Made by a program: the position numbers and the translations under genes | In this document: positions 1 through 64,000 of the stretch, piece after piece | Layout of the letters: the number at the start of each line of letters is the position of its first letter | Numbering within the stretch: position 1 is the stretch's first letter | NCBI GenBank assembly: GCA_040756135.1 | Contig: JBFLZS010000007.1 | Coordinates: 3,072 to 67,071 of the forward strand | DNA length: 64,000 bases | Direction of reading: 5' to 3' | From: Nitrospirota bacterium | Lineage (GTDB): Bacteria > Nitrospirota > Thermodesulfovibrionia > Thermodesulfovibrionales > SM23-35 | The notes under the pieces: model-generated | What the model was told of the DNA's origin: nothing | The model's database searches: none | The model's input: only the letters and a program-made list of their open reading frames with translations

Positions 1-56
1 AGGGTTTGAGAAATTCGAATCCGTAGTAGGAATAATAAATATTCAGATATAAATAG

Positions 57-469
57 GGTCTGTCCATAAACTTGCAATTTGTCATTGTCCGGCTTGACCG
101 GACAATCCAGACCCTGTTGAAAAGACTGGATTCCCCGATCAAGTCGGGGAATGACGGATAACTTATTAAGGGTCTCAAAATTGAATTTACATAAATCATA
201 AAATCTCCCCTCACCCCTCTTTGCTAAAGAGGGGTATAAATCCTCCCTTTGGCAAAGGGAGGTTAGGAGGGATTTTATAAATAATGTTGTCATTAGAGCC
301 TGTTGCACAAATGGCAAAATCGGGCATTCTGTCATGCTGAATTTATTTCAGCATCTAATAAAATCAAGGGGTTATGAGACCCTGAAACAAGTTCAGGGTG
401 ACAAATAATGATTTGTGCAACAGACTCATTATTATGAGACCATTAATATTCTTAGTTTATGGACAGAAT
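57..469. mobile_element. Triple nest of MITE-like elements: family A outer element interrupted by a family B element, itself interrupted by a family E element
   Basis: Outer inverted termini ggtctgtccataaac (57-71) and gtttatggacag (455-466). Family A twin hairpins at 81-155, family B core at 200-276. Family E has 15-bp TIRs gcctgttgcacaaat (298-312) and atttgtgcaacagac (411-425). Confidence 0.7.
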
Positions 470-502
470 TAGAGTAGGGAGTAAAGATTTACAGGTGACA
501 GA

Positions 503-772
503 ATGACGGAGAGGCGCAAGAAGGCGGCAGCCTTGAGGTATAGGCATGGAAAGGATTCTGCCCCAAAGGTTGTAGCAAAAGGAAGCGGAATCATAGCAGA
601 AAAGATTTTGAAGATAGCAAGGGAGCACAATATTCCAATAAAGGAAGATTTGCATCTTATAGAAGTCCTTTCAAATCTCGACCTTTATCAGGAAATACCC
701 CCTGAGCTTTACAGGGCGGTTGCAGAAATACTTGTCTTTGTTTATAAAATGACAAAGAAGGTGCAATATTAA
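503..772 (+). CDS. Stand-alone FlhB C-terminal-subdomain paralogue (YlqH / EscU-YscU-HrcU C-terminal family)
   Basis: 89 aa. Aligns by eye with the post-NPTH part of the FlhB in this window: [54 protein letters not shown] versus [54 protein letters not shown]. Confidence 0.85.
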
Positions 773-983
773 GAAGACCCTTTCCCCCCTCTCAAGAGGG
801 ACTGGTGCGTCATCAGTGTTTAATTCTCCGCCTGACTTCGTAAGACTTATATATCTTTATCTGTGGATAATGTTCCTTTATATATACTTCAACCTTTGGA
901 TGGATCATGTAACTTAGAAAAATTGGTAGAATAGGAGCTTTAATTTTATTGTCTGAGAAATTTGCATAACAGAAATAGACGAA

Positions 984-1385
984 CTATCTCAGAAGAATAC
1001 TTATGATTGCTCCAACCACGGAACCAATAAGGGCAGAAAGTGGAAGGATGTATTTGATGAGAAGTCTTCTTAATTCAGAAATCTCATTTCTAATTCCAGA
1101 AATCTCGTTTCTGATTCCAGAAATCTCGTTTCTGATTCCAGAAATCTCGTTTCTAATTCCAGAAATCTCATTTCTGAGATTCGTCTCAACTGTATCTATC
1201 TTTATATCTAATTGCTTAATCTCATTTCTGAGATTCGTCTCTATCTCCCTTGCAATCTCTTGCAGGTCAGCCTTTGTAGCAGCTCCACGCTGGATAGAAT
1301 CCTCGATAAAGGTGATTATGGCAGTTGCTTCTTCATCGCCGAGTTTTGGAGCAATCTTTTTATATACATCTACCGCAGTAAGCAT
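984..1385 (-). CDS. Coiled-coil, C-terminally membrane-anchored protein (DUF1640-like) with a five-fold RNEISGI heptad array
   Basis: 133 aa. Has an ATKADLQEI motif typical of DUF1640-like proteins, five RNEISGI heptads, and a hydrophobic C-terminus ILPLSALIGSVVGAIISILL. Confidence 0.7.
   Translation of the reverse strand: MLTAVDVYKKIAPKLGDEEATAIITFIEDSIQRGAATKADLQEIAREIETNLRNEIKQLDIKIDTVETNLRNEISGIRNEISGIRNEISGIRNEISGIRNEISELRRLLIKYILPLSALIGSVVGAIISILLR
1076..1187. repeat. 21-bp tandem repeat (about 5 units) inside the DUF1640-like gene
   Basis: Unit cagaaatctc[a/g]tttct[a/g]attc repeats head to tail from 1076. Each unit contains the small palindrome gaaatctcatttc. A related copy lies at 1217-1241. 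Confidence 0.9.
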
Positions 1386-1391
1386 GGTTTA

Positions 1392-1420
1392 TTTATATCA
1401 GATTAATTAAACAATGTCAA
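1392..1420 (-). promoter_or_regulatory. Sigma-70-type promoter candidate, TTGACA-17-TATAAA, for the DUF1640-like gene
   Basis: The minus strand reads TTGACA (1420-1415), a 17-nt spacer, then TATAAA (1397-1392). Only 6 nt separate the -10 box from the ATG at 1385, implying a leaderless or near-leaderless mRNA. Confidence 0.4.
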
Positions 1421-1464
1421 ATGTGGTGAAATTCTTTCTCTGTGGTTAATTTAAGTTTTTGTTC

Positions 1465-2517
1465 TTATACGGAGTTTATTATCTCCCCGGCCATTTCTTC
1501 TAACGGCAGGACCTTATCTGCTATCCCAGCTTCAATTACTGCCTTTGGCATTCCATAAATGATACATGTTTCTTCGTTTTGTGCCAATATCCTTCCTCCT
1601 GACTTTTTTAATGTAATTAATCCCTTGAGTCCGTCATTTCCCATACCGGTAAGTATCACTCCAAGCGCCCTTTCAGGGAAATATTCAGCTACAGATGCCA
1701 TGAGGGCATCCACAGACGGGATATAAATAAATTCCTCTTTATTCTCGGAAATCCTTACAATAGTCTCTATTCCCCTTATCCTTAAGGCCCTCATATTCCC
1801 TTTACCAGGCGCTATCAGAGCGACGCCTGGCTTTAAGGGCTCTCCTTCCTCGGCCTCTTTCACAGTAATCTGACTGAGTTGGTCGAGTCTTTCAGCAAAG
1901 GGCTTTGTGAAATTTGGAGGCATATGCTGAGCTATCAGGATAGGGACAGGAAAATCCTTCGGCAATTTGGGTATTATATCCTGAAGGGCCTTTGGCCCAC
2001 CTGTGGAAGTGCCAATTGAAACAACTGCTATCCTACGTTCACCTGTTGCCCTAATGGGCATACCCCTTGGCATTTCAAAGGTCTTATGGTCAGCAACGTT
2101 TCTAAGATGTCTTCTCAGGACGCCCTTTTTTGATATCTGTTTTACTTTATTAATTAATATCTCCTTTATCTTGACTATGTTTATTGAAAGATCAGATAGA
2201 TTTTTTGGTATAAAATCCACAGCTCCAAGATCAAGGGCATCAAGGGTAACCTTTGCGCCCTCTGAAGTCAAGGAACTGACCATTATTACTGGGAGTGGAT
2301 TCTTTTCCATGATCTGCTTTAAAGCAGTCAGGCCATCCATCTTTGGCATCTCAACGTCCATGGTCACAATATCAGGCTTTAGAATTGCAGCCTTCTCTAT
2401 TGCTTCAAGCCCATCCTTTGCAGTACCTACAATTTTGATCTCCGGATCGGATGAAAGCATTTTTGTGAGGGCATTCCTCATGAATGCAGAGTCATCAACA
2501 ATAAGTACCTTTACCAT
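1465..2517 (-). CDS. cheB: Chemotaxis response regulator protein-glutamate methylesterase
   Basis: N-terminal receiver (VLIVDDSAFMR, DVEMPKMDG) plus methylesterase domain with GTSTGGP, AQHMPP and GMGNDG motifs. Confidence 0.95.
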   Translation of the reverse strand: MVKVLIVDDSAFMRNALTKMLSSDPEIKIVGTAKDGLEAIEKAAILKPDIVTMDVEMPKMDGLTALKQIMEKNPLPVIMVSSLTSEGAKVTLDALDLGAVDFIPKNLSDLSINIVKIKEILINKVKQISKKGVLRRHLRNVADHKTFEMPRGMPIRATGERRIAVVSIGTSTGGPKALQDIIPKLPKDFPVPILIAQHMPPNFTKPFAERLDQLSQITVKEAEEGEPLKPGVALIAPGKGNMRALRIRGIETIVRISENKEEFIYIPSVDALMASVAEYFPERALGVILTGMGNDGLKGLITLKKSGGRILAQNEETCIIYGMPKAVIEAGIADKVLPLEEMAGEIINSV

Positions 2518-2518
2518 G

Positions 2519-3769
2519 TTAAAATCCGAAATCCTTCAAAAGGTCATCAACGTCAGCCTGCGATACTTTCTCGTGAATTAATACCTCCGTCTTGCCATGT
2601 TCAATCTTGACGCCGAAGGTTGTTACCAATCTCACGAGCTCTTCTTCTATATCTCCCACAAGTTTGATGACCCGTTTTATGGTCTGCCCTGTAATGTCCT
2701 GAAAGGATTGAGTCGTGAGTATTTCCGTCAGATCATCCTCGAGTGAATTCTTAAAATTTTTAAGATAATTTACTGAATCTGCCGGCTCTTTTATATTTCT
2801 TATATGTGAGGAAATTTCATCCATACTCAGTATATATTTTTCGACTATCCCTAACGTCTTGTTTGCGGCCTCTTCTGTCTGATCCATGACAAACTGGAGC
2901 CTGTCAATAGCGTTGGGCATTTCCATCATTGCCATATTTTTGAGTTTAGGGTCAATGGCCTCCTTAAAACTTTTAATGGAGTCGTGAAGCTTTCTTGTAA
3001 TCTTACCCACCTCCTTAAAGAGGTCGCCCTGTCCTTTTTTGATGATATGCTGAATGGCATCGTCCGCTTTTTCATAATCCTGGACTGATAAGGCATCAAT
3101 AAAGTTGACGATGTCGTCAAATATTAGGTATCTGGGGTCGTTAGAGTCTATTCCCCTTTGTTCAAAAAAAGTCTTCGTATCGTATAGCTCCGTTACCTTC
3201 ATTTCTCCAGCCATTGTCTGAACTGTCTTTTCCACTTCAACCTTATCACCCCTTTCCTGAATATCAACAACAAAATCCTCAAAAAGACTCATATCATCGA
3301 GGGGGAGGAGTTTTTTTGTATCAAGAAGGACAACAAGTCTGTCAGGGAGTTTAGCAACCCCCTTGACCTGCTCCACATGGCCGTTTAAGAAACTTTCAGG
3401 AGGTTCTATGGATGATTCTTCTATGTTGATGACGCCGGTGATTCCGTCAACAAAAATGCCGAAGGTTATTTTTCCTGCGGCAATGACGATCACTTTATTA
3501 CTTTCAAATCCCCCCTCGCTCCCCTTTGACCCCTCTTTGTCCCTCTTTAGTAAGGGGGGAATTAAAGGGGGGTTGGGAGGATTATTTAAATTTACGAGCT
3601 TCTTTAGATTGACTATAGGGATGATGTTTCCTCTGATGTTTGTGATTCCCTCTATATATGGTGGAGATTGGGGCATTCTGGTTATGGAAGGTAAATTAAT
3701 TATTTCACGAACCTTCAGTATAGGGATCGTGTATTCATTACTATTAAGATTAAATCCAATATATTGCAT
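2519..3769 (-). CDS. CheW-CheZ fusion protein (coupling domain plus CheY-P phosphatase domain)
   Basis: N-terminus is CheW-like (YIGFNLNSNEYTIPILKVREI..IEGITNIRGNIIPIVNL..VVLLDTKKLL). C-terminus is CheZ-like (SFQDITGQTIKRVI and terminal SQADVDDLLKDFGF). Start placed at the ATG at 3769, preceded by GGAGGA; the ORF track offers 3784. Confidence 0.85.
   Translation of the reverse strand: MQYIGFNLNSNEYTIPILKVREIINLPSITRMPQSPPYIEGITNIRGNIIPIVNLKKLVNLNNPPNPPLIPPLLKRDKEGSKGSEGGFESNKVIVIAAGKITFGIFVDGITGVINIEESSIEPPESFLNGHVEQVKGVAKLPDRLVVLLDTKKLLPLDDMSLFEDFVVDIQERGDKVEVEKTVQTMAGEMKVTELYDTKTFFEQRGIDSNDPRYLIFDDIVNFIDALSVQDYEKADDAIQHIIKKGQGDLFKEVGKITRKLHDSIKSFKEAIDPKLKNMAMMEMPNAIDRLQFVMDQTEEAANKTLGIVEKYILSMDEISSHIRNIKEPADSVNYLKNFKNSLEDDLTEILTTQSFQDITGQTIKRVIKLVGDIEEELVRLVTTFGVKIEHGKTEVLIHEKVSQADVDDLLKDFGF
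3506..3583. repeat. Family B-prime palindromic element inserted in frame in the CheW domain
   Basis: aaatcccccctcgctcccctttgacccctctttgtccctctttagtaaggggggaattaaaggggggttgggaggatt, translated as NNPPNPPLIPPLLKRDKEGSKGSEGGFES. Confidence 0.8.
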
Positions 3770-3784
3770 ATATCCTCCTTTCAA

Positions 3785-3940
3785 AATAGTGTCTGTCCAT
3801 AAACTAATGTGTACATTCCGTCAGTCTCCCTGCTTACAACCTGCAGGGACAGGCTTAAGCCGGAATCCAGTGTTTTCAACAGGTTCTGGATTCCTGCCTA
3901 CGCAGGAATGACAAAAAACCTGACTTTATGGACAGACTCT
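3785..3940. mobile_element. Family A MITE-like element, full length
   Basis: Outer termini aatagtgtctgtccataaac and ctttatggacagactct flank two hairpin modules ending in ggaatccag and ctggattcc..ggaatgac. Confidence 0.75.
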
Positions 3941-4047
3941 AAATAGTGTCTGTGCATAAACTCGATTAATTACCGTTTTCTGTCATTCCGCTTGTCCGGA
4001 ATCTTTCTTTAAGAAGGATTCCCGACGCGCTTCGCTTGCGGGAATGA
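3941..4047. repeat. Family A element, partial copy abutting the previous one
   Basis: Starts with aaatagtgtctgtgcataaac and contains gtcattccgcttgtccggaatc and gcgggaatgac hairpin modules. No right outer terminus. Confidence 0.6.
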
Positions 4048-4060
4048 CAAAAATGATCAA

Positions 4061-4162
4061 ATAATAACCAATAACCAATTTCCAATAACCAAACTTTTTT
4101 GGAATTTGGTGTTTGGTTATTGAGATTTATTTGGATTTTGGAATTTGGTCATTGGTTATTTT
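4061..4162. repeat. Short-period (about 7 nt) hairpin repeat, family D
   Basis: aataaccaataaccaatttccaataaccaaac, then a T run, then ggaatttggtgtttggttattgag, followed by further ttggattttggaatttggtcattggttatt. Confidence 0.7.
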
Positions 4163-4173
4163 GTTATTTCTAT

Positions 4174-5844
4174 TCATTTCCTTACTCCGAGCACATTCCT
4201 CGATACCCCTGCAAGGTCGAGTATAAGAACAACCTTCCCATCACCCGTGATGGTGGCGCCAAGCACACAGGATGAATCTGTATCTATTCCCTCTACGGCC
4301 TTTATAACAATTTCCTCCTGACCCAAAAGCTCATCCACTGCAACGCAAAACTTTTTTCCCCCGATAGAGATGACAACGACGTATCTGTGCTGATAATCAG
4401 TCAGTCTGCCATTTCCAAGAATATCGGATAGCTCAAATATTGGGAGGACATTCCCCCTGATGACCAGAACCTTCTGGCCTACCACATCAGTAATATCTTT
4501 TTTTGAGACTTTAAGTGTTTCTACAACTGATGTAAGTGGTATAGCATAATGAGAGCTACCTGCACGCACCATAAGGGCCTGAATTATTGCCAGGGTAAGG
4601 GGTATGCTTATCCTGAATGTGGTTCCAATATCTTTTTTGGTTGTTATCTCGGCATAACCGTTGAGTTTTGATATATTTGTTTTCACAACATCCATCCCAA
4701 CCCCGCGGCCACTAAGTTCGGTAGCCACCTCAGCAGTGGAAAATCCCGGTAAGAATATGAGATTTGTTGCCGCCTCATCCGTCATGTTCATGGCTTCATC
4801 TTCTGTTATCAATCCCTTTTCACTGGCCTTTCTTTTAACCCGTTCCACATCTATTCCCCTGCCGTCGTCAGATACCTCAATTACAATCTGATTGCCTTTC
4901 TGGTAAGCGCTTATAGAAATGATGCCCTTTTCAGGTTTTCCTTTTGAACGCCTCTCTTGCATTGGCTCGATAGCATGATCAACGGCATTTCTTATAATGT
5001 GCACAAGGGGGTCTCCTATATGTTCAATCACGGACTTATCAACTTCTGTATCTTCACCGGATATCCTGAGGTCCACATCCTTCCCCAGGTTGCCGGATAT
5101 ATCTCTTACGAGGCGGGGAAACTTGCTGAAGACCTTCTGTATGGGCTGCATACGTATCCTCATAACAGCAAGCTGCATATCAGAGGTAACGAGGTCGAGG
5201 AAAGAAACAGTTTCAAAGAGGCTTTCGATGTAATGGTCTCCGGAATATTTCATTTCGAGATAATTCATGATATTTAGAAGTCTGTTTCTTATTAAAACAA
5301 CTTCACCTGTCAGGTCCATAACCTTATCAATTCTGTTTATGTCAACCCTGAGGGTTTGACCTGGTGACGAGTGACGAGTGACGAGTGAGGAGTCTTTTTC
5401 ACTTCTATCTTCTGATTCTTTTTTGACTTCTGGTTCCTGGTTCCTGACTTCTGACTCCTGAGATTTGAGTGCTATATCAAGTTCTTTCAAAAGAGGCGAA
5501 ATGTCTTCTTCTTTTCCATCCTTTAGTTTTATATGCTGAAGTAAGAGCCGGAGCAAATCTACGCTCTTTAGAATTACATCCATCAATTTCTTTGTGACTG
5601 AAATTTTGCCGTCTCTAAGTTTCTTCAGAATATTCTCTGCGCCATGCGCAACATCAACTATGGACTGGAAACCGAGGAAACCTGCAGCCCCCTTAACGGT
5701 ATGCATACTTCTGAATATCTCGTTTAAAATATCCTTATCATGACCCTTTGACTCGATCTCAATAAAAAGAGGATCTATCTTATCCAGAGACTCTTCCGCG
5801 TCTGTGATAAATTCTGATATTATCTCTTCCATCTCGTCAGGCAT
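4174..5844 (-). CDS. cheA: Chemotaxis histidine kinase CheA (P1, linker, P3-P4-P5; no obvious P2)
   Basis: Hpt motif SMHTVKGAAGFLGF; HATPase motifs HIIRNAVDHAIE, DDGRGID, GRGVGMDVV; C-terminal CheW-like domain. Confidence 0.95.
   Translation of the reverse strand: MPDEMEEIISEFITDAEESLDKIDPLFIEIESKGHDKDILNEIFRSMHTVKGAAGFLGFQSIVDVAHGAENILKKLRDGKISVTKKLMDVILKSVDLLRLLLQHIKLKDGKEEDISPLLKELDIALKSQESEVRNQEPEVKKESEDRSEKDSSLVTRHSSPGQTLRVDINRIDKVMDLTGEVVLIRNRLLNIMNYLEMKYSGDHYIESLFETVSFLDLVTSDMQLAVMRIRMQPIQKVFSKFPRLVRDISGNLGKDVDLRISGEDTEVDKSVIEHIGDPLVHIIRNAVDHAIEPMQERRSKGKPEKGIISISAYQKGNQIVIEVSDDGRGIDVERVKRKASEKGLITEDEAMNMTDEAATNLIFLPGFSTAEVATELSGRGVGMDVVKTNISKLNGYAEITTKKDIGTTFRISIPLTLAIIQALMVRAGSSHYAIPLTSVVETLKVSKKDITDVVGQKVLVIRGNVLPIFELSDILGNGRLTDYQHRYVVVISIGGKKFCVAVDELLGQEEIVIKAVEGIDTDSSCVLGATITGDGKVVLILDLAGVSRNVLGVRK
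5363..5462. repeat. Heptamer-type repeat DNA forming the CheA P1-P3 linker
   Basis: gtgacgagtgacgagtgacgagtgagg ... ttctggttcctggttcctgacttctgactcctga, translated as SQESEVRNQEPEVKKESEDRSEKDSSLVTRHSS. Confidence 0.65.
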
Positions 5845-5860
5845 ATCTCACTCCTTTATA

Positions 5861-5923
5861 GGGTCAAGGGTCATGGGGCAAGGGTCAAGTCAAAGACTTG
5901 ATAAGCCCTTGCCCCTTGACCCT
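5861..5923. repeat. Family D heptamer hairpin between cheA and cheY
   Basis: gggtcaagggtcatggggcaagggtcaag tcaaaga cttgataagcccttgccccttgaccct; the arms are largely complementary. Confidence 0.7.
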
Positions 5924-6314
5924 ATTTGTTCAGTTTCTCGAATATCTTATCCATCTTTTCCTTTAAAACCTCTGCTGTAAAGGGCTTCACGACATAATTA
6001 CTGACCCCTGCCTTTATAGCCACAATGACCTTTTCCTTCTCTGCCTCGGCTGTAACCATAAGGAATGGCATATCCTTTAATTCAGGGTCGCTTCGAACTT
6101 TTTTCAGTAGCTCAAGGCCGTCCATGTTCGGCATATTCCAATCAGCTACAACAAACCCAACACCCCCATTTTTTAATTTTGTATATGCCTGAGCGCCATC
6201 CTCTGCTTCTTCGAAGTTTTCATATCCCAGTTGTTTGTATATATTTCTTATAATCCTTCTCATTGTTGGAAAATCATCAACAATGAGGATCTTCATTTTG
6301 TAGTCAGGCATCAT
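5922..6314 (-). CDS. cheY: Chemotaxis response regulator CheY
   Basis: Single receiver domain with [22 protein letters not shown] and VVKPF. The start may be the second ATG (6311), given GGAGG spacing. Confidence 0.9.
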
Positions 6315-6693
6315 GGCCTCCTTTTGTGTATATATCCTTCAAGAGGTTTCTTATTTTTTCTATAACCACATCGGCAGTTACCGGTTTCACAACATAGCCA
6401 TTGGCTCCAGCCTTAAATGCCCTTTCTTTCTCCTCAGGGTCTGCTTCTGTTGAGACCATAAGGACAGGAATATGAACCCAGTTAGGATCGGACCTGATGG
6501 TCTTTACGAACTCAATGCCATCCATGTAAGGCATGTTAATGTCTGACAGAATCAGATTGATGTCCTCTGTTGCAAGCTTTTCTATTGCATCAAGGCCGTT
6601 TTCAGCAAATATAATATCAAAGCCTTTTGTCTTCAAATAGAGGCCGAGAAGTTTTCTCGTTGTCTGGCAATCATCAACTATCATAATCTTCAT
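6304..6693 (-). CDS. Second CheY-like single-domain response regulator
   Basis: [27 protein letters not shown]. Overlaps the cheY start. Confidence 0.85.
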
Positions 6694-6710
6694 GGCATCT
6701 CCTTACTAAA

Positions 6711-6790
6711 GAAAGGGGCAAGGGCAGGTAGCAAAGGGGCAAGTTTTTTGACCCATGACCCCTGACCCATGACCCATGACTCTTGACCCT
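6711..6790. repeat. Family D heptamer repeat between cheR and the second cheY
   Basis: gaaaggggcaagggcaggtagcaaaggggcaag, then ttttt, then six tandem heptamers: tgaccca tgacccc tgaccca tgaccca tgactct tgaccct. Confidence 0.8.
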
Positions 6791-6791
6791 T

Positions 6792-7610
6792 TCATACTTT
6801 TTGGTATACCACTACCCTGTTAAAAATGACAGGCCTGAATGCCCTTGTTATATTATGAAGGCTTTCAGACGTGCCTATAAATAAAAATCCCCTGGTTTTC
6901 AGACTGCCGTATAAAAAAGATACAACCTTCTGTTTGGCCCTGTCATCGAAATAAATGAGGACATTGCGGCAAAATATAACATCAACATCACGCATAAACC
7001 TCATCTTTTTTTCATCAACAAGATTTATATTCATGAATTTGACAGAATTCTTTATAGAGTGTTCAAGCTCATAGGCGTGCCCGTTTACTCTAAAATATTT
7101 TTTGAGAAAGGGTTCTGGCACATTTCTTACGGAGTATGAGCTGTAAACAGCATTCACTGCAGATTTTAAAACTCCGGCACTTATATCTGATGCAAATACA
7201 TCCATACGGACAGTAGACATCCTTTCTTTATGCATCATCACAATGGTGTATGGTTCCTCTCCTGTGGAGCAGGCAGCAGACCATATCTTCAAATTATCAG
7301 TACCTCTGGTCTTAGTAACCTCCGGGATAATAAAATTAAAAAATACATCCAATTGCTGTTGTTCCCTGAAAAAGAAGGTTTCATTCGTTGTTACAGCATC
7401 GAAAAGCTTTGCAAGCTCATCTCCATTTGCGCTATACTTTAAAAGATATAGATAATCCTCAAAGCTGTTAATATTTTTCTCCTGAAGCCTTTTAATAAGT
7501 CTATTTTCAAGAAAATACTTTTTTATGTCGGGTATAAAGATACCGCTTGTTTCGTATATAAAATCCCTCAATTGTTTGAAAGTCGAATCTTGAAGTGGAA
7601 TATTCAGCAT
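6792..7610 (-). CDS. cheR: Chemotaxis protein methyltransferase
   Basis: TNETFFFRE, IWSAACSTGEEPYT and IFCRNVLIYFD motifs. Confidence 0.93.
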   Translation of the reverse strand: MLNIPLQDSTFKQLRDFIYETSGIFIPDIKKYFLENRLIKRLQEKNINSFEDYLYLLKYSANGDELAKLFDAVTTNETFFFREQQQLDVFFNFIIPEVTKTRGTDNLKIWSAACSTGEEPYTIVMMHKERMSTVRMDVFASDISAGVLKSAVNAVYSSYSVRNVPEPFLKKYFRVNGHAYELEHSIKNSVKFMNINLVDEKKMRFMRDVDVIFCRNVLIYFDDRAKQKVVSFLYGSLKTRGFLFIGTSESLHNITRAFRPVIFNRVVVYQKV

Positions 7611-7668
7611 TTTCTATCCCATTACAACTATTGACTCCTGTAATAAAGGTCCTATGCTCGTTTTGTCT

Positions 7669-7765
7669 GTCATTCCGCACTTGATGCGGAATCCAGTCTT
7701 TATGCCTCTCTCTGGATTGCCCGATCAAGCCTGCCCTCGACTGCGATCGGGGGTCGGGCAATGAC
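7669..7765. repeat. Family A element (inner twin-hairpin part)
   Basis: gtcattccgcacttgatgcggaatccag ... ctggattgcccgatcaag ... gggcaatgac. Confidence 0.7.
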
Positions 7766-7780
7766 GAAATAGGACATTAC

Positions 7781-9685
7781 TTATGTCTCTTTCAATAATT
7801 TTTCTGTTCCCACTTCGGCATTTTCAGAATGCCGGATGTTGTCAATTACCTGATGAACCATTTCCCTTATTCTACTGTCACTATGATTAAGCAAGGGGTT
7901 CAGTATACTAAGTGCCTTCTTGCCGCCGAGTCTGGCTACTGCATCGATAGTGGAAAGGACAACAGGGACCTCTTTGTCATAAAGCATAGGTTTAAGGGCA
8001 TTAATCATATCCTGCCTCAATGAATTTCCTAATGCCTTAACAGCGGAGAGCCTGACCCACATATCTTTATCATTAAGTATCGATTTGATCTCGTCGTGGC
8101 AGCAATTTAATTCACCCATTGCCTTCACAGCAGCCCTTCTTACTTCAGGCTCATCGTCATGCATGGCTTTAGCAAGCCTTTTATATGCCCTCTCATCATG
8201 TATTTTCCCGAGCCCTGCTATTGCAGATACCTTAATCTTAAGATCTTTATCTTCCGAGAAGGTAAGGAGTATATTGATGTCCTTTGCATATTTCCCGATG
8301 ACCTCTTTCACATAGCCACTAAGTTCATCGAGGTGTAAAAATAAGGCCGCAGGATCAATATTGAGAAGTGCATTAACAGCTTCCTCTATAACATCCCGGT
8401 ATCTCTCTATATAAAGAAGTTTCAGGAGGGACTGAACAGATGCCTTATCACCTATCTTTCCCAGAGCAGAGACAGTCGCCTTCCTTACATGTCCATCGTA
8501 ATCATAAATGGCATCTAAAAGCGTCTGCGTTGTATCCTCGTCGTTTATTTCACCGATGGCATTTATGGCTGCCCTTCTAACATCCCTGAATTTACTATCA
8601 AGTAGTCTTATAAGGTTTGGAACGGCTTTCTTACACCTTAAGTCCCCAAGCAGCTCGATAGCTATCTGCTTTCCCCTGTACTTAATGGTGGTATTATTCA
8701 GGATATCAATCAGTGAATTGCTGCATCCGAAGTTCTTTAGTGCATCTTTGATGATCTGAAGCTTCTCCTCGGCATCTGGTTCAGATGGATCAAGAGAACC
8801 AGCAATGTCAATTATGGTATAAATTGCCTTTTCTTCCCTTAAACCGACAATGCCTTTAAGTATCATAAGCCTCTCATACCAGTCACCATTTCGAAACATA
8901 TCTATGAGTACATCAGAGATCTCGGGCATTGCCGGAGTAATACCAATCTGGACAAGACTCTTTATGGTTGCTGTTTTTTCAAAACCTTCTGATTTTTGCA
9001 GATGCCTGAAGAGGGCATTACTTGAATGTAGCGAAGCTATCCTTCCAAGTGTATCTATGGCTGCATATCTAATAATATCGTATGGGCTATTGAGAAGGGA
9101 TACTATAGGTTCTATAGAGGACTCGTCCTTTAATAGTGCAAGGGATTCGAGGGCTGAGAAACAGACCCATTCCTCGTCTCTTAAGGCACCTATCAACTGG
9201 GGCAATGCATCTTTATAACGGAGAATGCCAATTGCCTTTGCAGCAGATGCCCTCACATTCGGATTGGGGTCACTCACAAGAATTCGAGCTATTTCCTCGG
9301 GGTAATTACACTCTTTAATTTCGCAGATAAGGTCAATGGCAAATTTGCGTATATCCTCATCTTTATCTTTTAAAAGGAAATAGAGTAGAGGAATTGAAGC
9401 TGACCCTATTTCTTTCAATATGATCATTGCTGTATTCCTGAGAAGAGGCTCATCCCTGAGAAGAGGTATAGCCATGTAAGCAGTGACCTCACCACCTATG
9501 GAGATTAAAGAACGCATTGCTGCATCCTGGACACCCGGGTTGTCATCCTTTAATGCCTTAATCAGGGGATATATAGCCCTTTCGTCACCGGAGGATAAAT
9601 CCTCAGCGGAGGAACGCCTTTTTGATGAATCGTTATGGGCGAGCCCCTTTAACAGCTTTGATAGTTTTTTAGTTCCTATGGTCAT
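7781..9685 (-). CDS. HEAT-repeat (PBS-lyase-type) protein, first gene of the chemotaxis operon
   Basis: 634 aa. Many recurring units of the form D.d..VR..A..ALG.ig, for example DDNPGVQDAAMRSL, DPNPNVRASAAKAIG, DDEPEVRRAAVKAMG. Confidence 0.8.
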   Translation of the reverse strand: MTIGTKKLSKLLKGLAHNDSSKRRSSAEDLSSGDERAIYPLIKALKDDNPGVQDAAMRSLISIGGEVTAYMAIPLLRDEPLLRNTAMIILKEIGSASIPLLYFLLKDKDEDIRKFAIDLICEIKECNYPEEIARILVSDPNPNVRASAAKAIGILRYKDALPQLIGALRDEEWVCFSALESLALLKDESSIEPIVSLLNSPYDIIRYAAIDTLGRIASLHSSNALFRHLQKSEGFEKTATIKSLVQIGITPAMPEISDVLIDMFRNGDWYERLMILKGIVGLREEKAIYTIIDIAGSLDPSEPDAEEKLQIIKDALKNFGCSNSLIDILNNTTIKYRGKQIAIELLGDLRCKKAVPNLIRLLDSKFRDVRRAAINAIGEINDEDTTQTLLDAIYDYDGHVRKATVSALGKIGDKASVQSLLKLLYIERYRDVIEEAVNALLNIDPAALFLHLDELSGYVKEVIGKYAKDINILLTFSEDKDLKIKVSAIAGLGKIHDERAYKRLAKAMHDDEPEVRRAAVKAMGELNCCHDEIKSILNDKDMWVRLSAVKALGNSLRQDMINALKPMLYDKEVPVVLSTIDAVARLGGKKALSILNPLLNHSDSRIREMVHQVIDNIRHSENAEVGTEKLLKET

Positions 9686-9701
9686 ACCGATCCTTTTTTT
9701 C

Positions 9702-9728
9702 TTATCGGAATTTCAGGGAAATTCTTTA
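9702..9728 (-). promoter_or_regulatory. Sigma-28 (FliA) promoter match upstream of the chemotaxis operon
   Basis: The minus strand reads TAAA gaatttccctgaaat TCCGATAA. This is the consensus TAAA-N15-GCCGATAA with one mismatch, ending 16 nt upstream of the ATG at 9685. Confidence 0.55.
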
Positions 9729-9789
9729 ACTATACCTAAACGTTGCATAAAATTATTAAGAGTTTCATAATTGAATAGACATTATTTAG

Positions 9790-9866
9790 AAAATCTCCCC
9801 TCGCCCCTCTTTGCCAAAGAGGGGTATGATTCCTCCCTTTGGCAAAGGGAGGTTAGGAGGGATTTT
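9790..9866. repeat. Family B double-hairpin element (core)
   Basis: aaaatctcccctcgcccctctttgccaaagaggggtatgattcctccctttggcaaagggaggttaggagggatttt. Flanked by imperfect outer inverted repeats (cataattgaatagacatt ... atgtgcatactataatgag). Confidence 0.85.
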
Positions 9867-9913
9867 ATGATTATTATGTGCATACTATAATGAGACGATT
9901 AATATCTAAAATC

Positions 9914-9982
9914 GTCATTGCCCGACTTGATCGGGCAATCCAGAGAAAGGTTCTGGATTATCCGGTCAAGCCGGATAATGAC
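9914..9982. repeat. Family A element (inner twin hairpins only)
   Basis: gtcattgcccgacttgatcgggcaatccag agaaaggtt ctggattatccggtcaagccggataatgac. Confidence 0.75.
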
Positions 9983-10000
9983 AAAAAAGAGTTCAATAAT

Positions 10001-10738
10001 TCACGTCAGAGAGGGAGCATGATTCAGCTTTGCCTTGAGCCTGATAAGGGCCTGGCTATGAAGCTGACATACTCTTCCCTCTGTAAGTTTTAGCGCCTTT
10101 GCTATCTCCTTCATCGTCATTTCATCCCAATAGTAGAGTGATAGAATGAGTTTTTCCTTTTCTGGAAGCTCATTGATAAGAACTGCAAGCACCTCCCTTT
10201 TATTGTTGTCTTCGAATACCTCAAGAGGACTTTTGGCATTAGGGTCTGGTATACATTCTGTAACGTCCAGACCGCTCTCTTCATACTTTTCGTTGAAATC
10301 CTCGAATCTCAATGTCACCCGGGAGTTTGCAATCTGTAATATCCTGTAATACTCATCAAGTAATATTCCGAGAGACCTTGCAACCTCTTCGTCTTCTGGT
10401 AATCGGCCAAGCTCTTTTTCAAGTTTAAGATGTGCTTTTTTGATAGAGTCAATCTTCTTCTTCATGGACCTGGGTATCCAGTTGTGTGCCCTCAGTTCAT
10501 CAAGCATTGCACCCTTTATCCTGAACTGGACAAACGTATTAAGCTTTACCCTTCCTTTGTTGTATCTCTGAAGGGCATCTAAGAGGCCTATTATTCCGAC
10601 ACTGGTGAGGTCGTCAACGGTTAGCTGCGGAGGTAATCTCCACGCTAATCTGTAGGCTGTATATTTTATGAACGGCAGAAATTCCTTGATGATCTGTTCC
10701 TTTCCTTCTTCGCTTATTTCTGTTTTATAGGTAATCAT
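10001..10738 (-). CDS. fliA: Flagellar RNA polymerase sigma factor (sigma-28)
   Basis: Region 2 (DDLTSVGIIGLLDALQRY), region 3, and region 4 HTH (MTMKEIAKALKLTEGRVCQLHSQAL). Positioned after flhF-flhG. Confidence 0.9.
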   Translation of the reverse strand: MITYKTEISEEGKEQIIKEFLPFIKYTAYRLAWRLPPQLTVDDLTSVGIIGLLDALQRYNKGRVKLNTFVQFRIKGAMLDELRAHNWIPRSMKKKIDSIKKAHLKLEKELGRLPEDEEVARSLGILLDEYYRILQIANSRVTLRFEDFNEKYEESGLDVTECIPDPNAKSPLEVFEDNNKREVLAVLINELPEKEKLILSLYYWDEMTMKEIAKALKLTEGRVCQLHSQALIRLKAKLNHAPSLT

Positions 10739-10764
10739 CTCATAATTGAATAGACATTAATCAA

Positions 10765-10841
10765 AAAATCTCCCCTCACCCCTCTTTGCCAAAGAGGGGT
10801 ATGATTCCTCCCTTTGGCAAAGGGAGGTTAGGAGGGATTTT
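10765..10841. repeat. Family B double-hairpin element (core)
   Basis: Near-identical to 9790-9866 by eye. Occupies the flhG-fliA spacer. Confidence 0.85.
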
Positions 10842-10895
10842 CTGATAATTATGTGCATACTATTTCGAGACTGCTAATAGATTGAGCTCCTCCGA

Positions 10896-11744
10896 TTATG
10901 CCTGTTTCATTTTCTGTAACGAACTGGCAGATAAGAGATTGCCTAAGAAAAACTGCAAGGTCCCTTTCACTTTGCTGTTTGAGTCAGAGAACTTTGATGC
11001 GATCTCAGTAAACTTCTGAGACGCGATACTGTTAGGATAGATCTCAACAATGGCCCTCTGCTCCTTTACTGCCCTCTGTATAGAACTGTCGAAGGGGATA
11101 CATCCTATGTAATCAAGAGATATGTTTAAAAATTTCTCGGCAACTATTGAGAGTCTTCTGAAAACCTCAAATCCTTCCTCTGAACTCTTGACAAAATTCA
11201 CGAGGACACGGAATTCCTTTTCCTGATATCTGGTAAAAAGAACCTTGATCAGGGCATAAGCATCTGTGATTGCTGTGGGTTCAGGAGATGTTACTACCAC
11301 TATCTCCTGCGCAGCGATACAGAAAAAAGCTACATTCTCAGATATGCCTGCAGCGGTGTCTATGATAAGAAAATCGATGTCGTCATCATATAAATCAAAG
11401 CCCTCCAGCAATCTCAGCCTCTGAAACTCATCGAGAGATGTTAATTCCTGAACGCCTGAACTGGCTGGCAGTATCTTTATCCCGCGTGGACCTTCAATAA
11501 CAATATCCTTTAATGTCATCTTTCCGTCTAACACATGCTTGATGTTGTAACGCGGTGTTAATTGAAATAAAATATCTATATTGCTTAATCCAAGGTCAGC
11601 GTCTAAAATCATTACATTCTTGCCGCTCTTTCTTATTTCCAGGGCAATGTTTGCTGCGATGTTGGTCTTTCCTACACCACCCTTTCCACTTGTAATAGCT
11701 ATCGTCCTTACGCACTTTGTCTTCTGCCGGTTCTCGATCAACAT
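10896..11744 (-). CDS. flhG: MinD/ParA-type ATPase FlhG (YlxH)
   Basis: Deviant Walker A IAITSGKGGVGKT. Positioned directly after flhF, with a 7-nt overlap. Confidence 0.88.
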   Translation of the reverse strand: MLIENRQKTKCVRTIAITSGKGGVGKTNIAANIALEIRKSGKNVMILDADLGLSNIDILFQLTPRYNIKHVLDGKMTLKDIVIEGPRGIKILPASSGVQELTSLDEFQRLRLLEGFDLYDDDIDFLIIDTAAGISENVAFFCIAAQEIVVVTSPEPTAITDAYALIKVLFTRYQEKEFRVLVNFVKSSEEGFEVFRRLSIVAEKFLNISLDYIGCIPFDSSIQRAVKEQRAIVEIYPNSIASQKFTEIASKFSDSNSKVKGTLQFFLGNLLSASSLQKMKQA

Positions 11745-12868
11745 GTATAGCTCCTTTTTCTTAAAATGAGACTGGTGAGTTTATCCGGTGTAATAAATTC
11801 AATGTCACCGGGAACCTTCTGGCCGGTTGTTACAAATGCAACCGGTTTCTGATATATGAGGAGCAGGTTATAAAGAGTTCCATACCGTACAGCTTCATCA
11901 ACTTTTGTAAAGGCAATATAGTCAACAGGCAACATTCTATAAAACCTGTATGCATCTATCATGAATTCATCATCAGAACTCGCACTCATGAGGAGATGAA
12001 GCTCTACGGGAACCTTTATCTGACATGCCGACAGTATCTCATTAATATATGACTCATCTCGCGGGTTTCTTCCGGTGGTATCAATAAAAATAATATCCCT
12101 GCTTTCCGAGTATCGTATGAGACACTCTTCAAGTTCTTTTCCTTGAGAAACGATCGAAAGCGGTATGCCCATAATCCTCGAATAGATCCGCACCTGTTCA
12201 ACAGCTCCTATCCTGTAAGTGTCAAGGTTGACCATCGCTGCTTTTTTGCCCTCTTGAATTGCAAGGGCAGAGAGTTTCGCAATGGTCGTTGTTTTGCCCA
12301 CGCCTGTTGGACCGATGAGCATAACAGCCTTCTTGTTAGTATTTATTGGCTTCACCTTTATATCATTCGATAGTAATGAAGGAATCTGGCTCAGATCTTT
12401 AGCTTTTTCACACAGACGGAGGGCGAATTCTTCACGTATCGATCTTTTTATGAGAAAATGCAGTATCATTCTTTTTTCAGGAGGTAATGAGAGGTTATAG
12501 CCGGTATTCTTCATGTTTTCTATAATCCCCTTAAGGCTGCCAATCTCATTTTTAATATCATCAACCAGTGTAGAAGAAAGCAGTTTAGAGCTCGAAGTTC
12601 GGAATTCGGAGTTTGCAATCCCCCCTTGCCCTCCTTTTTCAAATCCCCCCTTACCCCCCTTTTCCAAATCCCCCCTTACCCCCCTTTTTAAAGGGGGGAT
12701 GGGGGGATTATATCCTGAGTCATAATCAACCGCTGCAGTGACCTCAACAAAAGGTCTGATACCTCTTTTTTCTTCCGATGATAGTATTATTGCATCCTCA
12801 CTGAGTTCTTTTTTGATTAGGTCAAGGGCATCAGCAAAATTCCTTGCTTTGAATTTCTTAATCTTCAT
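11738..12868 (-). CDS. flhF: SRP-type GTPase FlhF
   Basis: NG-domain motifs LIGPTGVGKTTTIAKL, DTTGRN and FTKVDE. The N-terminal B domain carries a repeat insertion. Confidence 0.9.
   Translation of the reverse strand: MKIKKFKARNFADALDLIKKELSEDAIILSSEEKRGIRPFVEVTAAVDYDSGYNPPIPPLKRGVRGDLEKGGKGGFEKGGQGGIANSEFRTSSSKLLSSTLVDDIKNEIGSLKGIIENMKNTGYNLSLPPEKRMILHFLIKRSIREEFALRLCEKAKDLSQIPSLLSNDIKVKPINTNKKAVMLIGPTGVGKTTTIAKLSALAIQEGKKAAMVNLDTYRIGAVEQVRIYSRIMGIPLSIVSQGKELEECLIRYSESRDIIFIDTTGRNPRDESYINEILSACQIKVPVELHLLMSASSDDEFMIDAYRFYRMLPVDYIAFTKVDEAVRYGTLYNLLLIYQKPVAFVTTGQKVPGDIEFITPDKLTSLILRKRSYTC
12617..12709. repeat. Family B-prime palindromic element (left arm triplicated) in frame in the FlhF B domain
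   Basis: Three copies of aatcccccctt[g/a]cccc..tttt.c, then aaaggggggatggggggatt. Translated as NPPIPPLKRGVRGDLEKGGKGGFEKGGQGGIA. Confidence 0.85.
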
Positions 12869-14891
12869 ATTTCAAAACCCCTGTTGTATAAAGTTTTACA
12901 GATGGAGATATTTCGGCATTTGAGAGAATGACAACTGATGGGAGGAATCTCTCTGTAATCTTCCTGAGCAATCTTCGAGCATTTACTGAGCAAAGGATAA
13001 TTGGCTGAACCCCCTTAAACCTGTTTTCCTTCAGAGCGGTTTCGATTGCCCGTGTCATCTTGTTGACGATCTCGGGATTTATTGCGCCTCCAGCCTCAAG
13101 AGAATGTGAAAGCTCTTTTTCAAATTGTGGATCAAAAATCATCACATAGATGCTTCCGTCAGGCGTCATGTATTGTTTGGTTATATATCGTGAAAGTGCT
13201 TGTCTCACAAACTCTGTGAGTGTTTCGACATCTTTCACTGACGGGGCGTAATCGAGTAGAGTCTCAAGGATGGTAATCAGGTCATTGATCGGTACCCTCT
13301 CTTTCAAAAGATTCTGGAGCACTCTCTGAACACTGCCTAATGTAAGATGAGAAGGGATAAGCTCATCTATAATCTTCGGATAGTTCTTTGAAACATTATC
13401 CAGCAGGCTCTGGACTTCAGTCCTTGTAAGGAGCTCCGCAGCGTGTGCCTTTATTAGTTCTGTGAGGTGTGTGGCTATTACTGTTGCAGGGTCAACTACC
13501 ATGTAACCACTTGTTTGAGCCTTTTCTATGTCCCTCTCGCTGATCCAGAAGGCCGGGAGTCCGAATGCTGGCTCCTTTGTAGGTATCCCCTCTAATTTTT
13601 CTGCTTCAACTGAGGAGACAGCGAGGTAGTAACCCATCATAACCTCACCCTTTGCAACCTCAATGCCCCTTATAAGAAGGCTGTATTCGTGAGGCCTGAG
13701 CTGGAGGTTGTCCTTTATATGTATTGAAGGCACAACAAAGCCAAGTTCTGAAGCAAGTTGTTTCCTCATGGCCTTTATCTTATTAAGGAGATTTGACTTT
13801 TCTCCTTCTACAAGAGGAATCAGACCATATCCGATTTCGAGCGTGAGTGGTTCGATCTCCATGAATGTTTCGATGGCAGGTTCCCGCATTACTTGTTCGA
13901 CTTTTTCTTCTTTTTCTTCTATACCCTTGGCTGTGGAAATGATATACGCTAAAGCGCCTGAAGCAGCAGAAAGGAGCAAGAATGGAATATGAGGAAGTCC
14001 TGGTACAACTCCAAGAACAACCATAATACCTGAGGCAGTGCCAAGGGTCTTCGGATTTAATAATAACTGTTGAGTTATGTCTTTACTGAGATCTCTCTCA
14101 GTTCCGGCACGGCTTACAACTATGCCCGCTGCGGTGGATATAAGCAAAGCCGGGATCTGTGAAACTAAACCATCACCTATGGTAAGTATTGTATATGTTT
14201 TCGCTGCGTCTTCAATGGACATGCCTTTCTGTATTAAACCTATGATCAAACCACCTATGATGTTTATGCCGGTTATGATTAATCCTGCAATAGCGTCACC
14301 TCTCACAAATTTACTGGCACCGTCCATAGCGCCATAGAAATCAGCCTCTTGGGCAATGAGGGCTCTCCTTCTCCTTGCCTCTGATTCATCGATGAGCCCT
14401 GAATTAAGGTCCGCATCTATAGCCATCTGTTTGCCAGGCATACCATCGAGTGTAAAACGTGCAGCCACCTCTGCTATCCTTCCAGACCCTTTTGTGATGA
14501 CGACAAAATTGACGACTACCAATATCAGAAAGACAATGAAACCAACAGCATAGTTGCCACCAACAACAAAGCTTCCAAACGATTTTATCACCTGTCCAGC
14601 TGCTTCTATCCCTTCACTGCCCCTCAGTAAAATCAACCTTGTAGCTGCAATATTCAAAGCAAGCCTGTAGAGTGTTGTGAGGAGAAGGATGGAAGGGAAT
14701 ACAGAAAAATCTAATGGTTTCTTAATATAAATGCCAGTTATGATTATAACTATTGAAATCGATATTGAAAAGGAGAGGAGGATATCCAGTATGAATGGTG
14801 GAACAGGGAGGATCATAACACCTAAAATGGCCACAACACTTATTGCGATGGTAAAATCCTGCCTCTGTTGAATCAGGTTGAGGAATCTCAT
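12858..14891 (-). CDS. flhA: Flagellar export apparatus protein FlhA
   Basis: FHIPEP-family motifs (RFTLDGMPGKQMAIDADL), eight-TM-type N-terminus, large cytoplasmic C-domain. Confidence 0.97.
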   Translation of the reverse strand: MRFLNLIQQRQDFTIAISVVAILGVMILPVPPFILDILLSFSISISIVIIITGIYIKKPLDFSVFPSILLLTTLYRLALNIAATRLILLRGSEGIEAAGQVIKSFGSFVVGGNYAVGFIVFLILVVVNFVVITKGSGRIAEVAARFTLDGMPGKQMAIDADLNSGLIDESEARRRRALIAQEADFYGAMDGASKFVRGDAIAGLIITGINIIGGLIIGLIQKGMSIEDAAKTYTILTIGDGLVSQIPALLISTAAGIVVSRAGTERDLSKDITQQLLLNPKTLGTASGIMVVLGVVPGLPHIPFLLLSAASGALAYIISTAKGIEEKEEKVEQVMREPAIETFMEIEPLTLEIGYGLIPLVEGEKSNLLNKIKAMRKQLASELGFVVPSIHIKDNLQLRPHEYSLLIRGIEVAKGEVMMGYYLAVSSVEAEKLEGIPTKEPAFGLPAFWISERDIEKAQTSGYMVVDPATVIATHLTELIKAHAAELLTRTEVQSLLDNVSKNYPKIIDELIPSHLTLGSVQRVLQNLLKERVPINDLITILETLLDYAPSVKDVETLTEFVRQALSRYITKQYMTPDGSIYVMIFDPQFEKELSHSLEAGGAINPEIVNKMTRAIETALKENRFKGVQPIILCSVNARRLLRKITERFLPSVVILSNAEISPSVKLYTTGVLKYED

Positions 14892-15922
14892 GCTACTCCC
14901 CTTACGTTATAAATGTATGCCAATATCTTTGCTACTGCTCTGTAGAGATCTACTGGTATAAATGAATCTAAATTAAGCTTATAAAGCGCCCTGGCCAATG
15001 GTTTGTCTTCCACAATAGGGATGTGATTTTTGCGGGCTATCTCTTTAATCTTCTCAGCGACGAATCCCGCGCCCTTTGCGATGACCATCGGAGCCGACAT
15101 CTCTTCTTTTTTATATTTGAGGGCGACAGCGATATGGGTTGGGTTTGTTATGACTACCGTCGCCTTCGGAACCTCCTGCATCATACGTCTCCGTGCCAGC
15201 TCCCTCTGAATACTCTTGACCCTTGACTTTACTAATGGGTCACCCTCTGTTTCTTTGTATTCCTCTTTTACTTCATGTTTCGTCATTTTAAGAGAGCGTT
15301 CGAACCTCCATCTTTCATAGAGATAATCCATGACAGCGAAAATAAAAAACGTCATGAAAATTATGATGACAGCCTTAAATAGGAGTCTGCCGGATACCCG
15401 CATGATCTCCCTGATATCCATAGCCTGTGTAAAGGGAAGTATTGCAATAAGACTTTTTATAATTAGATAAAATATGAACCCCCCCACAGCAAACTTTAAA
15501 AGACTCTTGAGAAACTCTACGATGCCATATCTCGAAAATAATCTCTTGAATCCATTGATAGGATTGAGCCTTTCTGTTTCAAGACTCAGGGGCTTCAGAA
15601 TGAAGCCGCCCTGCAATACCCCTGTCAACACAGCGAAAGCGAATGCAATCCCGAGGAAGGGAAATAATATCCAGAACATTTCAGATGCTGCAAATCTCAT
15701 GGCAAAGGCAGGATTGCTCCCATATTGCAGATTGAGAAGTTTTCTCATCAACTCTGACATGTTGACTATGAAAGAACTTCCTGAAAAATAGAACATGAGT
15801 ATTATTCCACCGGTAGCAGACATTGATATAAGTTCTCTGCTCCTCGCAACCTGTCCTTTCTCCTTTGCCTTCTGTTGCCTTCTCGGCGTTGCCTGTTCAG
15901 TTCTTTCTTCGAATCCAGCCAT
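14888..15922 (-). CDS. flhB: Flagellar export switch protein FlhB
   Basis: N-terminal EERTEQATPRR, four-TM region, NPTH autocleavage site (VVITNPTHIAVAL). Confidence 0.95.
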   Translation of the reverse strand: MAGFEERTEQATPRRQQKAKEKGQVARSRELISMSATGGIILMFYFSGSSFIVNMSELMRKLLNLQYGSNPAFAMRFAASEMFWILFPFLGIAFAFAVLTGVLQGGFILKPLSLETERLNPINGFKRLFSRYGIVEFLKSLLKFAVGGFIFYLIIKSLIAILPFTQAMDIREIMRVSGRLLFKAVIIIFMTFFIFAVMDYLYERWRFERSLKMTKHEVKEEYKETEGDPLVKSRVKSIQRELARRRMMQEVPKATVVITNPTHIAVALKYKKEEMSAPMVIAKGAGFVAEKIKEIARKNHIPIVEDKPLARALYKLNLDSFIPVDLYRAVAKILAYIYNVRGVA

Positions 15923-15924
15923 CT

Positions 15925-16677
15925 TTATCCTCTTGCCAGGGCAATAACCTTTGTCATCTCATCTTTTATGGTGTTGAGATAACCTCCCATAACATTCACG
16001 AAAACAGGTATACCGATAAGCATGACAAAAAGTCCGACAAAGATATAAATTGGATATGCGACAAAAAAGATGTTTATCTGCGGAGCCGCTTTATAAATGA
16101 ACCCGAGTAGAATATGCGAGATAAGCATGATAATAATAACAGGCGCGCTTATTTTCAAGGCTATGATAAACATCGTACTGCCGAGTGAAATAACTGCCGG
16201 AACGATTTTGATTATTGTTATTTCTCCAGCAGGGAGCCATTCATAGCTTTTCACGAAGATGTATATGAGGTCGTGATGTGCATCCATGGCAAGGAAGATG
16301 AGCATCCCGATAAACATAAAGAACTGTGATAATTCTGTGGACTGGCCGATTTCCGGATTAAAAACATGAGCTATGGTCAGCCCCATAGAATTGCTGATCA
16401 CCTGCCCTGCAATTTCGACTGCAAAAAAAACAAGCCTTGCAACATATCCGAAGGCAATGCCCAGGATAATTTCATTGAAAACTAAGAGTGGGATACTCTT
16501 TTCCGTGATGTGTAATTCAACGATAGGGGTCAGGATGAATGCAATTGCAGCGGCAATGCCTATCTTCATCTGGGCCGGGAAATTCCTGCTGCCAAAAAAA
16601 GGAAGCAGACTTACAAATATCCCTGCCCTCAAAAGGATGAGTAAAAAGTTCGGGACATATTTTGCAAAGATATCCAT
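15925..16677 (-). CDS. fliR: Flagellar export apparatus protein FliR
   Basis: 250-aa polytopic membrane protein positioned between fliQ and flhB. N-terminus is FliR-like (FLLILLRAGIFVSLLPFFG). Confidence 0.9.
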   Translation of the reverse strand: MDIFAKYVPNFLLILLRAGIFVSLLPFFGSRNFPAQMKIGIAAAIAFILTPIVELHITEKSIPLLVFNEIILGIAFGYVARLVFFAVEIAGQVISNSMGLTIAHVFNPEIGQSTELSQFFMFIGMLIFLAMDAHHDLIYIFVKSYEWLPAGEITIIKIVPAVISLGSTMFIIALKISAPVIIIMLISHILLGFIYKAAPQINIFFVAYPIYIFVGLFVMLIGIPVFVNVMGGYLNTIKDEMTKVIALARG

Positions 16678-16698
16678 AATCTAACTAAATAAATTCCA

Positions 16699-16838
16699 CC
16701 TAAATTGAGCGATTTATTATCTCAATAATGCCACTGAGACAGGCGAGACGCCTGTCCTACGGGTTTGAGGTTTCACCTTTCAAGTAGGACAGCCGTCTCG
16801 GCTGTCCTTGATTTGTCAAAAGAATCGCTCAATTTAGG
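16699..16838. mobile_element. Family F MITE-like element in the fliQ-fliR spacer
   Basis: Perfect 16-bp TIRs cctaaattgagcgatt (16699-16714) and aatcgctcaatttagg (16823-16838). Internal hairpins gacaggcg-aga-cgcctgtc and ggacagccg-tct-cggctgtcc. Confidence 0.85.
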
Positions 16839-16876
16839 TTCCAATAATCAAGCACCAATGATCAAATAACAGTTCA

Positions 16877-17146
16877 TCATTTTATATACAGCGGCATCTT
16901 TTCTATGAGTACAGTTGTGAAAGAAATGAGAATCTTCGATATCCATGGGAAGAATATGAACAGGCATATAAATACTGCGATTATCTTAGGTACAAATGTC
17001 AGGGTAAACTCCTGGATTTGTGTTACTGCCTGGAAAAGACTCACAATAAGCCCTACAAAGAGGCTCACCAGCAGCGGAGGACCAGATACGAGGAGTATCG
17101 TCTTAAACACCTCACCTGAAAGCTCTTTTACCATGTCTGCGGTCAT
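16877..17146 (-). CDS. fliQ: Flagellar export apparatus protein FliQ
   Basis: 89 aa counted from the internal ATG at 17146, which overlaps the fliP stop as ATGA. Sequence [29 protein letters not shown] is typical of FliQ. Confidence 0.9.
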
Positions 17147-17775
17147 ATGAAACTCCTCATGATTGAACCAACGACAAGATTCCATCCATCAACAAGAACA
17201 AACAGCAAAAGCTTGAATGGCAATGATATCAGTATAGGGGGCAACATCATCATACCCATAGAAAGCAGTATACTGGATATAACCATATCAATGATGAGGA
17301 ATGGCAGAAATATGAGGACCCCCATTTCAAATGCCGTTTTTAACTCACTTATTGCAAATGCTGGCACAACAACTTTTAGAGGAAGATCCTTCGGATTTTG
17401 CGGCAATCTCTCTTTTGACATACTTAAAAAAAGAGCGATGTCTTTTTGTCTCGTCTGCTTCAACATGAAACTTTTGATAGGTGGCTCTGCCCTTTGAAAA
17501 GCCTCCTTCATCGTTATCTGTTTCCCGATATATGGATTTATTGAATCTCTCGCAATGACATCAATCGTTGGAGACATGATAAAAAAGGTTAAGAACAACG
17601 AAAGACCGATTATGACAGGATTCGGAGGCATCTGCTGTCCGCCGAGTGCCTGTCGCAACAATGAGAGTACAACAACAATCCTTGTGAACGACGTGAACAT
17701 GATCAGTATCGCTGGCAGAAGGGATAAGAAACTTATTAAGAGAAAGACCTCTACAACAGGATCATTTATGTTCAT
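17143..17775 (-). CDS. fliP: Flagellar export apparatus protein FliP
   Basis: [16 protein letters not shown] and [18 protein letters not shown] motifs. Confidence 0.93.
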
Positions 17776-18082
17776 CGAAACGTTCCTTTATGTCTCTCAA
17801 CATCCTGAGTTTACTGTTTATTTCTGATGACGTGTGTTCATCAAATTCATTTTCCTTGAATGTCTTGAGCAGCCTGATATCCGTTGAAGTGATCCCTATC
17901 AGGAGTACTTCTCTTCCCATCTTCAGTGCTGCTATGCCCTTTCTTGGGCCAAAAGATTGGTAGGCAAGGATATTGATCACCCCGCTCTTACCTTGCCTCT
18001 TTTTCAGAAAAAGACTCATGAGAAAGATTATTCCAATTACTGCAGCGAGGGCAAGAATCATCTGTATATATGTTCCTGTCAT
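17762..18082 (-). CDS. fliO: FliO/FliZ-like small membrane protein
   Basis: Positioned between fliN and fliP. Single N-terminal TM ([18 protein letters not shown]) followed by KKRQGK. Confidence 0.7.
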
Positions 18083-18417
18083 CGGAGCTGATTGATCCTT
18101 TCTGCGGGACTGAGAATATCAGTCAGCCTGACGCCAAATTTTTCATTCACTACTACAACCTCTCCCCTTGCAACAAGCTTATTATTAACGAGTATCTCCA
18201 TAGGTTCACCGGCAAGCTTCTCAAGTTCAACAACAGAGCCCTGGCCGAGTTGTAAAAGGTCCTTGATAAGCATATTTGTGCTGCCCAGTACAACTGTGAT
18301 CTCAAGTGGTATGTCAAGGAGGAAATCTATATCCCTCTTAGTCGCTGGTTCCTTCTTTTCAACCTTTAACTCTTCGAAGTTTGCATCCTCAGCATCCTGA
18401 TCGGCCTTCTGTTTCAT
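18079..18417 (-). CDS. fliN: Flagellar motor switch protein FliN
   Basis: SpoA domain LLDIPLEITVVLGSTNMLIKDLLQLGQGSVVELEKLAGEPMEILVNNKLVARGEVVVVNEKFGVRLTDI. Confidence 0.9.
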   Translation of the reverse strand: MKQKADQDAEDANFEELKVEKKEPATKRDIDFLLDIPLEITVVLGSTNMLIKDLLQLGQGSVVELEKLAGEPMEILVNNKLVARGEVVVVNEKFGVRLTDILSPAERINQLR

Positions 18418-19397
18418 TACAATCTCCTTTCTAATACATCTGTTATTTTCAGTGCCTGGTTGCCCCTGCTGTATCCCGGCATCCCGATGAATTTAGGCAA
18501 ACCTTCTATCCTGACGAGGAGACCGTCAGATACCGGCTTGCCGAGACTGATCACGTTGCCGACTTCAAGGTTCATAAGTTCCTCAAATGTGAGTTCCACC
18601 TTTCCGATCTCTGCCACAATCTCAACATATGAATACATGAGCATCTCTTTCAAACTGGTAACCCATCGGTGATCGGTTTCAAATTTCTCGGTCTGGACTC
18701 CGGAATACAGTTTTTCCTTGACAGACTCTATCATGGAGTAGGGAATACAGAAGAAAAACTTCCCGGCAAAATCCTCCACCTCTATATGTATTTCGATTTT
18801 TATTACTATTTCACTCGGGGTAACAATGGTCACGAATTGAGGACTCATCTCAGAGCCAACGTGTTCCGGCTGTACAGGTGCAATGCCACTCCATGCATTT
18901 GCCACATCATTCAGCGCCATTGTTACCACCTTCTTGATAACCCTCTGTTCTATGGACGTGAAGGACCTGCCTTCAGATTTGACATGCTTTGCACTGGTGC
19001 TCCCAAAAAAGAATTCCACAAAGGCAAAAACGAGAGGGGCCTCAATTACTAAGAGTGAATAACCCTTGAGGGGTTCCATCTTGAATATATTAATGCTGGA
19101 TGGAAAGGGAATGGTCTTCATGAACTCCCCGAATTTTACAATCTCCACGTTGTGAATGCTTATGTCTACAAATTTCATAATAAGAGTTGAGACTGAGTTC
19201 CTGAAAAACCTTGCAAACCTTTCGTTGGCTATTTCAAGTCCGGGCATCCTGCCACGGACTATGCGTTCCTGACTGGTAAAGTCATAGGGCCTGATTCCAG
19301 AAAGTATCTTATCCCTTGCAGTTTCTGTGTCTATCTCTCCTGCCTGCACCCCCTTAAGGAGCGCATCCACTTCATCCTGTGATAGTATGTCACTCAT
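18417..19397 (-). CDS. fliM: Flagellar motor switch protein FliM
   Basis: N-terminal CheY-P binding peptide LSQDEVDALL, FliM middle domain, C-terminal SpoA-like domain. Confidence 0.93.
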   Translation of the reverse strand: MSDILSQDEVDALLKGVQAGEIDTETARDKILSGIRPYDFTSQERIVRGRMPGLEIANERFARFFRNSVSTLIMKFVDISIHNVEIVKFGEFMKTIPFPSSINIFKMEPLKGYSLLVIEAPLVFAFVEFFFGSTSAKHVKSEGRSFTSIEQRVIKKVVTMALNDVANAWSGIAPVQPEHVGSEMSPQFVTIVTPSEIVIKIEIHIEVEDFAGKFFFCIPYSMIESVKEKLYSGVQTEKFETDHRWVTSLKEMLMYSYVEIVAEIGKVELTFEELMNLEVGNVISLGKPVSDGLLVRIEGLPKFIGMPGYSRGNQALKITDVLERRL

Positions 19398-19897
19398 TGC
19401 ATTACAAACTCCGTAAAGTAAAGATTTTTAAAGACATCCTTCCCTATTGTCTGATTGGCCCTGAGAAGGAGTTCGTCCTTTAACTGAAATTTCCCTTCAG
19501 GGCTCGATATAGACTCGAAGGTTTTGCTGCTTACGAGAATGATGATTGCATCTCTCAAATTAGGAATCTTATCAGCAACTATTTGATGATATGATTTGTC
19601 CGAAATTTCTAACTGTATAGATACCTTTAAGAATCTTCCGTGGTCTGCGAGGTTCATAACGAAGGGATCAAGGGCAAAGAGCTCTGTTTTTGCTGATTCC
19701 TTTTCTTTCTCATGGACTGTCTCACCTGACTTCAGTTTTTTCCCGATGACCATCGTGTAGGCAAAGTAACCGCTTACAAGGGAAATTAACATTGCACCTG
19801 CTATGATTATTATCAGTTTCTTCTTTCCCTTACGGGTTGTTTCTTTCTGGGGCTCACTCGACTCTTGAGATTCTTTTTCAAGCTCTTCATCTGCCAT
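19394..19897 (-). CDS. fliL: Flagellar basal-body-associated protein FliL
   Basis: Start placed at MADEELEKE (ATG at 19897) with GGAGGA upstream. Single TM (LIIIIAGAMLISLV), then a FliL domain. The longer ORF to 20026 runs into a family C repeat. Confidence 0.8.
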   Translation of the reverse strand: MADEELEKESQESSEPQKETTRKGKKKLIIIIAGAMLISLVSGYFAYTMVIGKKLKSGETVHEKEKESAKTELFALDPFVMNLADHGRFLKVSIQLEISDKSYHQIVADKIPNLRDAIIILVSSKTFESISSPEGKFQLKDELLLRANQTIGKDVFKNLYFTEFVMQ

Positions 19898-19974
19898 ATA
19901 GCTTCCTCCTGCTGCTGTATTTATGTAACCCTTCAGTAAAGCGTGGTGGTTTACAAAAGCGGCATACCCTTCGA

Positions 19975-20112
19975 CATCCTTCGACAAGCTCAGGATGACA
20001 TTGTCATGGTGAGCCTGTCGAACCATCAGGGTGACACTACTCGATACATTGTGGATTTGTCATGGTGAGCGTTCGACTGAGCTCACGCCGAAGGCTTGTC
20101 GAATCCATGACA
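19975..20112. repeat. Family C repeat (gtcatcctgagc / ggtgagc..gtcgaacc modules)
   Basis: catccttcgacaagctcaggatgacattgtcatggtgagcctgtcgaacc ... ttgtcatggtgagcgttcgactgagctcacgccgaaggcttgtcgaatccatgac. Confidence 0.7.
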
Positions 20113-20159
20113 TCCAAGCTCCTCCCTTCACTGAATGATTGCGTATTTATTCATCTGTT

Positions 20160-20175
20160 TACAAAGAGCGTGCCA
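20160..20175 (-). promoter_or_regulatory. Sigma-54 promoter candidate for the fliL-to-fliA operon
   Basis: The minus strand reads TGGCAC gctct TTGTA: correct GG-to-G spacing, -24 box perfect, -12 box TTGT instead of TTGC. Lies about 260 nt upstream of the fliL ATG and downstream of the flgE terminator. Confidence 0.5.
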
Positions 20176-20252
20176 GCTTATAACTTATTGAAAATAAATA
20201 TATTTTTATGAAGGTGATTAAGATCAGCAGATATATGTCAAATAAATGACTT

Positions 20253-20408
20253 AATAGTGTCTGTGTATAAACTGCTGTTCGGATAATCCGTCATTCCCCG
20301 ACTTGATCCCCCGATCAAGTCGGAGGACGGAATCCAGTGTTTTCAATATGTTCTGGATTGTCCGGTCAAGCCGGACAATGACAAAATACGACTTTATACA
20401 CAGATTCT
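20253..20408. mobile_element. Family A MITE-like element, full length
   Basis: aatagtgtctgtgtataaac ... twin hairpins ... actttatacacagattct. Confidence 0.8.
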
Positions 20409-20429
20409 GTTTAATGCGTTTGTATTAAT

Positions 20430-20463
20430 AAAAAAAGGAGGGCAGGTAAATTACCTGTCCTCC
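20430..20463 (-). terminator. Rho-independent terminator after flgE
   Basis: The minus strand has a 12-bp stem (ggaggacaggta / tacctgccctcc, one mismatch), a 3-nt loop, and a run of seven T. It starts 23 nt after the flgE stop. Confidence 0.75.
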
Positions 20464-20485
20464 TTTGCCATGTGCGGGGTAAATA

Positions 20486-21772
20486 TTATCTCTTCAGATT
20501 CACAAGCTCCTGCAGCATCTCATCAGTTGTCGTTATTATCCTTGAATTTGCCTGAAATCCCCTCTGTGCAGAGATCATCCTGACAAACTCCTCTGCCAGG
20601 TCAACATTACTGAGTTCCAGCGTATTTGAGAGGACTCTTCCCAAACCAGAGGTGTTTGCTGTGCCAACAATGGGCTCTCCTGAATCAAAGGATTCTGCAT
20701 AAAGGTTTCTTCCAAGCTTTGTAAGGCCCGTAGGTGCGATGAATTTTGCCAGCGCAACCTGTCCAATCGCCCTTGTCTGACCATTTGTGAAGACTCCTGT
20801 AATGATACCATCCTCCGAAATTGTCAGATTTTTTAAAGACCCTGCGGCATAGCCGTCCTGACTCAAGTTAATAACAGCAAAATCCGATGCAAACTGTGTT
20901 GTTCCATCAAGTCCATTGCCAGCAGGGGTCTCCCCCGTGCCAGTTCCATAGTTAAATGTGACATCCTGTGGTGTTGTTACAGTTGCCCCAAAATCAAAGC
21001 TTATTGCTGTGCCGCTGCCATCATCAACGAGGGCACCATTTTCATCGAATGTAAGCGATTGAGTTCCTGCATCGACAAGTAATGCAGGATCTGTTGGATC
21101 CTCATGAACATAGTGGACTTCCCAGGCATTGTCGCCAGTCTTTACAAAATAGAGCGTTACCTGATGGTCTCCTCCCTGAGAGTCGTATATAGTAATAGTC
21201 GTGGAGAAATTATAATTAGCAGGATCATCTGAGGTCCCATCTCCGTTTCCATCAAGAGTAAAGGGATCTGCGAGAATCTCTGCCGCTGCGTCTAAATTTA
21301 CTGCCATCTCTACATTAGATGTTGCATTAGGTGGGCTCTGAGATGTAGCTACAGTCAAATTTCCAACTTCGCCAGTAATATTTCCTGCTGCATCAGCACT
21401 GTAACCCTGTAATATGAGACCATCAGGGTTGACAATATTGCCATCTTTGTCAAGGTCAAACTGACCCGCTCTGGTATAATATCTTGCACTGCCTTCGTTC
21501 ACAATGAAGAATCCATCCCCATCAATGGCAATGTCAAGGGCACTCGCTGTAGTTTCGAATGAACCTTGAGTAAACAGCGGTGATACACTGCTTATGAGCA
21601 CTCCACGACCTATCTGTGATGAACCGGCTACACCTGCCAGCACATCAGCAAATGACACCCTGCTTCCTTTAAATCCTACGGTGTTCATGTTTGCAATGTT
21701 ATCCCCGATCACAGAAAGGGATGTCCCGTTTACATTTAAACCACTTATTGCTGTGTAAAGTGATGTTAACAT
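20486..21772 (-). CDS. flgE: Flagellar hook protein FlgE
   Basis: N-terminal SLYTAISGLNVNG..IANMNTVGFK and C-terminal FQANSRIITTTDEMLQELVNLKR. Confidence 0.92.
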   Translation of the reverse strand: MLTSLYTAISGLNVNGTSLSVIGDNIANMNTVGFKGSRVSFADVLAGVAGSSQIGRGVLISSVSPLFTQGSFETTASALDIAIDGDGFFIVNEGSARYYTRAGQFDLDKDGNIVNPDGLILQGYSADAAGNITGEVGNLTVATSQSPPNATSNVEMAVNLDAAAEILADPFTLDGNGDGTSDDPANYNFSTTITIYDSQGGDHQVTLYFVKTGDNAWEVHYVHEDPTDPALLVDAGTQSLTFDENGALVDDGSGTAISFDFGATVTTPQDVTFNYGTGTGETPAGNGLDGTTQFASDFAVINLSQDGYAAGSLKNLTISEDGIITGVFTNGQTRAIGQVALAKFIAPTGLTKLGRNLYAESFDSGEPIVGTANTSGLGRVLSNTLELSNVDLAEEFVRMISAQRGFQANSRIITTTDEMLQELVNLKR

Positions 21773-21918
21773 TATTAATCACCTCCTTTCATTATTTTTA
21801 TCTCCACCCATCAGTTGCATAATTTTTAATGTAGAACGTCTCTAAATGATCTGCTAGCGTGCATTTGAAGTCTAATATCATATCGCCGTTAAAGTTCACT
21901 TAAAGTTAACTCCTTGTT

Positions 21919-21987
21919 GTCATTCTCCGGCTTGACCGGAGAATCCAGTTTTTTTCTCTGGATTGCCCGATCAAGTCGGGCAATGAC
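21919..21987. repeat. Family A element (inner twin hairpins)
   Basis: gtcattctccggcttgaccggagaatccag ttttttt ctctggattgcccgatcaagtcgggcaatgac. Confidence 0.75.
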
Positions 21988-22047
21988 GATCGTTGGATAA
22001 TTTATGCAACATTTGGGTCCACATGTTGTATTTTTACCGTTGTCATC

Positions 22048-22656
22048 TTAACTTATCTCCTTTATGTCACTTAATTGGATTTTCGTCATTCCATCAATTA
22101 TAAGGTACGTAATGTTATCTTCGAATGTGACCCCTGTTACCGTTCCCCATATACTGGTAGTTGCTTCAACAGGATTGCCATCGGCATCGTAGGCCTCTAC
22201 CTTGATAGTATATTTCCCCTCTGGAAGTGTTGCACCATTAGAATCTTTTCCATCCCACACGTAATTCTTATTTCCTGCTGTCTGTGTTCCAAGATTAACT
22301 TCTCGAACAATATTCCCGCTGGAATCAGATATTGAGATTTTAACCTCCGAGGCATCCTCCGAGAGTGTGTAATTTATCTCGGCATTATCCTTGAGATATA
22401 TCTCTTCTCCGTCAAATTTTACCTTCCTCCCTATAAGGCTTGTTGTAAGTGTATTCTGAAGGGAGTTCTGAAAGAGCATTAAGTTGTCCATCTGTTCATT
22501 GATATTAGTTAACTGTTCGAGAGAGCTAAACTGAGCAAGCTGCGAGGTAAACTCTGTGCTATCCAGGGGATCTAAAGGGTCTTGATAACGCAGCTGCGTA
22601 ATAAAAAGCGTCAGGAAATCGTCTTTACCTAAAGTCTGTCCTGTTGAAATATCCAT
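22048..22656 (-). CDS. flgD: Flagellar hook capping/assembly protein FlgD
   Basis: LGKDDFLTLFITQLRYQDPLDP motif plus a C-terminal FlgD Ig-like region. Confidence 0.9.
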   Translation of the reverse strand: MDISTGQTLGKDDFLTLFITQLRYQDPLDPLDSTEFTSQLAQFSSLEQLTNINEQMDNLMLFQNSLQNTLTTSLIGRKVKFDGEEIYLKDNAEINYTLSEDASEVKISISDSSGNIVREVNLGTQTAGNKNYVWDGKDSNGATLPEGKYTIKVEAYDADGNPVEATTSIWGTVTGVTFEDNITYLIIDGMTKIQLSDIKEIS

Positions 22657-22671
22657 GATATAACCTCCGTT

Positions 22672-24594
22672 TCACACAAAAATGCTAACTATACGATTGT
22701 TCATAGAATTGATAGGTAAATGTTTGTTTTCATCTGTTACACAAAAAACTTTCATATTTTTTTCCTCATCTTTAAATTCCTTTCTTCTGTCTTTCAGATG
22801 AACAGAAAAGCTACCGATGTTTATCCCCTCATTATGAAGGGCGTTGACGATACTATGTATGTTCCTTTCGATAAGTTCTTTGCCGACAGTTTCCGACACG
22901 CCTATTTTTGCATTTACCAAACCTCTGTCCAGACTCAGGTGGATGTCAAGCTTTCCAATCCCATCAGGCTCAAGAGAAACCTCTATGGCAGTGCCGTCTC
23001 GCCTGGTTATTATGAATGTATTTCGAAATAAGCGATTAGTCTCAGGTGTCTCTGTTGCATGATGAACAATCTTCGCACTGTCCTGATTGGTAACGTTCTC
23101 AGGAGAAGACAATGCACCTGCATGGCTGTCTATGATTTCAAGTGTTTTACCATATTGGTCATATTTCATATTTTTACTCTGTCTACCTTGTGCAGATGTC
23201 TCGCTGAGAAAAGCCATTTCGTTCCGGGTTGATTTTATGGAAGACTCAGATAACAGAGATTTGACATCGCAATCTGAAGTCGACTTTGGAATTTGCTCCG
23301 AAAATAGGGCAGGCATCTTGCCTGACAAACGAGGCAGGATGCCCCGGCTATTTTCATATTCCTTTGTGCCGACTCGTCGGCATGAGGGTTTAGGTTGCAT
23401 TACAAACAGATTGCTTTTTGCATCAGCAGGAGTTGATTCATTGCCATCTCCTGTTGCCTGGGTGTGATGAAATACTGATGCATCAGGCTCTTTTGTAAGA
23501 GAGAACGTTTGAATAAAATCCGCTTTGCCCCCCACCACAGAAAGCCACGCCCCGCACCAAAAACTTTTGGTGTCGGGGCACGGGTGTAAAGCCGTGATGC
23601 GGGGTTCATTTTGAAAGACCATATCTGACTGCATTTGAGAACTTATGGAAGATATCTGGACAAATAGGCTCTTTAATAATGATTCTTCTGTTTCACTATC
23701 AACACCCTCTGCTGACAAACCGGCAAATAGCTTGCCTATGTCAAAATGAATAGCAGGAGGTTCCTCCGTAAGAGCGGCACCTGCGTCTTTCTTGATATTT
23801 AGAAGGTCAGGTTGAACTTGCTGCTCATCCTGGGGTATCAGGTATTGTTCCCCATATCCTTTCAATCCTGAGAGTATCTGATCCGCTGACAAACCGGCAA
23901 ATAGCTTGCCTATGTCAAAATGAATAACGGGGGTTTTCTCCGTAAGATCAGCATTTGCATCCTTCTTGATATTACTACAGCGAATCTTTTCGTCATGCCC
24001 GAAGTCCTTAATCGGCCATCCACCCTTCGGCAGGCCTGTCCTGAGCAATGTGTCATCCTTCGACAAGCTCAGGATGACACAAGCCGAAGGGCTCAGGGTG
24101 ACAATTGTCATGGTGAGCTTGTCGAACCATGGATTCCGGGTCAAGCCCGAAATGACAGATGAAGGAGATGATTTCAGGTATTTTATTGAAAAGTTCGCTG
24201 TAGTGTTATTTAGAAAATCAGATTGAATTTGCTGCTCATCCTGGGGTATCAGGTATTGTTCCCTATATCCTTTCAATCCTGAGAGTATCTGATCCGCTGA
24301 TAAACCGGCAAGTAGCTTGCATATGTCAAAATGAACAACAGTAGGTTTCTCCGCAAGATCAGCACGAGAAAAAAGATTACTGAGCAGAGGTGATTGGATC
24401 TTTGTACTATCTTCAGTGGCTTGCTGGTTTTTCTGAACAGGTATAGATTGATGGTCCGGGAACATGTTCAATATGCTGCCCATGAGATCATAAAAAAAAT
24501 TATCTTCGGATTGAGCCTTTTCTGATGCGGAGGGTTTTAAGAGTTGAGAAATCACATTGGAGGTATCCAGACCATTTGTTGTTACTTCATTCAT
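22672..24594 (-). CDS. fliK: Flagellar hook-length control protein FliK, unusually long
   Basis: C-terminal Flg_hook-type domain (EVSLEPDGIGKLDIHLSLDRGLVNAKIGVSETVGKELIERNIHSIVNAL). Positioned between the ylxF-like gene and flgD. Start placed at MNEVTT (24594); the ORF track offers 24645. Confidence 0.8.
   Translation of the reverse strand: MNEVTTNGLDTSNVISQLLKPSASEKAQSEDNFFYDLMGSILNMFPDHQSIPVQKNQQATEDSTKIQSPLLSNLFSRADLAEKPTVVHFDICKLLAGLSADQILSGLKGYREQYLIPQDEQQIQSDFLNNTTANFSIKYLKSSPSSVISGLTRNPWFDKLTMTIVTLSPSACVILSLSKDDTLLRTGLPKGGWPIKDFGHDEKIRCSNIKKDANADLTEKTPVIHFDIGKLFAGLSADQILSGLKGYGEQYLIPQDEQQVQPDLLNIKKDAGAALTEEPPAIHFDIGKLFAGLSAEGVDSETEESLLKSLFVQISSISSQMQSDMVFQNEPRITALHPCPDTKSFWCGAWLSVVGGKADFIQTFSLTKEPDASVFHHTQATGDGNESTPADAKSNLFVMQPKPSCRRVGTKEYENSRGILPRLSGKMPALFSEQIPKSTSDCDVKSLLSESSIKSTRNEMAFLSETSAQGRQSKNMKYDQYGKTLEIIDSHAGALSSPENVTNQDSAKIVHHATETPETNRLFRNTFIITRRDGTAIEVSLEPDGIGKLDIHLSLDRGLVNAKIGVSETVGKELIERNIHSIVNALHNEGINIGSFSVHLKDRRKEFKDEEKNMKVFCVTDENKHLPINSMNNRIVSIFV
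23709..24365. repeat. About 165-bp coding repeat present in 2.5 copies inside fliK
   Basis: Copies at 23709-23798 (partial), 23812-23972 and 24228-24365. Each encodes (V/I)HFDIGKLFAGLSADQILSGLKGY.EQYLIPQDEQQ. Confidence 0.85.
23973..24225. repeat. Composite family A/C repeat DNA inserted in frame between fliK repeat copies
   Basis: Contains gtcatccttcgacaagctcaggatgac, ttgtcatggtgagcttgtcgaacc and ggattccgggtcaagcccgaaatgac modules. Translated as ..SPSACVILSLSKDDTLLRTGLPKGGWPIKDFGHDEK.. Confidence 0.75.
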
Positions 24595-24657
24595 GACATT
24601 CGCATAACAATAAATATGCCAGGAGTGAAATTGTAGGAATATCAAGGCTGAATGGTA

Positions 24658-24813
24658 TAAATAGTGTCTCCATAAAGTCGTATTTTGTCATTGTCCGGCT
24701 TGACCGGACAATCCAGAACCTATTGAAAACACTGGATTCCGTCCTCCGACTTGATCGGGGGATCAAGTCGGGGAATGACGGATAACTTAATTCTTAGTTT
24801 ATGGATAGATTCT
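24658..24813. mobile_element. Family A MITE-like element, full length
   Basis: aaatagtgtctccataaag ... gtcattgtccggcttgaccggacaatccag ... ggggaatgac ... agtttatggatagattct. Confidence 0.8.
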
Positions 24814-24852
24814 AAATAGAGGGGATTGGCCTGATCTACAGGTGAAAAAATT

Positions 24853-25401
24853 TCATTCGGTAGGAAATTTTTTCTCGATCCTTGTGAGGCCCTCGGTAAT
24901 AGATGCAACTTTCTTTGCATCCATATACGCCAGTACCGCTCCTGCTTTTTTGCTCTTCATTCCACTAATGATCTCTATTGCTGTACGTTCATCAAGGGCG
25001 GCGAGTTTCGAAGCTGCTTCTTCAGGCGGCATGCCTTCATAAATCTTGACAACATATTCAAGTCTCTCAGCCTTGATCTTCTCGATCTGTTTCAGTTTTA
25101 TATCAAGTTCGCTTAAAAGCTTTGTATATTTCTCTATCTTCTCTTCGATGTCTTTTTTAAGGGCATTCAGCTTCTTGTCTTCTTTCTCGAGCTGCTCCTC
25201 CTTGATTTTTAATTCCTTCTGTTTTTTCTCAATCAACGAAACAACATCATCCTGGGCTGATGTAGAAACAGAAAACAGGGCACAGAGAAAAGAACACAGA
25301 ACACAGCCAATAAAAAATACATTTATTGAGGCTCTTGCAAAAGTCATGAAAGCCGCTGTTTTTGTCATTTCGAGTGAAACGAGAAATCTTTTAATCAACA
25401 T
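24853..25401 (-). CDS. YlxF/MotE-like flagellar protein (N-terminal anchor, coiled coil, MgtE-N-like domain)
   Basis: Positioned between fliJ and fliK as in B. subtilis ylxF. K/E-rich coiled coil, then YEGMPPEEAASKLAALDERTAIEIISGMKSKKAGAVLAYMD. The start is uncertain (25401, 25368 or 25347). Confidence 0.65.
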   Translation of the reverse strand: MLIKRFLVSLEMTKTAAFMTFARASINVFFIGCVLCSFLCALFSVSTSAQDDVVSLIEKKQKELKIKEEQLEKEDKKLNALKKDIEEKIEKYTKLLSELDIKLKQIEKIKAERLEYVVKIYEGMPPEEAASKLAALDERTAIEIISGMKSKKAGAVLAYMDAKKVASITEGLTRIEKKFPTE

Positions 25402-25459
25402 GTTTCAAGATTCCTCACATTCGTTCGGAATGACGATTTGTAACTTTTGCAAGAGCCTC
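25328..25459. mobile_element. Family G MITE-like element overlapping the 5' end of the ylxF-like gene
   Basis: Perfect 17-bp TIRs gaggctcttgcaaaagt (25328-25344) and acttttgcaagagcctc (25443-25459). Internal hairpin modules gtcatttcgagtgaaacgagaaatc and gattcctcacattcgttcggaatgac. Flanked by cacagaacacag-type family D arms (25266-25308, 25465-25490). Confidence 0.8.
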
Positions 25460-25489
25460 TATTAGTTCTGTTTTCTGTCTTCTGTGTTT

Positions 25490-25936
25490 TCATTTCCTTG
25501 ATTTCTTAGATAAAAAGTTAAAGTCAGCTTCCTTCTGTTCGAGGAGAAACATCTTTTTATTTTCTTCATGAAGGATTTTATCTTTGAGTTTTTCAAAGAT
25601 ACGTTTCTCTTTGTATGCCTCCAACATTTCCCTTTTTTTCATTTCAAGCTCTTTGGCAAGTAGAAAGACTACATTTCTTTGTTTCTCTATCTGTTTTCCG
25701 AGATGTGAAAGATAATCGTATAAAAGCCCCATTTCATGGATATTTATATTTAATAATCCTTTGTTTTGCTTACAGTTAAACGCTGCGACTGTATTTTTCA
25801 AGGTCTCTTCGAGATGGTTTAGACTTGCCTTTTCAGCATTGAATTTATCATTGACTTTCCTGACCTCTGCCTCGATCTGTTCTTGTGAAAATTCCTTCAG
25901 TTCCAGTACCTTTGCAATAGTTCTTTTTCGTGTCAT
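25490..25936 (-). CDS. fliJ: Flagellar export chaperone-like protein FliJ
   Basis: 148-aa all-helical K/E-rich protein, overlapping the fliI stop. Position is typical of fliJ. Confidence 0.75.
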   Translation of the reverse strand: MTRKRTIAKVLELKEFSQEQIEAEVRKVNDKFNAEKASLNHLEETLKNTVAAFNCKQNKGLLNINIHEMGLLYDYLSHLGKQIEKQRNVVFLLAKELEMKKREMLEAYKEKRIFEKLKDKILHEENKKMFLLEQKEADFNFLSKKSRK

Positions 25937-27258
25937 TTCTTCGTACCAGCCTCATCAAATAAAAGATAAAGCCCCTGTAGGGCATCACCGATATCGCGTC
26001 TCTCATTCATCCCCTGTTTCAGATATGTCTTCAATCTATCAACCATCCTTATTGCATAATCGACCTTTGGATTTGATCCTTCCTTGTAAGCGCCTAAATT
26101 GATCATGTCTTCAAATCTTCTGTATGTTGCCAATATCTCGATAAACTTAGATGCATATTCCTGGTGTTTAGTATCTGTTATGTCCGGCATTAACCTGCTT
26201 ATACTCCGAAGTATGTCTATCGAGGGATAATGATTTTCCATAGCAAGCTCCCTCGACAAAACAATATGTCCATCAAGCACAGCTTTTGCAGAATCTGCCA
26301 CAGGATCGGATAAATCATCTCCCTCTACCAGTACTGTATAAATGCCAGTAATGCTCCCCTCACCCTCAGATGTTCCGACCCTCTCGAGCAATTTGGGCAA
26401 GAGCGCAAAAACCGAAGGAGTGTACCCCTTAGATGTAGGAGGCTCTCCGATAGCCAGACCTATTTCACGTTGAGCCTGAGCAACACGGGTAAGCGAGTCC
26501 ATAAGGAGAAGAACATTCTCTCCCCTGTCTCTGAAATATTCTGCTATTGCTGTTGCGGCTAAGGCAGCCCTTACCTTTGCAAGCGGTGGCTGTTCTGATG
26601 TCGAAACAACAACCACCGATTTCTCTATCCCTTCTTTACCAAGATCCTTCTCAATGAATTCTCTGACCTCTCTTCCTCTTTCACCTATGAGAGCGATGAT
26701 ATTGATCGATGCCTCTGTATACTTTGCTATCATGCCTAAGAGAACACTCTTCCCCACTCCTGCAGCAGACATGATGCCTATTCTCTGACCTTTTCCACAT
26801 GTGAGGAGACCGTTTATTGCCCGAATCCCGAGATCTAAAGGTTCTGTAATCCTCCTTCTTTTCAGAGGATGTGGTGTTTGCGAAGCAAGGGGATAATCGC
26901 CTCCTCCAATAGTGCCTTTTCCATCCAGCGGTTCGCCACTGCCATTTATTACCCTGCCTTTAAGATGTGGCGAAACCCGTATTGAGACCTTCTTGCCGAT
27001 AGGTAAAACCCTGCTCCCGAGCCTGATCCCTACAAGGTCTCCAACAGCCATAAGCATAACCTTTCCATCCCTGAAACCTACAATATCTGCGTCCATTGAT
27101 AAATCATTTTCCGAGAAGATCCTGCATGACTCACCTATTGCTGCCTTAATCCCGGTTGCTTTTATTATGATTCCTGTGATCTCTGCAACCCTCCCGTAAA
27201 TCTTCATAGGATCTATACCAGAGACTGTGTTTATATAGGGTGATAAATCAATCTCCAC
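25933..27258 (-). CDS. fliI: Flagellum-specific ATPase FliI
   Basis: Walker A SAAGVGKSVLLGM and Walker B VLLLMDSLTR. F1-beta-like throughout. Confidence 0.96.
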   Translation of the reverse strand: MEIDLSPYINTVSGIDPMKIYGRVAEITGIIIKATGIKAAIGESCRIFSENDLSMDADIVGFRDGKVMLMAVGDLVGIRLGSRVLPIGKKVSIRVSPHLKGRVINGSGEPLDGKGTIGGGDYPLASQTPHPLKRRRITEPLDLGIRAINGLLTCGKGQRIGIMSAAGVGKSVLLGMIAKYTEASINIIALIGERGREVREFIEKDLGKEGIEKSVVVVSTSEQPPLAKVRAALAATAIAEYFRDRGENVLLLMDSLTRVAQAQREIGLAIGEPPTSKGYTPSVFALLPKLLERVGTSEGEGSITGIYTVLVEGDDLSDPVADSAKAVLDGHIVLSRELAMENHYPSIDILRSISRLMPDITDTKHQEYASKFIEILATYRRFEDMINLGAYKEGSNPKVDYAIRMVDRLKTYLKQGMNERRDIGDALQGLYLLFDEAGTKK

Positions 27259-27859
27259 TCAGTCTCTCTCCCATCTCTTTTATGAGATTTTTCAATTGGA
27301 CATCTACGTCTGTCACTATATCTTCCGAAGGGCTCATAACAACGGTTCCATGAAGCGGAACAGATGGGTCAACATCAAAGACTATATCATGATGAATGCT
27401 CAGGATTTCCGGTTTATGTTTCATAAAAAGGTCATAGAGTGAAGAATTTATCTTTATACAGATCTGGCCTGTCCTCTCAAGCTTCATTAAGGCTTCTTTT
27501 GTTATCTCAACAATCTCATCAGGGTTTATTGTTAACTCCCGCAGGATAATCTTTCTGGCAACACTGACAGCAAGCTCAATAAATTGTGGTTCGATCTCTG
27601 TTATTAATTTTCTTCTGAGGGTCGTCAGTTCTTTGATGAGGCTTTCAATCTTATCTATCAGAACCATTGCCTTCTGTTCGCCCATACTAAAGCCTGCTTT
27701 TTCACCTGCCTCAAACCCCTTTTCATAGGCTTCCCTTTCAATACTCTCAATATTCTGAGTCCCTGATAAAGTATCGGGAGAACCCACACGCATTTTTAAT
27801 GTAGGCATATCAAAAGGCGTAACACCCTTATTCTGTATGATCCGATGCTTAGACAACAA
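27248..27859 (-). CDS. fliH: Flagellar assembly protein FliH
   Basis: Positioned between fliG and fliI, overlapping both. The segment EAYEKGFEAGEKAGFSMGEQK is typical of FliH/YscL. Confidence 0.8.
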   Translation of the reverse strand: MLSKHRIIQNKGVTPFDMPTLKMRVGSPDTLSGTQNIESIEREAYEKGFEAGEKAGFSMGEQKAMVLIDKIESLIKELTTLRRKLITEIEPQFIELAVSVARKIILRELTINPDEIVEITKEALMKLERTGQICIKINSSLYDLFMKHKPEILSIHHDIVFDVDPSVPLHGTVVMSPSEDIVTDVDVQLKNLIKEMGERLSGD

Positions 27860-28832
27860 TTTCTTCTCCGCCCCTGCTCCCTATGACGATCTTTCCCTCT
27901 GCTTCTAATCTCCGTGCAATCTTAACGATATTCTGCTGAGACTTCTCCACATCTGATAACCTCACAGGCCCTTTTGCCTGCATTTCTTCCTTGAGTATCT
28001 GAGCCGCCCTCTGGGACATATTCTTAAATATCTTTTCCTTCAAAGCCTCAGAGGCTGTCTTTAGCGCAAGGGTAAGTTCTTCTGTACTAATTTCTTTCAA
28101 TATCATCTGTATGCCCCTATCATCCACCTTTACGAGATCATCGAATACAAACATAAGCTTTCTGATAGAATCAGCGATCTCGGCTTTTTGCTCCTCGATT
28201 TTTTCAAGGACCATCTGTTCTGTAGACCTATCGCAGTGGTTCAATATTTCAGCAATCGTTCTTGTACCGCCGAGCTTTTTCCCCTTTCCCATACTGAGAT
28301 CAATCTGTCCTTTGAGAACATCCTTGAGTTCTTCGATTGCGCTTTCAGGTATCATCTCGGTTGATGCTATCCTCATTGCGACATCAGTCTTTAAATCACC
28401 CGGCAACAAAGACATGACTTCTGCAGCCTGCACAGGTTCAAGCAAAGAAATAATCAGTGCTGCTGTCTGTGGGTGTTCTGCCAGTAGAAAATTGGAAAGG
28501 GTCTTGGGATCAACCCATTTGAGTGAATCAAGAGGGCCTTCCTTCGAAGCAATTTCCATGATTTTTGATGCACCTTCTTCTCCAAGTCCTTTTGAAAGAA
28601 CCTTCTTTACAAATTCTTCACCGCCTAAATACATATTTCCTGTTGTTACTATTTCAGATGCTTCTTTCAGGACTTCGTCAACTGTTGCCCGATGAACGCT
28701 CTTTAGCCTTGTCATATGCATAGTAAGCGTTCCTACATCACGAACGTTGAGATTCCTGATAATCTCAGATGCACCTTCTTCTCCTAAGGAAATCAAGAAT
28801 ATAGCTGCCTTCTCGTATCCACTCAGGGCCAT
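27849..28832 (-). CDS. fliG: Flagellar motor switch protein FliG
   Basis: GYEKAAIFLISLGEE at the N-terminus, MFVFDDL motif, C-terminal torque-helix region. Confidence 0.95.
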   Translation of the reverse strand: MALSGYEKAAIFLISLGEEGASEIIRNLNVRDVGTLTMHMTRLKSVHRATVDEVLKEASEIVTTGNMYLGGEEFVKKVLSKGLGEEGASKIMEIASKEGPLDSLKWVDPKTLSNFLLAEHPQTAALIISLLEPVQAAEVMSLLPGDLKTDVAMRIASTEMIPESAIEELKDVLKGQIDLSMGKGKKLGGTRTIAEILNHCDRSTEQMVLEKIEEQKAEIADSIRKLMFVFDDLVKVDDRGIQMILKEISTEELTLALKTASEALKEKIFKNMSQRAAQILKEEMQAKGPVRLSDVEKSQQNIVKIARRLEAEGKIVIGSRGGEEIVV

Positions 28833-30365
28833 TTACTTCTCCTCAATCCAGTTTTTAATAAGATTAGACGCATCTTTTGGATTTTTCCGTGCCCAATCGA
28901 TAACATTTCTACCCATTGGTTGTCCGGTCTCTAAAGTCTTCTCTATTTCTGCTACTGTCTGAGGCAATTGCAAAGGAGTTCGCTGAGCACCTGATCCAGC
29001 GCTCAATGACCTTATCATTGGTTTGATTACAAAGATAAACAAAAGAAGCACTGCTATGAGCGGAACGATGTATTTAGCGGCTGTAAGGATAATTGGCATA
29101 ATCTCTTTTTTAGGCCCGGGTAACTCCTCTTGAGATGTTGCTTCAAATGGCATATTTACAACCTTCACCTCGTCACCCCTGTCAGCGGTAAATCCTATAG
29201 CCTTTTTCACCATATCCTCGAACTGTTTGAGATCCTCCTCAGCACGAGGGGTATATTGCTTTTCCTTTGAACCCTGCTGAGCAGTATAAGTACCATCGAC
29301 CAGAACTGCTGCTGATATCCTCTTCAGCTCCCCCGGTGTGTTGATGATGTGACTTGTTATCCTGCTTATCTCATAGTTAATGACCTCGTTTTTCTTTTCT
29401 GACTGTCCCTGATTTGAAGCTACCTGAGTTCCTGTCTTGCCAGGAAGGTTTGAAGATACACCGGGAGCTCCGCCAGTTGTTCCGGTAAGTGACTTCTCCA
29501 TATTTTTCTGTTCACTTCTAACAACCTGGCTGTCAGGATCAAACCTCTCTTCTGTCTTTTCTATTCTTGTGAAATCCAGAGCAGCAGTAACCCTGGACCT
29601 TACCTTGCCTTTTCCAGCAACAGGCTCAAGGATCCCGATTATCCTGTTTTCCATTTCTTTTTCGAAATTTCGTTGATATTCTAACTGGTCCCTGGACATT
29701 CCGATTGTGTCGTCACCAGCCTCTTTTGTAAGCATCTCACCCCGCTGATCAACGACCGAAACATCTTTTGGGTTCAGTCCTTCTACACTACTTGAAACGA
29801 GATGCACTATCCCCTGAATCTGGCCCTGGGATAAACTCCTTCCCTGTTTCAACCTCACAAGAACAGATGCCTTTGGCCTCTCATCCTCTTTTGCAAACAA
29901 CGACTTTTCAGGCACTGCAAGGTGTACTCTGCACTGCTCCACCTCAGAGAGAGATCTTATTGTACGTGCAAGTTCTCCTTGTAATGCCCTCCTGTAATTT
30001 AATTTCTGGACAAAATCAGTCATTGTAAAATTGGCCCTGTCAAAAAGTTCGAATCCAACACTTCCACCTTGGGGAAGTCCCTGACTTGCCATCTGGAGCC
30101 TGAGTTCATACACTTTATCAGAGGGGACCGATATCCCTCCTGTAGATGTTTTATAGGGGATTTTTTGTCCTTTTAGTTTCTCAATAATCAACCCCGCATC
30201 TTCATCGCTCAGGTTTGAATAGAGGATTTGATAATCAGCTTTTTGTAACCATGAAAACAAGAGGATAAGAGAAGTTATTATAAGTATAAGAACACAAAGA
30301 AGCATCATCTTATTTTTTGCAGGCATTGCCATTATATTTTCAGTTATGGTAGCAATGCTGGCCAT
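28833..30365 (-). CDS. fliF: Flagellar MS-ring protein FliF
   Basis: N-terminal TM, YscJ/FliF domain (LYSNLSDEDAGLIIEKLKGQKIPY), second TM near the C-terminus. Confidence 0.95.
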   Translation of the reverse strand: MASIATITENIMAMPAKNKMMLLCVLILIITSLILLFSWLQKADYQILYSNLSDEDAGLIIEKLKGQKIPYKTSTGGISVPSDKVYELRLQMASQGLPQGGSVGFELFDRANFTMTDFVQKLNYRRALQGELARTIRSLSEVEQCRVHLAVPEKSLFAKEDERPKASVLVRLKQGRSLSQGQIQGIVHLVSSSVEGLNPKDVSVVDQRGEMLTKEAGDDTIGMSRDQLEYQRNFEKEMENRIIGILEPVAGKGKVRSRVTAALDFTRIEKTEERFDPDSQVVRSEQKNMEKSLTGTTGGAPGVSSNLPGKTGTQVASNQGQSEKKNEVINYEISRITSHIINTPGELKRISAAVLVDGTYTAQQGSKEKQYTPRAEEDLKQFEDMVKKAIGFTADRGDEVKVVNMPFEATSQEELPGPKKEIMPIILTAAKYIVPLIAVLLLFIFVIKPMIRSLSAGSGAQRTPLQLPQTVAEIEKTLETGQPMGRNVIDWARKNPKDASNLIKNWIEEK

Positions 30366-30677
30366 TTATACCTGCATCCTCATGATCTCTTCATAGGCGC
30401 TCAACAGCTTATTCCTCACCTCAACCATCAAATTAAAAGACATGTCTGCTTTCTCCATAGCTATAATCGCCTGGGTTATATCACCGCCTGACGCCAATTC
30501 TTTGACAGCTTTTTCAGCATCGTTCTGCACCAGATAAATCTTACCAACGGCCTCATGCAATATATCGTCAAATCCCTGAGCTGAAGCCTTGCTGTCAGCC
30601 TTAACCTGTAATCCCCCCTCGCCCCCCTTTAGTAAAGGGGGGGTGGTGGGATTATTCGCAATCCTCATATCAGACAT
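30366..30677 (-). CDS. fliE: Flagellar hook-basal body protein FliE
   Basis: C-terminal AIIAMEKADMSFNLMVEVRNKLLSAYEEIMRMQV. Positioned upstream of fliF. Confidence 0.85.
   Translation of the reverse strand: MSDMRIANNPTTPPLLKGGEGGLQVKADSKASAQGFDDILHEAVGKIYLVQNDAEKAVKELASGGDITQAIIAMEKADMSFNLMVEVRNKLLSAYEEIMRMQV
30610..30653. repeat. Family B-prime 44-bp palindrome in frame near the FliE N-terminus
   Basis: aatcccccctcgcccccctttagtaaagggggggtggtgggatt, translated as NNPTTPPLLKGGEGGLQ. Confidence 0.85.
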
Positions 30678-30769
30678 TATTGTCCCTCCAATTTAAGAGT
30701 CTTTATTTAGATTTTTAAAATATTTTTATGTCTTTCTTTGTGCCCTCTGTGTTCTCTAGTGGTTAATTA

Positions 30770-30903
30770 CTGTCTGTGTATAAACTAATAATTAAGTTAT
30801 CCGTCATTCCCCGACTTGATCGGGGAATCCAGTGTTTTCAAAGACCTATGGATTGTCCGGTCAAGCCGGACAATGACAAACCCCGACTTTATACACAGAC
30901 TCT
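30770..30903. mobile_element. Family A MITE-like element, full length (good reference copy)
   Basis: ctgtctgtgtataaac ... gtcattccccgacttgatcggggaatccag ... ggattgtccggtcaagccggacaatgac ... actttatacacagactct. Confidence 0.85.
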
Positions 30904-30929
30904 AATTAAGTTTTTGTTCTTACCGGGCA

Positions 30930-31343
30930 TTACTGCCTCCCTATTTCGAGGGTTTTCATAAACATCGCCTTGGATATATTGAAGGCTGAAACAGATGCCT
31001 CGTATGTTCTTAAGGCCATCATCATATTTACCATCTCCTCAATAATATTGACATTCGGCATAGCAACATATCCGTCTTTATCAGCATCGGGATGGTCGGG
31101 GTCGTATACCATCTTAAAGGGGGTATTATCTTTTGCGATATCAACAACCTGCACACCCTCGAGTTTAACCGGATTTAGCTCCAATGTCAGTGTTGAGAAG
31201 ACTACGTCTTTTCTCTTATAGGGACCTCCCTCTTCTGTTCTTGTGGAATGTACATTTGCCATGTTGGATGCAATGACATTCATTCTCTGCCGTTGGGCCT
31301 CAAGGGCTGAAGCACTCACTCTAAAAACAATGAACGTATTCAT
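30930..31343 (-). CDS. flgC: Flagellar basal-body rod protein FlgC
   Basis: SASALEAQRQRMNVIASNMANV and a C-terminal VNIIEEMVNMMMALRTYEA. Confidence 0.93.
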   Translation of the reverse strand: MNTFIVFRVSASALEAQRQRMNVIASNMANVHSTRTEEGGPYKRKDVVFSTLTLELNPVKLEGVQVVDIAKDNTPFKMVYDPDHPDADKDGYVAMPNVNIIEEMVNMMMALRTYEASVSAFNISKAMFMKTLEIGRQ

Positions 31344-31344
31344 T

Positions 31345-31704
31345 CTACCTCCTCAAAGCGTTCTTAAACATCCGTATCTTTGTTGTGAACATTGAAATCC
31401 CTGCCTGAAAAAGCATAGCGTTCTCTGTCATCTTTGCAACTTCCATATCAAGCTCTACATTGTTTCCATCTGCCCACGTATTTGATGTTTCGATCTTTAT
31501 TTCATCTGACATACTATTGTCTGTAGTTTTTATATGCTTAGGATCTGTTGTCCTGAGTTCCATTTCAGCATCGAGGGCCTGCTTAAATTTCATGTCCTTT
31601 GTCTTGTAATTCGGGGTATCAGCGTTTGCAATATTAGAGGTAAGGACTCCATGTCTCATATTGGTAAAATGTATGAGTTGTTTTAAGATATCAAAACCGT
31701 CCAT
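31345..31704 (-). CDS. flgB: Flagellar basal-body rod protein FlgB
   Basis: LTSNIANADTPNYK motif and a C-terminal MLFQAGISMFTTKIRMFKNAL. Confidence 0.9.
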   Translation of the reverse strand: MDGFDILKQLIHFTNMRHGVLTSNIANADTPNYKTKDMKFKQALDAEMELRTTDPKHIKTTDNSMSDEIKIETSNTWADGNNVELDMEVAKMTENAMLFQAGISMFTTKIRMFKNALRR

Positions 31705-31715
31705 TCACATTCTCC

Positions 31716-32993
31716 TTATAGTGCTTTGTAAGCCTTCAATTTATTCCTTATAGTCCTTACACTTACACCTAATATCTTTGCTGCCTTCGTCTTATTCCCG
31801 TTAACATCATTCAATGTCTGCATGATAAGATCCTTCTCCATGTCCTTAATCTTTCCGCCAGGGCATGCCTTTGACATCTCATCTTCCAGCATAAGGTCTT
31901 CGATATCAATAGTCTCATCTTTGCAGAGGAATACAGCTCTCTGGATGGTATTCTCCAGTTCTCTGATATTCCCGTACCATGGCCTATTCTTAATAAGGTC
32001 CATCCCTTCTACCGAAAACCCTTGAATTTTTTTGCCTGCAAGGTTTGAGAATTTCTCAAGAAAATATGATGCAAGAATCGTTATATCATCTGACCTTTCC
32101 CTGAGAGGGGGGACTTTCAAAGGAAATACATTGAGTCTGTAATACAGGTCTTCTTTAAAACGCCCCTCAATGCATTCCTTTTTCAGATCTCTGTTGGTTG
32201 TGGCTATTACCCTGACATCCACCTGTACGGGTTCTTTCCCGCCAACCCTGTCTATCTCTCTTTCCTGCAAGACCCTGAGGAGTTTTGCCTGAAGTGCCAT
32301 TGACATTTCTCCAATCTCGTCAAGGAGGATAGTTCCACCATTTGCAAACTCGAATTTCCCTTTTTTCTTTTCTATTGCGCCTGTAAACGCCCCTTTTTCG
32401 TGACCGAACAGTTCGGATTCAAGAAGGTTATCTGGTATGGCAGCACAATTGACAGCAACAAATGGTTTATCTGCCCTTTTACTGAGTCTGTGTATGTATC
32501 GTGCAAGAAGTTCTTTCCCGGTTCCGCTTTCGCCATAGATCAACACAGTGATGTCACTCGCTGCAAGGTTTCCCGCAATATCTATAATCTTCTTCATCTC
32601 AGGATCAGCAGTCAGGATGTCTTTCTCGTTCTTAGTCCTTAACATGATGGACTCGACCATCTCCTTGAGGGTATCGAAAGAAAAAGGCTTTAAGAGATAA
32701 TCTGCCGCGCCCTCTTTCATTGTCTTTACTGCGTTCTCAATCGTTCCGAAGCCTGTAATAACAAGGACAGGAAGATTCCCAACCCTGCATCGAATCTCCT
32801 TGAGCAGTTCAAGCCCGTTCATCCTTGGCATCTTCATATCCGTCACGACTAATGCATAATCCGATTGGTTCAGTTTTTCGATCGCACTCCTTCCACTGTC
32901 ACACAGAACCGTATTATAACCAAGCCTCTGTATTGCCTCATTAAGTGCTAATCTCATCTGAAGGTCGTCATCTACGATTAACACAGGTTTCAT
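31716..32993 (-). CDS. Sigma-54-dependent two-component response regulator (FlgR/FlrC-like)
   Basis: Receiver ([17 protein letters not shown]), AAA+ domain ([14 protein letters not shown]), Fis-type HTH. Lies immediately upstream of flgB. Confidence 0.9.
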
Positions 32994-33121
32994 TCATCCT
33001 CCTTTTGAGGGAAAAGGTATTGTCAAAAGTTTTTAAGTAAACTCTTAAAATACTTTTTATTTTCAATAGGTTGTTTCAAAATAACCTACCTCCCCCCCTA
33101 TAACATGGTATTTTTAAACAA

Positions 33122-33172
33122 CCGCTGGCTTGTAAAACCTCATCTACTTGAGACGCAATCTAAAGCCAGCGG
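33122..33172. other. 9-bp perfect inverted repeat with 33-nt spacer in the kinase-regulator gap
   Basis: ccgctggct (33122-33130) and agccagcgg (33164-33172). Confidence 0.5.
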
Positions 33173-33261
33173 AACTGTAACCCCTTGTCTTTCCAGATTC
33201 TTTTTAGTACCGATAAACCTTTTTAATTGGTAAAGACGTACAGGTTTAGCATTAAATGTTT

Positions 33262-34437
33262 TTATAAATTACTCCCTTTTTTCATATAGGTTTTGACATT
33301 ATCAGGGAAAAACAGGCTGAATGTACTCCCTTTTCCCACTTCACTCTTTACTTTTATATATCCACCATGGCCCTGCATTATCATTGCTGCAATGGCAAGG
33401 CCAAGACCAGTGCCTGTATCTTTTGTGCTGAAAAAAGGATTGAATATCTTCTCAATATACTCTTGCTTTATACCATCACCGGTGTCTCTCAGGTCAACGA
33501 TAATACCTTTTTCGTCCTTTCTCATTGTTATATCTATTCTTCCTGCTTCATGCATGGACTGAATTGCATTGATGATAATATTGATAAAAACCTGCTTTAA
33601 GAGTTCTGCATCACCCAGGATTTCATAATCGAAAATCGTTTGTTTCAACTGTATCTTTCTCGACTCCATCAGCAGTTTGAACATCAGGGTGGAATCTTCT
33701 ATCACTCCTAATAGATTGATCCTCTTCATAAGAGGCTCATGTGGTCTTGCAAAAAAGAGCATATTTTTAAGGATGTTATTGAGATTGCTGATGCCTGTTG
33801 AGATACCTCTGGCAAGCTCCTTATGAGCCGGATCAACGATATCCTTTTCAAGCATGCTGGCGAATAATTCTATGCTGCACAAGGGATTTCGTATCTCATG
33901 TACTATCTTTGCCGACATCTCACCCATTGCAATCAATCTCTGATTTCTTTCCTGCTGGACCTCCAACTCCTTTAGCCTCGTGATGTCCTTTATGAGTACC
34001 ACGCTTCCCTTCAGATAACCATCAGTATGAATCACCTGAGATTTAGAGAGGATGATATTGTATTCCTTTCCGTTTACATGCAAAAAAGTTTCCGAACCAT
34101 TTTCCGTTACAGAGAACGGGAGGCGCCTGAATTTCCTGCCAATAGCGTCAACAGGATTCAGGTCAAGAAGCTTTTCTGCTGACCTGTTAATCATGGTCAC
34201 CGTATCTTCTGGATCAGTAACGATGATTGCCTCCTCAAGATTGTAAAGGATTGCTTTCAGGTACTCCCTGTTTTTTTCTGCATCGGCAAGGGCATCATTC
34301 AGCTGTTTATTCTTTATCTCAAGTTCTGTTGTAAGATATTGGACCCTTTCCCGGAGCAGATCATAAGACGTCTCGAGGCTTTTTGAGGCTATCGTGAAAT
34401 TCTGAAATGCCTTATTGAGACACTCTACATCCATCAA
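33262..34437 (-). CDS. Cytoplasmic PAS-domain sensor histidine kinase (FlgS/FlrB-like)
   Basis: Coiled coil plus PAS (LEEAIIVTDPEDTVTMINRSAEKLL), H box AKIVHEIRNPL, N box NIIINAIQS, G boxes DTGDGI and GTGLGLAI. No TM segment seen. Confidence 0.88.
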   Translation of the reverse strand: MMDVECLNKAFQNFTIASKSLETSYDLLRERVQYLTTELEIKNKQLNDALADAEKNREYLKAILYNLEEAIIVTDPEDTVTMINRSAEKLLDLNPVDAIGRKFRRLPFSVTENGSETFLHVNGKEYNIILSKSQVIHTDGYLKGSVVLIKDITRLKELEVQQERNQRLIAMGEMSAKIVHEIRNPLCSIELFASMLEKDIVDPAHKELARGISTGISNLNNILKNMLFFARPHEPLMKRINLLGVIEDSTLMFKLLMESRKIQLKQTIFDYEILGDAELLKQVFINIIINAIQSMHEAGRIDITMRKDEKGIIVDLRDTGDGIKQEYIEKIFNPFFSTKDTGTGLGLAIAAMIMQGHGGYIKVKSEVGKGSTFSLFFPDNVKTYMKKGSNL

Positions 34438-36239
34438 AAAACCCTTTTCATCCTCTCTAAAATATCCGATTCCTTTACTGCTGTTTCAGCAGATCTGCTG
34501 AATAAATTGTTTCCTGTCTGAATACCTGACGGCAATGAAGCAGAATTTTTCCCGTGGGAAAGCTTTGATACCATATAGTAGGTCCATCCAGTATCATTTT
34601 GTGTCAGATCTTTTCTATTCTCAGGTTTCAAGGAGGCTACAATACTGTAAAACTTAAGTGCGTCTGATTCTCTTCCCATCCCATATAAGGTATCTGCTAA
34701 CTTGATGTAAACCTTCAATGGCGCCCCAACCTGAATCAAGGATTTCTCACAGAATGCAACCGCCTTATCTTTATCTTTTGCATGTTCCAGAAGATCAGAA
34801 AAAAAGACAATATCATCCGGTCTTAACTCCTTAAGGGAGAGGATCTCCTGGATAGCCTTCTGATCTTCTTTTTTCTCTTTATATATCTTGGCTCTGATGC
34901 GCAAGATGTCATCAGTATTTCCCTTTATCCCCTGTATGTATGTTGATGCCATTGCTGTATCTCCTATATTTACATAAAAATTTGCAAGTGACAGGGAGCA
35001 CTCAGCCTTTGCATCATTTGGCCCATTCTTTAATAGCCATTTACAGAGATCGATGAACGGCCTTCCTGACGACCTCAACCCCTTTGAGATTTCTACAAGA
35101 GCTTGCGCCCTCGATGGGTCCATGAGAAAGTGTTTAAAAAAATCCCAGAGTTTTAGCAATTCATCACTGTTTTTATTTTTTGCCTCAAGGATAAGCGTTT
35201 CGAATTCATCAATAGCATCTTTACCCGGATCGCGCCTGGATGCCAGTTCCTTCAGTAATAAAACAGATTCCTTGATCTTCCCTTCATCCCTGTAAAGACG
35301 TGACAGCATCAATAGTGCGGTATCGTATTCCTTACCATATGGATACTTATTTCTAATCTCTATAAGAAGGGGGCGTGCGTCTTCTTTCTTCCCTTTTTTT
35401 AAATATGCATCCGCAAGAAGTAAGAGTGCCTCACGCTTAAGTTGCCTGTGTGATATATCTAATGCAGAATGAAGGTACTTGAAAGCAGCATCATAGTTTT
35501 CTTCTTCCATGGCGACGAGACCCAGACCGATGTTTGCCTTCTTTTTAAAGAATGGGTCTTCTATGGAATTGTAATAAATTTTTGCATCATTGGATTTCCC
35601 CATGAGCCTGAGGTTTTCGGCAATGTTATAGAGGGTTTCTTGTGAGGACTTAAGAAATTCTCTGTCTTGTTCAATCGTTGACGTGTATAAGGTATATGCG
35701 TTTTTTATTTGCCCCATAGATTGATAGGCGTTCGCTTTTCCGAAAAGTGCATGTGATGAATTGCCTGACTTTTCATAATGAAGCACAGCTTCAGTGAACA
35801 TCCCCTGGTGATAGAGGGAATCTGCAAGTCCCAAATGGACTCTTTCAAAATATTGGGAATCGGGATGCTGTTTCAGGAATAACCTGAAACAGATGGTCGC
35901 TTCAGGGTAAAACCCTATCATAAGATAAGCTTCTGCCCTTTCGAGCAAAGTGAGTTCTTTCATTTCACCATCAGGAGCATAAACATAGGCTAATCTGTAA
36001 TGTGATAGGGACTCTTGTTGTTTCCCTGAAATTTCATTTGCCTTTGCATAAGCATAGTGGTAGAGAGAAAGCTCTTCTGCAGAAGGGCGATAGGTCGAGA
36101 GTATTTGGAGTGCTTCTACAATTTTTTTTGCCTTTACAAGCTCTGTCACCTTTTTGAGAGTCGGTGATTCAGGAATGCTGTTATATGCATTTGCCTGTAT
36201 GGGAAAAAGCAGGAATAGTATAATTATGAATATCCTCAT
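34434..36239 (-). CDS. Secreted TPR-repeat protein
   Basis: Signal peptide MRIFIIILFLLFPIQANA and multiple TPR-like A..Y....A motifs. Overlaps the kinase start by 4 nt. Confidence 0.8.
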   Translation of the reverse strand: MRIFIIILFLLFPIQANAYNSIPESPTLKKVTELVKAKKIVEALQILSTYRPSAEELSLYHYAYAKANEISGKQQESLSHYRLAYVYAPDGEMKELTLLERAEAYLMIGFYPEATICFRLFLKQHPDSQYFERVHLGLADSLYHQGMFTEAVLHYEKSGNSSHALFGKANAYQSMGQIKNAYTLYTSTIEQDREFLKSSQETLYNIAENLRLMGKSNDAKIYYNSIEDPFFKKKANIGLGLVAMEEENYDAAFKYLHSALDISHRQLKREALLLLADAYLKKGKKEDARPLLIEIRNKYPYGKEYDTALLMLSRLYRDEGKIKESVLLLKELASRRDPGKDAIDEFETLILEAKNKNSDELLKLWDFFKHFLMDPSRAQALVEISKGLRSSGRPFIDLCKWLLKNGPNDAKAECSLSLANFYVNIGDTAMASTYIQGIKGNTDDILRIRAKIYKEKKEDQKAIQEILSLKELRPDDIVFFSDLLEHAKDKDKAVAFCEKSLIQVGAPLKVYIKLADTLYGMGRESDALKFYSIVASLKPENRKDLTQNDTGWTYYMVSKLSHGKNSASLPSGIQTGNNLFSRSAETAVKESDILERMKRVF

Positions 36240-36251
36240 GACTTATTTTTC

Positions 36252-36267
36252 TGCAATAATTATGCCT
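36252..36267 (-). promoter_or_regulatory. Weak sigma-54 promoter-like match directly upstream of the TPR gene
   Basis: The minus strand reads AGGCAT aatta TTGCA with correct spacing. The -12 box ends only 12 nt before the ATG, so it would imply a leaderless transcript. Confidence 0.3.
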
Positions 36268-36379
36268 GAGGATAACATCTGGAATTTAAAGTAAATTTTC
36301 TTTTCCTGTCAAAATAATGACTTCCGGGAAGGGCCTATGAAGTTAATAACAGACTCATAATTGAATGTACATTTATTAT

Positions 36380-36486
36380 AAAATCTCCCCTCCCCCCTCT
36401 TTGCCAAAGAGGGGTATTACACACCCCTACACCCCTCAAGAGGGGATTATTCCTCCCTTTGGCAAAGGGAGGTTAGGAGGGATTTT
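36380..36486. repeat. Family B element with an extra internal hairpin
   Basis: As in the other copies, plus an inserted acacacccctacacccctcaagaggggatta. Confidence 0.8.
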
Positions 36487-36493
36487 ATAAATA

Positions 36494-37909
36494 TTATCTG
36501 TGAAACTCTATATTTTTTTTCTTGAGTTTTTCTATGAGGGTTGTCCTGTTTAGCCCTAAAAGTTCTGCGGCCTTGTTTTTTATGCCGCCTGTTTTCTCAA
36601 GTGCACTCTGAATCAACTTCCTCTCCATATTCTCTAACACTGAATTGAGGTTGATCCCGGCATCAGGCAAAACAAATTCTTTGAAGGTGTGATCAGGCGC
36701 CTTTACAAAGTAAGATTCTTTAACCATTTCAATTCCTGTTTCTTCATGAAACTTCTCGGGAAGATCTGAAACCTTCACCACATTACCACTTACAAGAATT
36801 GTAAGTCTCTCTATAAGATTTTCCAGCTCCCTGACATTACCTGGCCACCGGTATTTGAGAAGGCAGTCCAATGCCTCGGAAGAAAACTTAAGTGGTTCCC
36901 TTTTTCTCCGCTTAGAAAATTTGTTAATGAAATGATCTATTAAGAGCGGAATGTCTTCAACCCTTTTTTTCAGTGATGGTATGTGAATTGGTATGACATT
37001 CAGCCTGTAAAATAAATCCTCTCTGAATTTTCCTTCTTTCGTTGCCTTTTCGAGGTCCTTATTCGTTGCCGCAATGATCCTTACGTCTACCTTTATTGTC
37101 TTTACTCCCCCTACACGTTCAAATTCCATCTCCTGTAATACCCTTAATAACTTTGCCTGTAAAGATGGGTCCAATTCGCCTATTTCATCAAGGAAAAGCG
37201 TCCCTTCATGAGCAAGTTCAAAACGACCAGCCCGTGTAGCAATAGCACCGGTAAACGCACCCTTTTCATGGCCAAAGAGTTCAGACTCCAGAAGATCTCT
37301 CGGAATCGCAGCACAATTAAGCGGCACAAAGGGTTTCTGGGAGCGGGAGCTATTATAATGGATAGTCTTTGCAATAAGCTCCTTTCCTGTACCGCTTTTT
37401 CCGGTAATAAAGATTGTACTGTCAGTATCAGCCACCTTTTCTATCATTTCAAACACCTGCTGCATCCGGGGCGAATCACCAATCAATCCTTCGAAGTCAT
37501 ATTTTCTTTTTAGTTGCTTCTTCAGCATGAGATTCTCTCTCTGCAATCTCGATACATTTATAGCCCTGTTTATGATGATCATTAATTCATCAAGCACAAA
37601 AGGCTTTGTGACATAGTCAAAGGCTCCTAATTTCATGGCATCAACTGCAGTCTGGACACTCGCATAAGCAGTAACGACAATGCCCGGCGTGTTTATATTG
37701 AAGGCGCTCAATTCCTTTATGACATCCAATCCACCCATCCCCGGCATGATAAGGTCTATTAAAAAAACATCGAACTTTTCTTTTTTAAGTAAATCTATGC
37801 CGGCTTGACCACCTGAGGCAGTAGTTACTTTATAACCCTTTTCTTCTAAAAAAACCTTTAATGAATCCCTAACCGATTCGTCATCATCAATAATCAGGAT
37901 ATGATTCAT
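36494..37909 (-). CDS. Sigma-54-dependent response regulator (NtrC family)
   Basis: Receiver (ILIIDDDESVRD, IDLIMPGMGG), AAA+ domain (GKSGTGKE, GAFTGA), C-terminal HTH (NKAAELLGLNRTTL). Confidence 0.92.
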   Translation of the reverse strand: MNHILIIDDDESVRDSLKVFLEEKGYKVTTASGGQAGIDLLKKEKFDVFLIDLIMPGMGGLDVIKELSAFNINTPGIVVTAYASVQTAVDAMKLGAFDYVTKPFVLDELMIIINRAINVSRLQRENLMLKKQLKRKYDFEGLIGDSPRMQQVFEMIEKVADTDSTIFITGKSGTGKELIAKTIHYNSSRSQKPFVPLNCAAIPRDLLESELFGHEKGAFTGAIATRAGRFELAHEGTLFLDEIGELDPSLQAKLLRVLQEMEFERVGGVKTIKVDVRIIAATNKDLEKATKEGKFREDLFYRLNVIPIHIPSLKKRVEDIPLLIDHFINKFSKRRKREPLKFSSEALDCLLKYRWPGNVRELENLIERLTILVSGNVVKVSDLPEKFHEETGIEMVKESYFVKAPDHTFKEFVLPDAGINLNSVLENMERKLIQSALEKTGGIKNKAAELLGLNRTTLIEKLKKKNIEFHR

Positions 37910-37963
37910 AAGAACACTATAGAATAATTTGGTCTAACTGTCAATACTTTGACTCTTTTTGAT

Positions 37964-38093
37964 GTCTGTCCATAAATTATGACTTATACAATTAGTCATT
38001 CCCCGACCTGATCGGGGAATCCAGAGTTTTTAATAGGCCATGGATTGTCCGGTCAAGCCGGACAATGACAGAATATGAGTTTATGGACAGACA
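37964..38093. mobile_element. Family A MITE-like element, full length
   Basis: tgtctgtccataaat ... twin hairpins ... gtttatggacagacat. Confidence 0.85.
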
Positions 38094-38146
38094 TTATTTT
38101 ATGCATGAGACATTAATGCTTTCATAATTGAATAGACATTTACCGG

Positions 38147-38287
38147 AAAATCTCCCCTTGCCCCTCTTTACCAAAGAGGGGTATGGTTCGGCAAGCTCAC
38201 CATGACATTTGTCATCCTGAGCCTGTCGAAGGATGGCAAAGGGAGGCTTCTGCGTGAACTCGGCCGAACGCTCAGGAGAAATTTTCC
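38147..38287. repeat. Family B element interrupted by a family C module
   Basis: aaaatctccccttgcccctctttaccaaagaggggtatggt, then tcggcaagctcaccatgacatttgtcatcctgagcctgtcgaaggatg, then gcaaagggagg... Confidence 0.7.
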
Positions 38288-38387
38288 TATGTGGAAATTT
38301 TTTCCTCATATCTTTGAACATTGCTGTTTGACTCTTAACGAGATATTTCAATATTAACAGACTCATAATTGAATGTACATTTATTAT

Positions 38388-38464
38388 AAAATCTCCCCTG
38401 CCCCCTCTTTGCCAAAGAGGGGCTTTATTCCTCCCTTTGGCAAAGGGAGGTTAGGAGGGATTTT
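38388..38464. repeat. Family B double-hairpin element (core)
   Basis: aaaatctcccctgccccctctttgccaaagaggggctttattcctccctttggcaaagggaggttaggagggatttt. Confidence 0.85.
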
Positions 38465-38547
38465 GTAAAACTAATGTAGTTATTATTATGAGAACATTAA
38501 TAAGTTCCATTTTTTACGAACGTATCTATTATGTATCTTTTTCAGAT

Positions 38548-38563
38548 TGGCATATCGATTGCA
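38548..38563 (+). promoter_or_regulatory. Sigma-54 promoter upstream of motAB
   Basis: TGGCAT atcga TTGCA: consensus spacing, with GG and GC both present. Lies 195 nt upstream of the motA ATG. Confidence 0.65.
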
Positions 38564-38648
38564 AAAGAGCAGGCATTCCACACAAAATAATGTCAAAAGT
38601 TTTATGGAAAAAGAGAGGAAATATGAAACCACAGAAAAAGAATTTCAC

Positions 38649-38716
38649 CACAGAGCACACAGAGAAAAAGATTTTTAAGTTTTTAAAAACCTCTGTGAAC
38701 TCTGTGTTCTCTGTGG
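38649..38716. repeat. Family D hairpin (cacagag type) in the motA leader
   Basis: cacagagcacacagagaaaaagatttttaagtttttaaaaacctctgtgaactctgtgttctctgtgg. Confidence 0.7.
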
Positions 38717-38757
38717 TTAGTTTTGACAATACGGCTTATTAAAAACGGAGGATTATC

Positions 38758-39561
38758 ATGAATATTATTTTAGGCGCCATCTTTTCAATAGGGACACTTT
38801 TTCTCCTCATGTCAATCTTTAAAGGTGTCGGACTGGATATGCTTTTGAATACGAATGCCCTTTTAATAATCTTTGGGGGTATAACCGTAGCATTGTTTGT
38901 CGGGTTTCCGTCCCAAAGGATACTCAATGCCGCATACGATATCATCGCTGCATTTAAGGACAGAAGGGACAGGGAGGTTCTTATAAAAGATATCCTTGAT
39001 ATAGCGAGAATATATAGAAAGGCGGATATCCGAAATTTAGAGAGCAGAATCCCAAGGATTGATGACGATTTCTTGCGTCTTGGCGTCAATCTCCTCATAA
39101 ACCATAATAGTAACGATGACATTAGAAGCATTATGGAAAGAGAGATGATGATCAGACTGGTCAATTATAATCTCAGTCAGAACATTCTCAAAACTGTCGC
39201 ACGGCTTGCTCCATCATTAGGGCTTGCAGGCACCATTATAAGTCTTATCAGCATGTTTAAGAATTTCCAGTCTGTTGATACAATCGCTCCTTTAATGTCC
39301 ATTGCCCTCATGTCCACATTTTACGGTGTGATCATCTCAAACCTTTTCGCATTACCTCTGTGCGCTAAATTGAAAGAGAAGGCTATTATTTCTGAAACGC
39401 TGATGAACTTAACGATAGAAGGTATTCTTGCTGTTAATACTATGGAACACCCTTTAAAAATTAAAGATCGGCTTAGCGGGCGTAATGACTTCCTTGAAAT
39501 AGGCTTGCAGAGAGTAAAAGATAAACTGCCTTTGGCCGATGCCAGCAGTATATCACAATGA
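38758..39561 (+). CDS. motA: Flagellar stator protein MotA (MotA/TolQ/ExbB channel family)
   Basis: Four-TM layout, C-terminal LAPSLGLAGTIISLI..ALMSTFYGVIISNLFALPL. Followed by motB. Confidence 0.9.
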   Translation: MNIILGAIFSIGTLFLLMSIFKGVGLDMLLNTNALLIIFGGITVALFVGFPSQRILNAAYDIIAAFKDRRDREVLIKDILDIARIYRKADIRNLESRIPRIDDDFLRLGVNLLINHNSNDDIRSIMEREMMIRLVNYNLSQNILKTVARLAPSLGLAGTIISLISMFKNFQSVDTIAPLMSIALMSTFYGVIISNLFALPLCAKLKEKAIISETLMNLTIEGILAVNTMEHPLKIKDRLSGRNDFLEIGLQRVKDKLPLADASSISQ

Positions 39562-39605
39562 AACATTCATGTCTCAAAGAGACTCAAATGATGATAAAAA
39601 TTTGT

Positions 39606-39650
39606 AATCCCCCACTCCCCCCCTTTAGAAAAGGGGGGGAGTGGGGGATT
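39606..39650. repeat. Family B-prime 45-bp palindrome, non-coding copy in the motA-motB spacer
   Basis: aatcccccactcccccctttagaaaagggggggagtgggggatt. Confidence 0.85.
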
Positions 39651-39701
39651 TGAGGTATTTTCAGGTGAAATTTTCGGACTGAATGTTGAGAGGTATGCAT
39701 A

Positions 39702-40418
39702 ATGAAAACGTCACATGATAATTCCAGAATACGTTCACATATCTCCCCGTATAAAAGACTCATAAAGGATTCACTCATACATACCGATAATGACAGTAAT
39801 TGGCTTATCACTTTAAGCGATGTCATGTCCCTCCTGCTTGTATTTTTTATTATGTTCCATTTTATGAGTAAAGGCTTTGTCAAAGAAAATCAATCTCAGA
39901 AAAAGAATGGCACAAATGTGGTTTTGAACAATACCATGCCACAGCATGTTCCTGCAGATACAATTGAAAAGATTAAAAATGAAATGGACTCCGCAATAAA
40001 AGACCTTAATCTAAGAGAAGATGTATATATTCAAACAGTCAATAAAGAGATAATTATTACGATGAAAGAGAAGGTTACTTTCAGTCCGGCTGAGGCTGAA
40101 ATACTCAAGGATTTAGAGCCGATGCTCGATAAAATTGCAATGACCATAAAAAGGTATCCTTCCTTTGTTGTCGAAATTGATGGTCATACTGACAATGTTC
40201 CTATTAACACACCACGTTATCCGTCCAACTGGGAACTTTCTGTGGCTCGTGCTGCAAGTGTGTTAAAATACTTCATCCATCAACACGACATTGAATCTTC
40301 ACGATTGTACATTAGAGGCAATGCCGATCAGAGACCACTGACAACGAATGATTCACCTGAACAAAGGGCACAGAACAGAAGGGTCGAAATCAGACTCAAG
40401 GAATCCGAATCTTTCTGA
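39702..40418 (+). CDS. motB: Flagellar stator protein MotB (OmpA-like C-domain)
   Basis: NWLITLSDVMSLLLVFFIM with the conserved Asp. C-terminal OmpA-like GHTDNVPI..NWELSVARAASV..NRRVEI. Confidence 0.9.
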   Translation: MKTSHDNSRIRSHISPYKRLIKDSLIHTDNDSNWLITLSDVMSLLLVFFIMFHFMSKGFVKENQSQKKNGTNVVLNNTMPQHVPADTIEKIKNEMDSAIKDLNLREDVYIQTVNKEIIITMKEKVTFSPAEAEILKDLEPMLDKIAMTIKRYPSFVVEIDGHTDNVPINTPRYPSNWELSVARAASVLKYFIHQHDIESSRLYIRGNADQRPLTTNDSPEQRAQNRRVEIRLKESESF

Positions 40419-40527
40419 AAGAATGAAAGCAATTCGAAATTATAGACAAATCTGAAAAATTCCGATATACTGTACTAAATTAAGACCAAAAGGAAAAATA
40501 AAAGATCAGGGGAAAGGAGTTAGAAAA

Positions 40528-41256
40528 ATGATTAAAAAAAATTGTTTTATTTCTGCAATTCTTTTATTCTCTTTTATCTTCACGAATTTTATCCCTACAA
40601 CACAGGTCTTAGCTTATGAACCTCTGGCATTTGGAGAGATTAAGGTTTCAGGAGAAGTTATGATTGAATCCTCAACCGGTAGTTGGATGAGACTTCAGGA
40701 CGTTTACCCGCTTCTTAAGAACACAAAACTAAAGACAGGAGATGGGGTTGCTATTATTAATACGAAGAATGGATCAATTATTAACCTTTCAAAAAATACA
40801 GAGGCTACTATTGAACCACTAAATGAAGGCTATACTTCCAATCTTGAAAAAGGAACCCTGTCTTTTAATATTAATATTACTTCCAATACATCACTTACTA
40901 TTATTACACCTCATGCGACTGTTTCAGCGGTCCCGAATCCCTCAAGTATTAAGGGGATAGTCTTATGCAGTAACAAAGGGACCGAAGTCAGGAGTATCTC
41001 TGGAAAAATAAATGTGAGCTTTCACGGCTTACCACCGAAAGCTCTGAATACAGGCGAACACCTGTTTGTCTCCTCTGAGACATCATGGGAGACGGCAACA
41101 GCAGCAACTGTACCAGCAACAGGCACGGAAGCGGGCATGGGAATCCACACCATAATCGCAACCGGATTAGTAGTCTCAGGCGGTCTCTTTATTGCTGTGG
41201 AGATGTTTCGTGAAGAAGACGTCGCAAGCCCATCTTCACCATCATTTCGATTTTAA
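40528..41256 (+). CDS. Secreted FecR-like-domain protein with C-terminal TM segment
   Basis: Signal peptide, a FecR-like stretch (KLKTGDGVAIINTKNGSIINLSKNTEATI), and a hydrophobic IIATGLVVSGGLFIAV near the C-terminus. Confidence 0.55.
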   Translation: MIKKNCFISAILLFSFIFTNFIPTTQVLAYEPLAFGEIKVSGEVMIESSTGSWMRLQDVYPLLKNTKLKTGDGVAIINTKNGSIINLSKNTEATIEPLNEGYTSNLEKGTLSFNINITSNTSLTIITPHATVSAVPNPSSIKGIVLCSNKGTEVRSISGKINVSFHGLPPKALNTGEHLFVSSETSWETATAATVPATGTEAGMGIHTIIATGLVVSGGLFIAVEMFREEDVASPSSPSFRF

Positions 41257-41293
41257 GATTATATTTGAGCCTGTTGCACAAATATAATGAGTA

Positions 41294-42298
41294 ATGGATA
41301 AGAGGCATTTTATTATATCTCTTGCCCTTTCTTTAATTCTTTTCATATACGGCTGTGCCACTAATTATGCCGCGAATACGCCGTTTATTGTTGATCCTGC
41401 CATAAAAAACAAGACATATAAATTAAATGAGGCAATAATGCTCAGTGCCTCACCAAAGACTGCCCTTATGGAGGATTATCAAATCGGGCCCGAGGATGTC
41501 ATCGAGATAGAGGCATATAATGTTGAAGAGCTTAAAAAGACTGTTAGGGTTAACTCTAACGGGGAGATCGCTCTCCCCCTCGTTGGCATTATCAAGGCGG
41601 AAGGCATGACGACCCCTGAACTTGAGAAGGTAATCACTGAAAGACTCGAAAGGTATGTTGAAGAGACTGTTGTTACCGTTTTTGTAAAAGAGTATAGGAG
41701 TCATAGGATATCCGTTTTAGGGGCAGTAAAAAATCCTCAACTATATGCTGTAACCGGCCAGAGACACCTTATAGATATGCTAATGATGGCAGGAGGTCTC
41801 AATGAAGAAGCCGGGAATAAATGTTATGTTATCCGGCCAGCGATGCAAAATTCACCCGAAAGCCGGGCAGGGACGATCGTGATCGATCTCAATGAACTCC
41901 TGATTAACGGCAATTTCGCTCTGAATATTCCTGTCTTTGCCGGGGATGTAATCAATGTGCCGAGAGGAGGGACTGTCTTTGTTGAAGGGGCCGTAAAAAA
42001 ACCAGGTGTATTCAATATGCATGGCAAGACAACCCTCGTCCAGGCAATTGCCATGGCCCAGGGATTGGACTCAGGCGCCCAACTTAACGATATCAGGATA
42101 TTCAGGGATAATGATAAAGGAGAAAGGGATGTCATTGCTGCAGACTACGAGGCAATTATGAGAGGAGAAAATCCAGATATTCTCATTGTAGAGAATGACA
42201 TTATAGTCGTGCCAAAAGGCGGTGTTAAAAACTTTTTTAGCGGCTTTATTAGCGCTATTAAAGGGTTAATATACTTCACACCAATACCTTTGTTTTAA
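41294..42298 (+). CDS. wza: Polysaccharide export outer-membrane lipoprotein (Wza family)
   Basis: Lipobox LFIYGC. Poly_export motif (YQIGPEDVIEIE..NSNGEIALPLVGIIKAEGMT..ELE) and SLBB-like repeats. Confidence 0.88.
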   Translation: MDKRHFIISLALSLILFIYGCATNYAANTPFIVDPAIKNKTYKLNEAIMLSASPKTALMEDYQIGPEDVIEIEAYNVEELKKTVRVNSNGEIALPLVGIIKAEGMTTPELEKVITERLERYVEETVVTVFVKEYRSHRISVLGAVKNPQLYAVTGQRHLIDMLMMAGGLNEEAGNKCYVIRPAMQNSPESRAGTIVIDLNELLINGNFALNIPVFAGDVINVPRGGTVFVEGAVKKPGVFNMHGKTTLVQAIAMAQGLDSGAQLNDIRIFRDNDKGERDVIAADYEAIMRGENPDILIVENDIIVVPKGGVKNFFSGFISAIKGLIYFTPIPLF

Positions 42299-42307
42299 AG
42301 AGTTAAA

Positions 42308-44536
42308 ATGGAAGAAAATAACAACATAGACAAAACAAGGGCTCTCGATAAACCCCGCCAGCATCCTTTAACGTCGCCCCAACCCTTATATTATCCGCCT
42401 GATCCAGAAGAAGAAGTACATCTCAGGGATTATCTTTATGTCCTGTTAAGGCGGAAGTGGATTATAATCACATTCCTATTAGTCATAGTTACAACTGTAA
42501 CAATCGGCACATTCTTAAAGAAACCTACATACAAGTCCATGATAACGATGAAGATCGAAAGAGAAAAACCTAATTTTGTTGTCTCTGAGGGCGTTGTAGG
42601 GGTTGATATGAGTGAAGAAAACTATTTCCAGACACAGTGTAAAGTGCTTAAGTCCAGAAACCTCGCAAAACGTGTTATCCGCTCGCTGGGGCTCAATACT
42701 AACCCTGAATTTGCCCGGGATCCGAAAAATAAAAAAACTGAATCTGATAATAGCAATTTTTTAGACGATAACACGCTATCAGAAGAAGAGATTGACCAGT
42801 CACTAATTAATACATTTATTGACAGGGTTGATGTTAATCCCGTCCAGAGATCAAGCCTTGTTAATGTTAGCTTTATATCATATAGTCCGGAACTTGCGGC
42901 AAAGGTTGCAAACTCAATTGGTGAGTCCTTTATCGACCTGAATATAGAATCGAGGTTCGAGGCAACCCACAAGGCCAGAGAGTGGCTTCAGGGGCAGATA
43001 GATGTCATGAAGGCAAAGCTTGAGCAGGCAGAAGAAAAGCTCAATGAATATGCCTCAAAACACGGTATTATCTTCCTTGAAGAAAATGAAAAAGGTGTTG
43101 AAGGTGAAAACATAATTACAAAAAGGCTCTCTGAGCTTTCAACCAGCCTTACGAGTGCAACAGCAGAGAGAATGAACAGGGAGGCCATCTACAATACAGT
43201 TCGCTCTGGAGACCATGAATCAAGCACTGTTGTGATGAGCGACCCACTGATTGTGGAGCTTAAAAAGACACTGGCAACACTCGAATCTGAATATAACCAG
43301 AATTTAAAGACATATAAGCCTGAATATCCCAAGATGGTAAGACTCAATAAACAGATTAACCATATAAAAAAGAAAATGGATTCCGAGACCAAAAAGATTG
43401 TTACGAGTGTAAAAAAAGATTATGAGACTGCTTTAAAGAGAGAAAAATATTTAAGATCTGAACTCGAGGCTCAAAAGAAAGAGGCGCTTAACCTGAAAGA
43501 TCTCTCCGTCCAGTATCAAATACTCAAAAGAGAGGTTGACACAAACAGGGAGCTTTACAATGGACTTCTCCAGAGGCTTAAAGAGACAGGTGTCTCTGAA
43601 ACCCTGAGGGAAAGTAACGTACAGGTGATCGACAGGGCGGAGGTTCCAAAATCACCGTACAAGCCAAATAAACGCCTGAACATCCTTCTATCAATAATAG
43701 TTGGCCTTTTTGGGGGTATCGGGCTGGCTTTTTTTGTTGAGTATCTTGATAATACAATCAAGACGCCTGAGGATGTGGAAAAAAGGGCATTCCTTCCATC
43801 ACTCGGTTTTATTCCCTCCTACACAGCTAAGGAAGAAAATCTCCCTGTAGAGTATATTACCCATACAGATAGCAAAAGCCCCATTTCAGAAGCCTACCGC
43901 ACGCTAAGGACATTAATACTTCTCTCAACAGGTGGCAGGCCACCAAGGGTTATAGCGATAACAAGTCCGGAAAGTGAAGAAGGTAAGACCACAACAGCAA
44001 TAAACACAGCCATCAGTCTTGCAAAATCAAATACAAAGGTAATAATCATAGATGCAGATATGCGAAAGCCGAGGCTTCACAAAATCTTCGACATCGAAAA
44101 TACCACAGGCATTTCAACTTACCTTTCAGGCATTGAGGAGTTTAGAGAAGATTCGATAAAAGAAACGGATATACAAAACTTGCATATCATTACATCAGGC
44201 CCTACACCGCCGAATCCTGCAGAGCTTTTAAGCTCGCACAGATTAAGGGAGCTCATAAATAGCCTTTATCTTTATAACTTTATCATCTTTGATACCTCTC
44301 CTGTAATCGGTCTCCCTGATACCCTTATTCTCAGCTCCCAGACAGATGGGGTCATCTTAGTTGCTAAATCCGGGAAGACAACAAAAGAGGCTACCCTCGA
44401 GGCAAGGAAAATGCTTGAGGCTGTTAATGTAAAAATACTGGGGGTTGTGCTCAACTCAGTAGACCAGTCAATCGTGAGATACAAGCACTACTACAACTAC
44501 TACAGACACTACTATGGTGGTGAAGAGAATAAATAA
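42308..44536 (+). CDS. wzc: Polysaccharide co-polymerase / tyrosine autokinase (Wzc family)
   Basis: Wzz-like N-domain with two TMs and a long coiled coil. Walker A SPESEEGKTTTAIN. C-terminal Tyr cluster YKHYYNYYRHYYGG. Confidence 0.9.
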   Translation: MEENNNIDKTRALDKPRQHPLTSPQPLYYPPDPEEEVHLRDYLYVLLRRKWIIITFLLVIVTTVTIGTFLKKPTYKSMITMKIEREKPNFVVSEGVVGVDMSEENYFQTQCKVLKSRNLAKRVIRSLGLNTNPEFARDPKNKKTESDNSNFLDDNTLSEEEIDQSLINTFIDRVDVNPVQRSSLVNVSFISYSPELAAKVANSIGESFIDLNIESRFEATHKAREWLQGQIDVMKAKLEQAEEKLNEYASKHGIIFLEENEKGVEGENIITKRLSELSTSLTSATAERMNREAIYNTVRSGDHESSTVVMSDPLIVELKKTLATLESEYNQNLKTYKPEYPKMVRLNKQINHIKKKMDSETKKIVTSVKKDYETALKREKYLRSELEAQKKEALNLKDLSVQYQILKREVDTNRELYNGLLQRLKETGVSETLRESNVQVIDRAEVPKSPYKPNKRLNILLSIIVGLFGGIGLAFFVEYLDNTIKTPEDVEKRAFLPSLGFIPSYTAKEENLPVEYITHTDSKSPISEAYRTLRTLILLSTGGRPPRVIAITSPESEEGKTTTAINTAISLAKSNTKVIIIDADMRKPRLHKIFDIENTTGISTYLSGIEEFREDSIKETDIQNLHIITSGPTPPNPAELLSSHRLRELINSLYLYNFIIFDTSPVIGLPDTLILSSQTDGVILVAKSGKTTKEATLEARKMLEAVNVKILGVVLNSVDQSIVRYKHYYNYYRHYYGGEENK

Positions 44537-45773
44537 TCGCTTAAATCTCTTAATAACCTTAATCGCATTCTTTCTTTGCCCTCTACTACTCTATTTTGCT
44601 TTTAAACCCCTGTTAGGTGAGATATCGTTCAGAAAAATGAACGAAAAAGGACTGCTTTCAGCAGCCTCCTTTGATAGCAGGAATGCAACTTATCAGTATA
44701 TACTCGGCAGGTTCTACCATTATAGCAGCGAGAACTCCGACCTTAATAAGGCAATCGGTTATTACATAAATTCTATACGGCTGAGTCCACTTCAGGCAGG
44801 ATGCTGGCTTGACCTCTCCAAGGCATACCTGGCTACAGGGCTAACAAATGATGCAGAGGATGCTTTAGAAAGGGCCATAAGTCTCACTCCAAAAAACCCT
44901 GATGTAATGTGGGAGGCTGGGATTTTTTATTTGTTAACCGGCAGTCCAGACATGGCAGTAAAGGCACTAAAAAGATTTATCCTTCTTAAACCTGAAAGGC
45001 AGGAGATTGTTTATGATATGTTCTGGAAGCTTCGGCTTGAACCTCACTATATTCTCACAAATCTTATACCTAATTCATATCCTTATTACAAGGGATACCT
45101 CATTTACCTTATCTCTACAGAGAGAATCATGGAGTCAAAAGAGCTCTGGAAAAGAATGGAGATATTACCGAAGGAGGATGAATTATTTTTACGGTATACA
45201 GACTTCCTTATCTCTAAACATCTCTACGACAAGGCGGAGAAGATCTGGAAGGATTTTACAGATAAAAGATTTACAAAAGGTGAAGAGGACAGTCCTTCTT
45301 TTATATGGAACGGCAGCTTTGAGCTGGATGTACAGAACAGCGGCTTTGACTGGAAGGTTGGCAAGGCAAAGGGCGTCAAAGTGTTTTTAGACAGAGATAT
45401 TCATCTATCCGGAGAACGTTCATTTGGGGTAATATTTGATGGAACCGAGAATCCAGATATAACGATTGCGTCACAGGTTGTCAGGGTCATTCCCGGAACT
45501 ACATATTTACTTACCGGATACATCAAGACCGATTCTATCACAACTACTAATGGTCTGTTTCTCTCGGCTACAGGTCATGATTGTAAGAGTTTATATAAAA
45601 AATCCGATGTGGTAACAGGCACAAACCTCTGGAGGGAGCTTAGCATCGAGGTTGAAACCCCTCCTGATTGTAGCGCAATATCTGTAAATATAAGAAGAGA
45701 AAAGTCTTACAAGCTCGACAACAAAATAAGTGGAATTGCATGGATAGACAAAATAAACCTGATTCAAAGATAG
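44514..45773 (+). CDS. Membrane-anchored TPR protein with C-terminal carbohydrate-binding-like beta domain
   Basis: N-terminal TM and TPR motifs. The C-terminal IWNGSFE..GFDW..G.....L.GYIKT pattern resembles CBM4/9-type jelly rolls. Confidence 0.65.
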   Translation: MVVKRINNRLNLLITLIAFFLCPLLLYFAFKPLLGEISFRKMNEKGLLSAASFDSRNATYQYILGRFYHYSSENSDLNKAIGYYINSIRLSPLQAGCWLDLSKAYLATGLTNDAEDALERAISLTPKNPDVMWEAGIFYLLTGSPDMAVKALKRFILLKPERQEIVYDMFWKLRLEPHYILTNLIPNSYPYYKGYLIYLISTERIMESKELWKRMEILPKEDELFLRYTDFLISKHLYDKAEKIWKDFTDKRFTKGEEDSPSFIWNGSFELDVQNSGFDWKVGKAKGVKVFLDRDIHLSGERSFGVIFDGTENPDITIASQVVRVIPGTTYLLTGYIKTDSITTTNGLFLSATGHDCKSLYKKSDVVTGTNLWRELSIEVETPPDCSAISVNIRREKSYKLDNKISGIAWIDKINLIQR

Positions 45774-47074
45774 TTATCATTGCAATAACCATTTTAATAT
45801 TTTCCATACTATGCTTTGGAGCCGTTGAGGTCTGGTCCTCGGTACTCCTTGAGGCATCCGTCTTTATACTTGCATTATTATGGCTCATAAGCAGAAGAAA
45901 AGAGCACTTTCTTACCCCAAGTAAAGAAGAAAAATATATGCTTGCCATTCTCCTTGGCTTTCTCGCTTATACATTTATCCAGATGCTTCCTCATTCTCCT
46001 GCGATTCTGAAATATTTATCACCTGAATCCTTCAAGCTTTATTCCTTCTATGCCGTTGATAAAGAACCCCACATGTCTGTAAGCCTTCATCCCTCTAAAA
46101 CGCACGTCGAGTTTCTGAGGATGCTGACCTATTCTCTTTTCTTCTTTCTCCTTTCATTCAGTATAAAGGATATGGCTACAATCCAGAGGATGCTTAAGAT
46201 ATTAAGCTATTTTGGTTTTGGACTTGCCGTCTTTGCCATAATCCAGAAGGCAACATGGAGTGGGAAGATATACTGGTTCAGAGAAATATCTGCTGGTAGT
46301 CCTTTCGGGCCATTTGTTAATAGAAATCACTATGCTGGATTGATCGGAATGCTTATACCTCTTGGACTTGGCGTTGTATTTACAAGAAGGAGCAGGGAAA
46401 GGAAGATCTTTTTTGGATTCCTAAGCCTCATCATGGTCGTCTCTTTGTTTCTTTCCCTTTCGAGGGGTGGCATAATCAGCTTTTTTACTGGCATCGCTGT
46501 TTTTGCACTCCTTGTCTCAAAGGATAAATTCAGGGCAAAAAAGATATGGGCACTGGGGGCCTTTATATTTGTACTTTTCCTATACCTGCTTTATCTTGGT
46601 ATAGACCCCATTATAGACAGGTTTTATAAAACTGATATAACAACTGAAGAGAGACTCGTTGTCTGGTCAGCGACATTAAAGGCATTTAAGGATTTCTATC
46701 TTACAGGAAGCGGACTTGGTACGTTTATAAACATCTTTCCACTTTATTCACCCGAAGGTATTCTTGCCTTATATGACCATGCACATAATGATTACCTTGA
46801 ATTTATACTCGAGGCAGGCATAATCGGGACAGCCTTTCTCCTGCTCTTTTTAGTTTTCTTTATTAGATATATGAACAAAGTCAGATGGGAGGGACACAGG
46901 GGTATTATCAAAATATCCCTGATTTCTTCAATAACCACGATGGCTGTACACAGCATATTCGATTTCAATCTTCATATTCCATCAAACGCACTCATGCTTT
47001 CAGCCGTTTTTGCAATGGCAGTGGCATGCTCAAGGATAGATAACAAGCAACAAGCAATAACAAGCAATGAGTGA
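45740..47074 (+). CDS. O-antigen ligase/polymerase family membrane protein (Wzy_C)
   Basis: Polytopic. SLSRGGIISF and HAHNDYLEFILEAGIIG motifs are typical of the O-antigen ligase family. Confidence 0.85.
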   Translation: MDRQNKPDSKIVIIAITILIFSILCFGAVEVWSSVLLEASVFILALLWLISRRKEHFLTPSKEEKYMLAILLGFLAYTFIQMLPHSPAILKYLSPESFKLYSFYAVDKEPHMSVSLHPSKTHVEFLRMLTYSLFFFLLSFSIKDMATIQRMLKILSYFGFGLAVFAIIQKATWSGKIYWFREISAGSPFGPFVNRNHYAGLIGMLIPLGLGVVFTRRSRERKIFFGFLSLIMVVSLFLSLSRGGIISFFTGIAVFALLVSKDKFRAKKIWALGAFIFVLFLYLLYLGIDPIIDRFYKTDITTEERLVVWSATLKAFKDFYLTGSGLGTFINIFPLYSPEGILALYDHAHNDYLEFILEAGIIGTAFLLLFLVFFIRYMNKVRWEGHRGIIKISLISSITTMAVHSIFDFNLHIPSNALMLSAVFAMAVACSRIDNKQQAITSNE

Positions 47075-47132
47075 TGAGCAACGGGGCAAATAATTTTTAA
47101 TCATTGCTTAGTCCCCGATCCTCATTGCTAAG
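47041..47132. repeat. Family D short-period hairpin overlapping the ligase gene 3' end
   Basis: aacaagcaacaagcaataacaagcaatgagtgatgagcaacgggg ... tcattgcttagtccccgatcctcattgc. Confidence 0.6.
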
Positions 47133-47174
47133 CTAAGTACTTAGATTTGGCACCCGGTCCACGATAATGGGAAA

Positions 47175-47612
47175 ATGGACATGCCCGGATCGGACATGAA
47201 TCCCGTTAGATGTTTACTATCTAACAGGATGAATGGCGGTAGCCTGTTTACACTCATAATCTGGCTGATTGTCTTGCTCATCCTTTCTGTGGTGCATATG
47301 CCATCCATTAAAATTGGACTGGGAATGTTTGATAAGATTACCCATTTTATCCTTTACGGTATAACCGCCATATTGTTTTTAAGTGTCTTAAGACGGAGAT
47401 TAAAAACAAAACTGATTGGCATCTTTTTTGCAATATTACTTTCATCCCTCTATGGGCTTATGATCGAGATCGTTCAATCATTTACATCGTATCGAAACTT
47501 TGAATTTTCTGACATTCTGGCAAACACCATTGGTGCAACAGCCTTTGTAATGATAAATTATCTAAGGCAATGTTTAACCCCAAACGAGACCCACTTGCTC
47601 CTTGTACCGTGA
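47175..47612 (+). CDS. VanZ-like membrane protein
   Basis: DKITHFILYGITAILF and SDILANTIGA motifs. The start may be a downstream ATG. Confidence 0.75.
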   Translation: MDMPGSDMNPVRCLLSNRMNGGSLFTLIIWLIVLLILSVVHMPSIKIGLGMFDKITHFILYGITAILFLSVLRRRLKTKLIGIFFAILLSSLYGLMIEIVQSFTSYRNFEFSDILANTIGATAFVMINYLRQCLTPNETHLLLVP

Positions 47613-47635
47613 TGCTAATTTCAGAAATTGACTAA

Positions 47636-47664
47636 TTGACAAAATGACATCCTTTGCATATAAT
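47636..47664 (+). promoter_or_regulatory. Consensus sigma-70 promoter for the first TA cassette
   Basis: TTGACA (47636-47641), a 17-nt spacer, TATAAT (47659-47664). Lies 27 nt upstream of the ATG at 47691. Confidence 0.7.
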
Positions 47665-47690
47665 AAACAAAAAATACAATAAAAGACAGT

Positions 47691-47954
47691 ATGCTTATAA
47701 CCGTAGACAAGAGGGGAAGTATCAATATACCGAAAGCGCTTCGGAAGGAACTTGGAATTGAAAGCGGCTCCTATTTGAACTTGGAAGTTGAGGAAGGAGG
47801 AGCCATTGTGCTCCAGCCGGTATCTGTTTATCCATCAATCAGGCTAAGCAAAAAAGGACTTTCCAAACTTGTGGAGGCGCGGAAGAGTGGTAAGGGGACA
47901 TTGCCGGAATGGATGGTCAGGGAAATAGAAAATGCCGAAACTCATCCCGAGTAG
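47691..47954 (+). CDS. AbrB/MazE/SpoVT-family antitoxin
   Basis: ITVDKRGSINIPKALRKELGIESGSYLNLEVEEGGAIVLQP swapped-hairpin motif. Overlaps the next ORF. Confidence 0.8.
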   Translation: MLITVDKRGSINIPKALRKELGIESGSYLNLEVEEGGAIVLQPVSVYPSIRLSKKGLSKLVEARKSGKGTLPEWMVREIENAETHPE

Positions 47955-48234
47955 GAAGTTTCTCGATGACGTTGAAGCGTTCCGTTCCAATGCAATAGTA
48001 AGAAAGAAAATAGCTAAAGCATTAGGCCTGCTTGAAACAAATCCTTTCCGTCCCGGACTGAACCTTGAACGAATTGTCAATGATCCGACAGCATGGTCAA
48101 TAAGAGTTGATAGAAGATACAGGATATCATTTGATCCTGCAAGATTATTGCCTTCGGGAAGTCCTGATTGGTCAGCTGATATTTTTTTACTCCGTATTCT
48201 TGATCATGACGATTTATACAAACATCCACGGTAA
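47932..48234 (+). CDS. RelE/ParE-superfamily toxin
   Basis: 100 aa with the pattern NPFRPGLNLERI..WSIRVDRRYRISF..LLRILDHDDLY. Overlaps the antitoxin gene by 23 nt. Confidence 0.65.
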   Translation: MPKLIPSRKFLDDVEAFRSNAIVRKKIAKALGLLETNPFRPGLNLERIVNDPTAWSIRVDRRYRISFDPARLLPSGSPDWSADIFLLRILDHDDLYKHPR

Positions 48235-48301
48235 TGAACCCCCATTTGAAGAAGGACTGAGGAAGACGATAGAATGGGATAAAAGCACTGGGAAAAGGTA
48301 A
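48231..48301 (+). pseudogene. 3'-terminal remnant of an NAD-dependent sugar epimerase/dehydratase gene
   Basis: Translates to GNEPPFEEGLRKTIEWDKSTGKR. Compare the C-terminus of the UXS-like gene at 51629 ([15 protein letters not shown]). No upstream gene body is present. Confidence 0.55.
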
Positions 48302-48325
48302 AAGTAGAGAAAAAGAGGGTTAAAT

Positions 48326-48847
48326 ATGGAAGATAAGGCCGTAGAAAGGGTATTCAAGGCAATAAACAAAATGTATCAAGACGGCACACTTAAAGATTAT
48401 GCCGTTGGCGGGGCAGTAGCCACCATTTATTATACGGAGCCTTTTGCCACTAAAGACATAGATATATTTTTTATTCCCATAGAAAAAGATAAGATAATCC
48501 TCTTGACTCCGTTCTATGATTTTTTATTAAAAAAAGGATACAAGACATACAAAGAATACATTATGATAGGGGAGATACCAGTTCAATTTATTCCGGCGGC
48601 GAGTGAATTAGAAAGGGAAGCGGTTGAAAAGGCGATTTCCGTAAAGTATAAAAATCTATCGGTTAAAATTTTAAGACCTGAGTATTTGGTCGCCATATTT
48701 TTGAAGGTTTACCGGCCCAAAGATAGAGATAAATTGATAAAGCTTTTAGACCAGGCAAAAATAGACAAAACTCTCTTAGGGAATATTTTAGCCAGGCATA
48801 ATTTAGATAAAAAGTTTGATGATTTTATAGAGAAATATTATGGATAA
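48326..48847 (+). CDS. Minimal nucleotidyltransferase-fold protein (pol-beta superfamily-like)
   Basis: AVGGAVATIYYTEPFATKDIDIFF fits the GG-x(n)-DxD NTase signature. Confidence 0.5.
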   Translation: MEDKAVERVFKAINKMYQDGTLKDYAVGGAVATIYYTEPFATKDIDIFFIPIEKDKIILLTPFYDFLLKKGYKTYKEYIMIGEIPVQFIPAASELEREAVEKAISVKYKNLSVKILRPEYLVAIFLKVYRPKDRDKLIKLLDQAKIDKTLLGNILARHNLDKKFDDFIEKYYG

Positions 48848-49070
48848 TCAGGTTTCCCGAAATCAAAAAGAAGTTAAAAAATACCGAACGAAAATATTTA
48901 AATCAAAGGAAGAATGTCGCCGGATATTTGCCAAAGAGCCATTTGAAAAAAAGATAAAAACGGCCTTTGAGTTATATCGGCGAGCCAAATATTTGAAAAA
49001 ATTTAAACCCCTTATACTACGCTCTAACGCTATGCGCTCTACGCAATGCGATTTGAATTGTCAACAATGA
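48840..49070 (+). CDS. Small basic protein overlapping the NTase gene
   Basis: 76 aa, K/R-rich, with an 8-nt overlap with the upstream gene. No motif recognised. Confidence 0.4.
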   Translation: MDNQVSRNQKEVKKYRTKIFKSKEECRRIFAKEPFEKKIKTAFELYRRAKYLKKFKPLILRSNAMRSTQCDLNCQQ

Positions 49071-49183
49071 AGATTTGACCTCCATGACATTCCCCACTCT
49101 GCGAGTAGCATCCAGCATAGAATTTATAATTATATAATTATGATACAATGAGAGTATAACGATTCTATAACTGTGGAGGATCT

Positions 49184-49429
49184 ATGGGCTTAGCCGTCGA
49201 CTATAAGAAAGAGATAATCAATATCAGCAGAGACTTGCCGAACGATAAGTTAAAGGTATTGATCAATTTTGCGCAGTTTCTTAAAGAAAAAGAAGAAGAG
49301 TTCTCATACACGGATATCTTAGACAGTGCTGAATATGTGAAAGCATTAAGAAAGAAACAGGCAAAAAAAGTGAAGACCGGAAAAAGATTTATCGCAGAAC
49401 TTATTGAATGGCAAAAATCAAACTCCTGA
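49184..49429 (+). CDS. VapB-type antitoxin (DUF2281-like)
   Basis: LPNDKLKVLINFAQFLKEKEE motif. Overlaps the PIN gene start. Confidence 0.6.
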   Translation: MGLAVDYKKEIINISRDLPNDKLKVLINFAQFLKEKEEEFSYTDILDSAEYVKALRKKQAKKVKTGKRFIAELIEWQKSNS

Positions 49430-49802
49430 TAGACACCGACATATTCATTGATGCACTGAAGGAAGTAAGACCCGCTATGGAATTATTCAGATCAAAAGAG
49501 ATTTTGTTATACTGTTCAATCCTAACTAAAAAAGAACTCCTGTCAAAGCGGGGACTGAAAGATTCTGAAAGATGGAAAATAATGGATTTGCTCTTAAAAA
49601 CCAGAGTGCTCAGAATAGATGACCATATCAGCCGGAAATATTTTACCTGATGAAAAAGTATGGTGAAAAACAGGATATGCTTATCGATTATCTTATAGCA
49701 GCTACAGCATGGGCAAAAAATCTGCCGCTTCTTACAAGGAACAGGAAACATTTTGAGCATATTGAAGAAATAAAACTTGTCCCTGCATATGATGCCGACT
49801 AA
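49408..49802 (+). pseudogene. vapC: PIN-domain toxin VapC, disrupted by a frameshift
   Basis: The N-terminal part (LLIDTDIFIDAL) stops at the TGA at 49648-49650. The C-terminal part (LIDYLIAATAWAKNLPLLTRNRKHFEHI) continues in another frame from 49650 to 49802. Confidence 0.75.
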
Positions 49803-49858
49803 AAATTGCACATGAGAGTTATGCAATGTTAGAAACAACGTCCCCAAAAGTCATCCCT

Positions 49859-50010
49859 AGAAAAACCAGATAAATTCCATTGCGAAGCAATGACTTCCAG
49901 TTCAGAATGAACTCAATTCCAGAGCGTAGCTCTACCTTCCATTCCAAAGGAATAACTTGATAAACCAGATAAACGAAAATGTCTCATGTCAAGGTGCGAC
50001 CCTATAAGGC
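49859..50010. repeat. About 150-bp repeat block, copy 1
   Basis: agaaaaaccagataaattccattgcgaagcaatgacttcc...ttgataaaccagataaacgaaaatgtctcatgtcaaggtgcgaccc. Almost identical by eye to 52308-52463. Preceded by the 30-mer caatgttagaaacaacgtccccaaaagtca (49824-49853). Confidence 0.9.
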
Positions 50011-50182
50011 GCATCATATTTTGAAAGGCTGATTAGCGCTTGTAAGCTTGGTGGAAAGGATGGGAAAAAGTAGCCTGTCCCCTTTTCCTGCCCTGTTGGT
50101 GATGGATTTCGGATATGAGTATTGTATAATAGGTGAAGTGTCAATGATATTTTAAATCTGGGGAGTAAGGAGGGGTTGGCGT

Positions 50183-50389
50183 ATGATATTAATCAAATTC
50201 AATCCAGAGGACGATGCAAAGGGGGCTTTTCTTCTTAGTAGGACAGGATCGATTCTATGTTTACCTGAAGATACCTATCTTTGCGAGGAAGATCAACTTA
50301 AGATTTTTAACAAAAATAACATTCCTTACCGCATTGTCTCAATCGTAGGTTCTAAACCGGCCTATTCCGAGAAAGTAGCTACACTGTGA
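50183..50389 (+). CDS. Hypothetical small protein, first gene of a two-gene cassette
   Basis: 68 aa, with GGAGG 8 nt upstream. Its stop overlaps the next start. No motif recognised. Confidence 0.45.
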   Translation: MILIKFNPEDDAKGAFLLSRTGSILCLPEDTYLCEEDQLKIFNKNNIPYRIVSIVGSKPAYSEKVATL

Positions 50390-50715
50390 AATTTGCCTAT
50401 CGCTTCGATCTCTATCTTCCTTTGAAATATAATGATGGAAGAGATATCGAACCAGAGAAATTTCAGATTACACGCCGGGAACTCGTTTCCAGGTTTGGTG
50501 GTTTAACCTGGATTGCCAATGTAGGAAGTCCCAGTATCTTTGGTTTTTGGAAAGGCAGACATCGAGAGTACCAAGAAAATAATGACCTCTTCATCGTATA
50601 TACCGACCGCCTGGAAGAGCATAAGCGATTTTTTAAACAATATAAGGAAGTTCTGAAAAAACGATTCGAACAAGAAGAGATTTTTATAGCTGTAGAAGAA
50701 ACTGAGATTATTTGA
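50386..50715 (+). CDS. Hypothetical protein, second gene of the cassette
   Basis: 109 aa, translationally coupled to the upstream ORF. No motif recognised. Confidence 0.5.
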   Translation: MKFAYRFDLYLPLKYNDGRDIEPEKFQITRRELVSRFGGLTWIANVGSPSIFGFWKGRHREYQENNDLFIVYTDRLEEHKRFFKQYKEVLKKRFEQEEIFIAVEETEII

Positions 50716-50810
50716 GCTATCTTTCAATGACTCAACGACTTTCTGTTCGACGCTAAGACATGTTTCATGACGCTACGACGCTAAGACCCTATGACTGTTC
50801 GTTTGCCTCT

Positions 50811-50854
50811 TGACAAAGGGCCTTTTAATGGGTGACAAAGGGCCTTTTAATGGG
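50811..50854. repeat. Perfect 22-bp tandem duplication at the truncation point of the UXS-like gene
   Basis: tgacaaagggccttttaatggg appears twice (50811-50832, 50833-50854), followed by tgacattac. Confidence 0.9.
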
Positions 50855-51629
50855 TGACATTACTTTTCCTTTGTATGTTGAAGTTGATGAGATTTATAAC
50901 CTTGCCTGTCCTGCCTCACCTATTCATTATCAATTTGATCCAGTACAGACAACAAAAACGTCAGTTCATGGGAGTATTAATATGCTCGGTCTTGCAAAAC
51001 GTGTAAAGGCAAAGATTTTTCAGGCATCTACAAGTGAAGTATATGGAGATCCAACAGTTCACCCTCAACCCGAGACTTATTGGGGAAATGTAAATCCCAT
51101 CGGGTTAAGATCATGTTATGATGAGGGGAAAAGATGTGCAGAGACCCTCTTTTTTGATTATCATCGACAACATAAATTAAAAATAAAAGTAGCACGGATT
51201 TTTAATACTTATGGTCCAAGGATGTATCCAAATGATGGAAGAGTTGTAAGTAATTTTATAATGCAGGCATTACGAGGAGAGGATTTAACAGTGTTTGGTG
51301 ATGGAAAACAGACGAGGAGTTTTTGTTATGTGAATGATATGATTGATGGATTAGTTAAACTTATGGATAGTCCGGATGATTTTATAGGTCCGGTGAATTT
51401 AGGAAATCCTAAGGAGTTTTCTATTTTGGAACTTGCAAAGATGGTGATTAAGTTAACAGGTTCAAAATCAAAAATTGTTTTCAAACCTTTACCTCCAGAC
51501 GATCCAATTCAGCGAAAACCAGATATATCTCTTGCAAGAGAAAAACTGGGCTGGGAGCCGGAGATTCCTTTTGAGGAAGGACTTAAGAATACCATAGAAT
51601 ACTTTAAAACTCGCTATTTTTCTTTCTAA
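50832..51629 (+). pseudogene. UDP-glucuronate decarboxylase (UXS)-like SDR lacking its N-terminal Rossmann segment
   Basis: Homology begins at [22 protein letters not shown] and continues through [16 protein letters not shown] and RIFNTYGP. The usual roughly 60 N-terminal residues carrying the GxxGxxG motif are absent. Confidence 0.75.
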
Positions 51630-51634
51630 TTTTT

Positions 51635-51934
51635 ATGCCAAAAATAGTTGACTTTGTAGTAGTTTTTGATGATGGTGTAAGGAAGCGCCATTACCATGAA
51701 ACTGAGAAGGGTAAGGTTACATATTTCGCTGTTCAATTAGAAATAGAAGTTAAAGGTGAATGGAAGGTTGTGGTAAGATATGGTTGTTCTCATGGTTTTT
51801 CACACATTGATAAATATGATATTAGAGGAAATAAAACAAAAGAAATATTAAATCTGAGTTTTGAAAGTGCGTTGACTTATGGGGATTGGGATATTAACAA
51901 GAATTGGTTAAAATTTCTGAAAGGAGCGAGATAA
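51635..51934 (+). CDS. Hypothetical protein, first gene of a two-gene cassette
   Basis: 99 aa. Its stop overlaps the next start (TAATG). No confident family assignment. Confidence 0.5.
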   Translation: MPKIVDFVVVFDDGVRKRHYHETEKGKVTYFAVQLEIEVKGEWKVVVRYGCSHGFSHIDKYDIRGNKTKEILNLSFESALTYGDWDINKNWLKFLKGAR

Positions 51935-52197
51935 TGAGTAATTATACTGAATTTTTAGGAATGGTCTCAAGTGAATTTCATAGATATTTAATGGAAAACG
52001 AGGATTTTGCAGATAAAATACCCTCTAATGCTTTGATCATATTTCAAATTGAAGGTGAGGACGAGTTTAATAGATGGCATAAAGAAATATCTTTAAAAAA
52101 CAGAGAGAAAGATCAGCCTATAATATATATTTCTGTTAAAAAATGGAGAAAGCATTCTGCTATTGAAGAAATAGGACTGGCAGAGGTTGCAGCTTAA
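51934..52197 (+). CDS. Hypothetical protein, second gene of the cassette
   Basis: Start placed at MSNYTEF (ATG at 51934), with AAGGAG 7 nt upstream. No motif recognised. Confidence 0.5.
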   Translation: MSNYTEFLGMVSSEFHRYLMENEDFADKIPSNALIIFQIEGEDEFNRWHKEISLKNREKDQPIIYISVKKWRKHSAIEEIGLAEVAA

Positions 52198-52307
52198 TAA
52201 GATTGTTGTAACGATTCAATGACCCAAGACGTAACTGCTAAATGAAATGAGCCACGTGACTGTTAGACGATGACGCTATGACCCTGCGAGTTTCCCCTAA
52301 ATTAACC

Positions 52308-52463
52308 AGAAAAACCAGATAAATTCCATTGCGAAGCAATAACTTCCAGTTCAGAATGAACTCAATTCCAGAGCGTAGCTCTACCTTCCATTCCAAAGGA
52401 ATAACTTGATAAACCAGATAAACGAAAATGTCTCATGTCAAGGTGCGACCCCATAATAAGGCA
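52308..52463. repeat. About 150-bp repeat block, copy 2
   Basis: Same sequence as 49859-50010, with a few substitutions (for example gcaataacttcc versus gcaatgacttcc) and a small indel at the 3' edge. Confidence 0.9.
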
Positions 52464-52617
52464 TAAGGCACGACATCTCGAAAAGGGCCTGAAAAAGACC
52501 ATTAAATATTTTAAGAGTATAGTAAAATAAACACACATGTATGGGATAGCAGACATAATGGACTGAAAATATTGTATGTTTACCTAATTTTGTCTTTAAT
52601 AGGAGAAGGGAGGTAAG

Positions 52618-52869
52618 ATGGCAAGCGTTAGTGAGCTCCAGAGGCGGGCTGAAGCCGACGACCGCCTCTATGAGAGATATGCCAAATCGCTTGAAGATAA
52701 GCACAAAGGGGAATTTGTGGCTATCTCCAGAGATGGTCAAGTGATATGGGGCAAAGATGATGTGGCTGTCCTCAGGGAGGCGATAAAAAATTTTGGCTCT
52801 GGAAACTTTGCGTTGAGGCGGGTTGGCTCCAGGGCAATAGGTAAGTGGAGGAGAGTCGGTGATCAGTAG
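52618..52869 (+). CDS. Small protein paired with the aspartic protease
   Basis: 83 aa, with GGGAGG upstream. Overlaps the next gene by 11 nt. Confidence 0.5.
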   Translation: MASVSELQRRAEADDRLYERYAKSLEDKHKGEFVAISRDGQVIWGKDDVAVLREAIKNFGSGNFALRRVGSRAIGKWRRVGDQ

Positions 52870-53206
52870 TGCGGACTACCCTTATCTTAGGATTCGATTC
52901 CAAGTGAGATCACATACGGATACAGTATCGGCCTATATCGATACAGGCTTTGATGGTTATCTGGCCGTTCCTGCCGAACATAGTAAGAAGCTTGGGCCTG
53001 GGGATTACGTATCCCGATGGGAAATGGCTGACAACTCTTTTGCTCTATCGGAGGAATATCTGGGAATGGTCTGGATCGATGGAATTCAGAAGGAGATCTT
53101 TGCAAGGATAACCTGCTTAGGAGATGAGTTTCTCTTGGGTAGAGGCATCATCGATCAATTTCGAGTTGTCTTCGATCATGGGAATCATATCCAAGTATCT
53201 CTTTGA
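52859..53206 (+). CDS. Retropepsin-like clan AA aspartic protease (DTGF type)
   Basis: Contains AYIDTGFDGYLAVP and a C-terminal LLGRGIIDQF. About 115 aa, a typical single-lobe size. Confidence 0.65.
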   Translation: MISSADYPYLRIRFQVRSHTDTVSAYIDTGFDGYLAVPAEHSKKLGPGDYVSRWEMADNSFALSEEYLGMVWIDGIQKEIFARITCLGDEFLLGRGIIDQFRVVFDHGNHIQVSL

Positions 53207-53239
53207 GGAGCAGAGGGGAATGTTATTCTGAGATCAAAG

Positions 53240-53371
53240 GTGAGACTAAGAAAATCGTTCTGGCCTATGCTGGATACTTCAAGGGCTGAAAGGGAATTTG
53301 GATTTAAAGCAAAGACAAATTTTGAGGAAGGACTGAAAAAAACCATAAATTGGTATTTATCTAAAAGATAA
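53240..53371 (+). pseudogene. 3'-terminal remnant of a second NAD-dependent epimerase/dehydratase gene
   Basis: Translates to ..[33 protein letters not shown]. No gene body is present. It lies in the same frame, directly after the protease stop. Confidence 0.55.
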
Positions 53372-53579
53372 ACCCTTTGTTGCATAAATTGTTATAACCG
53401 AATAGGCTAAATCTATTGATACCAAGCATCTATGTCATTTTTGAAAGTTATCACAGGATTTCACTTTTAGTGAGCTTTATGAATAAAGCCTAATTTGCTA
53501 CAAACATAGAATTATCATCATTTTATGAGTTTTGTGTGCATGTATTATTGCAACAACAGGGTTCAGTTATAACAAGAAA

Positions 53580-53735
53580 AACTTGATTAACTAAATAAAC
53601 CAGAATGACTAATTGTCCTATGTCAAGGTGCGACCCATTGAAAGTTCCCGAAACCAAATAAACTTGATAAACCAGAGAAACTAAATAAACCAAATAAACT
53701 AAAATGTCAATAGTCAAGCCTGACCCCGAATAGGT
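53580..53735. repeat. Two degenerate copies of the 3' module of the 150-bp block, with 9-bp periodic ATAAAC motifs
   Basis: acttgattaactaaataaaccagaatgac..tatgtcaaggtgcgaccc and acttgataaaccagagaaactaaataaaccaaataaactaaaatgtcaatagtcaagcctgacccc. Confidence 0.7.
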
Positions 53736-53766
53736 GCGCACAAAAGTCAACAATGTTAGAAACAAC

Positions 53767-53829
53767 GTCCCCAAAAGTCAGTCCCCAAAAGTCACAACGC
53801 GTCCCCAAAAGTCACAACGTCCCCAAAAG
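53767..53829. repeat. Four copies of gtccccaaaag(tca) immediately upstream of the methyltransferase start
   Basis: gtccccaaaagtca gtccccaaaagtca caacgc gtccccaaaagtca caac gtccccaaaag. The first copy belongs to the 30-mer also present at 49824-49853. Confidence 0.85.
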
Positions 53830-53835
53830 ATCCCC

Positions 53836-54642
53836 ATGAAATACTTTGACCCAATAAAGCAACAATTGATTTATATCAAAAATAAAGCAGACTCAGATTA
53901 TTGGGATGCACATTGGGATTTAGATGAAAATATCAGAATGAAAATTCTGGGCACTAAGAATACGTTTGTTTCACGGATAACAAAGAAATATTTAAAACCC
54001 TCAGATGGATACATTCTTGAAGGGGGATGTGGAAACGGTGTTAATGTCGCTTCATTGTACAGTAATGGATATAAGGTGATAGGCATCGATTATGCAGAAA
54101 ATACTGTAAAAACACTCAATAAATATATCCCTGAATTAGATATCAGACTCGGAGATGTCAGAAATCTGCCATTCGAAGATGATTATTTCATTGGATATTG
54201 GTCTTTGGGAGTCATTGAACATTTTTGTGAGGGCTATGGTTCAATTGCACTAGAGATGTTTCGGGTTCTCAAGGATAGCGGGTATCTTTTTTTGGCATTT
54301 CCTTATATGTCGCCATTGAGGTGCTTTAAGGGAAGATTTGGTAAGTATGAATTATGGAAAAAAGAAATGAAATATGATTCATTTTATCAATTTGCCCTCA
54401 ATTCAGAGACAGTCATTCAGCATTTTAGAGATATTGGGTTTAAGCTAATAAGAGGTCTACCTTTCGATGGAATCAAAGGAACAAAAGATGAAGTAGCAAT
54501 TTTAAAACCAGTATTACAAAAATTATACGATTATAATAGCAGTATGTTGGCATTTAAAGGATTTAGAAAAGCTATTTCAATAATAATGTCTACTGTTGCA
54601 GGACATTGCATGCTATTAATTTTTAAAAAATCTTCCGTTTAA
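53836..54642 (+). CDS. Class I SAM-dependent methyltransferase
   Basis: Motif I ILEGGCGNGVN and motif LPFEDDYFIGYWSLGVIEHF. Start placed at MKYFDP (53836); the upstream part of the ORF is repeat DNA. Confidence 0.85.
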   Translation: MKYFDPIKQQLIYIKNKADSDYWDAHWDLDENIRMKILGTKNTFVSRITKKYLKPSDGYILEGGCGNGVNVASLYSNGYKVIGIDYAENTVKTLNKYIPELDIRLGDVRNLPFEDDYFIGYWSLGVIEHFCEGYGSIALEMFRVLKDSGYLFLAFPYMSPLRCFKGRFGKYELWKKEMKYDSFYQFALNSETVIQHFRDIGFKLIRGLPFDGIKGTKDEVAILKPVLQKLYDYNSSMLAFKGFRKAISIIMSTVAGHCMLLIFKKSSV

Positions 54643-54775
54643 TTATTCTAACATTGTTTTTCTTCTCTATCAGTTTTATGAAAAGAGTGACCATGAAGAA
54701 ATATCCTTCTTTGTTACAAATGAGGAAAGGGACAAGAAATAGTTCACCGTTCTCCGATAAAGTAATTCAAAGCTT

Positions 54776-56050
54776 TTGAAAACAACCTTAGAAATCATAG
54801 GCAAAAAAATCTTTGGTATTACCATAAATGTTACCGATACTTTCTGGATAACACTTAATATAGCAGTCAAGCTCATTTTAAGTATAATTGGAAGCATTTT
54901 ATTTGCAAGACTGGCAGGCGTTGAATATTTTGGAAAGTACCAATATATCTTTTCATTAAATAGTGTAGCAGCTTTATTAGTTTTGCCAGGTATTGAGAAT
55001 GCACTTATAAATTCTTCGGCAAAAAAGACTGAAGGTGACTTCATACTGGCGTTTAAAAAAAAGCTCAGCCTGTTACCTTTTTATATCCTTTTCTTTTTAG
55101 TTCTTAATTTTGCTATTTTTATTAATACAAAAAGCTTTGAATTGTTATTATCATTTTTTATTATATCTATACTCAGTGGTTATATTACAATCTTTGACTA
55201 TCATCTATCGTATTTTATTGGTAAGAGAGAATATAAGAAGTTATTCGTTTGTACGTTAATGACCTCGTTTTCATCAATCACTGTGGTGCTTTCTTATTTT
55301 TATTTCTCAAAATTTATATTCCACACTCATGTGCCAATATATGCTCTCATTGCTGTTCCGCTATTGTGGAATGCTTGCATTTATACTTACATATTCATTT
55401 ATATTAGGAAACGATTGATATATAGATCAACTTTTAGTGATGACTTCCTGCCATATGCTAAAAATCTTTCATATATATCAATTGTTAAAAATATTCAAAC
55501 AAATATTGATGAATTTTTAGTAGGAACATTTTTCAAATATGAATCTTTAACATTCTACAGTATAGGGAAAAAAATATTTATGAATTCCCTATATATATGG
55601 AGCATAGCTTTAAATTATTTGCAACCACGATTAGTTGGAAAGAGCATACAGGAAGCATATGGATATTTTAAAAAATATCTTAAGGTATATTGGTTAATAA
55701 TACCAGGCATTATTGTATTCTGTCTTTTATTGCCATCGATAATAAAGATTCTGTATGGGAAAGAATTTTTGGGGGCTTCAAACTATGCTCAATTATTTAT
55801 GGTTATTATTGTAATTTCTATCCCGGCGTTTTATTTAGAAGTGTACTACAAAGCCAATCAGCTCTATAGGATTCTCTATATCGGAAGAATGGTTGATACC
55901 CTCTCTCTAATTTCATTTGTCATATTTGTCTATCTATTTCATGCATATGGGATTATCCTTAATAGGATAATAGCCACGTTCATTCTCAGCTTGATATTAA
56001 TATTAATATTTTTAAGAAAAATGAAACAACAATCAACTCAAAAAATTTAA
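54776..56050 (+). CDS. wzx: Oligosaccharide flippase (Wzx / polysaccharide biosynthesis protein family)
   Basis: 424-aa polytopic protein. The N-terminal ILSIIGSILFARLAGVEYFGKYQYIFS is typical of Wzx-type flippases. Confidence 0.8.
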   Translation: MKTTLEIIGKKIFGITINVTDTFWITLNIAVKLILSIIGSILFARLAGVEYFGKYQYIFSLNSVAALLVLPGIENALINSSAKKTEGDFILAFKKKLSLLPFYILFFLVLNFAIFINTKSFELLLSFFIISILSGYITIFDYHLSYFIGKREYKKLFVCTLMTSFSSITVVLSYFYFSKFIFHTHVPIYALIAVPLLWNACIYTYIFIYIRKRLIYRSTFSDDFLPYAKNLSYISIVKNIQTNIDEFLVGTFFKYESLTFYSIGKKIFMNSLYIWSIALNYLQPRLVGKSIQEAYGYFKKYLKVYWLIIPGIIVFCLLLPSIIKILYGKEFLGASNYAQLFMVIIVISIPAFYLEVYYKANQLYRILYIGRMVDTLSLISFVIFVYLFHAYGIILNRIIATFILSLILILIFLRKMKQQSTQKI

Positions 56051-56053
56051 TCT

Positions 56054-57184
56054 ATGAATTTAATATTATTTTTTACGTATGGCGTATCACTGAGGACGTG
56101 GGATGAGACGGGGCTGATAGACAGAGAAATACTCATTTATAAAAAACTGCTTGAGAAAGGGATTAAAGTCTCGTTCATTACCTATGATGACGAATCTGAT
56201 TATCAATACCAGGATAAACTTGGCGATATTGAAATTATCCCTTTCTATGCTTTTGTAAAAAAGCCATCAAACAAAGTAATAAAGTTTCTTCAATCTTTTT
56301 TTTTACCATTTATATTGAAAAAACAATTGCAGAAAGCAGATATTTTCAAAACAAATCAGATGTCAATGACATGGGCGCCTTTATTGGCAAAATTAATATT
56401 TAAAAAAAAACTTATTATTAGATGTGGATTTGAGTGGTATCGGTTTCTTGTTAAAAAAAGTCAGTCGATATTTCTTAAATTGTTTGTATATATTACAGAA
56501 TTGTTTTCATATTATATTGCGGATGGAATTATATTAACATCGGAAAATGACAGACAGTATATAATTAAAAAATTTTACATCAAAAATTGGGAGAAAATAA
56601 AAGTTATCTCTAATTTTATAGATACAGATACATTTAAACCATTAGACTCCTTTCGAAAAAAGAACAATCATTTAATATTTATTGGACGGCTGACCGAACA
56701 GAAAAATTTATTGAATCTTTTTGAAGCTTTGAAAGATAGCAAATATTGTCTGGATATAATTGGAGATGGAGAGCTTAAAGAAAAATTGATAAATTATAGC
56801 GTTCAAAATCAAGTCCGGATAAATTTCTTGAGTAAGATCCCAAATAGTGAGATGCCCCATATACTAAATCAATATCATACTTTTATTTTTCCTTCGTATT
56901 ATGAAGGAAATCCTAAGGCATTACTTGAGGCAATGAGCTGTAGATTGGCTGTTATAGGAACAAATGTTGAAGGAATAAATAATGTAATAAAGCATAAAGA
57001 AAATGGTTATCTTTGCAAGACAGACAGCCAATCAATCAGAGACGCAATAGATGTTGTGATGGAGGATGAACTTTTGAGAAAACGCATGGGAGTTCAAGCA
57101 AGGAAATTTGTTATTAATCATTGCAGTATCAATGAGATAGTAAAAAAAGAAATCGATTTTTATACTACTGTCTTAAAGTGCTAA
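56054..57184 (+). CDS. Glycosyltransferase family 4 (GT-B)
   Basis: IFIGRLTEQKN and FPSYYEGNPKALLEAMSCRLAVIGT (E-x7-E region). Confidence 0.85.
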   Translation: MNLILFFTYGVSLRTWDETGLIDREILIYKKLLEKGIKVSFITYDDESDYQYQDKLGDIEIIPFYAFVKKPSNKVIKFLQSFFLPFILKKQLQKADIFKTNQMSMTWAPLLAKLIFKKKLIIRCGFEWYRFLVKKSQSIFLKLFVYITELFSYYIADGIILTSENDRQYIIKKFYIKNWEKIKVISNFIDTDTFKPLDSFRKKNNHLIFIGRLTEQKNLLNLFEALKDSKYCLDIIGDGELKEKLINYSVQNQVRINFLSKIPNSEMPHILNQYHTFIFPSYYEGNPKALLEAMSCRLAVIGTNVEGINNVIKHKENGYLCKTDSQSIRDAIDVVMEDELLRKRMGVQARKFVINHCSINEIVKKEIDFYTTVLKC

Positions 57185-57194
57185 GACAGACAAG

Positions 57195-57857
57195 ATGAAA
57201 TCTTTAATTAAAAGATTGCTCTTTACCCCCAAAATTGCAAAAAAAATTGTTAAACAGTTATTAAAAATTCATACCTTAAGCTACAATTATATTGGCACTT
57301 TTTCTATAGCAGCAGAAAATGGTCTTCATCCAAAACATAGACTCATGAACTATCATAAATTCTTTGTTGACAATGTTTCTGCGAACGACATGGTTTTAGA
57401 TATAGGTTGTGGCAATGGTGCCTTGACCTATGACCTTGCAAAAAAAACAAAGTATGTTTATGGGATTGATATTAATGCAAAAAATATAGAATATGCCAGG
57501 AAAAAATATAACACAAATAATATTACATATATAGTCGGAGATGCCACAGAATATGAATTTAATGATAAGTTTGATGTAATAGTTTTATCTAATGTATTGG
57601 AACATATTGAAAATAGAATTGATTTTTTATTGGAAATAGCCGATTTATCAAATATATTTCTGATTAGAGTGCCTATGATAAACAGAGACTGGGTAGTTTT
57701 ATACAAAAAAGAAATAGGGTTGCCATTTATGAGTGACCCCACTCATTACACAGAATACACTCTCGAATCATTTTTTGACGAGATGCATCAGGCAGGTTTG
57801 AAAGTAAATAATTATAGTATTCAATTTGGAGAAATATGGGCAAAGGTTTCAAAATAG
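57195..57857 (+). CDS. Class I SAM-dependent methyltransferase
   Basis: VLDIGCGNGALT and FDVIVLSNVLEHIENR. Confidence 0.85.
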   Translation: MKSLIKRLLFTPKIAKKIVKQLLKIHTLSYNYIGTFSIAAENGLHPKHRLMNYHKFFVDNVSANDMVLDIGCGNGALTYDLAKKTKYVYGIDINAKNIEYARKKYNTNNITYIVGDATEYEFNDKFDVIVLSNVLEHIENRIDFLLEIADLSNIFLIRVPMINRDWVVLYKKEIGLPFMSDPTHYTEYTLESFFDEMHQAGLKVNNYSIQFGEIWAKVSK

Positions 57858-59259
57858 CAGATTATTCACACAAAAAGATATTATTAGTTCAAACATTAAT
57901 ATGTTATTAAGTCAAAAATATTCTTATGTGATTTTAATATTAGGTGCTCTCATAATTGGTTCTCTTATAGTTGTAAGTTCGAATTTAATAATACTACCAT
58001 TCTTAGCCAGTTTGGTATTACTTTTCATTATAAAACCTCATATAGGTCTTTACACAATATTTCTAACAGATATTTGGTTCAGTTATCATGAAGGTCCGAT
58101 TTCTCGAAGAACAATTATTTTATTTTTTGTTGTATCAATTTATATGATTTATTTCTTTTATAAAAAGAAGTTTAAAATTGATAAAAAAGTAAATTATATA
58201 GTTTATACAATTTTTGTTTTATTGCTATGGGGATTGTTTACAGATTTTCTTATTAATAAAGTGCCCCTTAAAAACTTTTACGCAAGTTTTGCAAGATTGT
58301 GGTTGCCAGTTTTGATTGCACTTCTATTGTATTTTTTTATCGAAAAAGAGAAACATTTAGATAAATTTATTTATATAATTATTTTTGGAGTCTCTATTTC
58401 TGGGTTGATAGGAATTTTACAATTTTTCTGGGGCGGTGTTTTTTATGATATAGTGCCTCGCCCGGAAAATATGAACATAAGTAGCGGAGTTATTTTCGGA
58501 TTATCAGGGATGCCCCATATTTATGCTTCCCAACTCGCAAGTACTATTCCATTGATACTTTCAATTATCCTGTCGCAACATAAATTTAGGAAAATATTAT
58601 TAATTTCGTTTGCTATTTTGACAATTGCGTTGATCCTGACGTTTGTACGTTCCGCAATATATGGGTGTACAATCGGTATCATAACTTTATTCTTATTCAG
58701 ATTGAAAAAGAAAATTGCTATAAAGATCAATATCTTAATTGTTATTCTTCTTTTATTGTTTTCTGTGTTATCGGGAATGACTGAACACGGTAAAAGATTG
58801 TTTCAAGTAGAAGGGTCAGCTTTAGGGCGAATACCACTTGCAATATCTGCTTTTTATATTGCCAAAGACAATCCTTTTGGAGTAGGTAGAGGTAAATATA
58901 CAGAAGAAGTAGAAGAATATTTGTGGCAGTTAAAACGTTTTGAATATTACCACGTTGTTACAGTCACAACTCCACATAATCAATTTCTAAATGTTTTGGT
59001 ATATTGGGGCATTCCCGGATTTTTGTTGTTGCTCTTTTTTTATTATAAAATCCTTAAGCAAGTAAATATTATTAGAAAAACAACAAACAATGAATATCTA
59101 AAGACACTTAGCATTGGATTATTTTGTTCATATATTGCTTACATAATAAACTCCCTGTTTCATAATAATGGAGCTTTTACAGGTGATCCGTTTCATTGGT
59201 ATTTTATTGGATTGACCTTTTGTTTAATTAAATTGACAATTTACAATAAAAGACCTTAA
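57826..59259 (+). CDS. wzy: O-antigen polymerase/ligase-like membrane protein (Wzy type)
   Basis: Polytopic. LTFVRSAIYG and TPHNQFLNVLVYWGIPGF resemble Wzy_C motifs. The start may be the internal MLLSQKY. Confidence 0.75.
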   Translation: MEKYGQRFQNSRLFTQKDIISSNINMLLSQKYSYVILILGALIIGSLIVVSSNLIILPFLASLVLLFIIKPHIGLYTIFLTDIWFSYHEGPISRRTIILFFVVSIYMIYFFYKKKFKIDKKVNYIVYTIFVLLLWGLFTDFLINKVPLKNFYASFARLWLPVLIALLLYFFIEKEKHLDKFIYIIIFGVSISGLIGILQFFWGGVFYDIVPRPENMNISSGVIFGLSGMPHIYASQLASTIPLILSIILSQHKFRKILLISFAILTIALILTFVRSAIYGCTIGIITLFLFRLKKKIAIKINILIVILLLLFSVLSGMTEHGKRLFQVEGSALGRIPLAISAFYIAKDNPFGVGRGKYTEEVEEYLWQLKRFEYYHVVTVTTPHNQFLNVLVYWGIPGFLLLLFFYYKILKQVNIIRKTTNNEYLKTLSIGLFCSYIAYIINSLFHNNGAFTGDPFHWYFIGLTFCLIKLTIYNKRP

Positions 59260-59873
59260 TGGATTGTAAAAAATATCAGCCATCACATATTTATTTGCCA
59301 ATTGGTATCAAAAGATGGCATGCATATTGGACTCAGATAAATTATGTTTATAAAACGAAGGCTAAAAAGATTCTTGAAATAGGTCCGGGGAGAAGAGTGG
59401 TGACAGACTATTTAATAAAAGCTGGATTAGATATATCATCTTGTGACATAGACCCTAAAATAAAAGCTGATTATCATTGTAATTTAGAGGACATTCCTCT
59501 TGAAATGAGTTATGAATTGGTTTTTTGTTGTGAAGTTTTGGAACATATGCCATATGAGAAATTTTATCCGAGCTTAAAAAAAATATATTCTTTAACAACA
59601 AAATATGCATTAATTTCTTTGCCCCAACGCCATCACCTTTTTTATTTTAAAATTATAATTATGAATCGGACGCTATTTGAATTTAAATGGATAAAGCCTA
59701 TATTTAGGAAAAAACATATATGGGATGGTCAACATTATTGGGAAGTAAATGCAAAAGGTTATAGTGAAAATAAAATTAGAGATGATATTGAAAGGGTAGG
59801 ATTTAAGATATTGGAAGAAAAAACACACATTGAAAATCCTTATAACAGATTTTATTTGTTAGAAAAAATTTAA
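59259..59873 (+). CDS. Class I SAM-dependent methyltransferase
   Basis: ILEIGPGRRVVT and YELVFCCEVLEHMPYEKF. Confidence 0.75.
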   Translation: MDCKKYQPSHIYLPIGIKRWHAYWTQINYVYKTKAKKILEIGPGRRVVTDYLIKAGLDISSCDIDPKIKADYHCNLEDIPLEMSYELVFCCEVLEHMPYEKFYPSLKKIYSLTTKYALISLPQRHHLFYFKIIIMNRTLFEFKWIKPIFRKKHIWDGQHYWEVNAKGYSENKIRDDIERVGFKILEEKTHIENPYNRFYLLEKI

Positions 59874-59900
59874 ATCTATTTCCCTCTATTTAAATATATT

Positions 59901-60701
59901 ATGCCCAAAGTAAGTGTAATAATGGCTGTGTATAATGAGGAAAGATATGTTCAAAAGGCCATAGAAAGCATATTAAATCAGTCGTTTAAAGATATCGAAT
60001 TAATAATTGTCAATGATGCATCAACTGATGGCACTGGAGAGATTTTAAATCAATATAATGATGAGAGAATTATTATAATTAATAGCATAGAAAATATTGG
60101 CCGCGCAAAAGCTAGAAATTTGGCAATAAAAGCTTCAAGAGGTAATTACATTGCTATTATGGATGCTGATGATATTTCTATGATGCAAAGAATTCAAAAA
60201 CAGGTTGAATATTTAGAAGAGAATAGAAACGTTGCAATTTTAGGTACTGATTATTTTCCAATCGATAAAACTGGCAAAAGGATTCATGCAAAACTTTTAA
60301 TGCCTATTAACTCAAATGAAATAAAGAAAAGTGTTTTTAAGTTTAATCCATTTATTCATAGTTCTGTAATGATAAGAAGAACAGTCATTGAAGAATTTGG
60401 AGGCTATGACGAGCGCTTTGAACTTGCACATGACTATGAACTTGTTTTGAGGATTCTCAACAAACATGAAGGTTACAATCTGCCCGAAGAACTTGTTGCT
60501 TTTCGTATAGATAAAGAAAGACTTAATATCAAACGGGCACGAAAGCAAATATATTTTGCAATTTTAGCGAGATTAAAAGTTTTAAAAGAAGGTTTATATC
60601 CTTCAAAAAATTATATTTTTATTATAAATGATTTCATAAGATACATTTTCCCCTATTATAGTTTCTACAAGGGAAAATCGAAGATGAATCCTGCCTTTTG
60701 A
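59901..60701 (+). CDS. Glycosyltransferase family 2
   Basis: VSVIMAVYNEERYV, IIVNDASTDGT and IAIMDADDIS (DxD). Confidence 0.9.
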   Translation: MPKVSVIMAVYNEERYVQKAIESILNQSFKDIELIIVNDASTDGTGEILNQYNDERIIIINSIENIGRAKARNLAIKASRGNYIAIMDADDISMMQRIQKQVEYLEENRNVAILGTDYFPIDKTGKRIHAKLLMPINSNEIKKSVFKFNPFIHSSVMIRRTVIEEFGGYDERFELAHDYELVLRILNKHEGYNLPEELVAFRIDKERLNIKRARKQIYFAILARLKVLKEGLYPSKNYIFIINDFIRYIFPYYSFYKGKSKMNPAF

Positions 60702-60717
60702 TAATAGGAATGCAGGA

Positions 60718-61953
60718 ATGAAAGTTCTGATTTCCGCCTATGTATGCAGTCCTGCCTCCAGTTCGGAAGCAGAGGTAGGATGGCAATGGGTTAGCCGACT
60801 AAGTGAATTTCATGAAATTGTGGTTATAACAAAGAAGCCTAATTCATTAGAAAATGTACATAAATTAATTGAAAAAAAGAAAAGTCTACGATTTGAATAT
60901 TATGAGCTCCCAAGGATTTTTAATTTTCTCAGAGAAGGTGACATATGGCATTTCATCTATTATAATTTATGGCAAATAGGAGCTTATTTCCATGCGAGAA
61001 AATTAGTAAAAAAAGAAAACTTCGATTTAGTTCACCATTTAGTTTATGTAAATACTTGGCAACCAACATATATGGCATTTCTTAGAATCCCTTTTATTTA
61101 CGGTCCTTTAGGAGAAAATTCCCGTGTTCCTTACAGAATTGCAAAACATTATGGATGGAAAGTTAATCTCAGAGATACCATTATTAGTTTTGCAAGATAT
61201 ACAGGTAAAAACTTTAGTCCTTTGATGAGAACAGTCTATAAACGTGCATCAAGAATTATTGTTATTAACAGTCTTATTTATTCCAAAATGAGAGGCGCGA
61301 TTAAAAAGAAGACATTTATTCATCCTGCAGTTGGTGTTTCAATATCAAATACTCAGACAGAATATTCGAAGAAAAGAAATGAAAACGAATTCAAGATATT
61401 GTATATCGGAAGATTTGTGTATTTGAAATGTCCAGATCTTGCTTTAGAAGCTTTTCTTAAGTTTGCAGATGGACATGATGATGTTGAATTCACAATGATT
61501 GGTGGTGGCAAGATGCAAAGAGACCTCGAAAAAAATTTAGAAAAGCATAAAAATGCGAAGAAGGTTAAACTCATAGGATGGATAGATAGAAAAGAAGTTA
61601 CGGAATACATGAAAGAGTGTGATATATTTTTCTTCCCTACTTTTGAAGGCGGGGGCATGGTTATCCTTGAAGCCATGTCATATGGGAAGCCAGTAATTTG
61701 TTTGGATTTCGGAGGACCAAAGGACTTTGTAACTGATAAATGCGGGATCAAAGTTCCTGTGTCTAATAGGATACAAATAATAGCTGACCTTGCTGACGCT
61801 ATAGAAAAGCTTTATAATTCAGAGGACTTAAGACAGTCTATGGGAATTGCTGCGAGAATGAGGGTAGAAGAGTATTACACATGGGAGAAAAAAGTTGAGT
61901 GGATGAATAATGTTTATTTCGAGACTGTAGAAGTTATATCAAAACGACCATGA
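60718..61953 (+). CDS. Glycosyltransferase family 4 (GT-B)
   Basis: LYIGRFVYLKCPD and FFFPTFEGGGMVILEAMSYGKPVIC. Confidence 0.85.
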   Translation: MKVLISAYVCSPASSSEAEVGWQWVSRLSEFHEIVVITKKPNSLENVHKLIEKKKSLRFEYYELPRIFNFLREGDIWHFIYYNLWQIGAYFHARKLVKKENFDLVHHLVYVNTWQPTYMAFLRIPFIYGPLGENSRVPYRIAKHYGWKVNLRDTIISFARYTGKNFSPLMRTVYKRASRIIVINSLIYSKMRGAIKKKTFIHPAVGVSISNTQTEYSKKRNENEFKILYIGRFVYLKCPDLALEAFLKFADGHDDVEFTMIGGGKMQRDLEKNLEKHKNAKKVKLIGWIDRKEVTEYMKECDIFFFPTFEGGGMVILEAMSYGKPVICLDFGGPKDFVTDKCGIKVPVSNRIQIIADLADAIEKLYNSEDLRQSMGIAARMRVEEYYTWEKKVEWMNNVYFETVEVISKRP

Positions 61954-62591
61954 ATAGAATATATGCACTATATAAAAACTTTCGGCATCAATATACACTT
62001 TTTTATACTCGCCGCAGGGTAAAAGCAACAAAGCAATTCATAAAAGCACATGTAATGACTGATGGGACTATTTTAGACTGTGGTGCTCGACAAGGCAGTT
62101 TCAATAATGTTTTTAGAGAATTAAAATATGAAAAAATAATTGCTGCAGATCTTGATACCCAAGCTTTGGAAGTGAATACCGCAGATAAAAAGGTTTCACT
62201 TGACTTAGAAGAAAAGTTGCCTTTTCCAGAAGAATTTTGTGATTGTGTTTTTGCCGCTGAAATAATTGAACACTTGGAAAATCGTAGAGAATTTCTGATG
62301 GAATTATTTAGAGTATTAAAACCATCAGGAAATTTACTGCTTACAACTCCAAATAAAAGAAGTCTGATTGCATATTTTGACAGATTAATAGGCCGATTTA
62401 TTGAAAATGGTAAATGGAATGGTCATGATTTTAATCATAGATATGTATATGCGTTTGATGAAATTAGGGATTTATTAAGAAAAGTTGGTTTTAAAATTGT
62501 TGCAAGCGAAAGTTTCTACTTATTCTATGGACTTCCAATTAGAACTAAAACTTCCCTTGGCATGTGTACTTGGATAATGGCAAGGAAATAA
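61950..62591 (+). CDS. Class I SAM-dependent methyltransferase
   Basis: ILDCGARQGSF and CVFAAEIIEHLENRREF. Overlaps the preceding GT by 4 nt. Confidence 0.85.
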   Translation: MNRIYALYKNFRHQYTLFYTRRRVKATKQFIKAHVMTDGTILDCGARQGSFNNVFRELKYEKIIAADLDTQALEVNTADKKVSLDLEEKLPFPEEFCDCVFAAEIIEHLENRREFLMELFRVLKPSGNLLLTTPNKRSLIAYFDRLIGRFIENGKWNGHDFNHRYVYAFDEIRDLLRKVGFKIVASESFYLFYGLPIRTKTSLGMCTWIMARK

Positions 62592-62624
62592 GATTTCTTA
62601 AGTATTTATCATCATCTGAATATC

Positions 62625-63686
62625 ATGAAAAAAGTTTTAATGTTGGTCAATTGGGATGTTCATAAGGAAGATAATCGAAGTTATGTTCACCAATCTCCAA
62701 ATATATTTCCTCCAAATCAACAATACTGGTTCTTCAAACATTGGCCAGAAAAAGATATCGAGGTTGATGTAATCGATTTTTCAAAATTTCCCTTAATTCA
62801 CGCCATTGAAAAGAATATACTTCGATTTTATGTGATTCAAACTTTCAAAGCCTTATTAAAATTAAAGCAATATAATATTATCATTTCCCATGGGGCACAA
62901 AGTGCTATTTTTTCAGCGTTTATACGCTCTATCTTTGGCATCAAAAATCCACCGCATATCATTATAGATGTGGGTTGTCTTAATGGAGGTCGTTCAAGCC
63001 AACCTGAGCTTTCAATATTCCAATTTTCTATGAAGTCGATTTTAGGACTCATTTATCATGTGGGGTCACAGAAAGAACACTATGATAGGTATTTCCCATT
63101 TCTAGCAAAAAAGGCTTTTTTTGTTCCATTCGGAGTTGATACAGAATTCTTTAAACCTTTAAATGTTGAGCAAGAAGATTACATCTTATCAATAGGTTAT
63201 AAATTTCGTGATTGGTTAACATTAATTAATGCTTATTCCCAAATAAACACTAATACTATTTTAAAAATAGTTGGTCCTCGAGAGTTGAATATTGATTTGC
63301 AGGGTAATGTTCTTATTCAGCCTTATGTGCCAATAAATATCCTTAAAGAATTAATCGCCAAAGCAAAATTCATTGTTCTCCCTCTGATTAAGCTGCCTTA
63401 TGCCCATGGGCAAATGACCCTGTTGCAATCGATGGCTATGGGGAAAGCAGTTATTGTTACTAAAGTACCCTCTACAATTGATTATATAAATGATGGGGAG
63501 GATGCACTTTTTGTGAGGCTTAATGACGTTGATGACATGAGAAATAAAATAGAGTTTCTCTTGAATAATCCTGACGAAATATTCAGGCTGGGCGAAAATG
63601 CTAGAAAATCTATGGAAGATAGATTTTCTGAAAAGCACATGGCAGAGGCTATTTATCAAGCCTGTAAAGCCCTTAGCATAATTTAA
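62625..63686 (+). CDS. Glycosyltransferase family 4-like (GT-B)
   Basis: C-terminal LPLIKLPYAHGQMTLLQSMAMGKAVIVT and a typical GT-B length. Confidence 0.8.
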   Translation: MKKVLMLVNWDVHKEDNRSYVHQSPNIFPPNQQYWFFKHWPEKDIEVDVIDFSKFPLIHAIEKNILRFYVIQTFKALLKLKQYNIIISHGAQSAIFSAFIRSIFGIKNPPHIIIDVGCLNGGRSSQPELSIFQFSMKSILGLIYHVGSQKEHYDRYFPFLAKKAFFVPFGVDTEFFKPLNVEQEDYILSIGYKFRDWLTLINAYSQINTNTILKIVGPRELNIDLQGNVLIQPYVPINILKELIAKAKFIVLPLIKLPYAHGQMTLLQSMAMGKAVIVTKVPSTIDYINDGEDALFVRLNDVDDMRNKIEFLLNNPDEIFRLGENARKSMEDRFSEKHMAEAIYQACKALSII

Positions 63687-63688
63687 TC

Positions 63689-63784
63689 ATGAAAATCCTG
63701 ATGGCGCATAACTGGTATTTTGTTGGGAGAGGGGCGGATCGGGTTTTTTTTGAGACGGCTCGACTCCTTGAGGAACATGGGCAT
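63689..63784 (+). pseudogene. 5' fragment of a further GT4-type glycosyltransferase gene
   Basis: MKILMAHNWYFVGRGADRVFFETARLLEEHGH is a typical GT4 N-terminus. After about 63785 no frame continues GT-like and the base composition changes. Confidence 0.5.
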
Positions 63785-64000
63785 GGGTCACCAAAAACTT
63801 ACACATCCGAGGTGTCAGTAAGAGGTCAAAAACGGGGTCCTATTTTGCTTGTTTTTCACTTACGCCATGCAAGTTTTCGTTTTTCAAAGAGATCAGATTG
63901 AAGTAGGTTTATCCGGGCTGCTAAGATATGATAAAATTGTAAAAAATGGTTTATTTTGCTATAAACTTTTTTGCTCAAGCTGGCCATGCAAAAATATTGG

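Follow-up and report, generated by a model that had tools for sequence, protein, structure and literature searches.

How did the fliK gene of a Nitrospirota bacterium come to encode 640 residues when its two closest orthologues encode 444 and 391, and what would the added length mean for the flagellar hook? The gene lies in a 64,000-nucleotide contig stretch, which was analysed as a whole and is called the window here. An earlier note, made from the letters of this DNA, had described a coding duplication and in-frame MITE-derived DNA in the ruler region of fliK and had suggested that they tune hook length in a possibly polymorphic region. The reading favored here, with a probability of roughly 0.7, is that fliK is an intact gene lengthened by in-frame units and palindromic DNA, and that its ruler/linker tolerates inserts almost as intergenic DNA would.

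Identity and conservation of fliK

The gene occupies positions 22672-24594 on the minus strand, as do all the fliK features described below, and is intact from an ATG at 24594 to a stop at 22672-22674. A mechanical list of open reading frames starts it farther upstream, with a TTG at 24645; the ATG matches the start of the closest orthologue, P0002. The product of about 640 aa given by the earlier note is borne out, both of the peptides that it quoted (HFDIGKLFAGLSADQILSGLKGY.EQYLIPQDEQQ and VILSLSKDDTLLRTGLPKGGWPIKDFGHDEK) occur in the translation, and an identical 640-aa protein stands in NCBI as 'MAG: flagellar hook-length control protein FliK [Nitrospirota bacterium]'. The gene is fliK, as that note had named it, judged by a domain match and by flagellar synteny. 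The Flg_hook (T3S4-type) domain, PF02120, is found at 22789-22995, about residues 534-603 at the C terminus, with 42.3 bits against a cutoff of 29.8 (E 6.7e-11; Pfam). Open reading frames and Pfam matches place fliJ/MgtE_N-like genes on one side and flgD-flgE on the other; fliK is downstream of fliH-fliI-fliJ and upstream of flgD and flgE, an order common to the loci of the two closest orthologues (L001 and L002) and to another Nitrospirota locus (L235).

Homologues of the protein number 577 at E<=1e-3, and in all 150 listed the best alignment falls within the C-terminal part, approximately residues 390-640; natural FliK sizes among the homologues listed span about 280 to about 770 aa. No sequence in the PDB matched the window FliK at E<=1. 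The AlphaFold2 model of the full-length protein, built on an alignment of three sequences, had a mean pLDDT of 26.7 and was unusable.

The two orthologues available for close comparison are P0002 (444 aa), on the closer locus L001, and P0003 (391 aa), on L002. Most flanking flagellar genes of the window share 93-95% nucleotide identity with L001 (dS 0.16-0.31). Against L001, dN/dS of fliK is 0.39 over the whole gene and 0.22 over the C-terminal domain, which is downstream of all inserts, and it is relaxed (0.48-0.53) in the approximately 530 residues ahead of the T3S4 domain. Elsewhere in the flagellar cluster the genes are intact and conserved (dN/dS 0.10-0.33). Comparing fliK length among relatives, as the earlier note had advised, gives 640 against 444 and 391 aa, and all four changes that set the window gene apart (extra repeat units and three blocks termed ins1, ins2 and ins3) are missing from P0002/L001 and P0003/L002.

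Repeated units and palindromic inserts

The coding duplication reported earlier is present (blastn E-values of 1e-26 and 9e-60, far above chance), with a period of 174 bp (58 codons) instead of 165 bp and about 2.7 copies instead of 2.5, made up of two full units, the head of a third and a remnant of 20 aa from a unit tail. In the alignments, the remnant U0 (SPLLSNLFSRADLAEKPTVV; 24334-24393) is upstream of the full units, where it stands in place of an ancestral YDKDSNKFCQNVNAILS... segment and resembles the unit tail LLNIKKDANADLTEKTPVI. The first full unit, U1 (23923-24333), is split by ins1; it is followed by the second full unit, U2 (23749-23922), and by the third-unit head, U3 (HFDIGKLFAGLSAEG; 23704-23748), which the relatives have as well. 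Repeat copies were located at 23708-23799, 23882-23973 and 24293-24384, with 87% and 72% identity to the reference copy, and 23793-23953 and 24204-24364 share a 161-nt stretch at 91% identity. Tandem Repeats Finder failed to detect the 174-bp repeat, since its tandem register is interrupted by the insert. With ins1 taken out, U1 is 89% identical to U2, whereas the only unit present in the closest relative is 76-77% identical to them. These values support a duplication specific to the window's lineage, in line with the earlier proposal.

Inside U1, after ...SDFLN, lies ins1 (23974-24204), a 231-bp element in which GC-rich palindromic modules are nested. Counting the target duplication as well, the gene gains 237 bp (79 codons) in frame here, so that the earlier note was right about in-frame repeat DNA, overstated its size at about 250 bp and misplaced it between units. 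The 16-nt terminal inverted repeats (ACTACAGCGAAYYTTT) at 23974-23989 and 24189-24204 match at 14 of 16 positions (termini, ACTACAGCGAA); the terminal repeat has two matches in the window, both of them the ends of ins1, where 0.11 would be expected. The target-site duplication reads, on the gene strand, AATATC at 23968-23973 and, with one substitution, AATAAC at 24205-24210. The corresponding empty site is CTA-AATATC-AAG in the paralogous unit U2 and AATGTC in L001. A second copy of this type, 141 bp long with identical ends and flanked by a 6-bp duplication (ATTAAT/ATTAGT), is found on an unrelated Logan metagenome contig (L233:4990-5130); no further copy with these terminal repeats was found in the 64-kb window or in 112 loci. 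The element is small and has no transposase gene, and Pfam detected no transposase among 10 open reading frames at 47-53 kb of the window. Given its inverted repeats, the duplicated target, the relatives in which the site is empty and the copy on L233, ins1 is a true MITE, mobile-element DNA that is read in frame, and the MITE origin claimed in the earlier note holds.

The core of ins1 (24054-24130) matches intergenic repeat modules at 19975-20026 and 38183-38238 of the window, and its inner modules also match an array in another locus (L024). One of its three sense frames is open. An intron, an intein or another spliced element was considered for ins1 and rejected, given the inverted repeats, the target duplication and the lack of a match to catalytic RNA. 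No Rfam family was matched in a scan of the whole window, and the repeats are therefore not a described RNA.

Two other in-frame blocks, which the earlier note had missed, have unique flanks on both sides and no counterpart in L001 or L002. The block ins3 (23293-23388) comprises 96 bp (32 codons) in two REP-like palindromic modules, with two of three sense frames open. Its hairpin half is 85-88% identical over 51-54 nt to sequences in three other loci (L160, L144 and L185), and the hairpin motif GGCATCYTGCC..GGCARGATGCC occurs in at least 120 metagenome contigs, often with GTGG, GTAG or ATAG alongside. The other half matches L027:1427-1469 and L065:3175-3215, where it adjoins other modules. 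In being short, rich in GC, imperfectly palindromic and present in many copies, the hairpin of ins3 and the inner ins1 modules resemble REP and BIME sequences, which often form composite arrays. REPs are extragenic by definition (PMC12306157), whereas these modules are sited inside the fliK reading frame and, from the sequence, would be translated; they are called REP-like here.

The block ins2 (23527-23607) is an 81-bp imperfect palindrome, rich in GC (60%), that replaces 18 bp of ancestral sequence for a net gain of 63 bp (21 codons). Sensitive blastn against the window and 232 loci gave no second copy, nor did a metagenome scan for the pattern of the hairpin core or a four-frame protein search (E<=10). 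Therefore, ins2 is classed as an orphan palindrome and not as a demonstrated repeat, and a mobile origin is assumed for it from composition and symmetry alone.

Parts of the peptides encoded by the inserts are hydrophobic (LTMTIVTLSPSACVILSLS) or rich in Cys and Trp (HPCPDTKSFWCGAWLSVVGG), and in the translation the junctions of the inserts with FliK would be spanned by peptides such as ...SDFLNNTTANFSIK... and ...IRCSNIKKDANADL....

Because the source is a contig of a metagenome-assembled genome and the fliK region bears repeats, short reads mis-joined through the repeats might have created this anatomy. Such an artefact is highly improbable. The unit copies differ at 9-13% of positions and are therefore not identical repeats that were collapsed or expanded; ins1 splits its unit at one exact point, with the 6-bp target intact in U2 and L001; and the junctions are all in frame, with unique sequence on both sides of ins2 and ins3. 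The assembly error that the earlier note had named as a possible refutation thus fails to account for the data.

Reading frame, tolerance and hook length

The other repeat modules checked in the window are all intergenic or at a gene junction. Across the approximately 23 kb that the window and L001 have in common, the window carries additional repeat DNA at no fewer than six intergenic or gene-junction sites, and palindromic insertions in coding sequence at three sites, all in fliK, outside its T3S4 part, and in no other coding sequence. Directly upstream of fliK, for instance, an intergenic family-A MITE (24656-24809; no strand assigned) is missing from L001; the spacer that holds it measures 149 bp in the window against none in L001. 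This element is 99% identical to 20286-20397 and belongs to a family of seven copies.

The region upstream of the T3S4 domain grew, after the split from the closest sampled relative, so that a FliK of about 444 aa became one of 640 aa through at least four in-frame events. The 58-codon unit was amplified and rearranged (net gain of about 64 aa), the 231-bp MITE transposed into the first unit with its 6-bp target duplication (79 aa), a pair of REP-like palindromes of 96 bp was inserted (32 aa), and the 81-bp GC-rich palindrome took the place of 18 bp (net 21 aa). Small palindromic elements presumably bombard this genome heavily, and selection would purge them from ordinary coding sequences. The FliK ruler/linker would tolerate them because only an exportable spacer is needed, and copies that land in phase with an open frame would persist as passenger peptides. 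The linker would then evolve almost as intergenic DNA does.

The length changes of 174, 237, 63 and 96 bp are all multiples of three. By a rough estimate, the chance that all four events keep the frame is about 2.5%. A stop or frameshift within the insert, which the earlier note regarded as the mark of an inactivated gene, was not found, and fliK is open throughout. These observations bear on whether the gene could be dead or crippled despite its open frame, with passenger peptides and mRNA hairpins blocking export or switching and the cells left with polyhooks or non-motile. The hydrophobic and Cys/Trp-rich insert peptides noted above are compatible with this, as are strong predicted mRNA hairpins in ins1 (-91 kcal/mol, z = -5.9), ins2 (-41 kcal/mol, z = -3.3) and ins3 (-40 kcal/mol, z = -4.0). 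In addition, an intact FliK linker is reported to be needed for export switching in Salmonella (PMC6972891), and switching could therefore be disturbed by ins2 and ins3. However, the frame was kept by four of four changes, the other genes of the flagellar cluster are intact and conserved (dN/dS 0.10-0.33), Salmonella FliK tolerates heterologous inserts of up to 380 aa (PMC6126814), and similar in-frame modules occur in two other orthologues (L234 and L235). A crippled FliK is therefore quite improbable.

The link from ruler to hook length is borrowed from Salmonella, in which engineered FliK variants of 363-785 aa are secreted and functional and hook length increases linearly at 0.2 nm per residue (PMC6126814). 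By that rule, the hook of the window bacterium is predicted to be about 39 nm longer than that of the relative with the 444-aa protein, the application of 0.2 nm per residue to the insert peptides being a guess. Salmonella with FliK variants of 520 aa or more, which give long hooks, swim more poorly (PMC6126814), and the gain of 196 aa might therefore carry a cost rather than be neutral.

The insertions and the duplication could instead have been selected for a motility niche, in an adaptive or contingency locus that varies within populations. In Salmonella the length of the ruler determines that of the hook, and there is an optimal hook length for motility (PMC6126814); YscP, the ruler of the Yersinia enterocolitica injectisome, ranges from 452 to 538 aa among strains through repeat number (PMC3469391); and four independent events all lengthen FliK, with no shortening except the lost YDKDSNKF... 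segment. Against this, only three related alleles of the fliK orthologue group are present among 5.8 billion protein clusters, and the polymorphism expected in the earlier note is unsupported. The families of selfish palindromes represented in the inserted DNA are the ones that fill intergenic spacers, simple tolerance already predicts the survival of in-phase insertions, and the unit copies, at 9-13% divergence, are therefore not a fast-switching repeat tract. Selection for length is thus unlikely, and the tuning advanced in the earlier note lacks support. Tolerated passenger insertions fit the evidence better, and a change in hook length is more likely to be a side effect of them than a selected adjustment.

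Relation to known rulers and intragenic repeats

In-frame MITEs and variable rulers of type III secretion are both known phenomena, and fliK of the window adds a fresh instance of each. Rickettsia palindromic elements (RPEs) and other intragenic MITEs (ERIC, BOX and Nezha-type) are inserted in frame in coding sequences and translated, and the host protein survives (PMC10969869). By description, they resemble the fliK inserts in being small palindromic non-autonomous repeats translated as an added peptide. The fliK inserts differ in the phylum of the host (Nitrospirota), in being concentrated in one gene within the region compared, whereas RPEs are spread over many metabolic genes, and in structure, as they are modular arrays of short GC-rich hairpins, one of them enclosed in a MITE that has inverted repeats at its ends and a duplicated target on either side. 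A literature search for FliK together with MITE returned no relevant report.

Among rulers, the engineered Salmonella proteins share with the window FliK foreign sequence placed upstream of the T3S4 domain, and they still switch export. Their inserts are chosen helical YscP segments, whereas those of the window are natural and derive from non-coding repeats. In YscP, as in the window FliK, spacer length shifts between close relatives by duplication of a unit, of 14-46 aa in YscP and 58 aa here. Variation in YscP involves tandem repeats, with no mobile elements described, and the machine is a needle and not a hook (PMC3469391).

The window thus joins, at one natural locus, type III secretion rulers, whose own physical length is the measure, with small palindromic mobile elements that can be absorbed into proteins. 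Close relatives that carry FliK of 444 and 640 aa in otherwise similar flagellar clusters form a natural experiment: do inserts that are neither designed nor helical follow the 0.2 nm per residue seen in Salmonella, what amount of arbitrary sequence is compatible with export of a ruler, and does bombardment by repeats bring about variation in the dimensions of a machine?

Two further fliK genes from Nitrospirota hold in-frame repeat modules as well, one at L234:215-329 and the other at L235:3260-3398 and 3527-3577, which brings the orthologues with independent in-frame insertions to at least three; the element families and positions differ. Tentatively, the FliK ruler of Thermodesulfovibrionia-type Nitrospirota may be a recurrent landing pad for palindromic DNA, with selfish repeats as the main heritable source of hook length, an extension that remains doubtful. 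If it is true, selfish repeats would outweigh point mutation and slippage as a source of change in hook length, and a direct natural path would lead from transposon activity to a machine dimension on the nanometre scale. A 28-nt module used to scan the genome collection was found in 110 contigs of other organisms.

Lengthening of FliK relative to its orthologues

In the ORF list, fliK is mechanically called at 22672–24645 on the minus strand; the true start, the ATG at 24594, agrees with that of the orthologue P0002 and gives a product of 640 aa. An NCBI entry from a Nitrospirota MAG, named FliK, has exactly this protein sequence, and Pfam places a Flg_hook domain near the C-terminus (42.3 bits; cutoff 29.8). 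The neighbors of fliK are flgE, flgD, an MgtE_N-like gene, fliJ, fliI and fliH (ORF list and Pfam), and three related loci, L001, L002 and L235, share this gene order. When 5.8 billion protein clusters were searched with the window FliK, only two relatives came up in addition to the protein queried: P0002 (444 aa, encoded on L001) and P0003 (391 aa, encoded on L002). L001 and the window share 93–95% nucleotide identity over most of the flagellar cluster and ~89% across flgE, flgD and fliK, with dS values of 0.16–0.31.

Comparison with the orthologues shows that FliK has been lengthened by ~196 aa in a lineage-specific manner, in frame and wholly upstream of the C-terminal T3S4 domain. In protein and DNA alignments against both orthologues, an extra repeat unit and a rearranged upstream junction account for a net gain of ~64 aa, and a 237-bp block (ins1) is present in the window gene and absent from the other two. 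Two further palindromic inserts are ins2 (81 bp at 23527–23607), which replaces 18 bp found in both orthologues for a net +21 codons, and ins3 (96 bp at 23293–23388), which adds 32 codons relative to both. The earlier note, made from the sequence alone, had proposed that the ruler was expanded by a duplication and MITE-derived DNA; it caught the unit duplication and ins1, both of which are borne out by the two orthologues, and its list was incomplete in overlooking ins2 and ins3.

Every length change in fliK is a multiple of three, and the chance that all four events keep the frame is ~2.5% by a rough combined estimate; one of three sense frames is open in ins1 and two of three in ins3. Against L001, dN/dS is 0.39 for fliK, 0.22 for its C-terminal domain (downstream of every insert) and 0.10–0.33 for the adjoining flagellar genes.

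The repeated unit and ins1

The coding duplication that had been noticed within fliK is a genuine direct repeat (E-values 1e-26 and 9e-60), with a period of 174 bp (58 codons) rather than the 165 bp first claimed. Unit heads (HFDI...) begin at 24333, 23922 and 23748, and the copies comprise a 20-aa tail remnant (U0, 24334–24393), a unit that carries the insert (U1, 23923–24333), a second unit (U2, 23749–23922) and a head alone (U3, 23704–23748). The start-to-start spacing is 411 bp in one case and 174 bp in the other, and the insert therefore adds 237 bp, exactly 79 codons. Thus, the ~250 bp of repeat DNA previously placed between two units is indeed an in-frame insert, of 237 bp and located within U1. 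U1 and U2 are 89% identical, whereas each is 76–77% identical to the lone unit of L001; amplification, or later homogenization, therefore took place in the window's lineage.

By its structure, ins1 is a true MITE. Its 16-nt terminal inverted repeats, ACTACAGCGAAYYTTT, lie at 23974–23989 and 24189–24204, and a 6-bp target duplication borders the element (AATAAC/AATATC, gene strand), with the empty target seen as intact AATATC in the paralogous U2 and as AATGTC in L001. Used as a protein query, the 79-aa ins1 peptide has one match, encoded by a 74-aa ORF of the Logan contig L233. The DNA copy there (L233:4990–5130, 141 bp) has terminal sequence identical to that of ins1 and bears its own 6-bp duplication (ATTAAT/ATTAGT). 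Relative to this copy, ins1 holds ~90 bp of additional nested GC-rich palindromic modules, which are seen again in the window's intergenic spacers at 19975–20026 and 38183–38238 and, similarly ordered, in a different Nitrospirota genome, within an intergenic array (L024:913–1022). An origin of these repeats and inserts as assembly artefacts is unlikely, because the unit copies differ at 9–13% of positions and the MITE junction is exact, with a target duplication. On the plus strand opposite fliK, an 86-aa ORF (23966–24226) is open across the whole MITE; it is probably no gene but a side effect of how the palindromic modules are built.

Further inserts and repeat modules in FliK

Folding of ins1, ins2 and ins3 is in each case far stronger than that of shuffled controls (z-scores −5.9, −3.3 and −4.0, respectively). 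ins3 is made up of two modules of REP-like type. One half, the hairpin, resembles sequences in the contigs L160, L144 and L185 (85–88% over 51–54 nt) and belongs to a GGCATCYTGCC...GGCARGATGCC family with members in at least 120 metagenome contigs; the other half has matches in L027 and L065, adjoining other modules there. Members of this hairpin family (L113–L232; N8–14 loop) typically have longer complementary flanks starting GTGG, GTAG or ATAG and occur in AT-rich and GC-rich contexts alike, and the family seems to be a REP-like superfamily with a very wide distribution. ins2 is an imperfect palindrome (60% GC) for which no second copy was found in the window, 232 loci, a metagenome core-pattern scan or a four-frame protein search; we only infer its mobile origin.

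In a self-comparison of the window, all other repeat modules checked are intergenic, at a gene junction or within a spurious N-terminal ORF extension. In the ~23 kb compared with L001, fliK is the only coding sequence with extra repeat DNA, which it has at three sites; the window's other extra repeats, at six or more sites, are intergenic or at gene junctions. In-frame modules also occur in two further Nitrospirota FliK orthologues, where they are of different families and at different positions. In P0019 (434 aa), L234:215–329 matches modules of family A, a MITE family with an intergenic copy just upstream of the window fliK, in more than 20 loci. In P0005 (391 aa), L235:3260–3398 matches the window's intergenic element at 16698–16843 (77% over 137 nt, E 1e-20), and L235:3527–3577 matches three other window sites. 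Judged from this distribution and these two proteins, FliK outside the T3S4 domain therefore behaves almost like neutral DNA toward such elements, and there is a hint that module insertion in fliK recurs within the clade.

Salmonella FliK variants of 363–785 aa are secreted and keep export switching, with hook length linear at 0.2 nm per residue and a motility optimum near the wild-type FliK length (PMC6126814). By this rule, the window FliK would give a hook ~39 nm longer than that of the 444-aa relative, although the effect size is uncertain. The earlier suggestions that hook length is adaptively tuned and that the region is polymorphic come down to an analogy with YscP, a ruler in which repeat variation is on record (PMC3469391). 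It is already known that rulers are tolerant and that their length varies in nature, and FliK homologues range from ~280 to 770 aa. In-frame MITE insertion is also on record; Rickettsia RPEs, among others, insert in frame into genes as ins1 does in fliK (PMC10969869). A literature search turned up no earlier description of a MITE or REP-like element inserted in fliK. The window fliK thus presents known phenomena in an unusually clean comparative setting.

Other repeats in the window

The window contains a 28-nt palindromic module, GTCATTGTCCGGCTTGACCGGACAATCC, in five exact copies (81–108, 20355–20382, 24687–24714, 30850–30877 and 38042–38069) and two near ones. Exact matches to it are also present in at least 110 species-representative genome contigs (L003–L112) from several phyla, with hosts that include Omnitrophota, Nitrospirota, Treponema/Spirochaetaceae, Stahlbacteria, Geobacter and Thermodesulfobacteriota; such identity across phyla suggests either that the elements spread horizontally or that convergent constraint is strong. 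Between fliR and fliQ (16698–16869) lies a ~146-bp palindromic element with a relative in frame within the fliK of L235; the unaligned sequence in this gap is 172 bp in the window and 107 bp in L001.

The palindromic modules GTCATTCCGAACGAATGTGAGGAATC and GATTTCTCGTTTCACTCGAAATGAC lie at 25360–25450 between fliJ and the MgtE_N-like gene, which overlap by 4 bp in L001 and are apart in the window. In the window, the downstream gene also encodes a different N-terminus from that in L001, which may read through a module. The mechanical ORFs of fliL (19394–20026, minus strand; 210 aa vs. 165 aa in L001) and fliE (30366–30677, minus strand; 103 aa vs. 96 aa) run into repeat modules at their 5′ ends; the true starts are likely downstream, and annotation pipelines may therefore over-extend both genes. 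Of another type than the palindromic modules are a 149-bp direct repeat (49859–50007 and 52308–52456; 98.7% identity) and a 35-bp repeat (49824–49857 and 53751–53785; 97%), which flank a small gene block (truncated epimerase/dehydratase, DUF7718 and DUF5647) and may mark an island boundary or rearrangement.

Follow-up and report, generated by a model that had tools for sequence, protein, structure and literature searches.

Introduction

Palindromic repeats that lie within protein-coding genes have been described in Rickettsia, where the palindromic elements RPE-1 to RPE-10 are about 100–150 bp long and account for 44 insertions in R. conorii, nearly half of them in ORFs (PMC10969869). REP sequences seldom overlap coding regions (PMC12306157), and intragenic REPs are also known (PMC3733652). 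A third group that bears on the present case is the DUF559 family of nucleases, which falls in the Vsr-like PD-(D/E)XK group together with a group I intron homing endonuclease (PMC3424549).

Here we examine a palindrome in the flagellar gene fliE of a Thermodesulfovibrionales genome (G000), starting from a 64,000-nt stretch of its DNA that we refer to as the window. Rickettsia palindromic elements and intragenic REPs appear to be the closest functional analogues of the family to which this palindrome belongs. No description of the repeat family, or of a link between DUF559 and repeats, was found in the limited collection of literature searched.

A palindromic element in fliE

The gene and the element occupy the following positions of the window:

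30366..30677, minus strand: fliE coding sequence, 103 aa (PF02049, alignment to PDB FliE chains, AF2 and homologue lengths)
30610..30653, plus strand: 44-nt G6/C6 palindromic element (nhmmer 50.1 bits, E 8e-13; fold; reading frames)

The ORF at 30366..30677 encodes FliE. PF02049 matched residues 25–103 (E 4.2e-24; score 84.9 bits, cut-off 22.4), the alignment to PDB FliE chains begins at residue 31–33 (1.6e-5), and the gene stands in a flgB-flgC-fliE-fliF operon with FlgC and FliF as neighbours. The start codon has a GGAGGG Shine-Dalgarno sequence upstream, and the N-terminus ahead of the element, MSDMRIAN, agrees with MSDIKI.G, which is conserved among homologues. The palindrome is therefore part of a genuine coding sequence.

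As an earlier note on this DNA had reported, a 44-nt palindrome (aatcccccctcgcccccctttagtaaagggggggtggtgggatt) is located at window 30610–30653 inside the N-terminal part of the minus-strand, 103-aa ORF. Its description there as a palindrome of perfect type needs correction: the left arm has 21 nt and the right arm 20 nt, forming 19 pairs with three interruptions. The plus orientation was set by the asymmetry between a 3-nt and a 2-nt spacer. In gene sense, read on the minus strand, the element supplies FliE residues 9–23 as N-PTTPPLLKGGEGG-L. As DNA it folds at −15.6 kcal/mol (z = −4.65), and shuffles of the window gave an expectation of 0 matches to its 21-nt core. An Rfam scan of 12 kb around the fliE site returned nothing near gathering score and no family match.

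A dispersed repeat family

The genome contains 172 exact copies of the 21-nt core and none of a reversed control pattern, and an nhmmer profile run over the whole genome recovered 726 loci, 229 of them with E <1e-5. Oriented copies give a 44-nt consensus, AAT-C6-TCR-C6-TTT-NNN-AAA-G6-AT-G6-ATT; variants of 45 nt exist, and one subfamily has lengths of 52–57 nt. Information content falls to background right outside the 44 nt, with flanks informative for 1–3 nt at most.

Genes were assigned with a simple and crude ORF and codon-usage caller (3292 genes, 83% coding DNA), by which 147 of the 202 strong full-length copies (73%) lie in ORFs, 14 straddle gene ends and 41 are intergenic. Robustly internal copies, separated by 30 aa or more from either end of an ORF of at least 300 aa, number 108. 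Copy density is 50 per Mb in coding DNA and 70–94 per Mb in non-coding DNA, 1.4–1.9 times higher. Copies show no strand bias relative to the host gene (76 same, 71 opposite, p = 0.74). In-ORF copies score higher than intergenic ones (median 51 vs 45 bits), which may partly reflect a seed drawn mostly from genic copies. The genome-wide scan of coding ratio, reading frames and strand bias that the earlier note had proposed thus describes a dispersed DNA family with copies in both coding and non-coding DNA, not a motif confined to these genes.

The loop triplet occurs in both complementary forms among 78 distinct 44-nt copies (AGT 21 and ACT 13, TCT 12 and AGA 5, GCT 5 and AGC 5), and which form is present is independent of the orientation given by the 3-nt and 2-nt spacers, a flip-flop heterogeneity. 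Stem covariation is uninformative because the pairs are almost invariant. A search for target-site duplications with k = 1–6 at several offsets detected none of 2 nt or more, while a 1-nt identical flank was enriched (115 of 179 copies vs 78 expected). In one subfamily (TTCAG), ATGAA-like 5-mers on both sides were no better matched than shuffled pairs, and target preference or element sequence would account for them as well as a duplication. Beyond this genome, the exact 33-nt pattern was found in 74 stretches of viral contigs; blastn of the consensus against PLSDB plasmids gave no match, possibly through the low-complexity filter.

We consider it likely, on these sequence comparisons, that the palindrome in fliE belongs to a short, hairpin-forming and non-autonomous repeat, one spreading as DNA through this Thermodesulfovibrionales genome and its relatives. 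With C6 and G6 runs around an AT-rich loop, the repeat is open in three reading frames and is read as a Pro/Gly loop. Movement between alleles may occur through break repair or through homologous recombination, with short flanks carried along.

Allelic history of the fliE copy

The closest relative of G000, the genome studied here, is L034, whose 96-aa FliE lacks the element. A FliF tree places G000 as sister to the element-free L034 (support 99/99), with G002 and L032 in a separate clade. Comparison of the operon alignments delimits a patch around the element:

30576..30665, minus strand: patch of ~90 nt (element plus 11 nt 5' and 34 nt 3', gene sense) with an excess of mismatches relative to L034
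G000 vs L034 mismatches: 7/11 in the 5' flank (fliE nt 13–24), 14/34 in the 34 nt 3' of the element, 46/676 in the rest of the alignment
G000 vs G002 mismatches: 3/12 in the 5' flank, 6/34 in the 34 nt 3' of the element, 138/675 in the rest of the alignment

Relative to L034, mismatch rises from 6.8% to 41–64% in the flanks (Fisher 8e-8); relative to G002, the element flanks are neither more nor less diverged than the remaining operon. A sharply bounded patch of this kind, with a history of its own, points to allele replacement by recombination, rather than bare insertion or excision, as the source of the presence/absence difference between G000 and L034. The replacement could have brought the element into the G000 lineage or removed it from that of L034.

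Three other accounts of the fliE difference were considered and set aside. A single ancestral insertion common to G000 and G002 is at odds with the FliF tree, in which the sister of G000 has no element, and recent import of the patch from the G002 lineage finds no support in its divergence from G002, which equals that of the remaining operon. An assembly artefact is unlikely, given that the element occupies the same fliE site in the independent assemblies G002, L032 and L033, and is also argued against by the stretches common at the patch borders, which are shorter than assembly k-mers.

A second locus offers a clean comparison of filled and empty sites. A DUF362/4Fe-4S protein (C30:27751-28926) has 391 aa with the element, against a homologue mode of 372 aa (+19 aa), and its DNA holds exactly 57 added nucleotides between ...GAA and CTT..., consisting of AGT, the 44-mer and TTCAGGTGAG. 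The flanks match those of a filled allele at 27/27 nt, compared with 7/27 mismatches to the closer empty allele. The DUF362 site appears to show a weaker form of the fliE flank pattern, which is thus seen at two loci in all.

The FliE spacer

Within FliE, the element lies in the spacer separating the conserved N-terminus from the alpha2/alpha3 helical core. The AF2 model places helices at residues 31–62 and 67–102 and has no confident structure for residues 1–31 (pLDDT <50). FliE length is otherwise narrowly distributed: of the 120 best homologues, 85 have exactly 96 aa, 115 have 93–98 aa, and five exceed 98 aa. Two of these five (P0017 and P0061) owe their extra length solely to N-terminal extensions ahead of the conserved MSxxKI start, so that the only spacer-lengthened proteins among the 120 are element carriers (the present FliE with 103 aa, that of G002 with 102 aa and P0003 with 110 aa). 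The 98-aa P0006 protein appears, by eye, to hold a decayed element copy at the same place (NASIPSVVKGGQGGI).

Genetic work on Salmonella fliE bears on this region. Deletion of codons 15–28 or 18–31 abolishes motility, revertants of the deletions carry duplications that restore spacing, proteins of 100–107 aa are functional, and no point mutations were recovered in the middle section (PMC8546590). Because of these genetics, we regard the spacer that received the insert as sensitive to length and insensitive to sequence (PMC8546590), and by analogy FliE with the element would stay functional for this reason.

The carriers themselves suggest an adjustment of length. The 110-aa form (P0003) looks like a clean addition of 15 aa minus one native codon, and in the 102- and 103-aa forms 7–8 further codons are missing; loss of native linker codons would explain why FliE of G000 is only 7 aa above the 96-aa norm. 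Two relatives with 95.4% identity differ by coding indels within the element and nowhere else in the 2.65 kb compared. Judging from the sequences, element indels and codon loss in FliE may represent trimming back toward a functional length.

Candidate partner genes

We compared two kinds of gene as possible partners of the repeat. Related hairpins stand on either side of each DUF559 gene of the genome; at the six loci, a hairpin of the family lies within 120 nt at 8 of 12 ends, against 4.3% for ordinary small genes (P ~5e-9). The arrangement is a cassette, [C6-TTT-NNN-AAA-G6-NN-G6-ATT]-gene-[AAT-C6-NNN-C6-TTT-NNN-AAA-G6], in which the brackets enclose three-quarter hairpin copies, and a hairpin-gene-hairpin cassette with the same flanks is found in two other genera. 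The 44-nt element results when the right end of the cassette is joined to its left end over the common inner hairpin. Core and DUF559 counts are correlated among 31 relatives (Spearman 0.56, over non-independent genomes), with exceptions in both directions (G030 combines 18 cores with a lack of DUF559; G015 lacks the core and has 4 DUF559 matches), and a DUF559 gene is nearby in just 1 of the 74 element-holding viral-contig stretches. We know of no role for DUF559 as a transposase. We read the link as a physical association that offers a candidate mechanism, and the partner enzyme of the family is probably the small, Vsr-like DUF559 nuclease, not a RAYT transposase.

A bolder proposal, possible in our view and on balance doubtful, is that the G6/C6 hairpins and the DUF559 nuclease together form an undescribed selfish system that spreads by break-induced copying. 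The nuclease would recognise the hairpin with its mismatched spacers, the 44-nt element would represent the joined ends of the nuclease cassette, and break-induced copying with short flanks would spread copies into genes and between alleles. If true, copying of this kind would account for the loop flip-flop, for the indel hot spot and for the recombinant patch in fliE.

It is improbable that the repeat is an ordinary REP/REPIN family set in motion by a genome-encoded RAYT (Y1 tyrosine transposase). The genome does hold six Y1_Tnp loci, intragenic REPs are on record (PMC3733652), and the element shares with REPs a short, GC-rich, imperfectly palindromic form, many copies and the lack of a long target-site duplication. 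However, no family copy lies within 600 nt of any of the six Y1_Tnp genes, the terminal GTAG or CGTC tag is absent (the element ends in AAT...ATT), and 73% of copies lie within genes, where REPs are rarely found (PMC12306157).

Reading frames and host proteins

The hosts of in-ORF copies include aroC (chorismate synthase), valS (ValRS), nrdJ (class II ribonucleotide reductase), carA, and genes for RecJ and an SNF2 helicase. With FliE as query, valS-like and other ORFs were matched by virtue of the element and nothing else. The CarA sequence on either side of the insert can be aligned to E. coli CarA, and the protein is 15 aa longer than in the closest element-free relative, G001. In AroC from 23 relatives, five genera have element-derived sequence at one loop and the others do not.

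The fliE hairpin could instead have been co-opted as a cis-regulatory structure, 22 nt into the CDS, that tunes fliE translation or mRNA stability. The fliE mRNA segment has a folding energy of −36.5 kcal/mol (z = −2.9), its hairpin lying just 3' of the start codon, and relatives too have an element-derived hairpin at this position. Yet over 130 unrelated ORFs hold the same element, at positions spread over their whole length, so that no role specific to fliE is needed; 95%-identical relatives differ strongly here (a 24-nt indel), the closest relatives manage with no element, and the hairpin matched no Rfam family. We attach little probability to such a role.

How a palindrome can enter so many genes was partly anticipated in the earlier note, which held that the C-run/G-run structure yields a Pro-rich then Gly-rich peptide in either orientation, and that this may explain spread into coding DNA without stops. 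The first part agrees with our results, in that both orientations are open when AAT is read as a codon, giving NPPSPPFSKGGMGG and NPPIPPLLKGGEGG, and 103 of the 147 in-ORF copies are read in this way. A third open frame of the consensus gives IPPHPPLVKGGWGD, and the remaining three of the six frames contain stops. The second part stands in a restricted form: three open frames are necessary and not sufficient, since genic copies, read as a loop of ~15 aa (Pro-Pro...Lys-Gly-Gly), are also found where whole codons were added and where the protein has a variable loop or spacer.

Within the copies, 79% of Pro codons are CCC (16.5% elsewhere in the genome) and 69% of Gly codons are GGG (18% elsewhere), a codon bias that indicates the conserved thing is the DNA rather than a protein motif. 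Disruptive copies are scarce, with at most 55 outside ORFs, though half of the frames and two thirds of the lengths would break genes. This scarcity suggests that the host genes are under selection and that we may regard genic copies as translated rather than removed from the mRNA. The remaining alternative, a protein-level PPxPP...KGGxGG motif selected, for example, as a flexible linker or binding site and arising by convergence or domain shuffling, would fit the ORF majority of copies, their closer match to the consensus and a Pro/Gly-rich peptide resembling linkers, but it is highly improbable and largely refuted by one DNA sequence giving three different peptides in three frames and two orientations, by the 41 intergenic copies, by synonymous positions fixed as CCC/GGG against genome codon usage, by unrelated enzymes as hosts with inserts in variable loops, and by orthologues that have no insert.

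Other repeats in the window

Three further family copies lie in the window, where the flagellar and chemotaxis hosts were recognised by Pfam matches:

12617..12709, plus strand: compound array of three left arms and one right arm, in frame in flhF (11738..12868, minus strand)
3507..3583, plus strand: compound, partly decayed copy, in frame within a CheW domain (host ORF 2519..3784, minus strand)
39606..39650, plus strand: intergenic 45-nt copy between motA and motB

The flhF array is read as NPPIPPLKRGVRGDLEKGGKGGFEKGGQGGI, upstream of the SRP54-type GTPase domain. ORF 2519–3784 fuses its CheW domain with a CheZ phosphatase domain.

Several repeats of other kinds were also observed. Between flgC and fliE (window 30730–30908) stands a composite, MITE-like repeat of ~180 nt with two hairpins, of which the window holds at least five copies; it is missing from L034 and L035, where the spacer is 71 nt, a clean presence/absence difference. 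A related double-hairpin family, AATCTCCCCTCGCCCCTCTTTGCCAAAGAGGGG...CCTCCCTTTGGCAAAGGGAGGTTAGGAGGGATT, occurs at window 164–314, 9754–9904, 10729–10879, 36344–36500 and 38352–38502. The hairpin that comes first in this family also stands immediately 3' of DUF559 genes, both in this genome and in other genera. About five copies of a 21-bp tandem repeat (TTCTGATTCCAGAAATCTCGT) occupy window 1067–1177.

A second in-frame repeat type, encoding SQKSKV or EVRSQKSEVRSQ-like peptides in carA and other hosts, often adjoins the palindromic element. In carA (G000:C76:141-1340), 12 extra residues relative to E. coli CarA are of this SQKSKV or EVRSQKSEVRSQ-like kind. One DUF559 gene, L074 (G018:C34:173950-174750), itself holds an in-frame copy of a related element, read as DFYCP-IPLNPPFIKGDGAGF-VELDGG.

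Significance and comparison with known systems

If our reading is correct, a free-living lineage shows a phenomenon like that of the RPEs in Rickettsia, at greater scale and with far shorter units. Translated selfish DNA would be part of over 130 genes, those of core enzymes among them, and four flagellar or chemotaxis loci of the window hold copies (the one at motA/motB being intergenic). Together these genes would show, as an experiment of nature, where proteins can accept 15-aa Pro/Gly loops, and the FliE spacer agrees with Salmonella genetics in this respect. The data also provide a candidate function for DUF559, a widespread orphan family, and a warning that such repeats make proteins longer and give rise to misleading similarity among proteins that are not related. 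New here are the genome-wide table of frames and strands, the reading of the FliE spacer in light of Salmonella genetics, the recombinant patch and the clean 57-nt empty site.

The element resembles Rickettsia palindromic elements as a palindromic repeat found in frame in unrelated, often housekeeping, genes and in non-coding DNA too, and as one read as extra peptide segments at positions compatible with protein function. It differs in its unit of 44–45 nt (about a third of an RPE), its ~200 strong copies with 73% in ORFs, its host lineage of free-living Nitrospirota and its candidate partner gene, DUF559. Since length and host lineage differ from the published description (PMC10969869), we treat the element as an analogue of RPEs and not as a member.

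With REP/REPIN sequences it has in common short, GC-rich, imperfect palindromes in tens to hundreds of copies, occasionally in frame in genes (PMC3733652, PMC12306157), and the absence of long target duplications; unlike them, it has no GTAG or CGTC tag, is not preferentially extragenic, and is associated with DUF559 rather than Y1 genes. As regards MITEs, the arms of the element are inverted repeats, and identity of the flanks is enriched at 1 nt only.

A final likeness is to homing endonuclease genes of the Vsr/PD-(D/E)XK group (PMC3424549), in that a small nuclease gene here stands between copies of the dispersed sequence. At two loci, fliE and more weakly DUF362, presence/absence alleles appear to differ by short co-varying flanks, as repair-mediated copying would predict. 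In contrast to homing endonuclease genes, there are ~200 dispersed copies with no gene of their own, no intron or intein is involved, and the DUF559 protein is a predicted nuclease.

Follow-up and report, generated by a model that had tools for sequence, protein, structure and literature searches.

The 64,000-nucleotide stretch of DNA analysed here (the window) comes from a Nitrospirota genome assembled in 172 contigs (G000). It holds an islet of about 6 kb, bordered by a vanZ-like gene on one side and by a Wzx/Wzy glycan cluster of low GC content on the other. Here six co-oriented two-gene modules of toxin-antitoxin (TA) type are interleaved with a uxs gene truncated at its 5' end and with three orphan 3' ends that derive from SDR epimerase/dehydratase genes. 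An earlier note, made from the sequence alone, had described the islet as a row of small plus-strand ORFs arranged in six co-oriented pairs. The ORF listing of 47613-53372, where all plausible ORFs are small and lie on the plus strand, agrees with this description, and the ORFs together with the profile matches uphold the six pairs. All features given below are on the plus strand.

The vanZ-like gene (47175-47612; PF04892, 7e-11) occupies the slot of a NusG-like gene in relatives and is accessory at this site. No VanZ match was found at the corresponding position in ten related genomes, and neither an exact-protein look-up nor a metagenome scan with VanZ returned a closer relative. The downstream border is a methyltransferase gene (53836-54642), the first of the glycan cluster, and GC content falls from about 40% to about 28% at 53.8 kb. 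This gene has 77-82% nucleotide identity to its counterpart on contig C64 of genome G017, where it is also preceded by a TA array. An Rfam scan of 47-54.5 kb gave nothing relevant. The HMM scan for defence and TA systems that the earlier note had proposed produced no match with the PADLOC defence-system models.

The six modules

Module 1 (47691-48234) pairs an AbrB/MazE antitoxin (47691-47954; PF04014, 8e-11) with a ParE/RelE-like protein (47932-48234), the genes overlapping by 23 nt; the ParE match of the second protein is weak (0.03) and below the cut-off. A sigma-70 promoter is predicted ahead of it at 47636-47664 (TTGACA-17-TATAAT, matching the consensus at 12/12 positions). Module 2 (48326-49070) consists of a DUF2204-type NTase of 173 aa (48326-48847) and an overlapping basic partner of 76 aa (48840-49070). 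An NTase homolog with 77% identity lies in the polysaccharide locus of another organism together with an overlapping 61-aa gene, the small partners being matched by position and not by direct comparison. Module 3 (49184-49802) encodes VapB (49184-49429) and a VapC (PIN) toxin whose reading frame is broken by the loss of 1 nt near 49646. The VapC ortholog in G004 is intact (131 aa), and the two modules share 85% nucleotide identity.

In module 4 (50183-50715) the first gene encodes 68 aa (50183-50389) and the second 109 aa of a rare protein family (50386-50715). At other loci the first protein is seen as a 157-aa partner with a fused HU domain; here only its C-terminal domain is left, and no remnant of the missing HU domain was found upstream of the gene. 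The full-length counterpart of the pair lies elsewhere inside a trp operon. Module 5 (51635-52197) carries a DUF7718 gene (51635-51934; 6e-30) and a DUF5647 gene ending at 52197 (6e-29). Its DUF7718 protein has 93% identity to the copy at the same locus in G003, and more copies are found on contigs C125 and C127 of G000 and in G017. In module 6 (52618-53206) a DUF5678-like gene (52618-52869) precedes a single-lobe DTGF aspartic protease of clan AA (52859-53206; TIGR03698, 5e-10, below the curated cut-off).

Compared with type II TA systems, the VapB/PIN pair has both gene types, with the toxin broken, module 1 has the AbrB fold and a weak likeness to ParE, and the other four pairs have DUF or weak matches only. 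The pairs recur as units in other loci. Toxicity and its neutralisation by the partner protein are predictions from sequence.

Remnants of nucleotide-sugar genes

The uxs gene (UDP-glucuronate decarboxylase type, 50832-51629; PF16363, 3e-40, matching from profile position 74) had already been read as N-terminally truncated, and indeed about 58 residues are missing, the Rossmann motif among them. Its ortholog by synteny is the uxs of G011, to whose residues 59-313 it has 84% amino acid identity; an intact paralog is found on contig C1 of G000 (98134-99066). A 22-bp tandem duplication (50811-50854) marks the truncation junction, which shares TGAC, and 38 nt flanking the duplication match a spacer of the G017 TA array. 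The duplication with its TGAC microhomology suggests that the gene was cut at an illegitimate junction.

We searched for further epimerase ends with an HMM built from 21 SDR C-termini. It gave four plus-strand matches in the islet (12.6-64.5 bits), all reaching the end of the profile, whereas the best of 100 shuffles scored 9.4 bits. These remnants match the C-terminal family in frame and are followed by a stop codon. The first orphan end (48245-48301, reading FEEGLRKTIEWDKSTGKR before the stop; 17.9 bits at 48245-48286) is nearest to the fcl type and has 73% identity to the C-terminus of the G011 fcl. The second (52474-52530, closing with LEKGLKKTIKYFKSIVK before the stop; 12.6 bits at 52474-52524) is of uxs type and aligns with the C-terminus of the G011 uxs. 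The third (53240-53371; 50.7 bits at 53258-53362) comes from a gene of GDP-fucose-synthase type (fcl), with 79% identity over 34 aa to residues 299-332 of the 335 of the G011 fcl (E 8e-12). The first reading had listed the first and third of these; both score above the shuffle maximum and align to epimerase C-termini as it had supposed, and the second, which it did not have, brings the total to three. The stubs go back to more than one paralog, being fcl-like or uxs-like, and their mutual nucleotide identity is only 75-78%. One stub lies inside the array of G004. Most related arrays have none, and the HMM found no stub in those of G017, G003, G025, L082 and L079.

The same junction in relatives

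The uninterrupted ancestral locus can be recognised by synteny in relatives. In its undamaged layout, Wzc-TPR-WzyC-NusG-rmlACDB-manBC-(uxs)-gmd-fcl is followed by a TA array and this in turn by variable glycan genes; the backbone is intact in G011, G004, G008, G024 and metagenome loci. In G000, NusG-rmlACDB is on contig C97, away from the islet, a relocation that rests on a contig ending 88 nt past rmlB, and the intact uxs is on C1. No fcl ortholog was found in G000. The reference set holds no genome of the same genus, and the best match in a metagenome scan with WzyC has 77% identity. This comparison supports the view, already put forward in the earlier note, that modules of TA type have replaced sugar-precursor genes carried here by relatives.

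Different genera, and metagenomes too, have TA arrays at this junction. These comprise about 10 modules in G004 and 7-8 in G017, where they directly precede the same methyltransferase-wzx cluster, and they are also found in G003, G008 and L082. The order of modules is shuffled between arrays, and modules are 83-95% identical where backbone identity is 54-67%. Between G000 and G004, VapB and VapC are 89% and 85% identical against 58% for WzyC; between G000 and G003, DUF7718 stands at 93% against 66% for the backbone. Likewise, comparisons of L082 with G004 and G017 give HicB at 91% (backbone 54%) and an antitoxin/PIN pair at 95/86% (backbone 62%). In the closest pair of cassettes (95% aa identity) homology covers the promoter and the genes, with no common flanking site, and among modules at 72-95% identity borders could not be mapped to a recombination site. 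TA modules are also frequent elsewhere in G000, beyond this junction.

Repeats in the spacers

The spacers hold three kinds of repeats: solo terminal repeats of TIRYT type, 9-bp tandem repeats and a MITE-like element of four hairpins. The solo motif at 49819-49853 (ATGCAATGTTAGAAACAACGTCCCCAAAAGTCA) agrees, by eye, at about 25/31 positions with the inverted repeat around a Y1_Tnp gene of G018. Copy A of the four-hairpin element (49859-50007) is built of four units of TTCCA plus hairpin, then 9-bp repeats, then a GACCC(C) motif (49985-50002); copy B (52308-52456) is 99% identical. The hairpins are preserved through compensatory changes in the copies of G019. Support is limited to these four short hairpins, and as one long structured RNA the element was rejected, its whole-length fold being no better than shuffles (z -1.9 and -0.4). 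The spacer before the glycan cluster (53571-53835) carries a GACCC motif (53619-53636), a 9-bp repeat array (53652-53702), two TIR-like motifs (53703-53727 and 53748-53780) and four copies of GTCCCCAAAAG. Of the two TIR-like motifs, the one at 53703-53727 has an identical copy on C27 and closely resembles the repeats on C41 and C62.

On C41 and C62 of G000, Y1_Tnp genes are flanked by terminal inverted repeats of GGGGWSAS type (GGGGTCAG...), and a variant, GGGGACGT, is found on C75 and in G018. The islet motifs are copies of these terminal repeats. GGGGWSAS is the published terminal-repeat signature of TIRYT genes (Di Nocera 2013, PMC3733652). In the transposase Pfam reported Y1_Tnp as the sole domain at E up to 0.01, and its length of 320 aa fits the class. 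The enzyme of subclass 2.1 has a DnaA-like domain, of a type binding 9-bp repeats (Quentin 2018, PMC6006769).

Discussion

Taken as a whole, the islet is probably the decayed tail of a nucleotide-sugar operon, lying at a junction that collects TA-like modules. The ancestral one-directional operon (..uxs-gmd-fcl) would have met here the horizontally exchanged Wzx/Wzy cluster, and in this bacterial family the joint is a repeated collecting site for self-contained two-gene modules, type II TA or TA-like. Each module appears to carry its own promoter; modules might be maintained by addiction or by hitch-hiking, and they occur only in the orientation of the operon. Successive insertions and deletions, through illegitimate or short-homology recombination, may have deleted NusG-rml and gmd from this place, along with most of fcl, leaving as residue the 5'-cut uxs and the three orphan ends between modules. 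Several modules are decaying too, with a frameshifted vapC and a truncated HU partner. Direct observation covers how the islet is built, the ancestral layout, the return of such arrays in other genera, the excess of module identity over backbone identity and the lack of attC sites; what we infer is the sequence in which things happened, the role of addiction and the catalyst of module transfer.

Integrons offer an alternative, since the cassettes are small and co-oriented, and the earlier note had seen in the layout a reminder of cassette arrays. The islet would then be a CALIN, a cluster of attC sites served by integrases encoded elsewhere. Two integron integrases of G000 (C83 and C75) do score above the TIGR02249 cut-off, a degraded one lies on C24, and IntI is present in 24/57 genomes of the family. 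Yet these integrases are on other contigs and none adjoins the islet with an attI; the window has no integrase, as the earlier note had said, and the islet no recombinase gene. We built a covariance model from seven attC sites of the family's own integrons. It picks up integron arrays in relatives as well as sites outside its training set, such as those next to the degraded intI of C24. In 47.6-53.8 kb it found no attC site, even when run without filters and with E values of up to 10, and it found none in 53 related polysaccharide-locus sequences totalling 498 kb; a palindrome scan found no attC-like palindromes at module borders. Because the family model finds integron arrays but nothing in the islet, the integron reading fails, and we regard a CALIN as extremely improbable. 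A search for Xer sites found no dif-like site either. The note had also proposed that cassettes integrated at the 3' ends of precursor genes. In one form of this idea, integrative elements targeting the SDR epimerase 3' end would have accreted in tandem, each bringing a replacement end and leaving a stub, by analogy with islands at tRNA genes. The three orphan ends and the uxs end do lie on the same strand at module borders, a uxs-like end follows both copies of the hairpin repeat, and the G004 array contains a stub as well. But the divergent stubs have no common exact core, the islet lacks a recombinase gene and most arrays are stub-free. The case for such integration is weak, and accretion of this kind seems very unlikely.

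The spacer repeats might point to another agent. TIRtron-type Y1 (HUH) transposases might act in trans on the solo motifs and 9-bp arrays, and so move or capture TA modules, yielding an integron-like array devoid of attC sites. The islet motifs fit the published signature, match the inverted repeats flanking Y1_Tnp genes in G000 (C75, C41, C62) and G018, share one orientation and are flanked by 9-bp repeats of the kind that a DnaA-like domain might bind. In the G017 array the motif lies upstream of the next module in 7/8 spacers, and most other matches in G000 are beside TA pairs. However, the motif is missing from the arrays of G004, G003, G008 and G011 and from most of L082, despite their common modules, and G017, rich in motifs, has Y1 only as a 132-aa fragment. 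No module has the motif on both sides in two genomes, and the enzyme class has no demonstrated activity on such repeats. Such shuffling is on balance unlikely. One might speculate further that the TA arrays of the family form a second, attC-independent cassette system, in which TIRYT Y1 transposases with a DnaA-like domain use solo motifs and 9-bp arrays as landing or exchange sites and place modules co-directionally at the operon junction; this we find rather more doubtful still. It would suggest a possible function for poorly understood domesticated single-strand-DNA transposases and their repeats.

The decayed operon tail has parallels in known systems. The gene remnants and junk DNA of O-antigen and capsule clusters (e.g. 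the O-antigen loci of Yersinia and E. coli) likewise include truncated nucleotide-sugar genes at a conserved/low-GC Wzx/Wzy border, in one-directional loci, but here the junction is filled with TA-type modules, and many genera have such a row at this very place. Sedentary chromosomal integron arrays and CALINs are similar in their co-oriented, exchangeable small modules, many of them TA, in shuffled order; the islet differs in lacking attC sites and an adjoining integrase and in modules that appear to have their own promoters. In TIRtrons (TnpA-REP subclass 2.1; PMC3733652, PMC6006769), repeats of GGGGWSAS type are also moderately repeated and clustered, and the islet motifs copy their Y1_Tnp inverted repeats. 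Here, in contrast, they stand unpaired in the spacers of a TA array, all on one strand and adjoining 9-bp arrays, and the class has no known role in moving genes. The pdif (Xer) modules of Acinetobacter plasmids are small TA or accessory units exchanged discretely, there between replicons; in the islet neither 28-bp dif-like sites nor pairs of inverted sites were found, and its motifs are direct.

A single fixed junction in a surface-polysaccharide operon gathers TA-type modules across many genera, and these pass between lineages far faster than the neighbouring genes, without integron sites, though the same genomes own integrons. This provides a comparative system for studying the mobility of small addiction modules and the reasons for their settling in long operons that run in one direction. 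For annotation, the uxs gene in the islet should be read as a dead fragment, fcl as lost and the rml genes as located elsewhere.

A junction that collects toxin-antitoxin modules

Our results best support a reading in which toxin-antitoxin (TA) type modules accrete in the islet (47613-53372) at an operon junction that doubles as a crossover zone for glycan-cluster exchange. Self-contained modules would accumulate there one after another, and the same junction would serve for crossover whenever the glycan cluster is exchanged. The earlier note had described six two-gene pairs made of small plus-strand ORFs, which the ORF listing and family matches bear out. All credible ORFs between vanZ (47175-47612), the upstream border, and the methyltransferase that opens the low-GC Wzx/Wzy cluster (53836 onward) are small and on the plus strand, and they include six overlapping pairs: AbrB/MazE (PF04014, 8e-11) and a weak ParE/RelE-like protein; an NTase of DUF2204 type and its 76-aa partner; VapB and a PIN toxin; two proteins of 68 and 109 aa; DUF7718 and DUF5647 (6e-30 and 6e-29); and a DUF5678-like protein next to a clan AA protease of DTGF type (TIGR03698, 5e-10). 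VapC had rightly been called frameshifted: a single-base deletion near 49646 breaks the PIN gene, whereas its ortholog in the related genome G004 is intact. The modules appear to be self-contained units, because a 12/12 consensus promoter lies at 47636-47664 and homology in the closest cassette pair is confined to promoter and genes.

The islet occupies a decayed sugar block

The uxs-like ORF (50832-51629, plus strand) begins at about profile position 74 and aligns with residues 59-313 of the uxs product of the related genome G011 (84% identity), i.e. it is N-terminally truncated, as proposed earlier. An HMM made from 21 SDR C-termini was scanned over the islet, with 100 shuffles as control (maximum 9.4 bits). 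On the plus strand it recovered the uxs end (51462-51608, 64.5 bits) and orphan ends at 53258-53362 (50.7 bits), 48245-48286 (17.9 bits) and 52474-52524 (12.6 bits). Hence, both orphan epimerase ends of the first reading stand, but their count does not, the last one having been missed. The stretch 53240-53371 is 79% identical to residues 299-332 of 335 of a G011 fcl-type gene (E 8e-12) and is the C-terminus of such a gene. A 22-bp tandem duplication sits at the uxs cut; the 38 nt flanking it are 92% identical to a spacer of the related genome G017, with TGAC shared at the joint. This scar is a signature of illegitimate recombination.

We compared the locus with ten related genomes, none of the same genus, and many metagenome contigs. 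In most loci with enough downstream sequence the order is Wzc-TPR-WzyC-NusG-like-rmlA-rmlC-rmlD-rmlB-manB-manC-(ugd/uxs)-gmd-fcl. In the source genome (172 contigs) vanZ, for which the ten related loci hold no counterpart, follows WzyC. NusG-rmlACDB is found on contig C97, behind rplQ-galE, and this contig stops 88 nt past rmlB; an intact uxs paralog lies on C1, and no fcl ortholog was found in the genome. With the syntenic G011 gene the truncated uxs shares 84% identity and the C1 copy 77%, which marks the former as the native copy. The islet thus occupies a decayed nucleotide-sugar block. The idea that cassettes replaced polysaccharide precursor genes gains support from this, since relatives keep the rml-man-uxs-gmd-fcl order that has decayed here.

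Similar arrays recur in relatives

In relatives, TA rows lie between the sugar genes, which precede them, and variable wzx/GT/wzy genes, which follow. That of G004 has about ten modules (HigBA, DUF433, VapBC, HicBA, MNT/HepT twice, ParE, YoeB, RelE and others), that of G017 seven or eight, up to the start of an MT-wzx-GT cluster, and shorter or partial rows occur in genomes G003, G008 and G011 and in loci L071, L079, L082 and L083. In four comparisons the modules are far more similar between genomes than the WzyC backbone (amino acid identities): VapB 89% and VapC 85% against WzyC 58% (source genome and G004), DUF7718 93% against 66% (source genome and G003), HicB 91% and HicA 83% against 54% (L082 and G004), and antitoxin 95% and PIN 86% against 62% (L082 and G017). 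Module order varies from array to array. The junction between sugar and glycan genes is thus a recurrent TA collecting site, in genomes that are TA-rich overall.

All module insertions observed are co-directional, plausibly because such insertions leave read-through to the glycan genes downstream undisturbed. Two islet modules also turn up in co-orientation within operons of unrelated organisms, where the NTase with a small overlapping gene lies within a polysaccharide locus and an HU-fusion partner with the 109-aa gene lies within a trp operon; the 68-aa protein of the islet is the surviving C-terminal domain of this partner. The full-length HU-fusion and 109-aa protein sit between trpD and trpC on an ENA metagenome contig (L147, 7531-8330), and the family is rare (17 relatives among 5.8 billion proteins). 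S23-ribosomal/bAvd four-helix-bundle-like genes (PF05635) adjoin TA modules in the polysaccharide loci L014, L016/L045, L019, L022 and L153; the L153 gene alone has the Pfam match, the others being recognised by eye.

The glycan cluster (53836-63686) is a methyltransferase-rich Wzx/Wzy cluster of 27-33% GC. Its nucleotide identity with the MT-wzx-GT cluster of G017 (L046, contig C64) is 77-82% over 53836-58757; the WzyC proteins of the two genera share 67% identity. These values suggest that the entire cluster was recently exchanged horizontally.

How modules might move

The islet had been likened to a cassette array, with no integrase in the window. The advice to look for recombinases further afield was sound: in the source genome two integron integrases score higher than the curated cut-off (C83:6484-7815 and C75:1298-2446, both apparently intact) and a third is degraded (C24:9090-10527), and IntI occurs in 24 of 57 family genomes. 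Yet the likeness fails on attC. A covariance model from an alignment of seven attC sites, of the C83 array and that of genome G066, found eight further sites in the source genome, one of which has the degraded intI about 2.3 kb away; its matches in relatives fall in integron loci only, and their strand is nearly always the expected one. In 47.6-53.8 kb it has no match even without filters and at E up to 10, nor does it find attC in related TA arrays or in 498 kb of polysaccharide loci, and attC-like palindromes are absent from module borders. We therefore reject the integron reading. Integrative elements targeting the ends of epimerase genes might leave such stubs, but this is unlikely because the stubs derive from different paralogs and are missing from most arrays.

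The most interesting candidate for module transfer is a Y1 transposase that would act on the spacer repeats. A motif of 30-35 nt (ATGCAATGTTAGAAACAACGTCCCCAAAAGTCA) occurs at 49819-49853 and again at 53748-53780, with variants ending GACCC(C) at 49985, 52434, 53619 and 53703, all in one orientation and flanked by 9-bp tandem repeats of type NNNATAAAC. Other genera conserve this motif too, and in the source genome and the related G018 it flanks Y1_Tnp genes of 320 aa as their inverted repeats. Motif and genes appear to match the TIRtron/TIRYT class, whose terminal repeats bear a GGGGWSAS signature (PMC3733652) and which Quentin et al. identify with TnpA-REP subclass 2.1, a subclass with a DnaA-like domain (PMC6006769). 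In the G017 array the motif precedes the next module in 7/8 spacers, and most other matches in the source genome adjoin TA pairs. But arrays lacking the motif, that of G004 and several others, contradict this candidate; the Y1 gene of G017 is only a fragment. Accretion at the junction remains the best supported reading, and the islet combines known things: TA islands, families of TIRYT repeats, and remnants at junctions in polysaccharide loci.

The spacers also hold two copies, 99% identical, of a 149-nt element of four "TTCCA + hairpin" units (49859-50007 and 52308-52456). A uxs-like end follows both, that after the first being very degenerate and recognised by eye. In dispersed copies of the related genome G019, six compensatory pairs preserve every one of the four hairpins (98% of cells paired, versus 25-43% with partners slid), which fits a MITE/REP-like element. 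The G019 copies are near-identical among C16, C57, C73 and C77, often at contig ends, and their stems differ from ours by compensatory changes.

Elsewhere in the source genome, a two-gene pair (99 aa and 53 aa; C29:20780-21720) lies between two direct copies of a ~120-nt repeat ending in AAGTCAAGGTGCGACACCGCAGGG, which occurs again on C25 and C169. The C83 integron carries a short cassette array with canonical attC (a DNA methylase, a PIN pair and, by eye, a putative TIR-domain gene). TIRYT-type Y1 genes adjoin integron integrases in three genera (C75:204-1163; L037, 5131-6099, of G018; L040, 3450-4430, of G054), and a weaker attC match lies near a Y1 gene on C34, which suggests that these elements prefer integron platforms.
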